DNA from: Terriglobia bacterium
Lineage (GTDB): Bacteria; Acidobacteriota; Terriglobia; 20CM-2-55-15
DNA length: 64,000 bases
Direction of reading: 5' to 3'
NCBI GenBank assembly: GCA_965218585.1
Contig: CBDCLE010000009.1
Span: 64,001-128,000 of the forward strand
In this document: positions 1-64,000 of the stretch, piece by piece
Position numbering within the stretch: position 1 is the first letter of the stretch
Layout: each line of letters starts with the position of its first letter
The notes under the pieces: model-generated
The model's database searches: none
The model's input: the letters and a program-made list of their open reading frames with translations, nothing else
What the model was told of the DNA's origin: nothing
Position numbers and translations under genes: made by a program

Positions 1-256
1 TGAGAACATCAGTGTCACGCTTATGCTGCAGCCGGGCAGCAGCATTACCGATGCTGCCGGCTCCACCTTCCAGGGGATCGAGAGCGGCACCGAAGCGGTC
101 TGGCGGATTCCGAGGTTGGGTCCCCAGGAGGAACAAGCCTATGCCTTTACCGTGGGCGATGGTGGAGGGATTGTGAGCGGCCAGGTCGTATGGCGCCGGG
201 AGGGGAGAAGCGACCGCGACCAGGGTGCGGTCGCGATGCCCCCTGCGACTCCCTGA
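1..256 (+). CDS. 3' end of a hypothetical protein (partial, beta-rich)
   Basis: Frame is open from the window start to TGA at 254-256; no family recognised. Confidence 0.5.
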   Translation, partial: ENISVTLMLQPGSSITDAAGSTFQGIESGTEAVWRIPRLGPQEEQAYAFTVGDGGGIVSGQVVWRREGRSDRDQGAVAMPPATP

Positions 257-392
257 CGCCTCGTGAACTGGCCTGTGTGCGGTTGTCGGTCGTCCGTGCT
301 TTCGGCTTCGAACTGCACCTGATACGTTCTTCGAACAGGGACGTTTGCGACTTCGAAAGCCGCCACGTCCGTTTACCCAGAATCGATCGTTT

Positions 393-1880
393 TCAGAACG
401 ATGCCGGGACCACCCGAGCAGCCAGATAGAAGACTACAAGGGAAACCAGCGGAATGATTAACAGCGTAATCGCGATTCCGCCCTTCACCATCCGTCCCAT
501 CCGCACGTAGCCGCTGGCGAACACCATTGCGTTGTACGGCGTGCCGATGGGCAGCGGAAACGCCATCGAAGCGGCCACGCCGACGGCGACCAACAACGGT
601 ATCGGATCGATCCCGGCCGAAGAGCCAATGCCCTGTACCAGAGCTCCGACCATCCCGACTGCCGCGATATTTGACACGAAACTGGTCATCACGACGGTGA
701 ACGTCACCAATCCGAACACGAAGACTATTTCCGAACCTGCCACTCCATTGAAGGCGATGATGCTCTGCTCAAAGAATTGCCCGAGTCCCAGGGTCGGGTC
801 GGCGAGGGTGTTGCCTAAAGCGAGAGCTGCGGCGATCAATGCCAGAGTTCCCCACTCCACGCCCTTAACAGCTTCATTCCAGGTCATGGCAAACTCGCGG
901 TTCTTCCAGTCCACTGGAAGAAGAAAAAGAACCGTCGCCATGATGATCGCCGTAACCGACCAACTGAGGTGTGTCGTCACCCAGACGCTCCATGGGTGAT
1001 CTCGTCCACCGGCCAGCAGCAGTGGAAGTACATCCGGAAGCAGCCAGAGCAGCATTGCCCCGATAAACACAAACGCCGAAAGCTTTTCTCCGAGTTTCCA
1101 TGGTCCGAGCTTTTTCAATTCGTCCTGAAGGAAAGACTCAGACAGCCACCGGTCCGGTCTCTCCGGTCGCAGGACATAGTGGATCACCCCGAACATCACT
1201 ACCAATCCAATCACCGACATCGGCACACAGATCACCATCCATTGAAGAAAGCCCACGCGATATCCGATTGAGTCTGCCAGGCCGATCGCGATCAGATTCG
1301 TCGGTGCACCAATCGGGGTGGCGATTCCACCCATCGTAGCGCCCCAGGCGATGGACAGGAACATAGCCTCCGGGTAACGGCTGCCTGGTTCCAAATTGAG
1401 CGTACTGACGAGTCCAAGTGCTATCGAAAGAAACACCATCGTGGTGATGACGTTCGAAAGCACAGGGCTCATGACTGCAGCGCCGACTCCGAATGCCATC
1501 AGGAGACGTCGTGGACTTCCACCGACCAGAGAGGAGCCCGCGATGTGGTACGCAATCCGGCGTGCAAGCCCATGCAACTTCACGGCATGACCAATGATGA
1601 ACGCTCCGAGGATAAATATGACGATCCAGTTGGACCAGGTGCTAAACGCGTCCTCTACCGAAAGAACCCCACAGAGGACGAGCATCGCTAACGCGAAAAG
1701 GGAAGTGGCCGGTATCGGGATTGTTTCAGAGAACCACCATGCGGCCGTCCAGAGGAAAATTCCCAGAGTCCGCATGCCTACAACCGTCACGCCATCCAAC
1801 GGAGGCGACAGGACCGATACAGCAAATAACAAAGGTCCCAGCCAAAGCCCGATCAGCTTCATGCGCTTCCTCCTGGACAA
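393..1880 (-). CDS. DASS/SLC13 family sodium:dicarboxylate/sulfate symporter
   Basis: About 12 TM segments; motifs ETIPIPATS, GGIATPIGAPTN, SN...AFPLPIGTPYNAMVF. Confidence 0.9.
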   Translation of the reverse strand: MSRRKRMKLIGLWLGPLLFAVSVLSPPLDGVTVVGMRTLGIFLWTAAWWFSETIPIPATSLFALAMLVLCGVLSVEDAFSTWSNWIVIFILGAFIIGHAVKLHGLARRIAYHIAGSSLVGGSPRRLLMAFGVGAAVMSPVLSNVITTMVFLSIALGLVSTLNLEPGSRYPEAMFLSIAWGATMGGIATPIGAPTNLIAIGLADSIGYRVGFLQWMVICVPMSVIGLVVMFGVIHYVLRPERPDRWLSESFLQDELKKLGPWKLGEKLSAFVFIGAMLLWLLPDVLPLLLAGGRDHPWSVWVTTHLSWSVTAIIMATVLFLLPVDWKNREFAMTWNEAVKGVEWGTLALIAAALALGNTLADPTLGLGQFFEQSIIAFNGVAGSEIVFVFGLVTFTVVMTSFVSNIAAVGMVGALVQGIGSSAGIDPIPLLVAVGVAASMAFPLPIGTPYNAMVFASGYVRMGRMVKGGIAITLLIIPLVSLVVFYLAARVVPASF

Positions 1881-2042
1881 TCTTCACCGATGTTGCCCGC
1901 AGAACCAGTGAGTTTAGAGCACTTTTCGAACCCCTGGGAGTCGAATTACCAAACCTCCACAGTCTGTTGAAATTTCTCGACATGATTGTGGGTTTACCAC
2001 ATACCGGACCGGGCTCTTGATGAGTAGTTTAGAATCAATTGA

Positions 2043-2128
2043 GCCTGGGTGGCGGAACTGGCAGACGCACCGGACTTAAAATCCGGAGTCCCTTACGGGA
2101 CGTGTGGGTTCGAGTCCCACCCCGGGCA
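2043..2128 (+). tRNA. tRNA-Leu (anticodon UAA)
   Basis: Acceptor stem GCCTGGG/CCCGGGC-A, anticodon arm CCGGA-CTTAAAA-TCCGG, long variable arm, T-arm GTGGG-TTCGAGT-CCCAC. Confidence 0.95.
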
Positions 2129-2139
2129 TTTCATTGCGA

Positions 2140-2385
2140 TTAGTTAGTCACATGACGTTTTTGTCGTTCATCGTCAAATTCGGCTGACTTCGTCCGAACT
2201 ATTCCCGTGGACTCATTGAGGTAGGCTTCCACTGCTTGTGCCGCCGCCTTCACATCGTCCTCGTTCGTGATGTTGTAGCGGTCGAAAATCGAACTGGTTG
2301 GTGTCCGCAGATCGCCATTGCGACTCGTTCAGGAACGCTAGCACGGACGAGATTGCGAACACCCGTTCGCCTGAAGTCGTGTGTC
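2140..2385 (-). pseudogene. Tyrosine recombinase/integrase C-terminal remnant
   Basis: HDFRRTGVRNLVRASVPERVAMAICGH, then a 1-nt frameshift, then TSSIFDRYNITNEDD; contains the H-x-x-R, GH and catalytic Y motifs; N-terminal part absent. Confidence 0.85.
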
Positions 2386-2553
2386 CTCAGCGAGACACGG
2401 TTGGTCGTCTGGGTGATAGCGGTCGCGATCGTGGAGGCTGGCTTCCTTAAGTTCGTCACCAACCTTCTTTCACCCGCCCCGCCTCAAATCGCGTCCAATC
2501 GGCTATATCTCCTTCTGTTTCAATGGAATGCTGCGACATCCGAAGCTCACCGA

Positions 2554-2645
2554 TTCTCAACGTCCGACAAGATCGTTTGCGAGGACTTGAGAATTTAATA
2601 GCGCCTAACTTACTCCGCTAGTATCCTTTACCGAGTTTTTCACGG
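2554..2645 (+). repeat. Island intergenic repeat copy R1 (right half)
   Basis: TTCTCAACGTCCGACAAGAT...GGACTTGAGAATTTAATAGC...TTACCGAGTTTTTCACGG matches the right halves of R2 and R3. Confidence 0.85.
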
Positions 2646-2669
2646 CTTTTCCAGCGACACACGTAAATC

Positions 2670-2714
2670 ATGCAATCCGGCGCCAAACTCGGCCACTACG
2701 AAATCCTGTCCCTT
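2670..2714 (+). pseudogene. 5' stub of a Ser/Thr kinase gene
   Basis: MQSGAKLGHYEILSL versus MESGTKLGHYEILDL at 12274; shared upstream CGACACAC. Confidence 0.8.
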
Positions 2715-2749
2715 AAATCCCCCGTGCGACGGCCTGTGGCCACGCGCCA

Positions 2750-2778
2750 GGTTTACATAACGCCGCATTATCATGACG
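2750..2778 (-). other. dif-like (XerC/D) site candidate
   Basis: Minus strand reads CGTCATGATAA-TGCGGCG-TTATGTAAACC. Confidence 0.45.
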
Positions 2779-3033
2779 TTCTCACCGCTGCCATAGTCGT
2801 CGCGCACTGCTTGAAAGGCTTATCCGCAGAATCCAACCACATATAATACCCGCTAGAATCGGAGGTTTTTCGACGGCTATTACGTCTTCTTTGATTAGAA
2901 GTGTGTGGGAACGCTCTGAATCATGAGAGGCGGCTAAAAATTACCCATTGAGCATTATTCCTAGGAAAATGAGCTACTGTTACAAATCTATAATTGATAC
3001 AATACCTGCAATCTCAAGTAGCAGGAGGCTATC

Positions 3034-3342
3034 TTGAAAGTCCAGCTGAAACAGCGAGACTTGGCTATTGTCAGTGATGCACTGATGCTGTTTGTGCCAA
3101 GTGCGCCTCGCCGAAGACGACTTTTTCGTGAAACCTCTCGAATGTTCCAAGAGGCAGAAGCGAGTCAAGATCTCGAAGTGAGCCCGACCCATCTTGAAGC
3201 AGCACTGGATGCTGTAAAGGCGTATGCAAGACAAGTGCCAGAGCACCGACGAAATAGAGTAGAGGATGCTACAGCAACGATCCTTGAGATGCTGTTTCGT
3301 CAACATAGATCCTCATTTTCAGGGGGGAGTTTCACCACGTGA
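3034..3342 (+). CDS. Hypothetical helical protein, paralogous to an internal domain of the downstream EAL/HDOD protein
   Basis: AGGAGG RBS upstream; ungapped similarity including LEAAL to the 4343 ORF. Confidence 0.75.
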   Translation: MKVQLKQRDLAIVSDALMLFVPSAPRRRRLFRETSRMFQEAEASQDLEVSPTHLEAALDAVKAYARQVPEHRRNRVEDATATILEMLFRQHRSSFSGGSFTT

Positions 3343-3496
3343 ATTGCTCCCCTGAGGGTCCGGCAGTCTCTTTTTTTGCGTTCAGGCTGTCGGACCCAAA
3401 AGATTTCAGAGAAGGTGTTCTGTCCAGGGTGATCCTCAGAGAAACTGCCTTTTAGAAAACCCGTGATGACTTGCTCGGAATTCATAAGTGAACTAG

Positions 3497-4306
3497 GGCG
3501 TGTTAACACTACGTAGTCCTCGACGATGAGTGCGAAGTGAAGGAAGGCGAGGAACATGACGTCGAGTTTATCGAAACGGGAAAAGATACGCCGAAAACCC
3601 TTGAGTCGGCGGAAGAGCCTCTCGACTTCGTTCCTGCGGCGGTAGAGCACGCGGTCGTATTCCCACGGCTCCAGGCGGTTGCGCTTGGGCGGCACGACGG
3701 GAATCCACCCAAAATCCAGAGCCAATTGGCGGGTCTGGTCGTCCTGGTAGGCACGGTCCATCAGCAGCGGCAGCGGCGCGGGCAACGGCCCCAGGCCGGC
3801 GAGCAGATCGCGGCCCTGCGGGGCGTCGTGCGCTTGGCCGGGCGAGAGCGCAAACGTTATCGCCGTTCGAGCATTCGCGGCAACCAGATGAATCTTGGTG
3901 GTCCATCCACCGCGGGATTTGCCGATCGCTTGCGGACCGTTTTTTTTAACGCTCCCGTGCCGTCGGGATGCACCTTCACAATGGTCGAGTCCATCGAAAC
4001 GGCTTCCACCCGGATGCGCACCAGTTGCTCGCGCTGGAGTTTTTCGAAGACGGCGTCGAGCACCCCGTTCTTGGACCAGCGGTTCATCCGGGTGTAGATG
4101 GTGTGCCAGTTGCCAAAGCGCTTGGGCAGACCGCGCCACTTGCAGCCCTGCTCAGCCACATACAAAATGGCGTTCAAGACCGTCAGGTTCGAAAGACTGA
4201 CGTTGCCCCGCTGACGCGGCAGTTCCGGCTCGATGCGACAATACTGCTCCTGTGTGATCTCCATGCCTGATTATAAAACATTCATGCTCATTAGTGTTAA
4301 CACGCC
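3497..4306 (-). mobile_element. IS5 family (IS427-like) element with a two-ORF frameshifted transposase
   Basis: TIRs GGCGTGTTAACACT/AGTGTTAACACGCC flanked by CTAG (exact TSD length ambiguous); GCKWRGLPKRFGNW, SRGGWTTKIH, RNEVERLFRRLK; A-run slip site at about 3940. Confidence 0.92.
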
Positions 4307-5664
4307 CTAGACAAGGTTCATCATCTGTTCAAATGGAAACTTGTGTCCGACACTGGTGCCGAATCGGAACAGAGATCTCAATCGCGCTTCTGGATCCGGG
4401 GCACTAGTAAGGATAAACCCGACGGCTTCGTATTCGAAGCGATTGGTGCGGTTTGCTACATACGGACAGCGAAGCAGTATGGTGTTGACAGTTGGATGGA
4501 AGCAGCCAACACACTTGGGTTGTCGGACATTGATGCCAGAGACTTGTGTGCTGCCTCAAACGACTCGACCTGGCGGACCATGGATGGACGGCGCGAGCCA
4601 GATCCACGATTGCAGTCGCTAAGGGAACAACTGGCGGAAGCAGTTCGTCTCAGAATATATATAGAGCCCAAGTTAGTCCTCCGCTTCAGCCAGGAGGAAT
4701 TGGTTGTTGTCGTCGGTGCGTTAGTTTCATTTCCTATCACCCAGCCTGAACAGGGTCAACCGTATTTGCGGGCACTGAATGCATTCCGAAGGGCAGCCGG
4801 CTTTCAACCCTTCGAGGCGACTCTCGAAAACCTTGAAGCCGCATTACGAGCGCTGGTCTCTCATAGGGACCGAGTGGCTCCCGAGCAACGCGATGCCATA
4901 GAAAGCGTTGCGGCCAAGATTGCCAGTATTTCATTGGCTCAATCTCGACCTAGGGTGGATCGTCAGGCGGATGAAGTATTCATCAACAGGCATCCGATCT
5001 TTCAGTCGAATCTCAATACTTTCGCCTACGAACTGCTTGCCGAAAGGGAAAATGCGACCGGCTATCTCGTCGTCACCCAAACCATCCTGGACAGGTTCAC
5101 AGACCAAGGACTGGATCAGTTCGTGGGCAATCGGCTGGCGTTCATCAGTGTGTCGCAGGGAGCCATTAAGGCCGGCCATTGCGATGCTATGACCAAGGAA
5201 CGCACGATTCTGGAAGTGCTCGACGGCGCCGAACCGGACAAAGACCTGTTCCGCGCACTGACGAAACTCTTCAATCAGGGTCATCGGATCGCTATAGCGG
5301 ATTCGCTCATACGGTGGAGCGACTATCCACTAGCCTCAATAGCGAACGTCATCAAGTTCGATCTTGCGGATCTCGGAAGGCTTGCCATCGAAAACCGTCT
5401 AGAAACCCTTAAGGAAGTTAAATCACAGTTATTGGCGGATCACGTGGAAACTCATGACGATTTTGAATTTGCTCGTGGTGTGAGCTTTGATTATTTTCAA
5501 GGCTCCTTTTTCTGCAAGCCCCACATTACGGGCCAAGTTATTCCGGTCAACCGCCTGGCCACGATGCACTTGCTGGTACGAGTACGAGATCCTGAAGTTG
5601 ACCTTCAAGAACTGGGAGAAATGATCAGCCAGGATTTGCCACTAGCTTTCAAGTTGCTCGAGTT

Positions 5665-7029
5665 GAGGTCGTTCCAATCGGTGTGTAAAAAGAGAAGGCG
5701 GTGTACGCTTTCGGTGAATCCGAAACCGTAAGCAATCCCGGCAGCAACCGGGAGAAAGGTACACCACCCATGAAGAAGAAGAACATACCGGCATCAGTGG
5801 CGTCAACGAACGCGTATGAAGGTTTGGAGGACTGGGCGCGATCCCGGGTCCAAGTCTGGCTACAGGAGCTGCTCGAGGACGAAGTCACTCAATTTCTGGG
5901 TCGGGAAAAGTTGGAGCGGAGTCCGAATCGACGAGGATACCGGAACGGTCACGGGAAACCGCGACGCTTCGCAATGATGAACGGTACGATGGAGGTTCGA
6001 CGACCTCGGGTTCGAAACACCGCCGAGCGGTTCGAGAGTCAGATCCTGCCGTATTTTCGACGGAAATCGAAACAGCTGGGCGAGCTACTTCCCGATCTCT
6101 ACCTCCACGGCCTGGCCACAGGGGACTTCGAGCAGGCCATGCGCGGACTGCTTGGCGCTGGCGCTCCGTTGTCGCGAGCATCGATCCAACGACTGAAATC
6201 GACCTGGCAGTTGGAGTATGACGAGTGGGTCCAGCAGGACCTGTCCGGCCTCGAGGTCGTGTACCAGTGGGCAGACGGCTTGTACGTGAAAGCGGGGATC
6301 GCGAAAGAGCGAGCGGCATTGCTGGTGATCATCGGAGCCTTGTCAGACGGGCGCAAAGTGCTGTTGGCCTGTGAGAGCGGGCAGCGGGAAAGCAAGGAGT
6401 CCTGGAGCCGCATTCTGCGCAATCTCCAGAGACGGGGCCTGAAGCTGGGACGGCTGACTGTCGCGGACGGTCACCTGGGCATCTGGTCCGCGCTGGCCGA
6501 GCAACAGCCCCAGGGCCAGGAACAACGCTGCTGGAACCACAAGTCGATCAACGTGGTCGATCATCTGCCGAAGACCGAGCAGCCCGCGGCCAGACAGCTG
6601 CTTCATGGGATGGCCTTCGCGAACTCCCGCGCGGCCTGCGAACGAAAGCGGGATCAGTTCGTCCGCCGATATGAGAAGAACTATCCCAAAGCGGGTGAGA
6701 CGCTGTTGCGGGACTGGGACCGGATGATTACTTTCTATGAGTTCCCGAAACAACACTGGGTGCATCTGAGAACAACCAACATCGTCGAGTCGCCTTTCGA
6801 CATGGTTCGCCTCCGCACCAACGCCGCTCGCCGATTCAAGCGTGTCGAGAGTGCAACGGCAATGATCTGGAAGCTACTACGTGTCGCTGAGAAGGCTTGG
6901 CGACACTTAAAAGGATCCGAACTCTTACAAGAGGTCTATGATGGTCAGCAATTCGCTGACGGCATCAGAGTCGTGATGAAATCGAAGGCCGCCGCCTGAT
7001 GACTTTTACACACCTTTTGTAATGACCTC
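5665..7029 (+). mobile_element. IS256 family element, copy 1 (transposase ORF 5701-6999, likely start 5770)
   Basis: TIRs GAGGTCGTTCCAATCGGTGTGTAAAA/TTTTACACACCTTTTGTAATGACCTC; WADG, ADG, QRCWNHK, RTTNIVES. Confidence 0.93.
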
Positions 7030-7186
7030 ACTCGGCAACCTTACTGGTGCGAAGATCCGAGATCGTTACCTGGATTCGGTAAGCTGGGCTCAAACGCATG
7101 CCGAAGGGCTGAGCATCTGAAGAGCTTGTAGATTGTTTGCCATTGGCTGGCGGCTTAGGGGAAGTTAGCGGAGACGAAGATGACGG

Positions 7187-7322
7187 TTCAAGTCCTGTTA
7201 AATCATCTTGTCGGACCTTGAGAACCCCCGTTTTTAGGCCTTTCTCACTGTCCAACGATGTCGTCTCCCAGGACTTGAGAATTTAATAGCACCTAACTCA
7301 CTCCTCTAGTATCTTTTACCGA
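7187..7322 (+). repeat. Island intergenic repeat copy R2
   Basis: TTCAAGTCCTGTTAAATCATCTTGTCGGACCTTGAGAA, then an inverted unit and tail. Confidence 0.85.
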
Positions 7323-7442
7323 AACACGCAGAACGACGCCAACCACATCCACAGCGTGTGGCGCGACTTCAACGGCGATTTCGGCGAGGACCTGCTGGCC
7401 TCCCAATACCGGGCGCACCCGCATCTCGCGCCGGAGGAATAG
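7323..7442 (+). pseudogene. C-terminal stub of a DUF3500-like protein
   Basis: [25 protein letters not shown]...; begins abruptly at the truncated end of R2. Confidence 0.7.
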
Positions 7443-7457
7443 AGGAGGAATACAGCT

Positions 7458-8729
7458 ATGTCGATTCGATTCCCAGCACTCGTGATCACGCTACTCGCGC
7501 TCGTGCCCTCGACCTTATGGTCGCAGGCGGCAGACGGCCCCGAGGCGCGCTGGACGATCCTGCACGCCGGCACGGTGCTCCCAGTTCCTGGAGAGCCACC
7601 GCTGACCCAGCAGTCGGTCGTCATCCGGGGCGATCGGGTCGACCGGCTCCTCCCCGGCTATGCGACCGCCGAGTCCCTCGGCCTCGATCCGGCCGGGGTC
7701 GACGTGATCGACCTGACGGAGTATTTCGTCCTGCCGGGCCTCATGGACATGCACGTGCACCTCACCGGCGGAGCGCCCAGCGGGGTTCCGTCCGAGGCCG
7801 CCGACCTGTACCGCCTCACGGGGGGCATCGTCAACGCCCGCCTGACGCTGCGGGCCGGCTACACGACGGTGCGCAACCCCGGCTCGACGGGATGGTCGAT
7901 CTTCGCGCTGCGCGACGGCGTCGAGGCCGGCGATCTCGAGGGCCCGAGGATGTTCGTCGCGGGGCACACGATCCGCAGCTCTGCCAGCGACGGCTCGGGA
8001 TCCTGCTACAGCGTGGAGAGCTGCCATGAGGCGGTGCGGCGCCAGATTCAGATGGGCGCCGATCTGATCAAGGTCTACGTAACCTGCAGCGGGACCGACC
8101 CCTGCGCCCACCCGGACGCGCCGGCCCTCTTCCTCAAGGACGAGCTGGTCGCCGCCGTGGAGACAGCTCGGACGCGCGAGCTGAAGGTGGCGGCACACGC
8201 CCATACGACCGCCGGCATCAACCTGGCGCTGGAGGCCGGGGTCGACTCGATCGAGCACGGCTCCTGGCTCGACGAGCGCTCCTACGAGCTCCTGGGTCAG
8301 ACCGGCGCCTACCTCGTGCCGACGCTGGCAGTGAAGGAGGTCATGCGGCAGAGGCTCGACCAACAAACGCCGGAAAATCGCGCACGGCTCGAGGCCTCTA
8401 TCAGGGAGCACCCGCGGAAGGTCTTCAAAGCTTTCCAGGCCGGCGCCAAGATTGCGTCGGGCAGCGACGCCACGGGCTCGCGGAATGGCGAGAATGCGCG
8501 CGAGCTCGAAACCTACGTCGACATCGGCCTGACCGAAATGGAAGCGATCGTCACCGCGACGGTCAACGCGGCGGCGCTGCTGGGCGAAGCCGACCTGGGC
8601 ACGCTCGAGGCCGGCAAGTTTGCGGACGTCATCGCCGTATCGGAGAACCCGCTCGAGAACATCTCGGCGTTGACCGACGTCGACTTCGTCATGAAGGGCG
8701 GCACCGTCTACGTGACCCTTCGCGACTGA
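7458..8729 (+). CDS. Secreted amidohydrolase (Xaa-Pro dipeptidase-like)
   Basis: Signal peptide; PGLMDMHVH, GYTTVRN, AHAH, SIEHG, GSDA, GKFADVIAV. Confidence 0.9.
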   Translation: MSIRFPALVITLLALVPSTLWSQAADGPEARWTILHAGTVLPVPGEPPLTQQSVVIRGDRVDRLLPGYATAESLGLDPAGVDVIDLTEYFVLPGLMDMHVHLTGGAPSGVPSEAADLYRLTGGIVNARLTLRAGYTTVRNPGSTGWSIFALRDGVEAGDLEGPRMFVAGHTIRSSASDGSGSCYSVESCHEAVRRQIQMGADLIKVYVTCSGTDPCAHPDAPALFLKDELVAAVETARTRELKVAAHAHTTAGINLALEAGVDSIEHGSWLDERSYELLGQTGAYLVPTLAVKEVMRQRLDQQTPENRARLEASIREHPRKVFKAFQAGAKIASGSDATGSRNGENARELETYVDIGLTEMEAIVTATVNAAALLGEADLGTLEAGKFADVIAVSENPLENISALTDVDFVMKGGTVYVTLRD

Positions 8730-8770
8730 AGGTCAGGCATCGCGTCGGCGAGCGGTCTGCGCGGTGACAA

Positions 8771-8931
8771 CCGTGAAATCCATTCTCAGCGCCCGATAAA
8801 TCATCTTGTCGGACGTTGAGAACCACTGTTTTTCAGGCCTTTTTCACTGTCAGAGACGGTCGTTTAACGGGAGTTGAAACTTTGATCGCGTCTAACCCCT
8901 CCCTCAGTATTCATTATCGAGTTTTTCACGG
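8771..8931 (+). repeat. Island intergenic repeat copy R3 (most complete, 161 bp, ends CCGTGAAA/TTTCACGG)
   Basis: Terminal inverted octamer plus the internal ATCATCTTGTCGGACGTTGAGAA unit. Confidence 0.85.
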
Positions 8932-9634
8932 CTCGCTCTCCCAGTCAGGGCCGCAAGCTAAGGTCAGAGGGTGTTACCATCCCTGCTTGCCTGTAACAGC
9001 GATCTATAGCGGAAGGTTCCCATGGCCTTGATCACTCGTCGAGCCTTCCTTGCGCAGTCGGCTCGGGCGGTCGGCGGTGGCCTCTGTGCGTTCGAGGCGC
9101 TACAGTTGGTCGCGTGCGAACGGGGAACGCCAATCGCTCCTTCCATCGGCTATGGGCCGCTCCAAGAGGCCGGTCCCGAGCTGGCGTTACCTACAGGTTT
9201 CCAGTACCGCGTGTTCGGGGTTGAGGGATCGACCATGTCGGACGGACGGCCCACGCCTTCAAGGCATGACGGCATGGCGGCATTCCCACTTCCCAACGGC
9301 AACATTCGCCTTATCCGCAACCACGAGGTCAGCAATGAGCCGCAGAGTGGAGCCGCATTCGGCAACCTCGGGCGGGCATACGACTCGCTGGCGGGCGGGG
9401 GGACCACCTCGCTCGAGATCAACCCCGTGACACGCGAAGTCGTTCGCGACTTCGCGAGCCTCTCCGGGACCATGCGAAACTGCGCCGGCGGACCCACGCC
9501 GTGGCAGTCATGGCTTACCTGCGAGGAGCACTTCGGCGATCAGCGGCAAGGCTATCAGCAACCGCACGGCTATGTCTTCGATGTCCCAGTGTCCGCGGAA
9601 CAGGACGTGCCGGCAGTACCGTTCCGCGCCCTAG

Positions 9635-9756
9635 CAGCCTGTCGGACTAACACCAAATCAATAATCTAAGTCATTCATATGACCGTGTTTACAGTTTCGA
9701 GCTGAAAAGGGCCGTCGTTGAAAACAAAGGACTTACGCCGAAAGTCCGACAGGCTG
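9635..9756. mobile_element. MITE (122 bp) with 14-bp TIRs, flanked by CTAG
   Basis: CAGCCTGTCGGACT ... AGTCCGACAGGCTG. Confidence 0.85.
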
Positions 9757-9760
9757 CTAG

Positions 9761-11302
9761 GAGTCTGCGCGGCAGAAGGACCGAAATTGGGCGGGAATGG
9801 ATGGAAGATAGGGCATGCCACGAACTTACCGAGCCTATATTCCAGAACAGAGCCTGCTGATGCCACCGTCGCTGAGCGATTGGCTGGCCGAAGATCACCT
9901 GTCGTACTTCATATCGGATGCTGTGGACGCGATGGATTTGAGCGGGTTCGAACAGAGGCATGGAACTGACGGGCCTGGCAATCAGGCCTTCGATCCGCGG
10001 ATGATGGTGAAGGTGATGATCTATGGGTACGGGACCGGAGTGTTTTCATCCAGGAAGATCGCAGCGAAGTTGAGAGAAGATGTGGCGTTCCGGATGTTGG
10101 GAGCCGAGAACTTTCCCGCGCACCGAACGATCTCGGATTTTCGCAAACTGCATCTTGAGGAGTTCGGGAAGCTGTTTGTGCAAGTGGTGATGATGGCGCG
10201 AGAAGCGGGTTTGGTGAAGATGGGGACGGTAGCGGTGGACGGAACCAAGATGCGGGCGAATGCGAGCAAACGCAAAGCGATGAGCTATCAACGCATGAAG
10301 AAGCAGGAGACCGAGTTGGGTGAGCAGATTCGGGATCTGTTGAACCGGGCGACCGCGACCGATGAGGACGAAGACCAGCGTTACGGCAAGGACCGGCGCG
10401 GAGACGAACTACCCGACGGGTTGGCGACCCGTAAGAAGCGTCTGGCCACGATCCAGGCGGCGATGAAGCGACTCGAGGAACGTCAGATGGCTGCGGACCA
10501 GGAAGCCGGACGGAAACCGGGAGACGACGAACCGGGAAGCGGAAAGAAGGGCAAGCCATTCAAACGCCCCATGGGCGAGCCCAAGCCCAAGGCCCAGGAG
10601 AACTTCACCGATCCAGAAAGCCGGATCATGAAGACCTCCACGGAAGGGTTCCAGCAATGTTACAACGCGCAGGCGATGGTGGATTCCGAGGCCCGGATCA
10701 TCGTGGCGACCACGGTGAGCGACAATGCGTCGGATGTGGGGCAGTTGGAGCCGACTCTGGATGCGGTGAACAACAACCTGGGAGAGTCTCCAGGCCGCGT
10801 GCTCGCTGATGCGGGGTATCGATCCGAGTCGAATCTGGGGATGTTAGAACAACGCCAAATTGATGGGTATGTCGCCATGGGGCGGGAGAAGGACCTGGAC
10901 GATGCCCCCCTCCCGCCACAAGATACCGCGCTTGGTCGGATGACGAGAAAAATGAAATCCCCGTCTGGGCGTGATCGCTACCGGGCCAGAAAGCACATTG
11001 GTGAACCGCCCTTCGGGTGGATCAAATCGGTGCTCGGATTCCGACAGTTCAGTCTGCGAGGTTTGGACAAGGTGACCTGTGAGTGGAACCTGGTGACTCT
11101 AGCAGTGAACTTACGACGGATGAACGGGAAGATCGAATGGGCCTAATCCGGAAAACCGGGACCGCCACCCTTATCACACGGCTTACTACTGGAGTCCGCA
11201 CCGGTCTGAGTTCATCATAACGGCAGAATCGGTCCGGTCGCCTCCGACAACACGATCAAATCCCAATAAATCCAGGTTCTTTCCGCTCTGCCGCGCAGAC
11301 TC
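9761..11302 (+). mobile_element. IS1182 family element (transposase 9815-11146)
   Basis: TIRs GAGTCTGCGCGGCAGA/TCTGCCGCGCAGACTC with CTAG flanks; SSRKI, HRTISDFR, VDGTK, TDPESRIM, ADAGY. Confidence 0.93.
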
Positions 11303-12060
11303 CTAGGGCGGTTTGTTCACGAGGCCGTCGCCGTCGATCCCGCGACGGGGATCGTCTACGAAACCGAAGATCAAAGACAGGCCGGCTTCTATCGCTTCGT
11401 TCCAGACAGGCCCTACCGACCGGGAGAGCGTCCTGATCTTACGAGCGGACGCTTGCAGATGCTGGCCGTGCGGGATCAACGGCAGTACGACGCGGGAACC
11501 GGGCAGAGTCCAAGAGCTGTGCTCCCCGTCGGCTGGCTGGACATCCCCGACCCGGACCCTGTTGGGGAGGCCGTCACGGTGAACGCTGTCTTCCAGCAAG
11601 GATGGGATCAAGGTGGAGCGCGGTTCGCCAATGTCGAAGGCTGTTGGTATGAGGACGGCGCTATCTACTTCGCCTCCACCAACGGGGGCGATGCCGGAGA
11701 GGGCCAAATCTGGCGCCACCGTCCGGGAGCGGACGGCGGAGACCTCACGCTGGTGTTTGAGTCTCCGGGACCGGACGTTCTCAAGCGCCCGGACAACATT
11801 TCTACTACACCCAAGGGGGCGTTGGTCATATGCGAAGACGGGCCCGGCTCGTGTTTCCTCCGTGGCCTGACCCGCGAGGGCGAGATCTTCGATTTCGCCC
11901 AGAACATCGCGAACGACTACGAACTCGCCGGAGCCACGTTCAGCCCGGATGGGCAGACGTTGTTCCTCAACATCCAGGAGGCTGGACAGACGGTGGCAAT
12001 CTGGGGACCGTGGGAGTCTGGCCCTTTCTAGCCGACACTGGGGCCCCACCCTGACATAGA

Positions 12061-12116
12061 ATCAACATCGTCCTGAACTTGTTTGAAGAACTGAAAGAAC
12101 GGGTCCGGTTCCCTAA
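12061..12116 (+). pseudogene. 3' stub of a Ser/Thr kinase-beta-propeller gene
   Basis: INIVLNLFEELKERV versus INIVLNWFQELRERVPVP at the end of the 14761-16323 ORF. Confidence 0.8.
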
Positions 12117-12120
12117 ACGA

Positions 12121-12249
12121 CCATGAAAATGATTCTCAACGCCTGTTAAATCATCTTCTCGGACGTTGAGAATTGGCGAACTACTAAGCGCTGACAGTTT
12201 TCTTGCTAATAAATCCCACCTGTAGTTGAATTTACAAAGAATTTCACAG
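12121..12249 (+). repeat. Island intergenic repeat copy R4
   Basis: CCATGAAAATGATTCTCAACGCCTGTTAAATCATCTTCTCGGACGTTGAGAA ... TTTCACAG. Confidence 0.8.
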
Positions 12250-12273
12250 TTCAGTTAACGACACACTAAAACG

Positions 12274-15200
12274 ATGGAATCCGGCACCAAACTCGGCCAT
12301 TACGAGATCCTGGACCTCCTGGGCAAGGGGGGAATGGGAGAAGTGTGGCGTGCGCGAGACACGAAACTCGGGCGCGAGGTTGCGATCAAAACGCTACCTG
12401 AAGAGTTTGCCAAGGATGCAGATCGGTTGGCACGCTTTGAGCGTGAAGCGAAGTTACTTGCGTCACTGAACCATCCGAACATTGGCGCGATCCACGGGTT
12501 TGAAGAAGACAACGGAACACACTTCCTTGTTCTCGAACTCGTTGAGGGCGACACGCTGGCTGATCAGATCAAGCGTGGGGCGATCCCTGTTGAGGAGTCG
12601 CTGAAACTCGCTCTTCAAATCGCCGAAGCCTTAGAAACAGCACATGAGAAGGGTGTCGTCCACCGTGATTTGAAACCGGCGAACATTAAAGTTACGCCCG
12701 TGGGTAGGGTCAAGGTCCTCGACTTTGGCTTGGCAAAAGCGTTTGCGGAGGCGGGGCCAAGGTCAACGGCGTCTACTCTAACCCTGACAGGAACAGAAGC
12801 CGGAGTAATCCTGGGAACTCCCGCCTACATGAGCCCAGAACAAGTGCAGGGTCAAAAGGTTGATAGGCGAACCGACATTTGGGCTTTCGGGTGCGTGCTG
12901 TTTGAACTCTTGGCTGGAAGGCGCTCCTTCGACGGAAAGACTGTCGCCGACCTTTGGGCTTCGATCCTCAACACCGAGCCGGATTGGACGAGTCTGCCAA
13001 GGAATCTCCACCCAAGAATCCGTCTGATGCTGGAAAGGTGTCTGGAGAAGGAAGCTAGAAGCCGTTATCACGACATTTCGGACGCAAGGGTAGACATCGA
13101 GAAGGTGCTAGCCGATCCGAGCGGCGTGTTTGTGCAGTCCGGTACTGAAGCTGCGCAGGCAGCGCCGCAGGCGAAACTGCCTTGGATTGCGGCCTTCCTT
13201 TTGGGACTGGTCATCGCTGGCGTGGCCGTCTGGAACCTGAAACCCATACCGAATCCTCCCCTCGTCACCCGCTTTGATCACAAGTTATCCGAAACACTGA
13301 GCTTTAGGAATATGGGTCGGTTAGGCATCGCAGTCTCCCCGGATGGCCGTCAGGTCGTTTACAACACCACAGAAGGCGTGTATCTCCTCTCTATGGACGA
13401 ACGGAGGTCGTTCCAATCGGTGTGTAAAAAGAGAAGGCGGTGTACGCTTTCGGTGAATCCGAAACCCTAAGCAATCCCGGCAGCAACCGGGAGAAAGGTA
13501 CACCACCCATGAAGAAGAAGAACATACCGGCATCAGTGGCGTCAACGAACGCGTATGAAGGTTTGGAGGACTGGGCGCGATCCCGGGTCCAAGTCTGGCT
13601 ACAGGAGCTGCTCGAGGACGAAGTCACTCAATTTCTGGGTCGGGAAAAGTTGGAGCGGAGTCCGAATCGACGAGGATACCGGAACGGTCACGGGAAGCCG
13701 CGACGCTTCGCAATGATGAACGGTACGATGGAGGTTCGACGACCTCGGGTTCGAAACACCGCCGAGCGGTTCGAGAGTCAGATCCTGCCGTATTTTCGAC
13801 GGAAATCGAAACAGCTGGGCGAGCTACTTCCCGATCTCTACCTCCACGGTCTGGCCACAGGGGACTTCGAGCAGGCCATGCGCGGACTGCTTGGCGCTGG
13901 CGCTCCGTTGTCGCGAGCATCGATCCAACGACTGAAATCGACCTGGCAGTTGGAGTATGACGAGTGGGTCCAGCAGGACCTGTCCGGCCTCGAGGTCGTG
14001 TACCAGTGGGCAGACGGCTTGTACGTGAAAGCGGGGATCGCGAAAGAGCGAGCGGCATTGCTGGTGATCATCGGAGCCTTGTCAGACGGGCGCAAAGTGC
14101 TGTTGGCCTGTGAGAGCGGGCAGCGGGAAAGCAAGGAGTCCTGGAGCCGCATTCTGCGCAATCTCCAGAGACGGGGCCTGAAGCTGGGACGGCTGACTGT
14201 CGCGGACGGTCACCTGGGCATCTGGTCCGCGCTGGCCGAGCAACAGCCCCAGGGCCAGGAACAACGCTGCTGGAACCACAAGTCGATCAACGTGGTCGAT
14301 CATCTGCCGAAGACCGAGCAGCCCGCGGCCAGACAGCTGCTTCATGGGATGGCCTTCGCGAACTCCCGCGCGGCCTGCGAACGAAAGCGGGATCAGTTCG
14401 TCCGCCGATATGAGAAGAACTATCCCAAAGCGGGTGAGACGCTGTTGCGGGATTGGGACCGGATGATTACTTTCTATGAGTTCCCGAAACAACACTGGGT
14501 GCATCTTAGAACGACCAACATCGTCGAATCGCCCTTCGACATGGTTCGCCTCCGCACCAACGCCGCTCGCCGATTCAAGCGTGTCGAGAATGCAACGGCA
14601 ATGATCTGGAAGCTACTACGTGTCGCTGAGAAGGCTTGGCGACACTTAAAAGGATCCGAACTCTTACAAGAGGTCTATGATGGTCAGCAATTCGCTGACG
14701 GCATCAGAGTCGTGATGAAATCGAAGGCCGCCGCCTGATGACTTTTACACACCTTTTGTAATGACCTCGGACGAACTGGATGCCAGACTTATTCCGGGGA
14801 CCGAAGGGAACCTAAACAACTTAATGTTTTCGCCCAATGGTGAGTGGTTGGCTTACTTGTCTGACGGGCAGTTGCAGAAGATAGCCGTTAGTGGTGGTGC
14901 ATCTGTGGCGCTGGCAGACGTGGTCGGCAACTTTTTTGGTGGGAACTGGCAGGCGGACGGCACGATTCTGTTTTCGGCACAACCGGGACACGGGGCGATC
15001 ATGAGAGTTTCTGCAAACGGAGGAACTCCTGAAACGCTTTTCGAGCTAAGCTCGGAAGGGATTTTTAGTACAGCCTATCCGCAGTTGTTGCCAGACGGAG
15101 ATTCCGTGCTGTTTACCTTCCTTGGTACAGAGGGAACGCAAATCGCAATACAGTCCCTCGGATCTGGGGAGACTGAAGTGCTTTTCGCTGGAATCGGCGC

Positions 15201-16323
15201 TCGCTATGTTCCCACCGGCCACATCGTTTATGGGTTGGAAAGTACGCTATTCTCCGTTCCATTTGACCTAGGCACGCTTGAAACGCTTGGCGGGCCCGTT
15301 CCTGTTGTCGACGGTGTCCTTGGTACCGCCACCGTTTTACAGTTCGGCATATCGGACGGCGGCACGCTTGCTTATATTCCGGGTTCGGCGGTAGCCGCAG
15401 AGCGATCGCTTCTCTGGGTTGATCGAGCAGGCATGGAAGAGGCGCTGACGGCAGAACCTCTCGGCTACGAATACCCTCGAATCTCCCACGATGGACAACG
15501 AGTGGCTGTAGATGAGGCGAACCAATTTGGGGATATCAAGGTCTGGAACTTCGCAAGCAAAAACCTCGTCAGGCTAACATCTGGTGGAGGCGCGGATCTT
15601 TACCCAGTGTGGACGTCGGACGACCGGCAGATAGCATTTGGCTCCCAGCGATCAGAATCAAGCAACGTCATCTATTGGAAATCCGCCAACAACACAGGGG
15701 TTGTGGAGCCGCTCACTCCCGCCTTGGGTAACGGTACGCAACCTCCGAACCCGTATTTCTTTGCTGCTGAGGATCAGGTATTGGTCTTTAGAGAACAAGA
15801 GCATCCAGATACTGGAGACAACATTGGAATCATTTCGTTGGAAAGCGATTCGGAACCAGTTTGGCTATTAGCCAGCCAGTTCGACGAAAGAAACGCAGAG
15901 TTGTCACCAGACGGAAACTGGATGGCCTACCAGTCGGATGAATCAGGTCAACACGAAATTTACGTCCGGCCATTCCCGAACGTCGAAGATGACCTACGGA
16001 GAATATCTACAGCCGGTGGGTTTAGTCCTCTCTGGGCACGAGACGGACAGGAACTGTTTTATATCGAGCCCGGTACGCCACGACACCTTATGGTCGTTCC
16101 GGTCCAGACCGATCCGACGTTTGAACACGAGGTCCCTCTGGAACTGCTGGAGTGGCCTTATTTCTTAGGTAACGAAGGTCGGGCATACGATGTCTCACGG
16201 GATAGCGAGCAGTTTCTCGCTATCAAAGGGAATAGTAACGAAATCGACGAAGAAGATCGTCCACAAATCAACATCGTCCTGAACTGGTTCCAAGAGCTGC
16301 GCGAGCGCGTGCCGGTGCCGTAG
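12274..16323 (+). pseudogene. Hanks-type Ser/Thr kinase with TM helix and TolB/PD40 beta-propellers, split by IS256
   Basis: GKGGMG, AIK, HRDLKPAN, DFG, YMSPE; SPDG repeats; rejoins as SMDELDARL after IS removal. Confidence 0.92.
13404..14768 (+). mobile_element. IS256 family element, copy 2 (near-identical to copy 1)
   Basis: Same TIRs; 8-bp direct repeat GGACGAAC at 13395-13402 and 14769-14776. Confidence 0.93.
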
Positions 16324-16327
16324 ATGA

Positions 16328-16380
16328 CCGTGAAATTGATTCTCAAGTTCTGTTAAATCATCTTGTCGGACGTTGAGAAA
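16328..16380 (+). repeat. Island intergenic repeat copy R5 (left half)
   Basis: CCGTGAAATTGATTCTCAAGTTCTGTTAAATCATCTTGTCGGACGTTGAGAA. Confidence 0.85.
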
Positions 16381-16483
16381 CGGCGAGCTTCGGAATCCCC
16401 GTCCACTTTTCCCCAATAGTCTGGCTATACTGCCCCACGGCCTCTTGTTGGTTCCTAGCCGCAGTAACAGAGAAAGGACAGAC

Positions 16484-16969
16484 ATGGCATTTGAAGCTCA
16501 ACTTCAACGGCAGATCATGGGACGGTTCGCAACGGGTGTGACGGTGGTGACCACCCGGTATGGCGATGGAGCAATTACAGGGATGACGGCCAATGCGGTA
16601 ATGTCGCTTTCTCTGGATCCGCCGCTTGTTGTGGTCTCAGTGGATAAGAAAGCGATGATCTATGGATGTTTGAACGATGGGCAGTGTTACGCAATCAATA
16701 TCCTGACCCGCGATCAGGAAGATTTATCGACACGTTTTGCCACACCGGGACCGAAAGACTTATCGGACCTGGAGTGGACTGAGTCCCAGACCGGGGCGCC
16801 GATTCTTAAGGACACGCTGGGATACCTAGACTGCAAGTTGACAGGCGTCCTGCCGGCAGGGGATCACGATATGTTTGTCGGTGAGGTTGTCGCAGGTGAT
16901 CTCGGTGAGGGGGTGCCCCTTCTCTTTTATAACGGGAAATATAGGGAGCTTGGGGAACAAGAAGACTAG
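16484..16969 (+). CDS. Flavin reductase (HpaC/RutF-like)
   Basis: GRFATGVTVVT, SLSLDPPLV, AGDHDMFVGEV; AGGA RBS before ATG 16484. Confidence 0.92.
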   Translation: MAFEAQLQRQIMGRFATGVTVVTTRYGDGAITGMTANAVMSLSLDPPLVVVSVDKKAMIYGCLNDGQCYAINILTRDQEDLSTRFATPGPKDLSDLEWTESQTGAPILKDTLGYLDCKLTGVLPAGDHDMFVGEVVAGDLGEGVPLLFYNGKYRELGEQED

Positions 16970-17041
16970 TGGTGTTGATATGCCCAATGAATGACCCGCT
17001 CTCAGAGCCCACCGACCTTTACCAGGGACCTCCAATCCCTT

Positions 17042-17100
17042 CCGGATTTAGAATCCGGTGTCCCTCACCGGGCGTGCGGGTGCGATACCCGCCCCAGGCG
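17042..17100 (+). pseudogene. Degenerate 3' half of tRNA-Leu (anticodon UAG), att-like duplication
   Basis: CCGGA-TTTAGAA-TCCGG, variable arm, GCGGG-TGCGATA-CCCGC, CCCAGGC; no 5' half. Confidence 0.8.
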
Positions 17101-17126
17101 TTTCGTTGAAACCGATTGGTCTTATA

Positions 17127-17165
17127 ACGTTTTTTCGTTCATCGTCGAATTCGATTAACTTCGCC
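17127..17165 (-). pseudogene. Second integrase C-terminal tail remnant
   Basis: Similar to 2156-2195; both translate as EFDDER. Confidence 0.65.
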
Positions 17166-17255
17166 TGAAACAGCCTGTGGATCAAGGCGAGTCGTTGGTG
17201 AGGAGGCCGAATGAGGTTTTTCGGGTTGCCGTACAGGGAAATGTTTGACAGACCG

Positions 17256-18241
17256 ATGCGTTTGATGAGAGTTGCGTGTGTCGTCCTGCTGGTGTCCGCT
17301 TGCACTCCGCCGGAAGAAGGAGATAGCGCGGTCGAAGCACCCGCCCAGATCGTGAACATCACCGGTGAGCTGTATGAAGTGCGGTCCGGCACTCACAAAG
17401 CCGTGTTTCTGGTGACGCCGGAGGGAATCATATTGAGTGATCCCACCAACCTGGAAGTCTCCGAATGGCTCAAGGCGGAGTTTGCACGGCGTTTCGATCA
17501 GGCCGTGACGTATGTGATCTACAGTCACCATCACCCCGATCATGTCGCAGGCGGCACGGCGTTTGCCGACACGGCCACGTTCGTGGCGCACGAAAATGTG
17601 ACCAGTGCGCTCGCGGCGCCGCTTCCGAGCAACGCGGCGACCCTGGACCAGAACGGGGACGGGCAGCTCGATCGGTCCGAGGCGACGGCACTCGGGTATG
17701 GCGGGCAGAACTTCGACCGCTATGACCGAAACGGGGACGGCACCATGACGGGGGTGGAGATCAATGCCGAAACACCGGTGCCCGACATCGTGTATTCCAC
17801 AGACATGACGATCACTCTGGGCGGCAGCTCGGTGGAGTTGATGCATCCCGGCCGGGCGCACTCCGACGACATGACGGTTCTATTCTTCCCCGACCAGCGC
17901 GCCCTGTTCGCCGTAGACTTCATGCAGGTCGAGCGTTTTCCGGCGACTCTGGGGGATATCCCCTCGCCAGTTACGTGGATGCGATCGCGAAAGTGCAGGC
18001 CTTTGACTTCGATATCGCCATTCCGGGCCACGGTGACGTCGGGGAAAAGGCGGACGTAGCCCTCTTCCTCGAGTTTCTTCGGGCGCTCGACACTGCAGTG
18101 GCAGAGGGGATCGCCGAGGGGCGAAGCCTCGATGAGATGCGCGAGAACCTGTCTTTTCTCGGCTATGAGGACTGGCTTCGCTACGAGACCCAGCGGGCCA
18201 ACTTGATCACCGAAACTTACGAGCTCTTGACCCGACCGTAG
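17256..18241 (+). CDS. MBL-fold metallo-hydrolase lipoprotein with an EF-hand insert; frameshift in the G-run at 17951-17955; start uncertain
   Basis: LVSAC lipobox, SHHHPDH, GRAHSDD, IPGHG; DQNGDGQLDRSE and DRNGDGTMTGVE. Confidence 0.8.
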
Positions 18242-18298
18242 CCGGGACCCCTCGATTGCCTTAGGGCTATGTGGCCAACCCAGGCAGCGTTCGATCGA

Positions 18299-19573
18299 TC
18301 AGTTCGAATAGTCCCTCGACGACATGATCGCCGTTCGCAGGTGAGATGGATTCCCGGCCTCTGTCCATGCCATCACCAACCGCTCGGAATTTCCCACCAG
18401 TTGCGGAAATCCGCTGGAACGCTCTTCACTCGTGTTGGTGACGGTCCAGAATCCTGTCACGCCGCCCTGATCGACCTGTTTGAGGCGTATTTCGGCTCCA
18501 TCGTCAGTTTGCTCCAGCCAGGCCACAAATGCCGAGGAAGACAGGGTCAAGACCTCGATTCTTCCCAGCGGTCGTCCGTCATCGATCCGGATGGGTGAGC
18601 CGAACGTTTCTCCTGCGTCATTGGAGAGGACCAGCCACACCGCGGGCTCGTCGTTAGCGCCCGTAAACCACGATACTGCCACGTCCTGGGCCGAGGCGGA
18701 TATCGAGGGGCCGTTCACCGGACAACCGTAAATCTCCCACCCGTCCTTGGACAATGCTCTGGGCTCGGACCACGCACCGTCCCGGTAGCTCAGGATCGAA
18801 ATGTCCCGAATCTCCTCGGCGGACCGATCCCGGTAGACAACGAGCTGTCCCCCGGGTATTGCCGCGGCCGCCGTCTGGCAGCAATCGCAGATCCGGTCGT
18901 CGAGCAAAGTCTCGGCATGGACGGATCCGTCCGGACGGATCAGCGCATGCCTCAGGGACATGGCCCCGCCGTCGGGCCCCGCCGTCTGCCTCCCATCCAA
19001 CCAGACCGCCGACACGGACCCGTCCGCAGTGGGAAGCATGGAAACAAAACCATGCTCGGTTTCGGTTCCGTCGCTGTGGGGCGTGATCGGATCGCTCCAG
19101 TTTCTTCCGCCATCGTCCGACAACGCGATATTCACGGCGTACGCGTACGTGTCCGGACCGGTCTTCGCCAGCCAGTGTGTCGCCAAGCGCCCCGCGGGCA
19201 AAGCGATCAACGATGGAAAATCGGCCCAGTTCACAAACCAGTCGGTCCCTTCAGCCACCGTTTCGGGACTGGACCATTCCACACCACCCGGTTCGAGAGC
19301 GGCAAACCGCAGCCTGTCCCGGTCTTCTTCTCCCGGCTCGATCCAACTCAACAGGACCCGCCCCGCGGAGTCCATCGACAGATTGGGTTCGGCGCTACCG
19401 GCACCCGCCGGCGGGTCGATCGTCGGAATCGATCGAGGATCGGAGACATCGACCGGCTGGCCCGTGCAACCGGCGACGAGGCTCAGAATCAGGCAGGCAA
19501 AGACCAAAGGTTTAAGGGAAAACATAGCCGAGAGTATGACACACGCTGGGGGAGGTGACGAGTGACTCTGCAC
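18299..19573 (-). CDS. BNR/Asp-box (sialidase-like) lipoprotein; start uncertain
   Basis: LVAGC lipobox, SDDGGRNW, SNDAGETF, CDCCQT, GCPVNGP. Confidence 0.8.
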   Translation of the reverse strand: MQSHSSPPPACVILSAMFSLKPLVFACLILSLVAGCTGQPVDVSDPRSIPTIDPPAGAGSAEPNLSMDSAGRVLLSWIEPGEEDRDRLRFAALEPGGVEWSSPETVAEGTDWFVNWADFPSLIALPAGRLATHWLAKTGPDTYAYAVNIALSDDGGRNWSDPITPHSDGTETEHGFVSMLPTADGSVSAVWLDGRQTAGPDGGAMSLRHALIRPDGSVHAETLLDDRICDCCQTAAAAIPGGQLVVYRDRSAEEIRDISILSYRDGAWSEPRALSKDGWEIYGCPVNGPSISASAQDVAVSWFTGANDEPAVWLVLSNDAGETFGSPIRIDDGRPLGRIEVLTLSSSAFVAWLEQTDDGAEIRLKQVDQGGVTGFWTVTNTSEERSSGFPQLVGNSERLVMAWTEAGNPSHLRTAIMSSRDYSN

Positions 19574-19632
19574 GACGAGACCCTGAGCCTCCCTAGGTAA
19601 GGGTAGAATGGTGGATCCGGCTCTCGGGAGGC

Positions 19633-20880
19633 GTGATGGATAAACTCTCCAACTTGAACTTCCTTGAAGAGACAGAGCAGCTTCTGGCCACGGACACCCC
19701 CTTTCCTGAGATCCTTGCCGCGATGGTCGATCGCGTCATCGACTTCACCGATGCCGATCGCGGGATGCTGCTGGAAACCTATTCACCGGAAGAACTCAAG
19801 GCGCGCTTCGCTCGCGACCGGAATGGTTTCCTGGGCCTCGATGCCGTTTCTCCCGATGAAGACGTAATCGAGAAGGCGCGATCGACAGAAACCGTTGTTG
19901 TCGTGGAAGCCACTGCCGGCTCCGGTCAGCTCTCCGTCATGGCTCTTCCACTTTTGTCTGAAACGGATCCGGAGTTCCTGGATTTTTATCTGAACCTCGA
20001 AGGCGGCACGCTGCTCGGAGTTCTGTATCTGGACAGTCAGAAGTCGGATGCTTTCGAGAAACTGACAGCTTCGGCCCGGGAGGCGCTGGGGAACGAAGCG
20101 GCCCGTGTTGTGGGCGCTGTGTGGCGGGCCCAGCGGGAGCGTGGTCAACGCGAACTGTACAGGGCCGTACAGATTGCGCGACAGATCCAGCGCCGTCTGC
20201 TCCCCGAGAGCCTGAGCAACTACGGTTTTCTTGAAGCGTCCGGAATCAACGAACCTTGTCGTCCAATAGGGGGTGACTACTTCGATCTGGTCGAAATGGA
20301 ACCGGGCCGCCTCGCTTTCATCATTGCCGACGTGACTGGCAAAGGCCTGGCCGCAGCTCTTCTCGCCTCCATGATTCAGGGGGGCTTTTTCGGGATCACT
20401 CTGACGTCTGATCCAGCGAGCCACGTAGGACGGTTCAACGACTATGTCTGGAAACGATCCGATCCTCAGCACTATGCAACGGCCCTCATCGGTGTCATCG
20501 ACAGGAGTGGGAATGCGAAAGTCATCAACGCGGGACACCGGTCGGCTCTTTTGGTCCGGGGCGATACGATAGAGTCTCCATTCGATTCCGGATCTTTTCC
20601 GATCGGGTTGTTCGAGGAGTCTGTTTTCTCTCCCAGTTCCGTCAAACTCGAGCCGGGAGACTACCTCGTGATGTTTACCGACGGAATTGAAGAGGCCGAG
20701 AACAGGGAAGGTGAGCCGTTCGGCATGGATCGACTTTCGGAGGTAGTGTCAGCGAACCGGGGCTCCTCGCCCGAGGCTATGCAGCGCTCCATCCTGGATG
20801 CCGTAGCAGCCTTTTCGCTGGGAACCCTGCAAGAGGACGATATAACGTTGCTCATCATGAGGTACACGGGAGAGGTCTAG
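19633..20880 (+). CDS. GAF + PP2C (SpoIIE/RsbU-like) phosphatase
   Basis: GVLYLDS, IGGDYFD, ADVTGKG, NAGH, FTDGI, DDITL. Confidence 0.9.
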   Translation: MMDKLSNLNFLEETEQLLATDTPFPEILAAMVDRVIDFTDADRGMLLETYSPEELKARFARDRNGFLGLDAVSPDEDVIEKARSTETVVVVEATAGSGQLSVMALPLLSETDPEFLDFYLNLEGGTLLGVLYLDSQKSDAFEKLTASAREALGNEAARVVGAVWRAQRERGQRELYRAVQIARQIQRRLLPESLSNYGFLEASGINEPCRPIGGDYFDLVEMEPGRLAFIIADVTGKGLAAALLASMIQGGFFGITLTSDPASHVGRFNDYVWKRSDPQHYATALIGVIDRSGNAKVINAGHRSALLVRGDTIESPFDSGSFPIGLFEESVFSPSSVKLEPGDYLVMFTDGIEEAENREGEPFGMDRLSEVVSANRGSSPEAMQRSILDAVAAFSLGTLQEDDITLLIMRYTGEV

Positions 20881-20899
20881 CACTACCTGCGCAGTCACG

Positions 20900-21420
20900 A
20901 TGCCCACCGACGAGCTCAAGCAAGCTGCCGCCGATTGGATCGAATGCCTGAACCTTCAACCCCATCCTGAGGGCGGCCACTATCGCGAATCCTACCGGAG
21001 TGCTCTCGAGGTCGACGCCTCGAAGCTCGGCCCGGGATTTTCCAGATCGAGATCCGTATCGACCGCAATCTATTACCTCCTTGAAGGTTCTGATTTTTCA
21101 GCGTTCCATCGCATCCGGTCCGATGAGATGTGGCACCATTATGCGGGTGCGGCGGTGACGATCCATATGATCGATCCGGAGGGCGAATATGCTTCCCGCA
21201 GGTTGGCCTCCGAACTCGAAGATGGCCCGAATCCCCAATGATCGTACTAGCCGGGACCTGGTTTGCTGCTGCACCTGAAGATCGATCAGGCTATTCACTG
21301 GTTGGATGCAGTGTGGCTCTGGGTTTTGATTTCGAGGATTTCGAACTTGCGCGGCCCGAAGAACTGGTCAGCCGGTTTCAGGCGCACCGAAAAATTATTG
21401 AGACATTCACGCGAGCATAG
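20900..21420 (+). pseudogene. Cupin DUF985 family protein with a 1-nt frameshift at about 21239
   Basis: LQPHPEGGHYRE, TAIYYLL, SDEMWHHY; continues in another frame as AGTWFAA...GFDFEDFEL. Confidence 0.8.
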
Positions 21421-21876
21421 ATGAAAGGACGAAATCTCATGTCGGGTTCCATATTTTTGATCTTGATGCCGATCGCTGTCGGTATTTCCATCGTCTTGCA
21501 GGCGGTTTTCATGGCTCAGATGGATAGACGGATGGGGACACTGGAGAGTGTGTTCATTACTTACGGTGTGGGGTTCCTGCTCATTGGCCTTGTTATCCTG
21601 TCACGGCGGGGTGGTGGCCTTACGGATGCAGTCGGTCTGCCGTGGTACGTGTTCACTGCCGGCTTTTTTGGCCTGTTGATCATCGGTGGCATCTCCTTTT
21701 CCGCAGCGCGCGTCGGACTGGTGTCGACGTTTGTGATCGTCGTAGCTACGCAGTTTGTCTGCAGCTCGCTGTTCGATCACTTCGGTCTCTTCGGTCAGAC
21801 CGTCCGTGTTCTGGATTTTGCCCGTGTCTCAGGCATCGGGATGTTGTGGGGCGGTGTCTGGCTTATTCTCCGTTAA
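21421..21876 (+). CDS. DMT family (DUF606/YdcZ-like) transporter
   Basis: About 5 TM segments, PWYVFTAG, FDHFGLFG. Confidence 0.8.
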   Translation: MKGRNLMSGSIFLILMPIAVGISIVLQAVFMAQMDRRMGTLESVFITYGVGFLLIGLVILSRRGGGLTDAVGLPWYVFTAGFFGLLIIGGISFSAARVGLVSTFVIVVATQFVCSSLFDHFGLFGQTVRVLDFARVSGIGMLWGGVWLILR

Positions 21877-21888
21877 ACTGCACTTCCC

Positions 21889-23196
21889 ATGAGCACGAAC
21901 GTCGGACCGGCAGGTGTGGATGTAGAGGGTTCGGAATCCAGCATCCGGATCTTTCTCAGAAGCTTCGGGCCTGGTTTGCTCTGGGCAGGAAGCGCCATCG
22001 GTGTGTCTCATCTCGTGCAGTCGACCCGAGCGGGAGCTGATGCCGGCTTTGCGATGGCCGGAGTCATCCTGTTTGCGTTGATCCTGAAATATCCCTTCTT
22101 CGAATTCGGTCCCCGCTACGCCGCTGCGACCGGTGAGAGCCTCGTCGAAGGTTATCAGCGAATCGGATCCTGGGCGGTCTGGCTGTATTTTGCAGTCGTG
22201 CTGTTAACGGTGGTCATCACTCACGCCGCCATCGCTCTCTTTACTGCGTACCTGGTGTTGTATGCCCTGGGTTCGGACGCTTCGGTGACGCTTGTTGCCG
22301 CTATCCTTTACGGCGGTTGCATCGCCCTGTTGTGGTTCGGTCGTTTTAAGGCCTTAGATCTTGCTATCAAGCTCGTGCTCTTGTCGTTGGCCGTATCAAC
22401 TCTGATAGCCGCATTCGTCGTGATTCCGCGAGCGGACTTTACAACAGCGAGTTTCATGCCGGTGCCACCAGCGGCGAGCGCTGTGCCGTTGGCTTTTGTC
22501 CTCGCCCTAGCGGGTTGGATGCCTACTGACATTGCGATCTCGGTCTACAGTTCGCTCTGGACGCTGGCCAAGAATAAATCCAGCGGCGTTCGCGCCAGCG
22601 TCGGGACAGTGCGACTGGATTTCATGATCGCGTACGTGGGGACCGGTATTCTCGCCTTCGCGTTTCTCATGCTCGGAGCCACCGTCATGTACCGCTCCGG
22701 GGAAGCTTTTAGCGATGCGGGGACAGTGTTTTCAACCCAGCTGATCGATCTCTATGTCCGTACTCTGGGAGGCTGGACGCAGCCGATCATCGTTGTTACG
22801 GCGATCACTGCGATGTTTTCAACGATGCTCACGGTAATTGACGGATACCCGCGCGTGATCGATAGAATCATCCAGGTCATTCGGGAGAAGAATCCGGATG
22901 TCACTCGGAATCGGGGAGTTTCACCCGCTTACTGGATATCCATGTTTGTCGTCGGGACGCTGACGGTGATGGTGGTGTATTTCTTTGTAGGTAATCTGAC
23001 CCAGATGGTGGACTTCGTTACGATCGTTGCCTTCCTGACGGGTCCGGTCCTTGGCTTCCTGAACTTGAAAGTAATCACGTCTGGGGCAGTACCTCCCGAG
23101 TATCGTCCGGGCCCGGCGATGCTGTTCTATTCCTATGCCGGTCTCATCGGACTGGGCACTCTCGCCACTGTCTTTCTGATCAGCCTGATCTCCTGA
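21889..23196 (+). CDS. NRAMP-related divalent cation transporter
   Basis: GPGLLWAGSAIGVSHLVQSTRAGA, GESLVEGY, AMFST. Confidence 0.85.
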   Translation: MSTNVGPAGVDVEGSESSIRIFLRSFGPGLLWAGSAIGVSHLVQSTRAGADAGFAMAGVILFALILKYPFFEFGPRYAAATGESLVEGYQRIGSWAVWLYFAVVLLTVVITHAAIALFTAYLVLYALGSDASVTLVAAILYGGCIALLWFGRFKALDLAIKLVLLSLAVSTLIAAFVVIPRADFTTASFMPVPPAASAVPLAFVLALAGWMPTDIAISVYSSLWTLAKNKSSGVRASVGTVRLDFMIAYVGTGILAFAFLMLGATVMYRSGEAFSDAGTVFSTQLIDLYVRTLGGWTQPIIVVTAITAMFSTMLTVIDGYPRVIDRIIQVIREKNPDVTRNRGVSPAYWISMFVVGTLTVMVVYFFVGNLTQMVDFVTIVAFLTGPVLGFLNLKVITSGAVPPEYRPGPAMLFYSYAGLIGLGTLATVFLISLIS

Positions 23197-23242
23197 CCCT
23201 AACTCCTGAAAAACAAGGGCTTTTGGACCTGATCTGTCCGTC

Positions 23243-23632
23243 GTGGGCTGGATCCTTTACGGAGTTGTCGCGGTCTTTCAAGCGCCCGTCGGCCCGTGGG
23301 CACCTGTTCCGGTGTTCAGCGAGGCTGCGTGCACGTCGGGATGCACTTCCCAACAGATGGTTTGTTTCGAGGTGAATTCCGGCCGTGCGGAGTTCGGAGG
23401 AAACACGAAAGTACTGGATTTCGAGTTGGACTATCCCGGGTCTCTGGAATGGGGCGGATCTCGCCCGACCGTTGACCTGACCCGCTGCACTCGTTGTGGT
23501 CAACCCTGGGGTTTCGAACTCATCGAACGCGTCGAGATGTGGAATTGCGATTACTGCGGATACGAGGCCCGTGAGAAATCATCCGATTACTGGCGGATGC
23601 TCGTTGCCGAGCAGGAAGCCTTAATCAGTTAG
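23243..23632 (+). CDS. Hypothetical zinc-ribbon protein; start uncertain
   Basis: CTRCG...CDYCG. Confidence 0.4.
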   Translation: MGWILYGVVAVFQAPVGPWAPVPVFSEAACTSGCTSQQMVCFEVNSGRAEFGGNTKVLDFELDYPGSLEWGGSRPTVDLTRCTRCGQPWGFELIERVEMWNCDYCGYEAREKSSDYWRMLVAEQEALIS

Positions 23633-23683
23633 GGCGTCCATTAAGACGTCGGGCGTCTTGAATCGACCCCGGCTCTGTTGTCC

Positions 23684-24322
23684 CTAAGACGGCTTGGACC
23701 GTCGTTGCTTGAGGTGTTTTCGCTGGGCCGTACTGAGATCGGGAACGCTGAGGACCCTTTCAAGGAGCTCTGTATTCCCGGGTTCGAGCTCCAGTCGATT
23801 GACGTCCGCAATGGAGATCCCGTGCGAGGATTTCCAGAGGCGCCTGATCGCATCGCCCACGCCGAGATCACCTTCCTGAACCACTGAAAAGTAGAAGCCG
23901 GACCGGCCGCTTTCGCGGAAGAGCTTGATGATGTCCCCCCGCTCGAGTTTCACGGCCAGTTTGTAACAGGGCAGGCGGGGCTGGGTCACTTTGAGAATGA
24001 CGCTGCCCACTTGGTATCTATCCCCGATACACACGTCGCTTTCCAATAGGCCTCGAGTGGTCAGGTTCTCGCCAAACGCAGCCCAATCGAGTTTGACCCG
24101 AAGGCGCTCTTCCCAGAACGGGTAGTGTTCCGATGGGTACGCGTAAACCGCCTTTTCCGGACCCCCATGGACAGAGAGATCGGCCTGAGCGTCGCCTTCG
24201 AGATTGTTATCCCGGACTGGTATTCGCCCCGAGACGGGCTTCTTGAAAATCCCCGTGGTAAAGGTGCGATCGCTGTGGGTGACCACTTGGGGAAGGGCTA
24301 CATTGACTGAGATAAGTTTCAT
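23684..24322 (-). CDS. MOSC domain protein (YiiM-like)
   Basis: GDAQADLSVHGGPEKAVY, FGENLT, TQPRLPCYK. Confidence 0.9.
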   Translation of the reverse strand: MKLISVNVALPQVVTHSDRTFTTGIFKKPVSGRIPVRDNNLEGDAQADLSVHGGPEKAVYAYPSEHYPFWEERLRVKLDWAAFGENLTTRGLLESDVCIGDRYQVGSVILKVTQPRLPCYKLAVKLERGDIIKLFRESGRSGFYFSVVQEGDLGVGDAIRRLWKSSHGISIADVNRLELEPGNTELLERVLSVPDLSTAQRKHLKQRRSKPS

Positions 24323-24403
24323 ACGACTTCTGTGAAGACGTCGTTAACTTTAGCAGAAGGTGGAGGGGTGGTTTGAAGGTTGGAGGCTTTTGGCTCCAAA
24401 GGG

Positions 24404-24461
24404 ATTTCGCTCGGTCGTTCATTCGGTCATCCTGACCGAACGAGGGGCGACCCCCGCAATC
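24404..24461. repeat. CATCCTG-loop hairpin repeat (other copies at 46207-46280 and 50295-50369)
   Basis: ATTTCGCTCGGTCGTTCATTCGGTCATCCTGACCGAACGAGGGGCGA. Confidence 0.75.
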
Positions 24462-24675
24462 ATCACTCCTGTGCATGCCGAAACGTAGAAACAAGTCCCT
24501 GGAGGACCCGCACCGGTCCCCCGGTGGCGGGTGGACAACGAGGCTTGCCGAGGCGTCAGTGTCAGAAAATGATTGAGGTTGGATGTCGTGATTCAAGAGA
24601 CCGGGCCACCGACACCGTTTACGTCTTGCCCTTCGAGGGGTCCCCAAAGCTCAATGAAGGGCTGTCTTATAGCTC

Positions 24676-26499
24676 GTGGGGAAACAGGGTCTTGTCCCGA
24701 TTTATTGGGGATTCCTTCCTAAGTTCGTGAAATACATGCCGATTTCCAAGGTGATCAAAAAAATTGATGGCTGGTGGAAGGCGCAGGCTTCGCTTCGGGT
24801 CCAGATGCGAAAGCTGGCGATCCAGATTCGGCATCGCGAAGACCAGCTGTTCATGTTTCTGACGCTGGTGATCGGCGCTGTAGTCGGACTGACGATCGTC
24901 GCGTTCATTCTGCTTACCGAGAACCTGGGTTCCCGGATGTATCCCGTTGGCACGGAACTGCAGTTCAGAAGGCTTCTGATTCCAGTTATCGGATCGTTGG
25001 TCACCGGCTTTCTCTTATATCGATTTTTTCCCGATGCCCGGGGCAGCGGTATTCCACAGACCAAAGTCGCTCTCGCCGTCCATGGAGGGCGGATCACGCT
25101 GCGATCCGTGCTCGGGAAGTTCTGGCTCTCGGCAGGTTCTCTGGCAAGTGGAGTGGCGCTTGGTCGCGAAGGACCCTCCGTTATGGTCGGATCGGGTATC
25201 GCGTCGGTGATGGGGCGCGCCCTGGGTCTCAAGCGCGACAAGATTGAAGCTCTGGTGCCAGTGGGCGCGTCGGCAGCTCTGGCCGCGGCGTTCAACACTC
25301 CGATTGCCGCTGTGCTTTTTTCCCTGGAAGAGGTCATGGGAAACCTCCACGCGCCGCTCCTGGGTTCGGTTGTGTTGAGTTCGGCCACAGCCTGGATTGT
25401 TCTGAACCTGATGTTGGGCGCCGAGGCTCTGTTCAGTGTGCCCGACTATGAGCTGGTGCACTTTTCAGAACTGGGTTTTTACGCGATCCTCGGAGTGGCT
25501 GGCGGCTTCGTGTCGATTCTGTTTGTTCGGATGCTGCTCAGGATCCGTCAGCGGTTCATCGACATGCCCGAACGGACGCGATGGGTTCAGCCTGTCGCAG
25601 GCGGGCTGACCGTAGGCGTGCTTGGATTCTTTGTGCCGCAGGTTCTGGGTGTCGGTTATGGCCAGGTCGGGGAGGCGCTGAACGGAACCATGACGATATG
25701 GTTCATGGCCTTGCTTCTGGTGCTCAAGCTGATCGCGACGGCTACCTGTTACGGTTCCGGAAACGCGGGCGGGATTTTCGGTCCCAGCCTGTTCATTGGG
25801 GCGATGCTTGGAGGCACGGTCGGAAGCGCGGCCAACTTCCTGTTGCCCGACTTTACGGGCAGTCCGGGGGCGTACGCTCTGGTCGGGATGGGTACCGCAT
25901 TTGCAGGCATTATTCGCGTGCCGTTTACCTCGGTGATCATGATCTTTGAGATGACCCGCGACTACTCGATCATCGTGCCCCTCATGCTTTCGAACATGAT
26001 CAGCTATTTCATCGCACGCCGCTATCAACGAAAGCCGATCTATGAAGCGCTTGCCGAACAGGACGGGATACATCTGCCTGCAGCGGCTATACAACACCGG
26101 CAGGGACGTCTGCGTGTCCGGCGGGCCATGCGCGTACCCAACGTCGTTCTCGATGCCGATATGGCGTTAGACGACGCCCGGGTGCGGGTTCGCAATAGTT
26201 CCTGGGATGCCTGGCCGGTGGTGGACAAGAGGGGACTGGTGGGAATGGTAACTTCCGACCAGCTCCGAAACGCAACGGGAGAGAGGTTGGTTGAGGCGGC
26301 TCACGTGAAGGCAGGAGCTCATCTCCATGACGACCATGTTTTAGACCTTGCCCTCGAGCGTATGGGCGAGGCCGGTGTCAATGTGCTTCCGGTTGTGAGT
26401 CGGCTGGATGCCCGGCGACTGGAGGGCATCGTAGGTCTTCCGGACGTCATGAGGGTCTATGGGTTCAGCCAGTCCGGCAACGATTTCGACGACCCGTAG
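24676..26499 (+). CDS. CLC chloride channel/antiporter with CBS domains; start probably downstream of 24676
   Basis: GSGIP, GREGP, GIFGP, C-terminal CBS pair. Confidence 0.92.
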   Translation: MGKQGLVPIYWGFLPKFVKYMPISKVIKKIDGWWKAQASLRVQMRKLAIQIRHREDQLFMFLTLVIGAVVGLTIVAFILLTENLGSRMYPVGTELQFRRLLIPVIGSLVTGFLLYRFFPDARGSGIPQTKVALAVHGGRITLRSVLGKFWLSAGSLASGVALGREGPSVMVGSGIASVMGRALGLKRDKIEALVPVGASAALAAAFNTPIAAVLFSLEEVMGNLHAPLLGSVVLSSATAWIVLNLMLGAEALFSVPDYELVHFSELGFYAILGVAGGFVSILFVRMLLRIRQRFIDMPERTRWVQPVAGGLTVGVLGFFVPQVLGVGYGQVGEALNGTMTIWFMALLLVLKLIATATCYGSGNAGGIFGPSLFIGAMLGGTVGSAANFLLPDFTGSPGAYALVGMGTAFAGIIRVPFTSVIMIFEMTRDYSIIVPLMLSNMISYFIARRYQRKPIYEALAEQDGIHLPAAAIQHRQGRLRVRRAMRVPNVVLDADMALDDARVRVRNSSWDAWPVVDKRGLVGMVTSDQLRNATGERLVEAAHVKAGAHLHDDHVLDLALERMGEAGVNVLPVVSRLDARRLEGIVGLPDVMRVYGFSQSGNDFDDP

Positions 26500-26525
26500 C
26501 CTCCTTTTCAGAACGAATAGGAAAA

Positions 26526-26552
26526 ACGCAGAGGCGCAGAGACGCAGAGAAT
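26526..26552. repeat. CGCAGAG-type REP-like repeat (also 29127-29192)
   Basis: ACGCAGAGGCGCAGAGACGCAGAG; the copy at 29127 has inverted CTCTGCG units. Confidence 0.65.
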
Positions 26553-26662
26553 CTTATTTCTCCCATCTGCGACCACTTTGCGTTGGTTCTTCATGACCCC
26601 GGCCTTGATCGTGGGCCGGTGGTTCGTGTTCCGGACTCTTGCCACATGTTACGATTGCGATC

Positions 26663-28390
26663 ATGGCAGCAGGGTTGAAACTGAGGCTGGCGATGGCGCA
26701 GATCGACTCTGTTGTGGGCGATCTGGAAGGGAATGCGGCCAAGATCGTCGACTGGATCGGAAAGGCCCGGGATCTTGAAGCGGACCTGGTGACTTTTCCA
26801 GAACTCGCCCTGACCGGTTACCCACCCGAAGACCTTCTTCTTAAACCCCGTTTCATAGAACGTAACCTTGAGATTCTCGATGAGGTGGCCGCCCAGGTCA
26901 AAGACATTACCGCCATCGTGGGATTCGTCGACCGTCGGGACGATATCTACAACGCGGCGGCGATCCTCAGGGATGGTCAGAGTGCGGGCGTTTACCACAA
27001 GATTTATCTGCCCAATTACGGCGTGTTTGATGAGTTCCGCTACTTTCAGGTCGGTAAGCTATCGACGTTGATTGAAATCGGAAAGGTGCGCGGCGGTCTC
27101 AGCATCTGTGAAGACATCTGGTATCCGGACGGCCCTGTGGCTGAGCAGGCGATGGGCCGAGGCGCCGAAATACTCATCAACATTTCCTCGTCTCCCTATC
27201 ATGCCGGCAAGCGGCACTGGCGGGAGCGCATGCTTTCGACACGGGCCACGGACAATACGGCCATCGTGGCTTACAACAATATGGTGGGCGGGCAGGACGA
27301 ACTCGTTTTTGACGGCGATAGTCTCGTGTTCGATGAAAACGGCGTCATTCTGGCCCGTGGCCGTCAGTTCGAAGAAGAGTTGATCGTGGTCGATCTGGAT
27401 CTGGATGCTGTCTTTCGCCGACGTCTTCGAGATCCACGGCACCGGCAGGGCGGGGATTCCCGGAGTGGACCAGTGGTTTCTGTGGCCGCTCCCAGCGCTG
27501 ATAAGAAACCCCTACCCGAACAAGAAATTCCAGAACCTCTCGAAGACGATGCCGAGGTGTATCGGGCGCTTGTTGTCGGGACGCGCGATTACGTTTGCAA
27601 AAACAAGTTCTCGAAGGTCGTTATAGGCCTCAGTGGAGGCATCGACTCCGCTCTCACAGCGACCGTAGCCGTTGACGCGCTGGGAAGCGAGAACGTTGTC
27701 GGCGTGATCATGCCCTCACGGTTTTCTTCCGAAGGCAGCGTTGAGGATTCGAAAGCGCTCGGAAAAAATCTGGATATCGAACTGATCAAGATTCCTATTT
27801 CACAAGTAATGGAAGCGTATGCGTCCGTTCTGGAGCCGTCGTTCAAAGACCGCGGGCCCGACGTTGCGGAGGAGAACCTGCAGGCGCGGATTCGTGGAAA
27901 TCTCGTGATGGCCCTGTCGAACAAGTTTGGATGGCTGGTGCTGAGTACGGGCAACAAGAGTGAGGTCAGCGTGGGTTACTGCACGCTCTACGGTGACATG
28001 GCGGGCGGCTTTGCTGTTCTGAAGGATGTCCCAAAGACGACTGTCTTCAGCCTCTCCGAGTACTGTAATCGGGCGGCGGGATCGGAACGCATACCTCGTG
28101 CCATCATCGACAAGCCGCCGTCGGCTGAACTGAGGCCGGACCAGAAGGACACCGACTCGCTGCCGCCTTATGAGGAATTGGATCCCATCCTCCAGGCGTA
28201 CGTCGAAAATGACCACAGCGTTCGGGAAATGATCGATATGGGATTCGACCCCGATACAGTCCGCCGCGTTGTGGGTCTGGTGGATTTCAGTGAATACAAG
28301 CGCCGTCAGGCCGCGCCCGGCGTGAAAATCACACCGCGCGCTTTTGGCCGGGATCGGCGGATGCCGATCACGAACCGGTTTGGTCACTAG
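26663..28390 (+). CDS. nadE: Glutamine-dependent NAD+ synthetase
   Basis: FPELALTGYPPED, ICEDIW, GLSGGIDS, ENLQARIRG, PSAELRPDQ. Confidence 0.95.
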   Translation: MAAGLKLRLAMAQIDSVVGDLEGNAAKIVDWIGKARDLEADLVTFPELALTGYPPEDLLLKPRFIERNLEILDEVAAQVKDITAIVGFVDRRDDIYNAAAILRDGQSAGVYHKIYLPNYGVFDEFRYFQVGKLSTLIEIGKVRGGLSICEDIWYPDGPVAEQAMGRGAEILINISSSPYHAGKRHWRERMLSTRATDNTAIVAYNNMVGGQDELVFDGDSLVFDENGVILARGRQFEEELIVVDLDLDAVFRRRLRDPRHRQGGDSRSGPVVSVAAPSADKKPLPEQEIPEPLEDDAEVYRALVVGTRDYVCKNKFSKVVIGLSGGIDSALTATVAVDALGSENVVGVIMPSRFSSEGSVEDSKALGKNLDIELIKIPISQVMEAYASVLEPSFKDRGPDVAEENLQARIRGNLVMALSNKFGWLVLSTGNKSEVSVGYCTLYGDMAGGFAVLKDVPKTTVFSLSEYCNRAAGSERIPRAIIDKPPSAELRPDQKDTDSLPPYEELDPILQAYVENDHSVREMIDMGFDPDTVRRVVGLVDFSEYKRRQAAPGVKITPRAFGRDRRMPITNRFGH

Positions 28391-28427
28391 CAGAAGGATT
28401 TAACGAAGCTCAGAACGAGGAATCGAA

Positions 28428-29093
28428 ATGCATCGTCCTTTTGCCATTCTCGAAGAGTGGGTCAAAGAGGGACGGATCCGTCTGGCCCGTAATCCCAAAA
28501 ACACGCCGAAACCTCGGAACCCGCCACCCGCCATCGGTCCGACCCTCGAGGACAACTCGTCACACCAGTCGGATGCTGAGGCATTCGAAGCTGCGATGCG
28601 CGACGTGCATCGGTTCGATAGGAATCAGGGACCCCTGCGCGAGACTGAACCCGTAGCGATTCGTCCGAGCCGGGATGAAGAAGAAGCCTTGAAGGCTTTG
28701 GAAGAATTCTGCAGGAGCGGTCGCCTCGAGCCCGAGCACACGCGCGAATACGTAGAGCATGTCGCAAACCCGGCAGGGCGCGTCTACCTGGACGACCTGC
28801 GTGCGGGCCGATTTTCGATACAGGCCCATCTGGATCTCCACGGCCTCAACCTGGATCAGGCCCGTCCAGCGTTAGATACGTTCATAGAGGCTTCGGTCCG
28901 CGCCGGTTACAGCTCGGTCCGTGTCGTCCACGGGCGGGGACGCCATTCTGAAGGGCAGAATCCGTTGATGAAGAAACGGGTTCAGCAGTGGCTCAGCCAC
29001 CGCAGGCTGGCACGTTTTGTCATCGCCTATACTTCTGCGCGACTCGTCGATGGAGGTGGAGGCGCCGTCTATGTTCTGTTGAGACGGGCCTGA
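28428..29093 (+). CDS. Smr domain protein
   Basis: LDLHG, VVHGRG, DGGGGAVYVLL. Confidence 0.9.
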   Translation: MHRPFAILEEWVKEGRIRLARNPKNTPKPRNPPPAIGPTLEDNSSHQSDAEAFEAAMRDVHRFDRNQGPLRETEPVAIRPSRDEEEALKALEEFCRSGRLEPEHTREYVEHVANPAGRVYLDDLRAGRFSIQAHLDLHGLNLDQARPALDTFIEASVRAGYSSVRVVHGRGRHSEGQNPLMKKRVQQWLSHRRLARFVIAYTSARLVDGGGGAVYVLLRRA

Positions 29094-29221
29094 CCTGGAA
29101 GCAAATCGGCTCGTCAGATTCGTTTAACGCAGAGACGCAGAGAAATCTTATCTTTTCCTCCTGCGTCCTCTGCGAACCCAGCGCCTCTGCGCTGACTGTC
29201 CTCAAGTCTTTAGCCGCCGGT

Positions 29222-29842
29222 CTAGACTCGGAAGACGCCGATGACCTTCCCGACGATTCCGAACCGGGTTGCTTCCGATTCCTGAATCCGAATCGGTTCA
29301 TACGCCGGATTTTCAGGCCGAAGTTCCACCGAATTCTTTTTCCGGTAGAAACGTTTGACCGTGGCTTCGTCTTCGATCAAGGCGACGACGATCTCACCGT
29401 TCGAAGCGGTTTTTGCTGGGCGGACCATGACGTAATCCCCATCGAGGATGTGGGCGTCCTGCATGCTGTCGCCTTCGATTTTTAGCAGGAAGGCACCTTC
29501 CGGTGCCCAGCCGTCGGGGAGGCGCACGACGTCCTCGATGTTCTCTTCGGCGAGTATAGGAGCGCCCGCCGCGACCCTTCCGACGATCGGAATCTCATTC
29601 GGCGTGGGATGCGCCCTTTCGGTTGATTGTGGTTTGACCACAACAAGTGACCGGGACCGTTTGGGCTGACGGAGGAGACGGCCCTTTCTCTCGAGTGCCT
29701 TGATGTGGTCGTGGACCGTGGCGGGATTCAAACTGAATCGATCGCCGATGTCCCGCACCGACGGGGGAAACCCGTTTCGCTCGGTGTGGTCCTCGATGAA
29801 GCTGAGAACCTCGGCTTGCCTCTCAGTTAATTCTTTCACCAA
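29222..29842 (-). CDS. lexA: SOS repressor LexA
   Basis: LTERQ, PPSVRDI, VAAGAP (A-G cleavage site), GDSM, ATVKR. Confidence 0.95.
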   Translation of the reverse strand: MVKELTERQAEVLSFIEDHTERNGFPPSVRDIGDRFSLNPATVHDHIKALERKGRLLRQPKRSRSLVVVKPQSTERAHPTPNEIPIVGRVAAGAPILAEENIEDVVRLPDGWAPEGAFLLKIEGDSMQDAHILDGDYVMVRPAKTASNGEIVVALIEDEATVKRFYRKKNSVELRPENPAYEPIRIQESEATRFGIVGKVIGVFRV

Positions 29843-29962
29843 ACATATGTTGGTATAAGAGCTATCTCCGAGTCAAGCTTTAGAACGCCGTTCTACTACA
29901 ATCGCGATCGCGTACTACCCAAAAGATTGAAAGAGGTTTCTTGGCCTGGTACAGGCCACTAG

Positions 29963-30070
29963 GAGTCTGCGCGGCAGAACGATTTTGGGTCATTGTGACC
30001 ACAGCATAGTGTGTGTGCGCAGCACTTAGCATCGACATGGAGTACCGAGTTTCTTCTGCCGCGCAGACTC
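29963..30070. mobile_element. MITE (108 bp) sharing TIRs with the IS1182 at 9761
   Basis: GAGTCTGCGCGGCAGAA...TTCTGCCGCGCAGACTC, with CTAG on both sides. Confidence 0.9.
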
Positions 30071-30421
30071 CTAGGTATTAGCTGGCTGGCGCCGGCGTTG
30101 CGCTCTGGCCCAATCTTCGTAGATATATTTAACGCGTTCTTTGTAGATAAAGAGGTTTGTGTCTCTGTCACGGGTCAGTCGGACCATGTCCCGGTCGTAG
30201 TATTCGATCCATCCCCGCACTTCTTCATCGTCCACAAGCTTTACGACGACTGGAATCTGGTTCTTCGACAGCCAGTCGAAATAATCCGACTCCCGACCCG
30301 TGGATTCGCCCGGTGACTGACGTCGCCGTCCTGTCAGTGGGTCATCGCCTCCAAACTGACTCACGTGTGTCACGAGTTCCAGTATACATGCGGGCCCTGT
30401 AGGTAAGTTCTCGGAGCGCAC
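30071..30421 (-). CDS. Hfq/Sm-like RNA chaperone; true start probably downstream of 30421
   Basis: PVVVKLVDDEEVRGWIEYYD...LFIYK resembles the Sm1/Sm2 motifs. Confidence 0.7.
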   Translation of the reverse strand: MRSENLPTGPACILELVTHVSQFGGDDPLTGRRRQSPGESTGRESDYFDWLSKNQIPVVVKLVDDEEVRGWIEYYDRDMVRLTRDRDTNLFIYKERVKYIYEDWARAQRRRQPANT

Positions 30422-30453
30422 GATCGAGCCGTGCGGTCATAGACTGCACTTAC
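30399..30453. repeat. GTAG-family REP doublet (other copies at 46316-46338, 50408-50475, 57009-57031)
   Basis: Consensus GTAGGTGCG(G/C)TCT(A/G)TGA(C/G)CGCAC in both orientations. Confidence 0.7.
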
Positions 30454-30470
30454 AGTTCAGGTGTTAACAT

Positions 30471-31145
30471 TTGAAGATGGGAATCGAAGCCATTCTGTTT
30501 GACCTCGGCCGTGTCATCGTGGATTTCGACATGACCGAATGCGAATCGATACTGGCTTCGGAATCCGACCTCGATAACGATGAATTCCTTGGTGTGCTCT
30601 GGGACACGGGATGGATTCGTCGTTACGAACGGGGAGAACTTTCGACCCAGGAGTTTCACGCGTTCCTCGCCGCAGAAGGCGCTCTCCGGATGGGATATGC
30701 CCAGTTTTGCCGTGTGTGGTCTGAAGTCTTCGACCCGGTACAGATCCTACCGTCGGGTCTCTTATCCGGCCTGGCGAGTCGTTACGCGATGACCCTGATA
30801 TCGAACACAAACGAGGCACACGCAGACCACATCCGCCGCAACTACGATGTTTTTGACTGGTTCACCCACCACGTTCTTTCCTACCAGGTGGGTGCCTTGA
30901 AACCGGATCCGAAGATATTCCATGCGGCCATCGAGGCGGGTGGGCACAGTCCCGAGACAGTCCTTTTTATCGACGACAGGGAAGAGAACGTCGCAGCGGG
31001 TCGCGAGCTCGGGATGCAGGCCCATCGATTTGCCTCCTCCCCAGGTCTCAGGCAGGCGTTCGAGGAACTGGGCGTCGAATTCGAATGGCCGGGGGACGAT
31101 CAGAACCCGAATCCGTCCGATAGCCATCTGACAGACAACCGGTGA
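30471..31145 (+). CDS. HAD family phosphatase
   Basis: FDLGRV, ISNTN, KPDPKIF, FIDD. Confidence 0.9.
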   Translation: MKMGIEAILFDLGRVIVDFDMTECESILASESDLDNDEFLGVLWDTGWIRRYERGELSTQEFHAFLAAEGALRMGYAQFCRVWSEVFDPVQILPSGLLSGLASRYAMTLISNTNEAHADHIRRNYDVFDWFTHHVLSYQVGALKPDPKIFHAAIEAGGHSPETVLFIDDREENVAAGRELGMQAHRFASSPGLRQAFEELGVEFEWPGDDQNPNPSDSHLTDNR

Positions 31146-31705
31146 GAGGCCCATTATCGATCGTTCGCGCCTCTCTTATCGGGTACGCGATTCTTTTCGC
31201 CATGTCCCTGGCCTTGGCGTTTTGGCAGGGGCGGCTCGTGTCGATGTTCGCTTTTCCCGGCTGGCCTCGAACTGGAACGAACGTCCTGATCGGGGTTCTG
31301 CTCGCAATCGCAGTGCTTTCTGGTGGCCGGGCGCTGGGAGGAACCTTCGAATGGGCCCGGCGACTTGAAGCTGAATTTCGCTTCCTCCTGGCTCCATTGG
31401 ATCTGGGAGGAATCTTCCTCCTGGCAGTCGCGAGCGGGATCGCCGAAGAAACGTTCTTTAGAGCGATCATGCAACCCGCATTCGGGCTGTGGGTTACGAG
31501 CCTGACCTTCGGATTGCTCCACTATCCGATGAACCGCCGTCTCATTCCCTGGACGATCATTGCCATTGCCATGGGATTCGTTTTCGGCCTTGTCTATCAG
31601 TCTACCGGAAGCCTGCTTGCGGTCGCGTTGGCTCATGGATTGATCAACTTTTTCGAGTTGCGTCGGGTTGGGGGGCAGCGCCCGCCCGAGCCTCCAGCCG
31701 CCTGA
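31142..31705 (+). CDS. CAAX/Abi (CPBP) intramembrane protease
   Basis: EETFFR, FGLLH, HGLIN. Confidence 0.88.
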   Translation: MRGPLSIVRASLIGYAILFAMSLALAFWQGRLVSMFAFPGWPRTGTNVLIGVLLAIAVLSGGRALGGTFEWARRLEAEFRFLLAPLDLGGIFLLAVASGIAEETFFRAIMQPAFGLWVTSLTFGLLHYPMNRRLIPWTIIAIAMGFVFGLVYQSTGSLLAVALAHGLINFFELRRVGGQRPPEPPAA

Positions 31706-31866
31706 CCCGAGCCCGCTCCCGACGTCGAATCGAACTCTCATCACCGGATTTTGTAAAATATGCCGTTTCCGGGACGTACTGTAGGTGTAAGGGCTTCTGT
31801 TTGAGCAGGTTTGCGGTTAAAATGAACGCGTTCCGGCCCATTGGGTGAAGGTGCGTTGAATCGGAT

Positions 31867-32628
31867 ATGAAGCGACTGATTCCGGTCATCTGTCTGGTCT
31901 TACTGCTCTCCTCCGAGGTGTTGCCTCGAGCGCAGATCATTGGTGACACCGTGGCTGATGGTTCGGAGTTCGTTTTTGCCCGTCTTGTGTACGGGTCAGG
32001 TCTGGGTGGTTTCTTCCGTCGCGGGAGTTCCTGGCGGACGGACTGGCCCAAGGCGGATAAGCAGTTCATGTTCGGCATCGACCGGCTTTCGAACGTCCGG
32101 ATCGTACTGGAGAAAGACGTTGCGATTCCGATCATGGATCCGAACCTGTTCAGCTATCCGTTTCTCTATGCCGTGGAGGTTGGGTACATGGAGCTGACCC
32201 AACCGGAGGCCGACCGGTTGCGGGAATACATGGAGCGTGGCGGGTTTCTAGTGGTGGATGACTTCTGGGGAACGTATGAATTCCAGAGTTTCAACCGCCA
32301 GGCCAAGATGATTTTTCCGGACAGGGAGATCGAGCAACTCGAAATGTCGCACGAGATATTTCATTCCTTTTACGACATCGGAGAGATTCTTCAGGTGCCG
32401 AACGTAAGGAACGGTTGCGGGCGTTACCAGACGCATGAGCAGGACGGTTTTACTCCATACGCGCTTGCGATCTTCGACGACCAGCGTCGACCGATGATGG
32501 TGATCAATTACAACACGGATCTGGGGGACGCCTGGGAGTGGGCGGATCAACCGTGTTATCCCCATGAGTTTTCAGGGATGGCGTATCGAATGGGACTGAA
32601 CTTCATCGTTTATTCGATGACACACTAG
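31867..32628 (+). CDS. DUF4159 domain protein
   Basis: LREYMERGGFLVVDDFWG, NTDLGDAWE. Confidence 0.8.
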   Translation: MKRLIPVICLVLLLSSEVLPRAQIIGDTVADGSEFVFARLVYGSGLGGFFRRGSSWRTDWPKADKQFMFGIDRLSNVRIVLEKDVAIPIMDPNLFSYPFLYAVEVGYMELTQPEADRLREYMERGGFLVVDDFWGTYEFQSFNRQAKMIFPDREIEQLEMSHEIFHSFYDIGEILQVPNVRNGCGRYQTHEQDGFTPYALAIFDDQRRPMMVINYNTDLGDAWEWADQPCYPHEFSGMAYRMGLNFIVYSMTH

Positions 32629-32677
32629 TGGCCGATCGAGTTCTAATTCAACTTCTCAGCAGACGAAGCAAGGGTGA

Positions 32678-34951
32678 GTGACATCGATGACTTGGTTTGA
32701 AACTTTCTTCAAATATCAGCCGATTGTCTATGAAAGAGGCACGTTAGGGTTTCAGCTTCTGGACAACCGGGCTTTCTTTGCCCTGTTCGTTATCGCTGCC
32801 CTCGTCGGTGCCTATTTTCTGTACCGGACGCTTCAGACCCCACCCTCTTCGTTTGCGTCCTGGGGGATGGTTGCGCTTCGGGCAGGCACCTTCATCGTTC
32901 TCATCTTCATCCTGATGCGCCCGGTCCTGAACATCTCTACGGTGCTGCCACAGGAGTCCTACCTCGCCGTGGTCATCGACAACTCCGAGAGTATGCAGAT
33001 CCAGGACAACGGCCAGGACAGCCGCGCCGATCTGATGATGGCCGAACTGGAATCCAGTGAGTTCTTTGCGAATCTGGCCGAGAGGTTTCGTCTCCGCGTC
33101 TACCGTTTCGATCAGGAAGCAGAACGCATAGACGATCTGGACCGAATGACGTTCAACGGAAATCGAACCCGCATGGAGAGCGCGATGGAGTTGCTCTATC
33201 AGGAGTTGGGAACGGTCCCTCTCTCCGGCATCGTTCTGATCACCGATGGCGTCGACAATTCTTCCGAGGAATGGACCGAATCCCTTTCCCGTATTCAGTC
33301 GCGAGGTATTCCGATTTACACGGTTGGAGTGGGCGAGGACGCGATCGAGCGTGACGTTGAGATCGTCCAGGCGACAACTCCCAGGGACAGCCTCAGCGAC
33401 TCGACGGCTGTCGCCGAGGTTTCGTACCGAAGCGAAGGCCTCGCCGGGCGTACTGCGACCTTGCAGGTCCGGGAGAATGGCGTACTCCTCAAGTCTGAAG
33501 AGGTCCGCCTTCCCCGCGACGGACAGATCGGAGAAACATCTGTTGACCTGCCTGTCACGAACGAAGGCTCGAGGGTTTTCGAGTTTTCAATCGAAGCGCC
33601 GGATGATCGCATCGAAGAGAACAATGCGCTCAGCACGCTCATCGAGGTTCGCAACGAGCAGCCCCAGATCCTCTACGTTGAAGGAGAACCGCGTTGGGAG
33701 TACCGCTTCCTCCGGCGTGCCCTCGAGGACGATCCGAACGTCCACGTGGTCACCCTGCTCCGGACGTCTCCCAACAAGTTCTACCGCCAGGGCATCGAGG
33801 ACGAAGAGACGTTGGCCGATGGTTTCCCGACGACCCGGGAAGAGCTGTTCCAGTACAAGGGTCTGATCCTTGGCAGCATCGAATCGACTTTCTTTACACA
33901 GGATCAATTGGAGATGATCGTCGATTTTGTCAGTGAGCGTGGCGGTGGCTTCATGATGCTGGGTGGGCGGAATTCCTTCAGTGAAGGACGCTATCAGAAC
34001 ACGCCGATCGCAGATATCCTGCCGGTCCGGCTCAGCGATGGCGAATCGGATTTCGTCGTCGAAAATATGGCTGTCCAGGTGTCCGATTACGGACGTTCTC
34101 ATCCTCTGATGAATCTGAACCCTGCCGAGGACGAAAACATAAGCGAGTGGGACGCGCTCCCGCCGTTGACCGAATACAACCGTGTCGACGAAGCGAAGGT
34201 CGGAGCGATCGTTCTGGCCAATGCCGAGTTGGAATCGGGAGGGCGTGACCGTCCGGTGTTGCTGGCATACCAACGATACGGTCGGGGCCGTGCAATGGCG
34301 TTCACTTCGTCGAGCAGTTGGCGCTGGCAGATGGAGATGGATCACGAGGACATGACCCATGAGATGTTCTGGCGCCAGATATTGCGTTGGCTGGTCACCG
34401 ACTCCCCGGATCCTGTCATGGCGAACTCGGAAAGAGACAGCTACGTGCCGGGCGAATCTGTCCGGCTGTTTGCGGATATATCCGATGCCAGTTTCGAACG
34501 GATGAATAACGCCGACGTTGTCGGGCGCGTGATCGATCCCGAAGGGAATTCCCAACCGGTACGCTTCGAGTGGACCGGGCTTCAGGATGGCACCTATCAG
34601 GCGTTGATGTCGGGGAGTACGCCGGGCATCTACACGGTCGAAGTCGATGCCAGTTTCGCCGGCGAAGACATCGGTAGTTACGAGAGTACGTTCCAGGTGC
34701 GTGACCGTCCGGTCGAGTTTTACGATGCGGCCCTGGACAGTCGTTTTCTCCAATCCGTGGCTGAGGATTCAGGGGGGCGCTACTACCCGCTGTCGGCTCT
34801 TGGAAACCTTCCAAACGACGCCGTCTATATAGACGGTGAGTCCTCGATCATTGAACAACGTGAGCTTTGGGACGTTCCCGTGTTGTTTCTGTTGCTGACC
34901 GCGCTCCTCGGAGGCGAATGGTTCTGGCGCAAGCAGAAAGGGTTGGCTTGA
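32678..34951 (+). CDS. Membrane protein with VWA-like and GATase-like domains
   Basis: DNSESM, LITDG, YVEGEPRWEY, GGGFMMLGG, YGRGR, ELWD. Confidence 0.75.
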   Translation: MTSMTWFETFFKYQPIVYERGTLGFQLLDNRAFFALFVIAALVGAYFLYRTLQTPPSSFASWGMVALRAGTFIVLIFILMRPVLNISTVLPQESYLAVVIDNSESMQIQDNGQDSRADLMMAELESSEFFANLAERFRLRVYRFDQEAERIDDLDRMTFNGNRTRMESAMELLYQELGTVPLSGIVLITDGVDNSSEEWTESLSRIQSRGIPIYTVGVGEDAIERDVEIVQATTPRDSLSDSTAVAEVSYRSEGLAGRTATLQVRENGVLLKSEEVRLPRDGQIGETSVDLPVTNEGSRVFEFSIEAPDDRIEENNALSTLIEVRNEQPQILYVEGEPRWEYRFLRRALEDDPNVHVVTLLRTSPNKFYRQGIEDEETLADGFPTTREELFQYKGLILGSIESTFFTQDQLEMIVDFVSERGGGFMMLGGRNSFSEGRYQNTPIADILPVRLSDGESDFVVENMAVQVSDYGRSHPLMNLNPAEDENISEWDALPPLTEYNRVDEAKVGAIVLANAELESGGRDRPVLLAYQRYGRGRAMAFTSSSSWRWQMEMDHEDMTHEMFWRQILRWLVTDSPDPVMANSERDSYVPGESVRLFADISDASFERMNNADVVGRVIDPEGNSQPVRFEWTGLQDGTYQALMSGSTPGIYTVEVDASFAGEDIGSYESTFQVRDRPVEFYDAALDSRFLQSVAEDSGGRYYPLSALGNLPNDAVYIDGESSIIEQRELWDVPVLFLLLTALLGGEWFWRKQKGLA

Positions 34952-35940
34952 TGGTTCGCCGGAGTTTGATGATCTGCGGGATCGTCCTTACCGGAGTGCT
35001 CCTGATTCCGGGCGCGGCCTGGGCCGACTCGGCAGCGCTGATTCTCGGGGGAGTCCCCGGAAGCCCCGTTCACGAGACGCGTTTTTCGGAATGGGCGGAG
35101 GCGACGCGGACCGCGATGATCGAGACGTTCGGATTCGATGAACAGAACGTGATCGTCCTCCAGAACCGGGAAGCGAGAGCAGACGATATTCGCAGTACGT
35201 TCGCCGACCTGGGAGGGCGACTTACTGCCGACGACACTTTCTTTCTGTTCTTCATCGGCCACGGAAGCTTTGACGGCAGAGAGTACAAGTTCAACACGAT
35301 GGGAGCCGACCTCACGGCAGCGGATTACAACGATCTGCTTTCCTCCATTGACGCCGGTCGATCCGTCATCGTGAACGCAACCAACTCCAGCGGTGCTGCC
35401 ATTGAACCCTTTGCCGCCCAGGGTCGTGTGATCGTAACTGCGACGCGAACGGGAACCGAGCGCAACGACACGATCTTCTACGACTATTTTCTCGAAGCGC
35501 TCGCTGACGTTGCCAGCGATGAAGACAAGAACGAACGCCTGTCGGTGTGGGAGGTCTTTCGCTACGCGACGCTCGCAGTGGAACGCTTCTACGAGGAACA
35601 GAACAGGCTGGCCACCGAACACCCGCAGATCTCAGACAACGGAAGAGAAAAAACGGGAGTCGATCCCGACGAAATGCCCGCTCTCGCCCGGTTGATTCAT
35701 TTCAACGCCGAGACCGGGATCGATGTGGCCGACCCCGTATTGCGAACATTGCTGGAAGAGAGGAACCAGCTCGAATCCGACATTGAAGCCCTGCGTTTGA
35801 TTTCCGACACCATGCCTCGCGAAGAGTACGAAGGCTGGATGGAAGAACTGTTGATCGAACTTGCCTTGAAAAACCAGGAAGCCCGGGCGCGGGAAGCCAG
35901 CATTGGGGAGTCGGAGCCTGAGCCGGCGGGGCCTAACTAA
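34951..35940 (+). CDS. Exported caspase/legumain-fold (C13/C14-like) protein
   Basis: FFIGHG, NATNSSG, VIVTATR, DEDKNERLSVWE, EHPQI. Confidence 0.65.
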   Translation: MVRRSLMICGIVLTGVLLIPGAAWADSAALILGGVPGSPVHETRFSEWAEATRTAMIETFGFDEQNVIVLQNREARADDIRSTFADLGGRLTADDTFFLFFIGHGSFDGREYKFNTMGADLTAADYNDLLSSIDAGRSVIVNATNSSGAAIEPFAAQGRVIVTATRTGTERNDTIFYDYFLEALADVASDEDKNERLSVWEVFRYATLAVERFYEEQNRLATEHPQISDNGREKTGVDPDEMPALARLIHFNAETGIDVADPVLRTLLEERNQLESDIEALRLISDTMPREEYEGWMEELLIELALKNQEARAREASIGESEPEPAGPN

Positions 35941-38483
35941 TGACAGATTTGAGAAATCACGGATCCTTCGTCTTCCTTCGGGTACTGATTCCATTGCTCG
36001 TCACCAGTTGCGGAGCCCTGGGCCAGTCCGACAACGCCGGACCCATGGAACGCGCACGCCGCGGGGAATATCGCGAGGCCGTGGGTGGCCTCGAATCAAT
36101 GGTCGAGTCCGGCAGTATGGCCTCGGACGTTGTCGACAGTTTGTATTACGCCTGGGTCCGGCAGGGCGAGTACGAAATGGCCCTCGAGCAGTTCGAGGAG
36201 CTCTCCGAAGCCAACCCCAATGCAGGCCCGATACGTCTGGGAGCCGCACGGGCCAACCGGCTCGTGGGGGACTACGAGCGGGCCCTTGAACACGTGGAAG
36301 GGATTCTCAACTTTGCCGACGTTGGTACGGCGGCGCAGAATGAAAAGGCCGGATTACTCGTCGATCTGGGACGCCGCGACGAGGCCAACCAGATATACAA
36401 CAATCTGATCCAGCGCTTCGAGAACGGTTTCATCGGACGCAATGACGAACTGGTCTATGTCGCTCGGGCGATGTGGGCCCTGGAGTTTTTCCACGATGCC
36501 AACGATGCGTTCCGGATCGTAACGCAGGCGAATCCGAGGGATGCCGAGTCGTTCCTGGCGTGGGGCGACCTGCTCGCCGAGAAATACAACGACCCGGAAG
36601 CTGTTGCCAGCTACCAGGACGCTCTTGGTATCGATCCGAACATGCCTCTGGCTCACCTGGGCATTGCGATAGTTCTGGCTGACGACGACCCCGAGCGCAG
36701 CCAGGCCTCGCTCGACCGCGCGCTCGAGGTCAATCCCAACCTCATCGAGGGCTACCTGCTGCGGGCGCGGCAGCGTATTGATGCTGAACAGTACGATGAT
36801 GCCGACGAAGAGACTGCCCGGGCAGTGGAGATCAACCCGCGATCGGCCGAGGCGCTTTCTCTGCTGGCTGCGACGAGCTATCTGAGGGGAGACGAAGCCG
36901 AGTTCGAAGGATATGTCGCCGAGGTGCTTCAGACCAATCCAGGCTACAGCGAAATGTATTACACGCTGGGCGAGTTGTGTGTGTCGGTTCGGCTGTATCA
37001 GCAGGCCGTGGAATTTGCCCGGCAGGCACTCGAACTGAATCCGAGAGACTGGAAGGCGATGAGCCTGCTCGGAATCAATCTGCTCCGCATTGGAGAAGAG
37101 GCCGAAGGGACTGCCGCACTCGAAGCCGCTTATGAAGGGGACGCGTTTAACGTCTGGACGGTCAACACCCTTACGTTGCTCGACAGCTTTACGAACTTCG
37201 ATCGCTTCGAGACCGAGCACTTCGAGATCAAGCTGCACAAGGAAGAGAGCGCGGCACTGGCACCATACGTTACTGAACTACTGGAAGAGGCCTGGGACAC
37301 TCTCAGCACAAAATACCGTTACGAGCCCGAACCCCCGATTACGTTCGAGATGTTCCCCGACCACGAGGACTTCGCGGTGCGAACGCTCGGTCTGCCGGGA
37401 CTGGGTGCGCTCGGAGTTGCGTTTGGAAAAGTTGTCGTGATGGACTCTCCATCGGCAAGGCCTCCGGAAGAGTTCAATTGGGGCGGGACGCTCTGGCACG
37501 AGTTTGCTCATGTCATCACGCTGGGAACGACCGACCACAAGATCCCCCGGTGGTTTTCAGAAGGCCTTTCCGTCTACGAGGAGAGGAAAGCCGTACCTGG
37601 CTGGGGCGACGATCTACAGATCGACTACCTGTCGGCGATCAACGACGATCAGTTTCTGCCGATTGCGGATTTGAACAACGGATTTGTGCGCCCGACGAAT
37701 CCGGGTCAGGTCATCCTTTCCTATTATCAGGCGTCCCTGGTCTGCGACTACATCGATGAAACCTACGGCTTCGATGCGATTCTCGAGATGCTCGCCGCGT
37801 ACAAGGATGGTCGAAATACGGAGGAAGTGTTTGAAGCAGCGCTGGGTGTCGGTCTCGGGGTTTTCGACAGAGAGTTTGCGGGTTGGGTGAGGGCTAAGGT
37901 TGCTTTCATAGATGTCGAACAGTTCCGGAATCTGACCCAAGAGGGCTTTGCGGCGTTCGAGGCCGGAAATCTGGGTGATGCCGTCGGGGCTCTGACCCGG
38001 GCGATCGAGCTATATCCGGAATACACGGCGCAGCAGAATCCCTACGAACTGCTTGCCGAGGTGTATATCCAGATGGGCGATAACGCTGGGGCGATCGAGA
38101 CACTCAGCCGGTTTGCGGCGCTTTCCGAGTACGCCTATGGCACCTACTTGCAGTTGGCTGGATTGATGCGGGAAACGGGTGACACCGAAGGTGCCGCCGA
38201 CATTCTCACCCGGGCCATGTACATTCACCCGATGGATCTGGAAGGTCACCGGGAGTTGGGTCAGGTATCGCTGGACGATGAGGATTTTGCTGTTGCAGCT
38301 CGGGAATACGAAGTGTTGCTGGCGCTGGACGTCCCGGATCTGGCAAATACTTATTTTAATCTCGCCTCTGCGCAATATGGCGCAGGCCAGGTGGCAGAGG
38401 CGCGTCGAAGCATCTTGCGATGTTTGGAAATTGCACCGTCTTTCGAAGCTGCGCAGGAGTTGTTACTGAGGATAGTGAGGTAA
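35940..38483 (+). CDS. TPR lipoprotein with a peptidase MA-like (gluzincin) domain
   Basis: LVTSC lipobox, many TPRs, HEFAH ... PRWFSEGL. Confidence 0.8.
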   Translation: MTDLRNHGSFVFLRVLIPLLVTSCGALGQSDNAGPMERARRGEYREAVGGLESMVESGSMASDVVDSLYYAWVRQGEYEMALEQFEELSEANPNAGPIRLGAARANRLVGDYERALEHVEGILNFADVGTAAQNEKAGLLVDLGRRDEANQIYNNLIQRFENGFIGRNDELVYVARAMWALEFFHDANDAFRIVTQANPRDAESFLAWGDLLAEKYNDPEAVASYQDALGIDPNMPLAHLGIAIVLADDDPERSQASLDRALEVNPNLIEGYLLRARQRIDAEQYDDADEETARAVEINPRSAEALSLLAATSYLRGDEAEFEGYVAEVLQTNPGYSEMYYTLGELCVSVRLYQQAVEFARQALELNPRDWKAMSLLGINLLRIGEEAEGTAALEAAYEGDAFNVWTVNTLTLLDSFTNFDRFETEHFEIKLHKEESAALAPYVTELLEEAWDTLSTKYRYEPEPPITFEMFPDHEDFAVRTLGLPGLGALGVAFGKVVVMDSPSARPPEEFNWGGTLWHEFAHVITLGTTDHKIPRWFSEGLSVYEERKAVPGWGDDLQIDYLSAINDDQFLPIADLNNGFVRPTNPGQVILSYYQASLVCDYIDETYGFDAILEMLAAYKDGRNTEEVFEAALGVGLGVFDREFAGWVRAKVAFIDVEQFRNLTQEGFAAFEAGNLGDAVGALTRAIELYPEYTAQQNPYELLAEVYIQMGDNAGAIETLSRFAALSEYAYGTYLQLAGLMRETGDTEGAADILTRAMYIHPMDLEGHRELGQVSLDDEDFAVAAREYEVLLALDVPDLANTYFNLASAQYGAGQVAEARRSILRCLEIAPSFEAAQELLLRIVR

Positions 38484-38487
38484 TTGA

Positions 38488-39513
38488 ATGTCAAGCGTTG
38501 AAGAAAAACAAGAACTCGAAACGGTAGAGAAGTTTCATTCCGACATCGCTGCAATCGATAAGGAGGTCCGAAAGATCATTGTCGGGCAGAAGGAAGCGGT
38601 GGACCAGGTACTGGTGTCGCTGCTTACCGGGGCAAACTCGATGATTACCGGGGTGCCCGGTTTGGCCAAGACACTCCTGATCCAGACCGTGGCGCAGGTG
38701 TTGCATCTGGATTTCAACCGGATCCAGTTCACACCCGACCTGATGCCGGCCGATATCACCGGGACGGAGATGATCGAAGAAGACCGGGCGACCGGTCGTC
38801 GTGAGCGTGTCTTCGTTAAGGGCCCGATCTTCGCGAACATCATCCTGGCGGACGAAATCAACAGGACGCCTCCCAAGACGCAGTCTGCGTTGCTGGAGGC
38901 CATGCAGGAAAGGTCGGTAACGGTTGAAGGCCAGACTTACGTATTGGATCAACCGTTTTATGTTCTGGCAACTCAGAACCCCATCGAGCTGGAAGGGACT
39001 TATCCGCTGCCGGAAGCGCAGTTAGACCGTTTCATGTTCAACATCATCATTGACTACCTCAGCGAGTCCGATGAAATCCAGGTTGTCAACCAGACAACAT
39101 CGCTGCGGGAAGTAACGTTCGAGAAGACGATCGGCGGTCCTGAAATTCTCGAGTTCCAACGCCTTGTGAGGAAAATGCCGGTTGCCGAGCCCTTGATGAA
39201 GTACGCGGTGCAACTGGCGCGAATGAGTCGCCCTAAGGGTGAAGACGACATCCCGGATTTCATCAAGAAATATGTCAATTACGGCGCAAGTCTCCGTGCC
39301 TCGCAGTTCTTGATTCTCGGCAGCAAGGCCCTGGCCCTGATCAACGGGCGTTACAACGTGGCCGTTGAAGATATCCAGACATTGGCGTATCCGGTCTTCC
39401 GCCACCGCATCATTACGAATTTCCATGCGGAGTCGGAAGGGATCACGACTGAAGATATTGTGCGCCAGCTGCTCGAAGCGGTGCCGGTTCCTGAGTCTGG
39501 CATGAAAGAGTGA
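38488..39513 (+). CDS. moxR: MoxR family AAA+ ATPase
   Basis: GVPGLAKT, RIQFTPDLMPADI, ADEINR, TQNPIE, LPEAQLDRF. Confidence 0.95.
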   Translation: MSSVEEKQELETVEKFHSDIAAIDKEVRKIIVGQKEAVDQVLVSLLTGANSMITGVPGLAKTLLIQTVAQVLHLDFNRIQFTPDLMPADITGTEMIEEDRATGRRERVFVKGPIFANIILADEINRTPPKTQSALLEAMQERSVTVEGQTYVLDQPFYVLATQNPIELEGTYPLPEAQLDRFMFNIIIDYLSESDEIQVVNQTTSLREVTFEKTIGGPEILEFQRLVRKMPVAEPLMKYAVQLARMSRPKGEDDIPDFIKKYVNYGASLRASQFLILGSKALALINGRYNVAVEDIQTLAYPVFRHRIITNFHAESEGITTEDIVRQLLEAVPVPESGMKE

Positions 39514-39573
39514 GGTTGGTTAGCCCTCGGCCACTGGCCTTCGGCTGAGCCGATAGCTGAAACCTAAATAACC

Positions 39574-40488
39574 ATGAGTACAGCAGTAGCACCTGGACCG
39601 GTCAATCGCTTTATCGATCCGACCGTTCTGACGAAGATCCAGAACCTGGAGTTACTGGCACGCACGGTCGTTGAAGGCTTCGTGCAGGGTCTGCATAAGT
39701 CTCCGTTTCTGGGTTTCAGTGTCGATTTCGCGGAGTATCGCCAATATCAACCCGGAGATGAGATCCGGCGGATCGACTGGAAGGCCTTTGGGCGCCTGGA
39801 CCGGTTGTTCGTAAAACTTTTTGAAGGGGAAACCAACACCCACGTCCATTTCCTGATGGATTCGAGCGGTTCCATGGCTTACGGATCCGGGGAAGTGACC
39901 AAGATGGACTACGCCAAGTTTCTGACGGCGTCACTCATCTACTTCGCCTATCACCAGCGGGACGGAGTGGGCCTGGTAACTTTCGATGAGGAAGTAACGG
40001 GACACATTCCGGCAGGGCGGAGGAACGGCCAACTGTTCAGTCTTCTGGCAGAGATCGATCGGGTAGAAGCCAGCAAGGTGACCGAGTTTCGAAAACCGCT
40101 GGACTACATGTCGGAGTTCTTGAAGCGGCGTGGCATGGTCGTCATCGTTTCCGACTTCTATGACGAAGTAGAGAACATCGTCGCCAGCGTGAAACATCTT
40201 CGGGCAAAGGGCAACGACGTCATCATCTTTCACATTTTGGACGATTTTGAACTGAACTTCCCGTTCGACACGATGACCGAATTCGAAGATCTGGAAACTA
40301 CTAAGAAGTTGAATGTCATTCCGCAATACTTGAGGAAGGAGTATCTCCAACTGATCCAGGGGCACGTGGCGGCCCTCGAAAAGGAATTCGCTGCCCTGGG
40401 TGTGGACTACACCTTGATAAACAGCAGCAAGCCGTTGGACGTTGGACTGTTTTCGTATCTGGCCCGCAGGGCTAAGACGAAGAGTTGA
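39574..40488 (+). CDS. DUF58 domain protein
   Basis: FAEYRQYQPGDEIRRIDWK, DSSGSM, VSDF. Confidence 0.92.
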   Translation: MSTAVAPGPVNRFIDPTVLTKIQNLELLARTVVEGFVQGLHKSPFLGFSVDFAEYRQYQPGDEIRRIDWKAFGRLDRLFVKLFEGETNTHVHFLMDSSGSMAYGSGEVTKMDYAKFLTASLIYFAYHQRDGVGLVTFDEEVTGHIPAGRRNGQLFSLLAEIDRVEASKVTEFRKPLDYMSEFLKRRGMVVIVSDFYDEVENIVASVKHLRAKGNDVIIFHILDDFELNFPFDTMTEFEDLETTKKLNVIPQYLRKEYLQLIQGHVAALEKEFAALGVDYTLINSSKPLDVGLFSYLARRAKTKS

Positions 40489-40501
40489 TAGTAGGAACAA
40501 T

Positions 40502-42580
40502 ATGTCGTTTTTGAACCCCTTATTTTTCATCGGTTCGCTTGTTCTGGCAGTTCCGATCCTTGTCCACCTGGTCAAGAGGGACAAGTCCGAAATTGTTCGC
40601 TTCAGTTCGTTGATGTTTCTGCTTCGAATTCCCAAGAAGGCGATTCGTCAACAAAAATTGAGGAACCTGTTGCTGATGGCGATGCGATTGTTGCTGATCG
40701 CGTTTCTCGTCGGCGCGTTCGCGCGTCCCTACCTTGTGCGTTCTGATGACGCTCTTGTTCCCGAGAGCGGGGATCAAGCCGTCGTCCTGTTGCTGGACAA
40801 TTCCTACAGCATGACCTACGGGACCAATTTCGAGCGCATGAAAGACGAGGCCATCAACCGGATCAACGCCCTCGCACCGGGAGAGCCTGCGGCAATCGTG
40901 TCCTTCAGCGACCGCGCTACGCTGCTGGCAAGTGCCACCGATGATCCGGTCGAGCTGAGGGCGTTGGTGGATGCCCTGGAGCCGACGTCCAACCGGACCA
41001 GCTACTATGAGGCGTTTACTCTGGCCGATCGGGTCCTGGCGCAATTGGCCGGGTTCGACCGTGAGTTGGTCGTCATATCGGACTTTCAGCGGAACGGTTG
41101 GAACCGGACATCACGTGAGAGCGTCATAGATGCGGATGTGAGGACCGAATTGGTCGATCTTGGGGTCGAGAATCCAGACAACGTCGGTATAGACAGCGTG
41201 GGTGTGGACTCCACGGTTTTCTCCCGGACGTACGAAGGGCAGCTGATGGCTCGAGTCAATAACCATGATCTGGCCAGGCCAGCAACCGTCAGCGTCGTTC
41301 TGGAAATCGACGATCGCGTCGTTGATCGCAGGGATGTGGCGATTCCCGCGGATTCGTCCGTACTGGCCGAATTTACAGGTTTTGATCTCCCGATGGGGTA
41401 TTCGCGGGGACGCGTCGAGATCGAAGATCCCGACCAGCTGGCCAGTGACAACAATTTTCGATTTGTGATTCTCCGACGGGACCGTCTGCGCGTGCTCATC
41501 GCTGACGCCGGCCGTTCCGAGCAGAGCTTCTTCCTGGAGCAGGCCTTTAATTCGGCGCCTGATCTTCCGTTTGAAATCGAGATTCGCCAGGCGAACAGCG
41601 TAACGCCTGCCGAACTCGAGAATTTTGAGGTCATCATTATCAACGACGTGCCTCAGTTGTCGGATGCAGTGACCGACAAGCTCGACGAGTTGCGCCGGAC
41701 CGAAGGTCAGGGACAACTCGTTTTTCTCGGAGAGAACGCGAACGTCGATTGGTGGAACACATACGCTTCGATGCCGGTAACTCTGGGGCCAAAGATTTTT
41801 GTCGAAAGTGATCGAGATCAGGCGTTCTATTCGCTGACCGATTACGAGAGAAGCCACGACGTCTTTTCTCCCCTGGAGGAAGGTGCCCGTTTGACGCTCA
41901 ACTCGGCCCGGTTCTTCGCTTTTTCCCAGATCGAACCGAAAGAGGGCGCGGTGGTCGCGGCCCAGTTTGAAGACGGGTCGTCGGCTATCGTGGATTCGAG
42001 TGTAGAGGATCCCGGATTGCTGGTCGTCGGCTCACCGGTTGACAACGTATGGAACGACCTCCCCCTGAACGTGTCGTTCCTGCCCCTCGTTCATGAAATG
42101 GTCCGGTATCTGGCGCGTTACAGCGACAGCAGTGCCTGGTACCAGTTGGGTGAGGCCGTCCCTGTAGTTGTTGGAGAGCAGGAAGACGTCGCGCTGATCG
42201 ATCCCAACGGCGACCGGATTACCCTGGCGGAAACGTCCACGACGGGTCGGAGGTTTTTTACTCCCGATCTGGCCGGATTTCATGAACTCCGCGTTGGACC
42301 GGAAACGACCCGCATAGCCGTGAATGCGCCGGCGAGTGAAAGCCTTTTGGAGCGTATGTTTCCAGACGATTTGATGGCCAGCGTACAACGTCTGGAAGGT
42401 GAGGTGAGTCGGGGAGCTTTGCTTGCCGAGGTCGATGGGAACGACTACGCCGAACGCCAGAATCTGTGGTGGTACCTTTTCTTGTTTGCACTTTTGTTGG
42501 GAATAGGTGAAATTTACGTAGGGAACCGTGTCACTGAAACCGTGAGCCAGCGATCTCCTGCTGCCAACGAAACCTCCTGA
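40502..42580 (+). CDS. BatA/VWA domain membrane protein
   Basis: MSFLNP..PILVHL, FARP, DNSYSM, ISDFQ. Confidence 0.85.
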   Translation: MSFLNPLFFIGSLVLAVPILVHLVKRDKSEIVRFSSLMFLLRIPKKAIRQQKLRNLLLMAMRLLLIAFLVGAFARPYLVRSDDALVPESGDQAVVLLLDNSYSMTYGTNFERMKDEAINRINALAPGEPAAIVSFSDRATLLASATDDPVELRALVDALEPTSNRTSYYEAFTLADRVLAQLAGFDRELVVISDFQRNGWNRTSRESVIDADVRTELVDLGVENPDNVGIDSVGVDSTVFSRTYEGQLMARVNNHDLARPATVSVVLEIDDRVVDRRDVAIPADSSVLAEFTGFDLPMGYSRGRVEIEDPDQLASDNNFRFVILRRDRLRVLIADAGRSEQSFFLEQAFNSAPDLPFEIEIRQANSVTPAELENFEVIIINDVPQLSDAVTDKLDELRRTEGQGQLVFLGENANVDWWNTYASMPVTLGPKIFVESDRDQAFYSLTDYERSHDVFSPLEEGARLTLNSARFFAFSQIEPKEGAVVAAQFEDGSSAIVDSSVEDPGLLVVGSPVDNVWNDLPLNVSFLPLVHEMVRYLARYSDSSAWYQLGEAVPVVVGEQEDVALIDPNGDRITLAETSTTGRRFFTPDLAGFHELRVGPETTRIAVNAPASESLLERMFPDDLMASVQRLEGEVSRGALLAEVDGNDYAERQNLWWYLFLFALLLGIGEIYVGNRVTETVSQRSPAANETS

Positions 42581-42636
42581 GTGTCTGTGGCATGGAGAGT
42601 AATAGCGACGTCGGACCTTAAATAGAAGGAGCCGTA

Positions 42637-45600
42637 ATGGAACCGAGACGAGAACTGTCACGAAGAATCCGAAGAGTCCGCCACCGATGGAATCAGTTCG
42701 TCTGGTTCAAGGGGCTGGCCTGGGTCCTGGGAGTCGGCATTGCTGCGCTCGTCGTGAGCATGAGTATCGCTGAGTCCACCGGGATACCTGCGTGGGTCGT
42801 CGTTGTGTTGCGCTTTGCGCTCCTCGGAACGCTTATCGGAACGGCGGTGAAGATGCTGATTCTTCCGCTCGGCCGAAAGCCTGATGACGTGCAGTTGGCT
42901 CGTTTCGTCGAAGAAAAGAATCCCGGGCTTGAGGACCGCCTGGTGAGTGCGGTCGAAGTCGTGAACAAACCCGATTCCGACAGGGGACCGTTCCGTTTTC
43001 TGTTGATTCGCGATGCCGTAGAGGCGACCCGGCGTATCCGCTTTGATGACCTCGTCAACCGGAACAAATTCAATGTTCTTGCATCGTTGACAGTAGTCTT
43101 TGCACTGGCTCTGATCATCTCACTGTATTTCGCCGGGACTTTCTTCCCGTACGGCAGCGCCCGGCTGTTCGCCGGTTTCATCGAACCTCCACCAGGTCCA
43201 GACTACTCGATTGAGGTGACTCCTGGAGATACGACTGTTCCCCGGGGGAGCGATGTGGTTCTCGAAGCGATTGCCCTCGGCTTTGACCCCGAGCGTGCGG
43301 AAGTTCATCTGCGTTACGACAACAGTTCGCAGTGGGAAATCTCCACGATGGATGTTGCACCTGAGATTGTCCCGACCTTCCGTCGGCTTCTGTTCAACCT
43401 GCAGGAACCCGTCCGCTATTACGTGCAGGCTGGAGGCTTTCAGTCAGCCGAATTCGTGATCTCGGTTGCCGACCTGCCTCGGGTGGAGAGCATCGACTAC
43501 ACCTACAACTATCCCGCATACACGCGCCTCAGTGCCCGCACTGAACAAGACGCGCTCGACATCGTTGCTTTAAGGGGGACACGCGTAGAGGTTACGGTCC
43601 ATGCGAGCCAGGAATTGAGGAGTGGTCGTCTCATTTTTGCGGACGGTGTAGAAGTGGACCTCACACCTGGAGAAGGACAGATTGCGACCACCGAGCTTAT
43701 TGTCGACCGTACGACAACGTTCCGGGTTGAACTGGAGAATACGGCCGGTGCGGAGTATCTGAGCCTGTCTGAGTATGCAATGGAAGCGCTCGATGATCAG
43801 AAACCCCTCGTCCAGTTTACCGAGCCGGGGCGTGACTACAGGGCGTCCACGGTCGAAGAAATCTTCACGGAACTGGAGGCCGAGGACGATCTGGGTATCG
43901 AAACGCTTGACATCATTTTTGCTGTGAACGGCGGGGAGGAACAGAGCATCGATTTGTTCGCCAATAACGGCACCGCGCCCAAAGAGATATCGGGCAGTTA
44001 CACGTTCTTCCTGGAGGAGTACGAAATTCAGCCAGGTGATTTCATTACGTATTACGGCAAGGCAGTGGATTCGAACCGGCCGTCAAATGAAGTCCTGACC
44101 GACATCTACTTCATTGAAGTCCGTCCCTTTGGCATGGAGTATTTCCAGGGCCAGCAGGGCGGCGGCGGTGGTGGTGGTGGAGGCGGCGGTGATGATTCTG
44201 CTGCCGCGTTGTCCAACCGCCAGAAGGAAATTATTGCTGCGACGTTCAGACTCATCCGTGACGAAGAGAGTTATGGTGCGGGAGAGTACTCCGACAATAT
44301 CCAGGCCGTAGCCGAAAACCAGAGCACACTTGCCGAACAGACCCAGACGCTGATGGGACGTCTCACGGCGCGCGGGTTGGCTATGGACGAGCAGATTGGT
44401 CAGTTGACCGCGAATCTCGAGCTGGCACTGGAACAGATGGGTCCGGCTGCCCAGCAGTTGAGCGACGAGAACCTGAAAGAGGCGCAACCCTTCGAGCAGA
44501 AGTCACTCCAATACCTGATGCGTGCCGAAGCCCTGTTCAATCAGGTTCAAGTCACGATGGGAGGCGGCGGTGGCGGAGGCGGTGGAGGTGCCCAGAACGC
44601 CGAAGATCTGGCCGACCTTTTCGACCTCGAACTGGATCAGAACACGAATCAGTACGAAACGCTGGAGCGCGATGAAGGTTCCCAGGGTGGCAGCCAGGAA
44701 ATGGATGAAGCCCTTGAAAAACTCAAGGAACTGGCCGAGCGCCGGCAGCGGATGATGGAGCAGCAGCGTCAGCAGGCCCTTTCCGGCAACGGAGGAGGGG
44801 GTGGCAGTCAGCAGATGACGGCCGACGAGATCCGGCGGGAAACAGAGCGGCTGGCACGTCAACTGGACCGGCTCTCCCGCGAAAACAACGATCCGCAGAT
44901 GGCCGAAGTAGGCCGGGCCCTGGAACAGGCTGCGCGCAACATGCGGCAGGCTCAGAACGGCACGAGCCAACAGCAACAGCAGGCTTCAGAAGAGGCGATG
45001 GAAGAACTCCAGCGTGCTGAAAACCTGCTCTCGGGCGCCCAGGGGGGCACTCTGGAGGAGCGGCTGGCGAACCTGCAGCGTCAGGCTGGAGATCTGGCCG
45101 ACGATCAGCGGCAAATTTCGGATCAGACCGAGCGCCTGGCTGCCGATCCTGACAACGACACCGCGCGTAGAGCGGCGCAAATCACTGAACAGAAAGTCGA
45201 AGCTGTCGAGGACTTACGGGATCTTCAGGACGGACTCGACGCCTTACAGGGCACTCCTTCGAGCCAGGAGACAGCGCGGCAAATCCGTGGCGCCGCCAAC
45301 GCCATCCGGTCCGACCGTCTGGTCGACAAGATGAACAACGGTCAGGAGCTTCTTGATAGCGGGTACTACGACTTTGCGGCCCAGAGGGAAGAGGAGGTGG
45401 CCGATGCGATCGACGACATCGCGCGTCAGCTGAATCAGGCCGCTGCGAGCGCAGCCAACACCGAAGAAAGACAGGTTCAGAACGCACTGAATCAGACGAG
45501 CGAAGCGATCCGGCGTCTGGAGTCGATGCAACGCCGTTTTGAGAACGAACAGAATCAGCAGGGTCAGCAAGGTCAACAGAGCCAAGAAGGCCAGCAAGGT

Positions 45601-46101
45601 CAACAGGGCCAACAGGGACAGCAAGGCCAACAGGGTCAACAAGGCCAGCAGGGCCAGGGTGGTCAGCAGGGTCAACAGGCCGGCAACGGATTTGGCGGAC
45701 CCAACGATGGTTTTGGATCTCGTCTGGGTGGCTTTGGAAACCGCAACCTGAGCCCCGACGACATCCGTCAGTTGACTCGCGAATGGGAGCAGCGGCTTCA
45801 GGATGTCGAAGACATTCGGAACCTCCTGGGTGCGGGTAATCCGTTGGAGGAAGATCTCAACAGGATCATGAACGCTATCCGCGGGAGAATGGACGGCAAC
45901 CCGGCCGGGCTCGCCGAAATAGAGGCGCTGGTCAATGAAATCATTTTGCCGTTCCGCTCGGTGGAACTCGAACTGAGTCGGGAACTCCAACTTTTGATCG
46001 GACGTGAAAATATTCGTTCGGCGCAGGAAGACGAGATTCCGGCGAGCTACCGCCGGCTTGTGGAGGAGTACTACGAGCGACTGGGGAGCGAGAGCGATTA
46101 G
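42637..46101 (+). CDS. Large membrane-anchored coiled-coil protein (DUF4175-like) with Gly runs and QQG repeats
   Basis: N-terminal TMs, EAEDDLG, C-terminal IPASYRRLVEEYY. Confidence 0.75.
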   Translation: MEPRRELSRRIRRVRHRWNQFVWFKGLAWVLGVGIAALVVSMSIAESTGIPAWVVVVLRFALLGTLIGTAVKMLILPLGRKPDDVQLARFVEEKNPGLEDRLVSAVEVVNKPDSDRGPFRFLLIRDAVEATRRIRFDDLVNRNKFNVLASLTVVFALALIISLYFAGTFFPYGSARLFAGFIEPPPGPDYSIEVTPGDTTVPRGSDVVLEAIALGFDPERAEVHLRYDNSSQWEISTMDVAPEIVPTFRRLLFNLQEPVRYYVQAGGFQSAEFVISVADLPRVESIDYTYNYPAYTRLSARTEQDALDIVALRGTRVEVTVHASQELRSGRLIFADGVEVDLTPGEGQIATTELIVDRTTTFRVELENTAGAEYLSLSEYAMEALDDQKPLVQFTEPGRDYRASTVEEIFTELEAEDDLGIETLDIIFAVNGGEEQSIDLFANNGTAPKEISGSYTFFLEEYEIQPGDFITYYGKAVDSNRPSNEVLTDIYFIEVRPFGMEYFQGQQGGGGGGGGGGGDDSAAALSNRQKEIIAATFRLIRDEESYGAGEYSDNIQAVAENQSTLAEQTQTLMGRLTARGLAMDEQIGQLTANLELALEQMGPAAQQLSDENLKEAQPFEQKSLQYLMRAEALFNQVQVTMGGGGGGGGGGAQNAEDLADLFDLELDQNTNQYETLERDEGSQGGSQEMDEALEKLKELAERRQRMMEQQRQQALSGNGGGGGSQQMTADEIRRETERLARQLDRLSRENNDPQMAEVGRALEQAARNMRQAQNGTSQQQQQASEEAMEELQRAENLLSGAQGGTLEERLANLQRQAGDLADDQRQISDQTERLAADPDNDTARRAAQITEQKVEAVEDLRDLQDGLDALQGTPSSQETARQIRGAANAIRSDRLVDKMNNGQELLDSGYYDFAAQREEEVADAIDDIARQLNQAAASAANTEERQVQNALNQTSEAIRRLESMQRRFENEQNQQGQQGQQSQEGQQGQQGQQGQQGQQGQQGQQGQGGQQGQQAGNGFGGPNDGFGSRLGGFGNRNLSPDDIRQLTREWEQRLQDVEDIRNLLGAGNPLEEDLNRIMNAIRGRMDGNPAGLAEIEALVNEIILPFRSVELELSRELQLLIGRENIRSAQEDEIPASYRRLVEEYYERLGSESD

Positions 46102-46131
46102 GGAATACGCCCTTAAGTTGTAAGCGAGAGT

Positions 46132-46161
46132 AGCGGCGGTCTTCGGGCCGCCGCTTTTTTT
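46132..46161 (+). terminator. Rho-independent terminator
   Basis: AGCGGCGGT-CTTCGG-GCCGCCGCT followed by a T-run. Confidence 0.85.
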
Positions 46162-46370
46162 GTTGTTTAGGGCCCTAGTATCGAAAGTCTCAATCCTGGG
46201 CGTAAGATTACGCTCGGTCGTTCATTCAGACATCCTGTCTGAACGACCGGCGAGCTCGCGATCTTCCTGATCGCAAGCCCTTTTTGGGAAAGACGGAATA
46301 CGACACGTTCTTCCTGTAGGTGCGCTCTGTGAGCGCACCTCTCCTTTTTGGAATCCGAAAATGTTCGAGA

Positions 46371-47645
46371 CTAGATACGCCCAGAGTAAAGCGGAAATCG
46401 CTTGCACAGCGCCGACACTGATTGGCGCACTCCAGTTATAGTCGCTTCGTCTTCGATGTTCTCCAGCACGTCCGCAATCCAGTCACCGATCTCAGCCATT
46501 TCAGTTTCCCCCATCCCACGAGTCGTCACGGCCGGCGTCCCTACGCGGATACCACTGGGCTTCATGGGCGGGTTCGTGTCAAACGGGATCGCGTTCTTGT
46601 TGACGGTAATCCCCGCGCGCTCCAGGGCAGTTTCAGCCTGGCTCCCATCGATACCCTTGGAAAAGACGTCCACCAGCATCAGATGTGTGTCGGTTCCTCC
46701 TGAAGCCAGCCGGAAACCGCGCCCTGCGATCGTTTCGGACAGGGCCTTTGCATTGGAGACGACCTGGGCTGTGTAAGTCTTGAATTCTTCGGTCGCCGCT
46801 TCCTTGAAACAGGTAGCCTTTGCCGCAATCACGTGAACCAGGGGGCCTCCCTGCATTTCGGGGAAGACAGATCGGTTGACATCCTTTCGATATTCTTCCC
46901 GGCACATGATGAAACCACTCCGCGGCCCTCGCAGGGTCTTGTGCGTCGTGCTGGTGACGAAATCGCAATGCGGGACCGGGTTCGGATGCTGGCCCCCGGC
47001 GACAAGGCCCGCAATGTGGGCCATGTCGGCCATGAGCAGGGAACCGTTCTCGCGCGCGATCTTGCCGAATCGCTCGAAATCGAGCGTGCGGGGGTAGGCA
47101 CTCGCCCCGACAACGATGAGTCTTGGTTTATGCTCGGCCGCGAGCTTGGCTACCTCATCGTAATCGATCGTCTCGGCGTCCTTGCTGACACCGTAGGAAA
47201 CGATGTTGTAGTACTTGCCCGAAAAATTAAGAGGGTGTCCATGGGTCAGATGCCCACCATGCGACAAGTTCATTCCGAGGACCGTGTCTCCGGGTTTAAG
47301 GACGGTGAGGTACACGGCCATGTTAGCCTGACTTCCCGAGTGTGGCTGAACGTTTACGTGTTCGGCTCCGAAGATCTCTTTTGCCCGCTCGATGGCCAGG
47401 CGCTCCACGACATCGGCGAATTCGCAGCCTCCGTAATACCGCCTGCCGGGGTAACCTTCAGCGTACTTGTTTGTGAAAACAGAGCCAGTGGCTTCGAGCA
47501 CGGCTTCGTAAGTGAAGTTCTCCGATGCGATCAGTTCCACGCAGTCCGCCTGCCGCTGTTCTTCGTTTTTGATGGCCTTGTAAATCTCTGGATCTAAATC
47601 TCTTAAGGGTACTTCAATCATTCCCGATGCTACCTCATGTGTCAT
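46371..47645 (-). CDS. glyA: Serine hydroxymethyltransferase
   Basis: [32 protein letters not shown]. Confidence 0.97.
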
Positions 47646-47703
47646 TCGATTCTCCGGCGGACTCCGCCGGTCACTCTAACATGCTGTGCTATAATTCCGC
47701 ACC

Positions 47704-48069
47704 ATGTTTGGCCTCCTTCCCCGAGGCACTGCCTACATCCTCCTCCTGGCAATCGTCGTTTTTGCCGGAGTCCAGTACGGTCCTATCTATTACAGCGCGT
47801 GGCAGTTTTATGATGCGATCCGTCAGGAAGTCCGTTTTGCCGGAACGAGCAGGCGCACTGTCAGTTTCGTTCACGAGTCAATCATGCAACTTGCCCAGGA
47901 ACATGCGGAGCCTGTCCTCGAAGACGATGTGGATGTGAGCGTCGAAGTCACCCGAGATGGGCCTTTCTTCATCGTCGAGGTGTACTACCTGGTTCCCGTG
48001 GATTTGCGGGTGTTCCAGGACGAGGTCGAATTCGATTGGCGCCTGTCGGGCGAGACCTTCGCGGAATGA
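47704..48069 (+). CDS. Hypothetical membrane-anchored protein
   Basis: N-terminal TM; overlaps the moeA start (ATGA). Confidence 0.6.
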   Translation: MFGLLPRGTAYILLLAIVVFAGVQYGPIYYSAWQFYDAIRQEVRFAGTSRRTVSFVHESIMQLAQEHAEPVLEDDVDVSVEVTRDGPFFIVEVYYLVPVDLRVFQDEVEFDWRLSGETFAE

Positions 48070-49292
48070 TTTCTATCGAACAAGGATTTCAAATCGTTTC
48101 CGATCGTGTTGAGGCAGAGGTTGGAGACGATTTTATGCCTGCCGAAGATGTGGGTCTCTCCGACAGCATAGGCCGCACACTTCGCAAGGATGTCTTCGCC
48201 GATCTGGATTCTCCTCCCTTTGACCGGTCTATTCGCGACGGATTCGCGGTTATCGCCGAAGATGTTCGAGGCGTTCCCGTTGAACTCGATGTAGTAGGCG
48301 AATCCCGTGCGGGGAGTTCATACGACGGCCCCGTTGGCCCCGGGCAATGTGTTGCGATCATGACAGGGGCGGAAGTTCCTTCGGGCGCCGATGCAGTGGT
48401 TATGGTTGAACACACCGAAAGCGTTTCCCCGCGCCGGGTGCGCGTTCTCAAGGTCGTAAAGGCTGGTCAGAGCATTCAACCAGAGGGCACGGAGTGCAGG
48501 AGAGGGGACCGAATCCTGGAGGCAGGACGCGAAATTCAGGCACCCGAAATCGGTGTGCTCGCTTCAGTCGGCTGTGCTCAGGTGCGGGTTTCGGCAAGAC
48601 CGAGAGTCGCGATTCTGTCCACCGGAGACGAACTCGTCGAAGTGAGTGAGACACCCGGACGGGCTCAGATCCGTAACAGCAACAGCTTCACGTTGTACGC
48701 GCAGGTCCGGGCAGCGGGCGGAGATCCGGAGATGTTAGGCATCGTATCGGACGATGTGGAGGATCTCTCCCGTAGGATCGGGAAGGCTCTGGAACGCGAC
48801 ATCGTCATTACTTCCGGTGGTGTTTCGATGGGAAAGTATGATCTTGTCGAGGGCGTACTCGCCGATCATGGAGTCGACATAGGTTTCGACAAGGTTGCGA
48901 TGAAGCCGGGTAAGCCGACGGTCTTTGGGTCGAAAGGACGGACTTTCGTGTTCGGCCTGCCGGGTAACCCGGTGTCGACGATCGTGTCGTTTCAACTGTT
49001 CGTGCGTCCGTTGATTCGCAGGTTACTGCACCGAAGTGGGGTGGGTGACGAACTGCTTGAAGCGAAGCTGGAGCAGGAAGTCCGCTGCGATCCGGTGCGG
49101 ACCGCGTGTGTTCCGGCGTCTGTCCGGTTTGGTGATGGAGCTTACCGATTGAAGACCGTGCAATGGAAAGGGTCCTCGGATCTGGTGGGGCTGTCCCGCG
49201 CCAACGCTTACGTCCTGATTCCGAAACAGGATGGGTCACTGACGCCGGGATCACGGGTGAGATTCATTCCTATGATTCCGACAGGCAGTTGA
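48066..49292 (+). CDS. moeA: Molybdopterin molybdotransferase
   Basis: PPFDRS..DGFA, IMTGA, STGDEL, SGGVSMG, KPGKP, GLPGNP. Confidence 0.95.
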   Translation: MISIEQGFQIVSDRVEAEVGDDFMPAEDVGLSDSIGRTLRKDVFADLDSPPFDRSIRDGFAVIAEDVRGVPVELDVVGESRAGSSYDGPVGPGQCVAIMTGAEVPSGADAVVMVEHTESVSPRRVRVLKVVKAGQSIQPEGTECRRGDRILEAGREIQAPEIGVLASVGCAQVRVSARPRVAILSTGDELVEVSETPGRAQIRNSNSFTLYAQVRAAGGDPEMLGIVSDDVEDLSRRIGKALERDIVITSGGVSMGKYDLVEGVLADHGVDIGFDKVAMKPGKPTVFGSKGRTFVFGLPGNPVSTIVSFQLFVRPLIRRLLHRSGVGDELLEAKLEQEVRCDPVRTACVPASVRFGDGAYRLKTVQWKGSSDLVGLSRANAYVLIPKQDGSLTPGSRVRFIPMIPTGS

Positions 49293-49298
49293 ATCACT

Positions 49299-49781
49299 AT
49301 GCCGGGAGAATTCAGCCATCTGGACGAAAAAGGCCGTGCGCGAATGGTGGATGTGGGCGGCAAAACGAAGACCGCCCGCTCGGCTCGCGCCGAGGCTCTG
49401 GTTGTCATGAGCGAGGCCTTGCTGGAGCGGCTGCGTTCACGGACTTTACCCAAGGGTGACCCGTTCGAAGTTGTCAGGATCGCGGGCATCCAGGCCGCAA
49501 AGAAGACTTCAGACCTGATACCGCTGTGTCATCCCTTGCCGCTTTCTAAGATCGATGTGGACGTTGAACTCACCGATACCGGTGCCCGTATTGAAGCAAT
49601 GGTTAGCACGACAGCGGAAACCGGAGTCGAGATGGAGGCCCTCGTCGCGGCCTCCGTAGCAGCCCTCGCTCTTTACGACATGTGCAAGGGCGTCGACAAA
49701 GGGATCGAGATCGGCCCGATTCGGCTCCTGGAGAAAAGCGGAGGCAAGAGTGGCGATTGGCGTCGAGGTGAAGAGAAATGA
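49299..49781 (+). CDS. moaC: Cyclic pyranopterin monophosphate synthase
   Basis: [31 protein letters not shown]. Confidence 0.97.
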
Positions 49782-50263
49782 GTCTGGGACGTGCAGTTGT
49801 CTTAACGGTCAGTGACCGTGCAGCCGCCGGGAAGCGGAAGGACCTGTCCGGGCCCGAAGCCAAGCGTATTCTCGAGGAGGCGGGGTTTGAAGTCGGCGAT
49901 GTCCGTGTTGTGGCCGATGAGCGTCCTCTGATCGAGGAGAATCTGTTAACGGCGTGTGACGGGGATCAGGTTCGGTTGATCGTTACAACCGGAGGCACCG
50001 GGCTCTCACCGCGGGACGTTACCCCGGAAGCGACGAGGGAGGTGATTGAGCGTGAAGTTCCCGGAATGGCTGAAATGATGCGTGCTGAGGGCCTGAAGAA
50101 AACCGCGCGGGCCGCTCTTTCAAGGGGTGTCGTGGGCGTGCGAGCCTCGACCTTAATCATCAATCTTCCTGGCAGCGTAAAAGGCGTCAAGGAGTCGCTG
50201 GTCGCGGTGGTCCCGATACTGGGGCATGCGGTGGAAGTGCTGGTAAATCCTTCACCGCATTGA
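49778..50263 (+). CDS. mogA: Molybdopterin adenylyltransferase (MogA/MoaB)
   Basis: [24 protein letters not shown]. Confidence 0.9.
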
Positions 50264-50517
50264 GGGGAGTAGGGGGCCTAGCTTTTCGCGGAAGATTTCG
50301 CTCCCTCATTCAATCGGACATCCTGTCCGAATGAGGGGCGACGCTCGCGATCTTCCTGATCGCAAGCCCTTTTTTCGGAAAGGAAGGAACGTTGCGGCGT
50401 TTCTCCTGTAGGTGCGCTCTATGAGCGCACAGACCCAGCAAATTCGAGACGTCTGCCGTCATAGACCTCACCTACAGTTGAGAAGCCGGCAGGTATCGTT
50501 TATCCTACCCAGTCATC

Positions 50518-50886
50518 ATGTCTGGGAGCCAACTGCCAAATTACATTCCGATCTTCCTGTTCTTCGGGGTCGCCTTTCTGTTTCCGGTCGTTACTCTGCT
50601 GATCGCGAAACTGGTTCGCCCCCAGACCGGCGGTGCGGGAAAACTCAGCCCTTATGAGTGTGGTGTGGATCCGGAGGGCGATGCCCGGGATCGGTATGCG
50701 ATCCGCTATTATCTGGTCGCGATCTTGTTTGTAATCTTTGACGTGGAAACGATCTTCCTGTTTCCGTGGGCCATTATTTACGATGAATTAGCGTTGTTCG
50801 GTTTGATCGAGATGTGCGTATTTCTGGGAATACTGATCGTCGGATACATCTGGATCGTGAAAAAGGGCGCGATCGAGTGGGCATAG
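50518..50886 (+). CDS. nuoA: NADH-quinone oxidoreductase subunit A
   Basis: [16 protein letters not shown]. Confidence 0.95.
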
Positions 50887-50896
50887 GGAGAAGGCA

Positions 50897-51466
50897 ATGG
50901 CCTGGATAGAGAATCGTTTCGAACAGAATATCGTAACGACGACGGTAGATGCCGTCTTTAACTGGGCCCGTAAGTCGGCTCTCTGGCCGATGACGTTCGG
51001 ACTCGCCTGCTGTGCGATCGAGATGATGGCAACGGGCGCGTCGCGTTTCGACATGGATCGTTTTGGTGCGGGCATCTTCCGCCCCAGCCCACGGCAGTCG
51101 GACCTGATGATTGTTGCCGGTACGGTTACGCTCAAGATGGCCCCGGTTGTTCGGCGCGTTTATGATCAGATGCCTGATCCCAAGTGGGTCATTTCCATGG
51201 GCGCGTGCTCGAACGTGGGTGGACCGTTCGATACGTATTCGGTATTGCAGGGTGTGGACCATGTGGTCCCCGTGGACGTATACGTTCCCGGTTGTCCTCC
51301 GCGTCCCGAGGCCCTGCTTTACGGTTTGATGCGGCTGCAGGACAAGATCGACCGCATGACGATCGCGAAGAGACCGACTGACGCCCGGTTGGACGAGATC
51401 AAGGACGACGCGCGGATTTCTCAGGCGGCACTTGCCGAGATGGACCGGATCAAGTTGAAGATCTAG
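50897..51466 (+). CDS. nuoB: NADH-quinone oxidoreductase subunit B
   Basis: [22 protein letters not shown]. Confidence 0.97.
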
Positions 51467-51497
51467 CTCGAAGCTGACAGCTGATGGCTGACAGCTA

Positions 51498-52535
51498 ATG
51501 AACGGGAATCCCCACCTCATCGCACACCTCGACAAGTTGATTCAGGAACGTGGCCGTCTTGCGTTCAGCGAGTACATGTCCCTGGTTCTCTATCATTCCG
51601 AGCACGGTTATTACTCGAGGAGCCAGAGCCCAATCGGACCGGAAGGCGATTTCTACACGGCCGCGAGCGTGGACCCGGCCATGGGAGGGCTGCTGGCCAA
51701 ACTCTTCAGCCGGATGTCGGCCGATGTCGAAGTCTTCGAGCTTGTAGAGATCGGAGCCGGTACGGGCCTACTTGCCCGCCATATCCTCGAATCGGAAAGC
51801 TTTCCGTATACGATCGTTGAGAAGAGTTCGGCCATGCGCGAACGGCAACGGGAGACGCTTGCCGGATTCGAAGTCGAGTGGCGCGACCAATTGCCGTCCG
51901 AAATCCGGGGTTGCGTGTTTTCGAACGAATTCTTTGACGCGCTGCCCGTTCGCCGGTTTGTCCGGCGTCAGGGAGCGGTTCGAGAAATTTTCGTGTCCGA
52001 CGGTTTTGTAGAAGTCGAAGGCGACCCCGAAGTTCCGATCGACCTGCCGCTTCTTCGGGAGGGGTGCCGGGCCGATATCAGCCTCGAGGTGGGGGAGTGG
52101 GTCAGCAGGATCGGCGCTTCCATCCGTTCGGGCTATCACATGGCAATCGACTATGGATATTTGGAAGGCGGTTTCTTTGCGCGGCAGGAAGGAACGTTGA
52201 TGTGTTATCGACAGCACCGCGCGGAGGAAAATCCTTATCTGGCCATTGGAGAGCAGGACATCACCGCACACGTCAATTTCTCCGATTTAATAGAAGGCGG
52301 GACCCGAGTGGGACTGGAAGAGGTCGGGTACCGAACCCAGATGGAATTTCTGATCGACCTGGGTCTGCTCGAGCTTATGGAGCCGCTTGCCACTCGGGGG
52401 GATGCCGCCTCCGTAAAGCGTTTGCAGGCGCTCAAGAATCTTCTCCTGCCCCCGATGATGGGGGAGCGATTCAAGGTCTTGCTCCAGCGAAAAGGGGTTG
52501 CCCCTTCCCGCCTTCCCGGCTTTGGCAAAAAGTAG
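51498..52535 (+). CDS. NDUFAF7/MidA family SAM-dependent methyltransferase
   Basis: GYY...GDFYTA, EIGAGTG, SNEFFDALP, DYG, QDITAHVNF. Confidence 0.9.
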   Translation: MNGNPHLIAHLDKLIQERGRLAFSEYMSLVLYHSEHGYYSRSQSPIGPEGDFYTAASVDPAMGGLLAKLFSRMSADVEVFELVEIGAGTGLLARHILESESFPYTIVEKSSAMRERQRETLAGFEVEWRDQLPSEIRGCVFSNEFFDALPVRRFVRRQGAVREIFVSDGFVEVEGDPEVPIDLPLLREGCRADISLEVGEWVSRIGASIRSGYHMAIDYGYLEGGFFARQEGTLMCYRQHRAEENPYLAIGEQDITAHVNFSDLIEGGTRVGLEEVGYRTQMEFLIDLGLLELMEPLATRGDAASVKRLQALKNLLLPPMMGERFKVLLQRKGVAPSRLPGFGKK

Positions 52536-52619
52536 GGACAGACACCCTTTTTTGCGTCTTTATTCGTCTCGCAGAAGAGATCCGCTTCGCAATAAAGGGT
52601 GTCTGTCCCTACTTTTTGC
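52525..52619. repeat. Perfect 26-bp inverted repeat element
   Basis: GCAAAAAGTAGGGACAGACACCCTTT at 52525-52550 and its reverse complement at 52594-52619. Confidence 0.85.
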
Positions 52620-52762
52620 GTAGGAAATACCGTCTGTTTTTCCTCCTGAATCTGCGCTAATATGACAGGTTCGCGTGCAAGAAAGAAAGCGAATCTAGTT
52701 GCCGATTCCTGGAGCCTAAATCAAAGGCAGAACACCGGTTCCTTCCCGAAGAAAGCGACAAC

Positions 52763-53479
52763 GTGACAGAAGACAACGAAGAACAACCGACACCCGGTAC
52801 CGGTGCGGACGGCGCCGGAGGAGAGAAGACTCCGGAGCCAGCGGCCCCTTCGGCTAGCGAGGCTGCCAAACCCGACGCTCCTACCGTGCCCAAACCGCCT
52901 CCAAAGAAAGCGGCGCCGGCCAAACCCAAGGGACCACAGAAAGAGCCATGGTCCGATCCTCTGGTGGATGCGGTCAAAGAAAAATTCCCTGATCAGGTTC
53001 TCGAGGCCTACACGTTCCTCTCTCAGAGGCAACTCGTGATCAAGAAAGACCGGCTCACCGACATCATGACTCATCTCCGCCGTAACGAGATCGAGCCTTT
53101 CGATTTCCTCAGTGATGAGACAGCCACCCACTGGCCCGAAGAAGAAGAATTCGAACTTGTTTATATGTTGTTTTCTTTTGAAACACGAGGCCGTCTTCGC
53201 GTGAAGGTGCGCATCAAGGAGTGGGAGCCGATCGAGAGCCTGGTCAGTGTCTGGCCTGGAGCCGATTGGTTGGAGCGCGAGGCTTATGACATGTTCGGAG
53301 TTCAGTTTGCAAACCATCCGAACCTCGAACGCATTCTCTTACCCGAGGACTGGGTGGGTTTTCCGCTGCGGAAGGACTACGACATCCGTTTACAGGACGT
53401 GGAGTGGGTGAGAAAGCACCTGGGTATCGATTCCGGGCAGAAGTTCTATGTGGGTAAGGCGAAGCATGAGGACGACTGA
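52763..53479 (+). CDS. nuoC: NADH-quinone oxidoreductase subunit C with a Pro/Ala/Lys-rich N-terminus
   Basis: [32 protein letters not shown]. Confidence 0.93.
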
Positions 53480-53490
53480 TTGAGCAGGGT

Positions 53491-54615
53491 ATGACGACAC
53501 CAACTCACGAACACACCTTATTCGATTCGAACGAAATCACCCTCAGCATGGGGCCGCAGCATCCGTCTACTCACGGGGTACTGCAGGTCAAGCTCAAGCT
53601 TGACGGGGAGAAGGTGATCGACGCGCAATGCGTCATCGGTTTCCTGCATCGGGGTGTGGAAAAACTTGGAGAACACCAAACCTATGGCCAGTTCGTTCCG
53701 ACACTGGATCGGATGGACTATATCGCAGCCATATCCAACTGTCTTGGCTACTGTGAAACGATCGAGAAAATGCTCGAGGTCGAGGCGCCACCCCGTGCGC
53801 AGTACGTCCGGGTCATCCTCACCGAACTGAATCGCATTACGAGCCATCTGCTCTGGTTGGGCACCCACGCGCTGGACATCGGTGCAATGACGGTTTTCCT
53901 GTACTGCTTCCGCGAGCGCGAAGAGCTTCTCAAGATCTTTGAAAACTATTGTGGTGCCCGTCTGACGACCCATGTGTTTCGGGTGGGCGGTCTCCAGTAT
54001 GAGATCTATGACGGGTTTGAAGACCAGGTTCGCACGTTCATCAAGGATTTCCCGAAGAAGATCGACGAGTACGAACAGTTACTTACACAGAACAGAATCT
54101 GGATTGGCCGGACGCGCGGTGTCGGGGTCCTGACGAAAGAGGAAGCGATAGACCTGGGTGTCACGGGCCCCTGTCTGCGTGCTTCCGGACTCGAGTGGGA
54201 TATCCGTAAATCCAATCCTTACGCGGCCTATGCCGAATTTGATTTCGATATTCCGGTCGGGGAATACGGCGATACGTACGATCGTTACCTCTGCCGGATC
54301 GAGGAGCTGCGTCAGTCAAACCGGATCGTTGCCCAAGCCATCGAAAAGATTCCGGATGGACCGATTAAGGCCAAGGTCGGCAAGATCATCAAGCCGCCAG
54401 CCGGAGACGTCTATCATTCGATCGAGGCTCCGAAAGGGGAACTGGGTTACTACGTGGTGAGCGACCAGACGACGCAGCCCTATCGCGTGCGGGTCCGTCC
54501 GCCTTCATTCGTCAACCTTCAGGCTCTGCGTCAGATGGTCAAGGGGCACATGGTTGCCGATGTTGTGGCGGTTATCGGAACCCTCGATATCGTCCTGGGG
54601 GAGATCGATCGTTAA
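53491..54615 (+). CDS. nuoD: NADH-quinone oxidoreductase subunit D
   Basis: [31 protein letters not shown]. Confidence 0.97.
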
Positions 54616-54618
54616 GCA

Positions 54619-55653
54619 ATGGACTTTATAGTCGATTTTGTGATCATACCGGCCATCAAGATTGGGGTGGTCTTTGGTGTGGTGTCGCTTGTTGTCGCAT
54701 ACCTGACCCTGCTCGAGCGGAAAGTGATTGCGTTCATGCAGGTCCGGCTGGGACCGATGCGAGTGGGTCCTTACGGCCTCCTCCAGCCGATCGCCGACGG
54801 TCTGAAGCTGATGCTGAAGGAAGACATTGTCCCTTCGGGTGCCGATCGCCTGATTTTTACCATGGCGCCGATCATCACGCTTATTCCAGCGTTCATCGTT
54901 TTTGCCGTTATTCCTTTCGGGCCCACAATTTCGATTCTGGGACGGGATGTTTCGTTATACATAACCGATCTCAACATCGGTGTTCTTTATGTCCTCTCGG
55001 TATCTTCGATCGGAATCCTCGGTGTGATCCTCGGTGGGTGGGCTTCCAACAGCAAGTATCCGCTGTTGGGCGCGCTGAGATCGGCTGCTCAGATGGTGAG
55101 CTATGAGGTCGCGCTGGGGTTCTCGATTATCGGTGTTCTCTTGCTGGCCGGTTCTCTGAGTCTCGTAGACATCGTGGAGGCACAGAGAGATTCAGGTTTC
55201 TGGTACGTCTTTCTTCAGCCGGTCGGTTTCGCCCTGTTTTTCGTATGCGGTGTCGCCGAAACAAACCGGGCGCCCTTCGATCTTCCGGAAGCGGAAACGG
55301 AACTGGTCGCGGGCTTTCATACCGAATACAGCGGGTTTCGTTTTTTGTTATTCTTTCTGGCCGAGTACGCCAGCATGATCGTGATCACATCGATGGCGGT
55401 CACGCTGTTCTGGGGCGGATGGCTGCGTCCATTTCCGAACGTTGCGGCATTAAGCTTTCTGGATCTGATCCCCGGGGTTGCCTGGTTCGGACTGAAAGTC
55501 CTCATCTTTTTGTATTTCTACCTGTGGTTCCGGGCCTCATGGCCCCGGTACCGCTACGATCAGCTCATGAACGTGGGCTGGCTTTATCTCTTGCCGATAG
55601 CGATCGCCAACGTCGTCGTTACAGCTGTTCTGGCGCTGGTGTTGAGGGGATAG
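54619..55653 (+). CDS. nuoH: NADH-quinone oxidoreductase subunit H
   Basis: GLLQPIADGLK, ETNRAPFDLPEAE. Confidence 0.97.
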   Translation: MDFIVDFVIIPAIKIGVVFGVVSLVVAYLTLLERKVIAFMQVRLGPMRVGPYGLLQPIADGLKLMLKEDIVPSGADRLIFTMAPIITLIPAFIVFAVIPFGPTISILGRDVSLYITDLNIGVLYVLSVSSIGILGVILGGWASNSKYPLLGALRSAAQMVSYEVALGFSIIGVLLLAGSLSLVDIVEAQRDSGFWYVFLQPVGFALFFVCGVAETNRAPFDLPEAETELVAGFHTEYSGFRFLLFFLAEYASMIVITSMAVTLFWGGWLRPFPNVAALSFLDLIPGVAWFGLKVLIFLYFYLWFRASWPRYRYDQLMNVGWLYLLPIAIANVVVTAVLALVLRG

Positions 55654-55657
55654 GTAC

Positions 55658-56131
55658 ATGAAGGTAGCTCGTTCAGAAAAACTGTCACTGCTGAAGAAGA
55701 TATTCATGGTCGATCTGATCAAGGGATTGATGCTGACGTTTTCCTACCAGCGTCCTTCGGCCAATTACACCGAGCAGTATCCCAAGGTGCGGCCCAAGGT
55801 TGCCGAGCGTTTTCGCGGGGCACCGCGGCTGAACAACGATCCGGGGACGGGGGAGACCCTTTGCATTGCCTGTAACCTCTGCGCCCTGGCGTGTCCGGAG
55901 TATTGCATTGAGGTCGGTTGGGAGCGGACCGAGGCGGGGAAGAAGGCGCTGACAACTTTTATCTTTGATATTTCCAGGTGCATGTTCTGTGGCCTCTGTG
56001 AGGATGCGTGTCCGACTCCTTGCCTGGAACTTACGCAGGATTTCGAGTTGGCACTCTATGGCCGTAAGGACATGAAGTGGGATCGTCAAAAACTGGAAGA
56101 GGGCAATCAGCCCGTTCTGTATTCGAAGTGA
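55658..56131 (+). CDS. nuoI: NADH-quinone oxidoreductase subunit I
   Basis: CIACNLCALACP, CMFCGLCEDACP. Confidence 0.96.
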   Translation: MKVARSEKLSLLKKIFMVDLIKGLMLTFSYQRPSANYTEQYPKVRPKVAERFRGAPRLNNDPGTGETLCIACNLCALACPEYCIEVGWERTEAGKKALTTFIFDISRCMFCGLCEDACPTPCLELTQDFELALYGRKDMKWDRQKLEEGNQPVLYSK

Positions 56132-56153
56132 TTGAATCTCGCGGTTCTGTTGA

Positions 56154-56690
56154 ATGCTTGAACTGATCGTTTTCTATACGTTTGCGGCTGTTGCAGTGGT
56201 TTCGGCCATTCTGGTGATCACGCGCCAGAATGCTGTTCACAGCGCAATGTTCCTGGCTGCCACGCTCTTGTCAGTCGCCGGTGTGTTTCTGAGTCTGAAT
56301 GCCGAGTTTCTTGCGGGCGTTCAGGTCATCGTCTACGTGGGTGGAATACTCGTCCTCTTCGTGTTTGTCATCATGTTGGTGCCGACCGATCGCGCTGTTT
56401 TCGAGCGCCGGTACAACAGGCAGGGGAAAGTCGCACTGGCTGTCGCGGCCGTCCTGATCGCAGAGTTGGCGTATGGCTTCTACAGCGGGGCCGATCTCGA
56501 GTTTGCCGACCCCGTCGGAGAGGCTGTCGTGGAAGGCAACAGCCAGTGGGTGGGCACGGTTCTGTATCAGAATTACTTATTACCTTTTGAGATTGCTTCG
56601 ATACTGCTCCTCGTGGCTATTATCGGCGCGGTTGTTCTCTCAAAGAAGCCGCCTGCGGAGGAGAAGGCCGAGCAGGCCGCAGGCGATTAG
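56154..56690 (+). CDS. nuoJ: NADH-quinone oxidoreductase subunit J
   Basis: QVIVYVGGI, PFEIASILLL. Confidence 0.95.
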   Translation: MLELIVFYTFAAVAVVSAILVITRQNAVHSAMFLAATLLSVAGVFLSLNAEFLAGVQVIVYVGGILVLFVFVIMLVPTDRAVFERRYNRQGKVALAVAAVLIAELAYGFYSGADLEFADPVGEAVVEGNSQWVGTVLYQNYLLPFEIASILLLVAIIGAVVLSKKPPAEEKAEQAAGD

Positions 56691-56702
56691 CGAACGGAAA
56701 TC

Positions 56703-57005
56703 ATGGTACCTGTACATCACTACCTTCTTCTGGGCGTCGCGCTGTTTACGATTGGCGTGATCGGCGTTCTCACCAGACGAAACGTTCTGATCATTTTGAT
56801 GTCCATCGAATTGATGATGAACGCTGTCAACATCAATCTCATCGCGTTTTCCGCACAGTTGCAGCACGTCACGGGGCAGGTGTTTGCCGTCTTCGTCATA
56901 GTTGTGGCCGCCGCAGAGGCTGCCGTGGGTCTGGGGATCGTGATCGCGATGTTTGCGAACAAGGAAACCGTCAACGTCAGCGAAATTGATTTGATGAAGT
57001 GGTAG
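56703..57005 (+). CDS. nuoK: NADH-quinone oxidoreductase subunit K
   Basis: [16 protein letters not shown]. Confidence 0.95.
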
Positions 57006-57039
57006 GTCGTGCGGTCATAGACCGCACCTACAGCGATTT

Positions 57040-59097
57040 ATGAATTTTCTGGACCAAATCTGGCTTATCCCGTTATTTCCGGCCCTCGGGTTTGTAATAA
57101 ACGGGCTGTTCGGAAAGCGGATGCCCAAGGCGGCGGTCAATACCATAGGCTGCGGCTCGGTCCTGCTGTCATTCGTCTACTCGTTGGGTGCCGTTCTTCA
57201 GTTGATCGGCCTCGAAGAAGAAGCCCGTTCGCATTCGGTCACCGTGTTCGAATGGATCAATGCGGGTGCCGCACATACCTCAACGGGAGCACTGACACAG
57301 TTCGAAATCGCCTGGGGTTTCCTGCTGGATCCTCTTTCAGCGGTCATGGTGCTGGTCGTTACCGGAATTGGATTTCTCATCCACGTTTATTCCACCGGGT
57401 ACATGGCCCACGAAGACGGGTACTATCGATTCTTTGCCTACCTGAACCTGTTCATGTTCTCCATGCTGACGCTCGTTCTAGGCAGCAACTACCTGATGCT
57501 GTTCGTCGGATGGGAAGGTGTGGGCCTCTGTTCTTATCTGCTGATCGGTTTTTTTATCACCAAGAAAAGTGCAGGTGATGCCGCCAAGAAGGCCTTTGTC
57601 GTAAACCGCGTAGGGGACTGGGGATTTTCGATCGGCATCATGCTGATCTTCTTCACCTTCGGCACGCTCGAGTTTACCGGCGTCAACGAGGCGATTCATG
57701 CCGGTGTTGAAGAGGGTCTGTATCACGCCGGTGACCTGATCTTTGTCGGGATTGCAATCGCGCTGTTTATCGGTGCGACTGGAAAGTCCGCGCAGATACC
57801 TCTTTACGTCTGGTTGCCTGACGCGATGGAAGGTCCGACACCAGTCAGTGCCCTGATCCACGCAGCCACCATGGTAACGGCCGGTGTGTACATGGTGGCC
57901 CGCAGCAACTTCATTTACCAGTTGGCGCCCTCAGCGATGCTGCTCGTGGCCGTCGTAGGGGCATTGACGGCGTTGATGGCGGCGTCAATCGGTCTGGTCC
58001 AGAACGACATCAAACGGGTCCTGGCTTATTCGACGGTGAGTCAACTGGGATACATGGTTCTGGCTCTTGGAGTCGGTGCTTTTGGAGCGAGTATCTTCCA
58101 CCTCATGACGCACGCGTTCTTCAAAGCTCTCCTCTTCCTGGGTTCGGGCAGTGTCATCCTTTCGGTGCATCACGAGCAAGACATGCGGAAGATGGGTTCG
58201 CTCAGGAAGAAGATACCGATTACGTTTGCGACGATGGCGATAGGTACGCTGGCGATCGCGGGAACACCCCTGTTGAGCGGTTTCTTTTCTAAAGACGAAA
58301 TCCTCTGGCGGACCTTCTCGAATCCGCAAGGGAATATCGTTCTGTACGGTATTGGTATGGTTGTCGCGGGGATGACAGCATTCTACATGTTTCGCATGCT
58401 GTTCATGACGTTCTTTGGAGAGTCGCGTGTAGATCCTCACGTGGAGGTGCACGAATCGTCGAAATCGATGACGATCCCATTGATCGTCCTGGCTATCGGA
58501 GCCGTGCTTGCGGGCTATATCGGTCTGCCTGCGTGGCTCGCTGAAACCAATACCTTTGAGCACTTCCTGGATCCGGTCTTTGAACCACTCCCGTTCGAAG
58601 CAGCCGAGGGTGGGGAAGAGGTTGCCGAATACTCACACGCGTTCGAAGCAGGCATGGCTGCGTTTTCTGTCCTCGTTGCATTTATCGGATTTTTCATCGC
58701 TTACTCGATGTACTACAAGAAGAGTGGTCGCGCTCAGGAGCTCGCTGCACAGTACAAGGGCGCCTACCAGGCTCTGCTGAACAAGTACTACGTCGACGAA
58801 CTCTATGACTTTCTTTTCGTCAACCGCTCGAAAGGCTTTGGCAATGGTCTGTGGCGGTTCGATGCCAGATACGTCGATGGAGCGGTCAATCGTTCTGCCT
58901 GGGCGACGGTGAAGAGCGCCGACGGTTCGGGCTGGTGGGACCGTTGGGTCGTGGACGGTGCCGTCCGTTTTGTCGGCGGTTTTGTGAAAACGTTCAGTTG
59001 GCCGATGCGGCTGATTCAGACCGGCTATGTCCAGAACTACGCGCTAATGATGATCCTTGGCGTGCTGGTCTTTGTCGGGTACGTTCTTTGGGGTTAA
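57040..59097 (+). CDS. nuoL: NADH-quinone oxidoreductase subunit L
   Basis: GKSAQIPLYVWLPDAMEGPTPVSALIHAATMV. Confidence 0.97.
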   Translation: MNFLDQIWLIPLFPALGFVINGLFGKRMPKAAVNTIGCGSVLLSFVYSLGAVLQLIGLEEEARSHSVTVFEWINAGAAHTSTGALTQFEIAWGFLLDPLSAVMVLVVTGIGFLIHVYSTGYMAHEDGYYRFFAYLNLFMFSMLTLVLGSNYLMLFVGWEGVGLCSYLLIGFFITKKSAGDAAKKAFVVNRVGDWGFSIGIMLIFFTFGTLEFTGVNEAIHAGVEEGLYHAGDLIFVGIAIALFIGATGKSAQIPLYVWLPDAMEGPTPVSALIHAATMVTAGVYMVARSNFIYQLAPSAMLLVAVVGALTALMAASIGLVQNDIKRVLAYSTVSQLGYMVLALGVGAFGASIFHLMTHAFFKALLFLGSGSVILSVHHEQDMRKMGSLRKKIPITFATMAIGTLAIAGTPLLSGFFSKDEILWRTFSNPQGNIVLYGIGMVVAGMTAFYMFRMLFMTFFGESRVDPHVEVHESSKSMTIPLIVLAIGAVLAGYIGLPAWLAETNTFEHFLDPVFEPLPFEAAEGGEEVAEYSHAFEAGMAAFSVLVAFIGFFIAYSMYYKKSGRAQELAAQYKGAYQALLNKYYVDELYDFLFVNRSKGFGNGLWRFDARYVDGAVNRSAWATVKSADGSGWWDRWVVDGAVRFVGGFVKTFSWPMRLIQTGYVQNYALMMILGVLVFVGYVLWG

Positions 59098-59112
59098 CGG
59101 GAGTTTCGATAC

Positions 59113-60756
59113 ATGGGCTTTTTTAGAACACACATCCTGACCATCGTGGCCTTCCTGCCTCTGGCTGGGGCGATCGCCCTCATGTTCTTCAACAAGGAGA
59201 ACAAGGGAGCGATCCGTCTGTGGGCCAACCTCGTCGCCCTGGCAGGCTTTCTGGTGTCGGTCCCTCTGTTCTTCTGGTTCGACTATGACAACAGCGGAGA
59301 AATGCAGTTCGTCGAAAGTGTTCCATGGATCGACGCTTTAGGTGTGCGGTACTCGGTGGGCATAGACGGCATCAGCCTGCTACTTATACTTCTGACGACG
59401 ATGCTGGGCAGCATTGCGATCCTCTCCTCCTGGGAATCTATCCAGGACCGGGCCAAGGAATACTACATCTTCATGTTGATGTTGCAGACCGGTATGCTCG
59501 GGGTCTTCGTCGCCATGGACTTCTTCATGTTCTACGTGTTTTGGGAAGTCATGCTCGTGCCGATGTATTTCCTTATAGGTGTCTGGGGTGGGCCTCGGAA
59601 ACTGTATGCAGCCATCAAGTTCTTCCTTTATACCTTGGTCGGATCGGTATTGCTCCTGCTGGGAATCCTGGCGCTGTACTTCCAGTATCCTTCCATAGCG
59701 GCGACAGTTCCCGAGATTGCGAACCAGTTCGGACTCGACTACACGTTTGATATTCTTGCGTTCCAGTCAATGGGCCAGTTCCTTTCTTTCGACGTCCAGT
59801 ATTGGATTTTCATCGTGTTCTTTGTGGGATTCGCGATCAAGGTGCCGATGTTCCCGTTCCATACGTGGCTTCCGGATGCGCACGTCCAGGCGCCAACGGC
59901 GGGTTCGGTCATACTGGCCGGAGTTCTGTTGAAAATGGGAACTTACGGTTTTGTCCGCTTCAGCCTGCCGATCCTTCCTGAAGCTACCGTGTATTTCGTA
60001 CCTCACATGATCGCACTGTCAATCATCGCGATCATTTATGGCGCACTCGTCGCGATGATGCAGAAGGATATGAAGAGCCTTGTCGCCTACTCTTCTGTCA
60101 GCCACATGGGATTTGTGATGCTGGGTATGTTCGCGCTGAATCCCAACGGGTTGAACGGCAGCATTCTCCAGCAGATCAACCACGGTATCTCGACAGGCGC
60201 CCTCTTCCTTATCGTGGGCATCATTTACGATCGGCGGCACACACGCGAGATCTCCGAGTTCGGCGGACTGTCGACGATCATGCCCGTCTATGCGACTGTG
60301 TTTCTGATCATGACGATGTCTTCGATCGGACTCCCACTTCTCAATGGTTTCATTGGAGAGTTTACGATTCTGCAGGGGGCACTTCAGGAGAACCTCTGGT
60401 GGGCTGTAGCAGGCGCATCGGGAATCGTTCTGGGAGCTGCGTACATGCTCTGGCTCTATCAACGGACAATGTTCGGGGAACTCGACAATCCCAAGAACGA
60501 GAAGTTGCTTGATATGAATCTGAGGGAGCTCGTTACGCTGGTTCCGCTCATCATAATGGCTTTTTGGATTGGCATATATCCAGCACCGTTCTTCAGGGCA
60601 CTCGATGGTCCTGTCAACAAGCTTGTGGAGACGGTCCGGCCGGGATACTTCGATGCAAACCCGCTCGAAGCCCGTAACGTGGAGATTGTCCTGCCAGTCG
60701 ACGAGGTCCCCGAGTCGGAGACCCCAGAAGAGTCAGCAGACGGAGCAGACGATTAA
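59113..60756 (+). CDS. nuoM: NADH-quinone oxidoreductase subunit M
   Basis: KVPMFPFHTWLPDAH, AYSSVSHMG. Confidence 0.97.
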   Translation: MGFFRTHILTIVAFLPLAGAIALMFFNKENKGAIRLWANLVALAGFLVSVPLFFWFDYDNSGEMQFVESVPWIDALGVRYSVGIDGISLLLILLTTMLGSIAILSSWESIQDRAKEYYIFMLMLQTGMLGVFVAMDFFMFYVFWEVMLVPMYFLIGVWGGPRKLYAAIKFFLYTLVGSVLLLLGILALYFQYPSIAATVPEIANQFGLDYTFDILAFQSMGQFLSFDVQYWIFIVFFVGFAIKVPMFPFHTWLPDAHVQAPTAGSVILAGVLLKMGTYGFVRFSLPILPEATVYFVPHMIALSIIAIIYGALVAMMQKDMKSLVAYSSVSHMGFVMLGMFALNPNGLNGSILQQINHGISTGALFLIVGIIYDRRHTREISEFGGLSTIMPVYATVFLIMTMSSIGLPLLNGFIGEFTILQGALQENLWWAVAGASGIVLGAAYMLWLYQRTMFGELDNPKNEKLLDMNLRELVTLVPLIIMAFWIGIYPAPFFRALDGPVNKLVETVRPGYFDANPLEARNVEIVLPVDEVPESETPEESADGADD

Positions 60757-62196
60757 GTGGGCGAGTTTTTTCAATTACAGGATCTGGCCGCGATCGCACC
60801 CGAGCTCGCACTGACGATTTTCGGGCTCGCGTTGCTGATGTTCGATTTGATCGTCCACGAGAAACACAAGCTGGGATACGTTGGCCTGGCGGGGCTATTT
60901 GTTTCAGCGATTCTCTTGTTCCGGCTTGAGGGCGTCAACATATCCGCCTACGGAGGCCAGCTGGCGGTCGATCCGTTTGCCGCTTATTTCAAGTTTCTGT
61001 TCCTGATCGCAGGAGGTCTTGCGATCGGTATGTCGATGCGCTACCTGGATGTAGAGCGGGAGCAACACGGGGAGTACTACGCCCTCATCCTTTTTGCCAC
61101 GATGGGCATGATGTTCATGGCTGGCGGCACGGACTTGGTGACGTTGTACATCGGCCTGGAGACTATGGCCATCGCGACCTACATTCTCGTCGGTTTCCTG
61201 CGCGGCAGCCAGCGATCGAATGAAGCTGCGTTGAAGTATTTCCTTCTGGGCGCCTTCTCTTCGGGTGTTCTGCTCTACGGCATGTCGTTGCTCTACGGCA
61301 TCTCGGGCTCGACAAACCTGGTGGAGATTGCGGACGCCCTGACACGCAGGCCTGCGAGCGACCCCATCTCTTTGGTCGCGATGATTACTGTAGCTGCAGG
61401 GCTTTTCTTCAAGATTGCCGCCGTTCCGTTCCATCAGTGGACACCCGACGCCTATGAAGGGGCGCCGACTTCCGTTACGGCGTACATGTCGGTGGCGGTA
61501 AAGGCGGCCTCGTTTGCGATGATGGTTCGCATCTTCATGGTTGCGATCTATCCACTCCGCGATCAGTGGGTGCCGGTTCTTACGGCTGTGGCTGTCATGA
61601 CCATCACCGTCGGTAACGTTGCGGCACTGACCCAGACCAACGTCAAACGTTTGCTGGCGTATTCCTCCATTTCCCATGCGGGATTTGTTCTTCTCGGCCT
61701 GATCGCGGGCAACGACACCGGTATGACGGCTATCGTGATGTACCTGTTCGTCTACACGTTCATGAACCTTGGAGCATGGTCTATTATCGTCGGGCTGCGC
61801 CGTCAGGATGTGATCGGCGAGCATGTCGAAGACCTCAACGGACTCTTCTTCAAGCACTCCACAGCAGCGGTCCTGATGTTGGTGTTTATGTTATCGCTTG
61901 CCGGGATACCGCCTACGGCTGGCTTTATCGCCAAGTATTACCTGTTCGCTTCAGTGATCGAGACCGGACACACGACTCTGGCCGTCATTGCAGCACTGAA
62001 CGTTGCCATCGGGCTGTACTACTACATGCGGATCGTCGTAGCGATGTTCATGTCCGAAGCGACGGAGAAGACCGGTTTGACGCTGTCGCCGGGCCTGGTT
62101 TCGGTTCTGGCTGTCACTCTGATTCTCACCCTGTTCATCGGCCTCTATCCAGATCCCTTCATCACGATGGCACGGACGGCCACGCAAGGCTTCTGA
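60757..62196 (+). CDS. nuoN: NADH-quinone oxidoreductase subunit N
   Basis: EAALKYF, PFHQWTPDAYEGAP, LAGIPPTAGF. Confidence 0.97.
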   Translation: MGEFFQLQDLAAIAPELALTIFGLALLMFDLIVHEKHKLGYVGLAGLFVSAILLFRLEGVNISAYGGQLAVDPFAAYFKFLFLIAGGLAIGMSMRYLDVEREQHGEYYALILFATMGMMFMAGGTDLVTLYIGLETMAIATYILVGFLRGSQRSNEAALKYFLLGAFSSGVLLYGMSLLYGISGSTNLVEIADALTRRPASDPISLVAMITVAAGLFFKIAAVPFHQWTPDAYEGAPTSVTAYMSVAVKAASFAMMVRIFMVAIYPLRDQWVPVLTAVAVMTITVGNVAALTQTNVKRLLAYSSISHAGFVLLGLIAGNDTGMTAIVMYLFVYTFMNLGAWSIIVGLRRQDVIGEHVEDLNGLFFKHSTAAVLMLVFMLSLAGIPPTAGFIAKYYLFASVIETGHTTLAVIAALNVAIGLYYYMRIVVAMFMSEATEKTGLTLSPGLVSVLAVTLILTLFIGLYPDPFITMARTATQGF

Positions 62197-62232
62197 AGCG
62201 CTGGTTAGCGGATTCGATTCCCTGAGTCGCGA

Positions 62233-63699
62233 ATGGCCACTCTTCCCATCTATCGGGCTTCACTCTCTCTCCTGACCGATCTCTACGAGCTCACGATGGC
62301 GTATTCCTACTGGAAGACCGGGATAGCCGAGCGGGAGGCCGTCTTTGGTCTGTTTTTCAGAAAACATCCATTCGGAGGGGGCTATACCATCGCAGCAGGT
62401 CTGGAGTCGGTCGTCGAGTGGATCGACGAACTGGCGTTTACCGATGACGATTGCGCCTATCTCGGGCAGCTGACCGGAAACGATGGTCAACCTCTGTTTG
62501 ACCCGGAATTCCTCGACTACCTGGTGAGTATGGAGTTTGCCTGCGACGTGGATGCGGTTCCTGAGGGTACCGTGGTTTTTCCACGACAACCCCTCGTGAG
62601 AGTGACGGGTCCGATTCTGCAATGCCAGATTCTGGAAACGGCGCTTCTGAACCTGATGAACTTTCAATCCCTGATCGCGACGAAGGCCGCCCGCGTTTCG
62701 AAGGCCGCCCGCGGAGATCCTGTTATCGAGTTCGGATTGCGGCGAGCGCAAGGCATCGATGGTGGTCTGACGGCGAGCCGAGCCGCTTATCTCGGAGGGT
62801 GCGCGGCTACCTCCAATCTTCTGGCGGGAAAGTTGTTCGGTATTCCCGTGAAGGGGACCCTCGCCCACAGTTGGGTCATGTGTTTCGACACCGAACTGGA
62901 ATCGTTCGAGAGATATGCGGCAGCGATGCCCAACAACTGCGTCTTCCTCGTAGACACATACGATTCGCTGGAAGGCGTTCGCCACGCCATTACAGCCGGC
63001 GGCAAGCTTCGGGAAATGGGGCACCGGATGATGGGCATACGACTGGATTCGGGCGATCTCGCGTATCTGAGTATCGAAGCCCGGCGGATGCTGGACGACG
63101 CAGGATTTTCCGAATCAGTCATTCTTGCCAGCAACAACCTGGACGAAAGCGTGATCACAAGTCTGAAGGAGCAGGGCGCCACGATCAGTGTCTGGGGCGT
63201 GGGTACTCATCTGGTGACCGCGTTCGACGAACCGGCACTGGGCGGCGTCTATAAGCTGACTGCGGTCCGGGACGATCCTGACGAGCAGTGGAACTATCGA
63301 CTCAAGCTCTCCGAGCAGGTGAACAAGGCGTCTATTCCCGGGGTCCTGCAGGTACGGCGTTTTTCAAGGGACGGCGAGTTTCTGGCCGATGTCATCTATG
63401 ACACCCAACTCGGGCTTCCCGATCCTGTTGTCGCTGTGGACCCCATTGATGCGACTCGAAGAAAGCAGATTCCTGCCGACGCATCCCAATCGGATCTCCT
63501 GCTTCCTGTGTTTCGGGGCGGGCAGCGCGTTGGGAGGCTGCCCGAGCTTGAAGAAGCCAGATCCCACTGCAGATCACAGCTCGACGGACTCCACACTGGC
63601 ATCAAGCGGTTTGTAAATCCTCATGACTATCCTGCCGGCGTTGCGGAAAACCTCTTCGAACTTCGGAATCGCATGATACTGGAACTCAAGAAACGATGA
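62233..63699 (+). CDS. pncB: Nicotinate phosphoribosyltransferase
   Basis: LTDLYELTM, EFGLRRA, GTLAHS, LVDTYD, RLDSGD. Confidence 0.95.
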   Translation: MATLPIYRASLSLLTDLYELTMAYSYWKTGIAEREAVFGLFFRKHPFGGGYTIAAGLESVVEWIDELAFTDDDCAYLGQLTGNDGQPLFDPEFLDYLVSMEFACDVDAVPEGTVVFPRQPLVRVTGPILQCQILETALLNLMNFQSLIATKAARVSKAARGDPVIEFGLRRAQGIDGGLTASRAAYLGGCAATSNLLAGKLFGIPVKGTLAHSWVMCFDTELESFERYAAAMPNNCVFLVDTYDSLEGVRHAITAGGKLREMGHRMMGIRLDSGDLAYLSIEARRMLDDAGFSESVILASNNLDESVITSLKEQGATISVWGVGTHLVTAFDEPALGGVYKLTAVRDDPDEQWNYRLKLSEQVNKASIPGVLQVRRFSRDGEFLADVIYDTQLGLPDPVVAVDPIDATRRKQIPADASQSDLLLPVFRGGQRVGRLPELEEARSHCRSQLDGLHTGIKRFVNPHDYPAGVAENLFELRNRMILELKKR

Positions 63700-64000
63700 G
63701 GCAAGCGCTGATCCTGGTGGACCTGCAGAATGACTTCATGCCGGATGGTGCCCTGGGAGTTGCCGGTGGCGATGAGGTCGTCTCTGTCGCGAATCGGATG
63801 CAGGGTCTTTTCGATCTGGTTTTCGCAACCCAGGATTGGCATCCTTCCGACCACAGCAGTTTTGCCCGAAACCATCCGAGCCATGAGATCGGCGAAGTCA
63901 TCGATCTGGAGGGAATCGCTCAGGTCTTGTGGCCTGCACATTGTGTCGAGGATACCGAGGGTGCGGAACTGGTATCGACACTGGAAAAGTCCGGAATCAC
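63696..64000 (+). CDS. pncA: Nicotinamidase/pyrazinamidase (partial, runs off the window)
   Basis: MRQALILVDLQNDFMPDGAL, TQDWHP, LWPAHCV. Confidence 0.92.
   Translation, partial: MRQALILVDLQNDFMPDGALGVAGGDEVVSVANRMQGLFDLVFATQDWHPSDHSSFARNHPSHEIGEVIDLEGIAQVLWPAHCVEDTEGAELVSTLEKSGI

Follow-up and report, generated by a model that had tools for sequence, protein, structure and literature searches.

A decayed tRNA-Leu island containing five repeat loci

The DNA considered here, termed the window, is a stretch of 64,000 nucleotides in which each position equals the contig coordinate minus 64000. The genome carrying the window is designated G000 and its four congeners G001-G004. Examination of the region around the tRNA-Leu gene revealed the following features.

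2043-2128, + strand: tRNA-Leu(taa), the integration site of the island (ARAGORN; Rfam tRNA, 59.2 bits)
2070-2198, + strand: left att-like direct repeat (59 nt of the tRNA 3' end plus 70 nt), 76% identical to 17042-17169
2150-2483, - strand: frameshifted C-terminal remnant of a tyrosine integrase, with a box II-like recombinase motif (PF00589, 18.3 bits, E 0.004)
2456-2645, + strand: repeat locus 1, with a conserved left extension, an inverted (class B) hairpin at 2554-2594 and a right-hand part ending TTTTTCACGG
2671-2720, + strand: orphan 5' kinase stub (beginning MQSGAKLGHYEILS), from sequence reading and alignment with other kinase starts
3491-4310, - strand: 820-bp insertion sequence (DDE_Tnp_1, Pfam; 24 full copies in the genome)
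4343-5664, + strand: EAL-like ORF cut by the IS256 end at 5665 (Pfam EAL, 25.8 bits against a cut-off of 31.3)
5665-7029, + strand: IS256-family element (Transposase_mut) bounded by terminal inverted repeats of 26 nt; the genome has 59 full copies
7187-7322, + strand: repeat locus 2, with forward (7188-7224) and inverted (7242-7278) hairpins and a right-hand part cut at TTTTACCGA
7317-8763, + strand: GC-rich amidohydrolase module (gene at 7458-8729; Pfam/NCBIfam)
8771-8931, + strand: repeat locus 3, a full unit running from CCGTGAAA through the forward and inverted hairpins to TTTTTCACGG
9022-9669, + strand: PhoX-like gene fragment (positions 3-230 of 515 of the Pfam PhoX profile)
9757-11306, + strand: IS5-like element with perfect 20-nt terminal inverted repeats
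12060-12116, + strand: orphan 3' kinase/PD40 stub (ending INIVLNLFEELKERVRFP and a stop) that terminates just before locus 4
12121-12249, + strand: repeat locus 4, with a forward hairpin (12132-12172) and a kinase gene upstream region
12274-16323, + strand: Ser/Thr kinase-PD40 gene (Pfam Pkinase, PD40), split by an IS256 copy at 13404-14768
16328-16394, + strand: repeat locus 5, with a forward hairpin (16339-16380), the kinase-PD40 stop lying 5 nt before
16419-16969, + strand: flavin reductase gene, with orthologs elsewhere in all four congeners
17042-17169, + strand: right att-like direct repeat, a partial tRNA-Leu 3' end

This segment is a decayed tRNA-Leu island of some 15 kb. As in other tRNA islands, it lies between a tRNA-Leu and a partial tRNA 3' repeat and is adjoined by integrase sequence. 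The integrase reported here by the initial annotation is, however, present only as a frameshifted C-terminal remnant. When the same locus was considered in related genomes, either no island or other cargo accompanied by the same repeats was found, in agreement with the expectation that cargo would differ between relatives. The tRNA-Leu sites of G001 and G004 are empty and contain no hairpins, while that of G003 holds a 48-kb island with 21 hairpin matches and other cargo, closed by a homologous second copy of the att-like repeat. Such empty or differently filled sites recall the tandem accretion seen at tRNA islands. Unlike in such islands, the internal hairpins are not the att repeats of the island and are also present at non-tRNA sites; elsewhere, a 6-kb hairpin-bearing insertion separates genes whose spacing in three relatives is 77-138 nt.

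The five repeat loci originally described are real and lie where they had been placed, a profile of the hairpin yielding seven matches in the window, at 2542-2604 (-), 7180-7234 (+), 7231-7292 (-), 8771-8834 (+), 8835-8890 (-), 12121-12184 (+) and 16328-16391 (+). The statement that the remaining ~47 kb contains no further copy is true of the window only, the next copy on the contig lying outside it. All five loci share the same unit polarity, as had been noted, and the full unit at 8771-8931 shows both the core hairpin and the CCGTGAAA/TTTCACGG ends on direct reading. Proximity to an upstream stop codon was seen at 8771 (42 nt) and 16328 (5 nt), but the stop before 12121 belongs to an orphan gene stub. 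At locus 1, the forward hairpin is absent, leaving only the inverted hairpin and the right-hand part, and loci 4 and 5 contain the forward hairpin only. Locus 5 forms a 56-nt inverted repeat with locus 1.

The palindrome core spans ~43 nt (41-45 nt) and comprises ~16 base pairs, two bulges and a near-invariant central AAATCATCTT, with the centre (i.e., the loop) being its most conserved part. Across all 70 forward copies, only these ~43 nt form a conserved block. Full units are a minority of copies and their ends are heterogeneous, while doublets including an inverted hairpin measure ~160 nt, with the two hairpins being ~17 nt apart.

Distribution of the hairpin in the genome and the genus

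A search of the whole genome with the profile of the ~43-nt hairpin revealed 95 copies on 20 of the 26 contigs, such that the repeat is not private to the locus where it was first noted. Of the genome-wide scatter in random orientation that had been expected of an ordinary MITE or REP, the scatter was found but not the randomness, with both members lying on the same strand in 39 of 44 neighbour pairs within 5 kb. Copies are strongly clustered (median neighbour distance 2.8 kb, as compared to 65 kb under uniform spacing) and fall nearly always between ORFs, with only 5 of 70 lying inside a crude ORF of at least 150 aa. Of 70 copies, 45 have a co-oriented gene upstream and the other 25 do not.

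The hairpin family is confined to the genus. A strict 24-nt core gave 51 matches in G000, 138 in G001, 92 in G003, seven in G002 and one in G004, and 0-1 matches in each of 36 other genomes. Since the reversed core, used as control, gave 0 matches as compared to 51, the repeat reflects more than chance. The core is identical between species whose orthologous genes are only ~78-80% identical, and selection, homogenisation or recent spread would be needed to explain this. No near-identical pairs of copies were found outside larger duplications, the best being 90-97% identical over 70-130 nt; copies of insertion sequences are 99% identical.

Hairpins at the ends of kinase/PD40 genes

In Ser/Thr-kinase/PD40 paralogs, the hairpin is found 5-20 nt 3' of the stop codon, with an inverted copy before the start. 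Indeed, 13 of 14 kinase starts share a common upstream region together with the first 45 nt of the coding sequence, and most include the inverted hairpin. Beside many hairpin copies stand orphaned gene ends of differing length, separated by unrelated cargo; in 18 cases, 16-76 aa are retained beside the hairpin, with no common boundary. Tails ending in NWFEELKERVPVP and a stop are followed by a hairpin in 21 of 46 instances in G000, where only three such tails end long ORFs, and a kinase-type tail of this sort is seen at 19 of 31 hairpins in the G001 arrays. By contrast, G004 contains 10 long kinase-PD40 ORFs yet only one strict hairpin. As such, the hairpin does not belong inherently to these genes, and some means of spread must have existed.

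Given this positioning, the element could be purely regulatory, namely, a 3' stem-loop that stabilises or terminates mRNA and/or an operator of the downstream promoter, copied by gene duplication alone and maintained by selection. Consistent with such a role, it stands 5-20 nt after the kinase stop and just before the conserved 5' region of the next gene, its core is highly conserved across species, it is predicted to fold at about -12 to -20 kcal/mol, and in the inner 13 pairs, G.T pairs outnumber A.C pairs by 41 to 16, as expected if the sense strand folds. Yet the hairpin lacks a trailing U-tract, neither promoter nor terminator was called in the repeat units by consensus scans, and fold z-scores are modest (0 to -2.7). 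Stem covariation was no better than in shuffled alignments (0.088 versus 0.081, a value reached by 91 of 500 shuffles), and conservation being highest in the loop, DNA or protein recognition is a better match than a simple RNA stem-loop. Moreover, the 25 copies that do not follow a co-oriented gene, the orphan copies that persist beside dead stubs and the tandem kinases of G004 that do without the hairpin all argue against a purely regulatory element, which is considered distinctly improbable.

Cargo, breakpoints and insertion sequences

The difference in composition between modules originally described was confirmed, with GC content being 0.62-0.70 over the amidohydrolase and 0.52-0.55 in the kinase. 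Likewise, genes do lie between co-oriented repeat copies, but insertion sequences pervade these cargo modules (IS256-like at 5665-7029 and 13404-14768, IS5-like at 9757-11306 and the 820-bp element at 3491-4310). The start of the amidohydrolase module falls within an upstream gene, and the module is duplicated on another contig (96.8% identical to C4:189526-190971), the duplicate leaving out both flanking hairpins; at 7328, contigs from another run continue differently. In G001-G004, no match covering this module was found, with none in G001 and G003 and only 40-75-nt matches (E of at least 7e-5) in G002 and G004.

Hairpins are also sites of insertion. An IS30-like element interrupts the loop, and all six IS91-like copies in G001 adjoin a hairpin, as do IS110-like copies in G000 and G003. 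A neighbour belonging to one of three IS types was present within 3 kb for 30 of the 70 hairpins, as compared to 10.4 +/- 3.0 at random positions. Both attC sites and REPs are known targets of insertion sequences.

One alternative is a site-specific cassette system with the hairpin as its crossover point, in which genes flanked by co-oriented copies would leave as circles and reinsert at other copies. Several properties point in this direction. The co-oriented arrays have a spacing of 0.5-3 kb and hold small genes of various kinds such as cassettes typically carry (glyoxalase, GNAT, cupin, SnoaL/DUF4440 and methyltransferases), the centre of the palindrome is its most conserved part, and the right arm, GTTGAGA, matches six of the seven positions of the R' consensus GTTRRRY. 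Like attC, the hairpin is targeted by insertion sequences, here of three types, and integron integrase (IntI) scored above cut-off in three congeners. In G001, bare hairpins of one orientation stand on both sides of glyoxalase and GNAT acetyltransferase genes, and kinase stubs are missing there; these genes have the look of true cassettes and count against a REP/BIME-like reading. Such a system could take two forms. In one, a non-canonical attC would be served in trans by the genus's own integron integrase, the arrays then being CALIN-like; in the other, a lox/dif-like core of 17-nt arms around an invariant 6-nt ATCATC would be served by another tyrosine recombinase.

Nonetheless, no integron integrase was found in G000, where the best score was 83.7 bits against a cut-off of 265, although that genome has 51 strict copies; conversely, G002, with IntI and a canonical array, has only seven. 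The congener integrons use canonical attC sites, and not one hairpin copy occurs in the 40 kb around each of the three congener intI genes. Of 67 aligned copies, 47 have a left arm ending in AAG instead of AAC, an unpaired central spacer is lacking, and the 41-45 nt of the hairpin fall below known attC sizes. Nor do cargo breakpoints keep to a fixed position: duplicated cargo stops 32-448 nt short of the hairpin and starts 65-269 nt past it without any pile-up, stub lengths vary, and both flanking hairpins lie outside the amidohydrolase duplicate. With IntI absent, the integrons of relatives free of hairpins and breakpoints not fixed, the integron-like capture site originally suggested was abandoned, and a site-specific cassette system of any kind appears highly unlikely. 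Unusual as it is, the arrangement of hairpins flanking kinase genes probably does not represent an integron.

The likeness to attC sites and CALINs nevertheless extends to palindromic sites that share an orientation, lie under 4 kb from one another and alternate with single genes of diverse kinds, mostly co-oriented, as well as to the GTTRRRY-like right arm. CALINs, as defined in PMC4889954, have no nearby integrase, as is also true of the hairpin arrays. The hairpin differs from attC in that its sequence and fold are unlike those of the canonical sites of the genus's own integrons, it does not co-occur with intI, its left arm usually lacks AAC and its cargo boundaries are not fixed. In Acinetobacter, pdif sites (XerC/D) are short palindromic sites of recombinase type that bracket single-gene modules in many contexts, as do the hairpins; however, pdif sites are 28 bp long (11-6-11) and inverted around modules, while the hairpins are 41-45 nt long and directly oriented around cargo.

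A REP/BIME-like family as the proposed explanation

As described in PMC3733652, REPs and BIMEs are short imperfect extragenic palindromes, lineage-specific and present in tens to hundreds of copies, often after genes, as singlets and inverted doublets in mosaics with other motifs, all of which applies to the hairpin. The hairpin departs from them in lacking a terminal GTAG or CGTC tag (CGTC lies 7 nt inside), in its longer stem and conserved 6-nt centre, in being concentrated in accessory IS-rich islands rather than spread through the core genome, and in its ties to both ends of one paralogous gene family, with many copies carrying stubs thereof. REPs are preferred targets of insertion sequences, as is the hairpin.

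Of the two original readings, a MITE that nucleates recombination comes closer than does an integron. In a related view, a transposase acting in trans would mobilise either the hairpin or the ~160-nt doublet bounded by CCGTGAAA/TTTCACGG as a non-autonomous REPIN or MITE, and the kinase stubs would be passengers of a few founder copies. Copy numbers ranging from 1 to 138 among congeners are typical of mobile DNA, inverted doublets ~17 nt apart resemble REPINs, and bare hairpins adjoin unrelated genes; moreover, CGTC-type REPs lacking a dedicated transposase are reported in PMC3733652. Still, no RAYT or IS630 partner was found for the hairpin: the Y1 transposase locus inspected in G000 has another repeat at its flanks, GGGGTCAGAGCCC (26 copies), the 18 Y1_Tnp loci across the genus gave one hairpin match, not flanking the gene, and G000 has no DDE_3 (IS630-type) transposase. 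Furthermore, no target-site duplication is visible at the unit ends read, full units are a minority and end heterogeneously, and copies outside larger duplications are at best 90-97% identical over 70-130 nt. Movement of this kind is thus rather unlikely. Since no RAYT or other dedicated enzyme was found, the term REP-like describes the element and offers no mechanism.

We give even chances to the reading in which the repeat is a new genus-specific, REP/BIME-like family of extragenic palindromes tied to the flanks of kinase expression units, offering both portable homology and targets for IS30-, IS110- and IS91-type insertions. In this scenario, the palindrome would have become fixed 5-20 nt after the kinase/PD40 stop, and inverted upstream of the start, in one sub-lineage of the genus, where it may be part of the upstream gene's transcript, forming a 3' stem-loop. 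Kinase units would stand in tandem within integrative IS-rich islands, such as the tRNA-Leu island of the window, where these long and redundant genes would be hit repeatedly by insertions of foreign DNA, presumably entering by illegitimate recombination, and by deletions. What would remain are the unit ends, that is, an upstream region with a 5' stub and a 3' stub with a hairpin, with unrelated cargo between them, hence the cassette-like look. The copies would, moreover, provide 50-250 bp of portable homology in one polarity, through which homologous recombination could delete, duplicate or exchange intervening DNA and so move cargo. As hairpin or cruciform targets for IS30-, IS110- and IS91-type elements, they would also speed turnover, the combination of homology and IS attraction making the arrays resemble cassettes. 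Of this scenario, the distribution and polarity of the copies, the stubs, the limits of the island, the empty sites of relatives and the IS insertions were observed, while the 3' stem-loop transcript (which the excess of G.T pairs favours), the movement of cargo by homologous recombination and its illegitimate entry are inferred. Weighing against it are the stem covariation, the conserved loop, the missing U-tract and the scans for promoters and terminators described above, as well as the single strict hairpin of G004 and the identity of the 24-nt core between species.

A comparable situation is offered by the dRS3/NIME, Correia and 'minimal mobile elements' of Neisseria, small inverted repeats clustered between genes that serve as targets for IS or phage integration and as portable homology, with different genes standing between conserved flanks. 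Unlike in Neisseria, natural transformation is not a known trait of the host organism. The hairpins described here are likewise clustered intergenic inverted repeats, IS targets and portable homology, although their sequence is unrelated and the conserved flanks are the ends of kinase units, not neighbouring core genes. In PMC3733652, dRS3 is classed as a clustered CGTC-1 repeat.

Distribution and structure of the palindromic repeat

The five repeat loci reported in the initial annotation are all present. With a profile HMM derived from six hairpin copies (palindromes of ~43 nt), seven matches were obtained within these loci and none elsewhere in the 64-kb window.

2554-2645: repeat locus 1
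7187-7322: repeat locus 2
8771-8931: repeat locus 3, a full unit
12121-12249: repeat locus 4
16328-16380: repeat locus 5

The hairpin is an imperfect palindrome in which outer TTCTCAA/TTGAGAA arms are followed inwards by GTCC/GGAC, five more pairs and a 6-nt center. Locus 3 comprises, in order, CCGTGAAA, a forward (class A) hairpin, a spacer of ~17 nt, an inverted (class B) hairpin, ~50 nt and TTTTTCACGG; the 8-nt ends CCGTGAAA/TTTCACGG are restricted to the few full units. The repeat is not private to this locus. A profile search of the assembly of the genome under study (G000; 4.55 Mb, 26 contigs) revealed 95 copies over 20 contigs, nearly all between ORFs. These copies are strongly clustered, with a median distance between neighbors of 2.8 kb, as compared to 65 kb for uniform spacing, and in 39 of the 44 neighboring pairs no more than 5 kb apart, both copies lie on the same strand. 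A strict 24-nt core pattern, allowing up to two mismatches and giving no match when reversed, was found 51 times in G000, 138 and 92 times in two congeners (G001 and G003), seven times and once in two other congeners (G002 and G004), and 0-1 times in each of 36 additional genomes from the same family and class. Exact-match scans of public genome, metagenome and viral contig collections, from which G000 and its near relatives are possibly excluded, returned no copy of this core.

Across 70 class A copies, conservation is confined to a block of ~43 nt, the center of the palindrome being its best-conserved part. The stem is retained, with 79% of cells paired, as compared to 33-44% in slid registers; stem covariation was no better than in shuffles (0.088 vs. 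0.081, with 91 of 500 shuffles reaching the observed value). The inner stem pairs of these copies, which are not independent of one another, include 41 G.T and 16 A.C combinations, an excess that hints weakly at folding of the sense strand; the hairpin is presumably transcribed. Folding energies per hairpin are about -12 to -20 kcal/mol, with z-scores of 0 to -2.7, and an Rfam scan of window positions 1-20000 (E<=1) returned a tRNA as the sole match and no family for the repeat. Finally, the 24-nt core recurs unchanged at dozens of positions in species with ~78-80% identity between orthologous genes, a uniformity that would need selection, homogenization by recombination or recent spread.

Relation to REP sequences, MITEs and regulatory stem-loops

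Being short, extragenic, imperfect, present in many copies and found as both singlets and inverted doublets, the hairpin is built as REP/REPIN palindromes are. REP sequences are reported to end in GTAG or CGTC tags (PMC3733652). Neither tag is found at the ends of the hairpin, TTCTCAA and TTGAGAA; CGTC occurs 7 nt inside the hairpin, on the inverted strand. That the hairpin is a REPIN or MITE transposed by an unknown partner is unlikely. Among the 18 Y1_Tnp loci across the genus, a single hairpin match was obtained, at a position not flanking the gene; of the two such (RAYT-type) loci in G000, that on contig C10 is flanked by another inverted repeat and that on C3 has no flanking repeat. A classical MITE, including one of the IS630 type, is not supported, as no DDE_3 (IS630-type) transposase was detected in G000, no target-site duplication is visible at those unit ends that were read, and full units with defined ends are few. 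The ends of resident insertion sequences (ISs) were also compared with the repeat unit, and none matched.

As a separate observation, the Y1 (RAYT-like) transposase at C10:114268-117597 (locus L021) lies between 40-nt inverted repeats containing GGGGTCAGAGCCC. This motif is present in 26 copies in G000 and is a second, separate REP-type family.

A purely regulatory role, as a stem-loop or operator, is quite improbable. The hairpin lacks the form of a canonical terminator, with none of the 20 terminator-like sites in window positions 2000-17500 coinciding with a repeat and with the stem being followed by GAGAA and variable bases, while a scan for consensus sigma-70 promoters found none in the repeat units. 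Three ORFs of 430-460 aa near hairpins that lack Pfam matches were considered as candidates for a hidden enzyme. These proved to be mutually unrelated, one being permease-like by eye and another being a wrong-strand ORF within a multi-copy element.

The repeat frames a kinase-PD40 unit

The hairpin often follows, at no more than 15 nt, the 3'-terminal codons of a Ser/Thr-kinase/PD40 gene, which encode NWFEELKERVPVP and are followed by a stop. G000 contains 46 such tails, 21 of which are then followed by a hairpin and just three of which end a long ORF; in the arrays of G001, the tail is present at 19 of 31 hairpins. Orphan kinase stubs (18 cases) retain 16-76 residues and do not have a common left boundary. 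At the opposite end, a class B hairpin and a conserved 60-nt right-hand part are found upstream of kinase starts, such that the upstream region and a near-identical first 45 nt of coding sequence are common to 13 of 14 starts, whether intact or stub. To the left of class B, ~100-140 nt are conserved in five copies. The conserved upstream and start regions, the tails and the left extensions therefore define a kinase unit framed by hairpins, in the order left extension, inverted hairpin, upstream region, kinase-PD40 gene and forward hairpin. The left extension beyond the inverted hairpin occupies window positions 2456-2553 and has homologues at C2:547370, C5:5756, C9:142313 and C4:202328; on its opposite strand, a Shine-Dalgarno-like motif and a possible ORF of ~20 codons (MRDIA...) were noted.

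Loci 1 and 5 are inverted repeats of one another over 56 nt and enclose 13.8 kb of the window, which reads as four tandem kinase units. The kinase is replaced in one unit by a 5' stub, an IS and an EAL-like fragment, in another by the amidohydrolase, and in a third by a PhoX fragment, an IS5 element and a 3' stub. The fourth unit retains its kinase, split by an IS256 element; what had been taken for two separate kinase/PD40 ORFs is one kinase-PD40 gene divided by an IS.

The hairpin is no inherent part of the kinase-PD40 gene family. Counts of long kinase-PD40 ORFs (>=800 aa) are ten in G004, six in G003, five in G001, and two each in G002 and G000, and G004 contains one strict hairpin, with the spacers of its tandem kinases being hairpin-free. 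The hairpin was therefore gained, and then spread, in the lineage of G000, G001 and G003.

The best-supported reading, to which we give about an even chance, is that the hairpin is a genus-restricted REP/BIME-like palindrome family that forms part of both flanks of the kinase-PD40 expression unit. Kinase units would have been amplified in tandem within integrative islands, and foreign DNA and ISs would time and again have displaced or broken the dispensable kinase bodies, so that stubs remained on the promoter and terminator sides together with their hairpins. The surviving hairpins could then provide co-oriented homology for RecA-type exchange, homologous recombination being the putative shuffling mechanism, and would be preferred insertion sites of no fewer than three IS families. 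Together, stubs, exchange and IS targeting may yield arrays that mimic cassette arrays.

Cargo and genomic islands

The differences in composition between modules were confirmed, with GC content being 0.62-0.70 over the amidohydrolase gene and 0.52-0.55 over the kinase gene. Genes do lie between the repeats, as described for the cargo modules, but four insertion sequences break these modules. Array cargo is diverse and includes amidohydrolases, cupin, DUF6152, glyoxalase, methyltransferase, metallo-beta-lactamase fold, SnoaL, esterase, ankyrin and outer-membrane barrel proteins, interleaved with transposases of the IS256, IS5, IS21, IS3 and other types. The amidohydrolase segment is duplicated (1,447 bp, 96.8% identical), adjoining repeat units in the window and unrelated DNA on contig C4. 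The duplicate starts within an upstream gene and leaves out both flanking hairpins; contigs from another sequencing run diverge at 7328. No match covering the amidohydrolase module was found in the four congeners, with none at all in G001 and G003 and matches of 40-75 nt (E>=7e-5) in G002 and G004.

An integrase is indeed present beside the tRNA-Leu gene, albeit merely as a frameshifted C-terminal remnant. Window positions 2070-2198, comprising the 3' 59 nt of the tRNA-Leu gene and 70 nt more, are repeated at 17042-17169 with 76% identity. When the tRNA-Leu loci of relatives were compared, as had been proposed, the site was empty in G001 and G004 and held other cargo with hairpins in G003. Orthologs of window ~20.9-29.9 kb follow the same tRNA after ~40 nt in G004 and ~800 nt in G001, and a hairpin profile search of 48-kb tRNA-Leu stretches from these two genomes returned no match. 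The tRNA of G003 and a second partial copy enclose a 48-kb island, which contains 21 hairpin matches, one intact and several stub kinases, many ISs and cargo unrelated to that of the window. The 15-kb segment of the window, with a tRNA, a 3' direct repeat, an integrase (remnant) and an empty site in relatives, is a tRNA-integrated island. Its right boundary is less certain because the flavin reductase gene, a core gene found elsewhere in relatives, lies within the right end.

This flavin reductase gene (window 16419-16969), located beside locus 5, has orthologs that are 81-90% identical in each of the four congeners, where they occupy unrelated positions (that in G001 being 14 kb from intI), and represents a single-gene relocation into the island. 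Window positions 17170-20926, containing MBL/EF-hand, BNR and SpoIIE-phosphatase genes, are bounded by the right att-like repeat on one side and the conserved flank on the other, have no counterpart beside tRNA-Leu in G001, G003 or G004, and may be an older island remnant.

In a second, independent case, the gap between the peptidase M20 and LeuRS genes measures 77-138 nt in G001, G003 and G004 and 6 kb in G000.

L009:1340-7372 (C2:218340-224372 of G000): 6-kb insertion between the M20 and LeuRS genes

This insertion contains a toxin-antitoxin pair (RHH-like by eye/PemK), an M14 peptidase gene and a B12-radical-SAM gene, the last of these framed by a class B unit and by a tail with hairpin. 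In its first codons, the radical-SAM gene is similar to the start region of the kinase, which it seems to use. The tRNA-Leu and M20-LeuRS cases therefore indicate that hairpins move together with accessory DNA and do not occur at empty sites. The hairpin units downstream of an orthologous OMP gene differ in orientation between G000 and G003, a comparison without bearing on vertical conservation.

Comparison with integrons and other cassette systems

The suggestion of an integron-like capture system was not sustained, with no IntI in G000, canonical attC sites elsewhere in the genus and no fixed cargo boundary. The best match to the integron integrase model (TIGR02249) in G000 scored 83.7 bits, as compared to a cut-off of 265, whereas IntI is present in G001, G002 and G003 (440-458 bits across the three).

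G002 L071:14451-15395, minus strand: intI
G001 L067:13239-14019: intI
G003 C2:3040327-3041268: intI

Fragments of intI pseudogenes were also seen in G003 and G004. Within 40 kb around each of the three intI genes, no hairpin was found (E<=1). In G002, a canonical cassette array on the 3' side of intI (L071:2974-12596) contains at least nine attC sites of the GCCTAAC...GTTAGGC type, spaced 0.5-1.8 kb apart. Hairpin number and IntI are uncoupled, G000 having 51 copies and no IntI and G002 having IntI and seven copies.

In attC sites, the R'' and R' boxes read RYYYAAC ... GTTRRRY, and the cassette boundary falls between the G and TT of R'. The right arm of the hairpin (GTTGAGA) agrees with GTTRRRY at six of seven positions; by contrast, the left arm has AAG at its end in 47 of 67 aligned copies, the remaining copies having AAC, as in R''. 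Given this mostly AAG left arm and the GCCTAAC...GTTAGGC form of attC in the genus, the hairpin was not assigned attC boxes. Paralogous cargo segments stop 32-448 nt before the hairpin and start 65-269 nt after it, with no pile-up. These variable ends, together with the amidohydrolase duplicate lacking both hairpins, show no fixed cassette boundary in the hairpin. Such breakpoints fit illegitimate recombination, not site-specific exchange, and cargo may have entered by the former route.

IntegronFinder groups at least two attC sites found on one strand and less than 4 kb apart (PMC4889954). The hairpins cluster in like manner (39 of 44 neighboring pairs co-stranded within 5 kb; median distance, 2.8 kb). 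If the kinase-flank reading is true, co-oriented palindromes between single genes would be insufficient evidence for an integron or CALIN.

An integron-independent cassette system using the hairpin as its recombination site was also considered. In G001, GNAT and glyoxalase genes each lie between co-oriented hairpins 0.55-0.7 kb apart, the glyoxalase bracket containing no kinase stub at all; these brackets and the well-conserved center of the palindrome keep the cassette idea alive. There is a slim chance that the hairpin serves such a system. It would then constitute a lox/dif-like core with ~17-nt arms and an invariant asymmetric 6-nt spacer, present in ~50-140 copies per genome. Single-gene modules between co-oriented copies would leave as circles and then reinsert, moved by a tyrosine recombinase of the host or of an island (or by the IntI of relatives acting on a non-canonical site), and the first as well as the most frequent cassette would be the kinase-PD40 unit. 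Against such a system stand the variable cargo boundaries, the lack of IntI in G000 and the lack of hairpins near the intI genes of congeners. In assembled (Logan) contigs of four runs covering 7031-13403, in which rare circles would be invisible, joints such as that of 7322 to 12261 carry canonical unit sequence between their sides, and therefore represent paralogous copies elsewhere and not excision products. In Xer/pdif modules, the core is 11-6-11 and flanking sites are inverted; by contrast, the hairpin is ~17-6-17 by eye and its copies are in direct orientation.

A narrow search of the literature on repetitive extragenic palindromes in Acidobacteria found no description of the element. 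Its association with both ends of a single paralog family, its many gene-end stubs and the presence of true integrons in the same genus are unusual. If the kinase-flank reading is true, the hairpin would offer an example, from a little-studied, uncultured lineage of Acidobacteriota, of a palindrome at paralog ends turning tandem arrays into "shells" in which foreign genes are trapped and shuffled and to which several IS families are attracted, an integron-like outcome without integron machinery. If the cassette reading is true, a second, independent class of gene cassettes would be at hand. Under either reading, the genus is a useful contrast because true integrons with canonical attC sites coexist with the hairpin family.

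Insertion sequences at the hairpin

An IS30-family element (HTH_38 and rve; ~1.25 kb) is inserted exactly at the center of the loop, where it separates the two halves of the hairpin and is accompanied by a duplication of 2-3 nt, suggesting that this element targets the palindrome site-specifically.

G000 C3:347509-348810 (L056): IS30-like element in hairpin
G000 C13:7040-8400: IS30-like element in hairpin
G000 C20:53628: IS30-like element in hairpin
G000 C11:73061: IS30-like element in hairpin

An IS110-family element adjoins hairpins in G000 and G003. In G001, a 2.5-kb IS91-like element encoding a Y2 transposase and a tyrosine recombinase of ~300 aa has a hairpin beside the same IS end in all six copies inspected (L095-L100), no more than ~25 nt from that end in five of them and in either orientation. 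The body of this element is 99.7-99.96% identical between copies and the hairpin lies outside it; moreover, copy numbers are uncoupled, with ~28 IS91-like copies in G002 (seven hairpins) and none in G000 (51 hairpins). As such, the IS91-like element was rejected as the source of the hairpin.

In G000, 30 of the 70 forward hairpins lie no more than 3 kb from one of three abundant IS types, as compared to 10.4 +/- 3.0 at random positions. The IS load of this genome is very high, comprising 59 full and 12 partial IS256-like elements, 24 full copies of an 820-bp IS and nine full IS5-like elements. Other types seen in G000 are IS21, IS3, IS110, IS1595 and DDE_Tnp_1_4, and this genome contains many broken genes.
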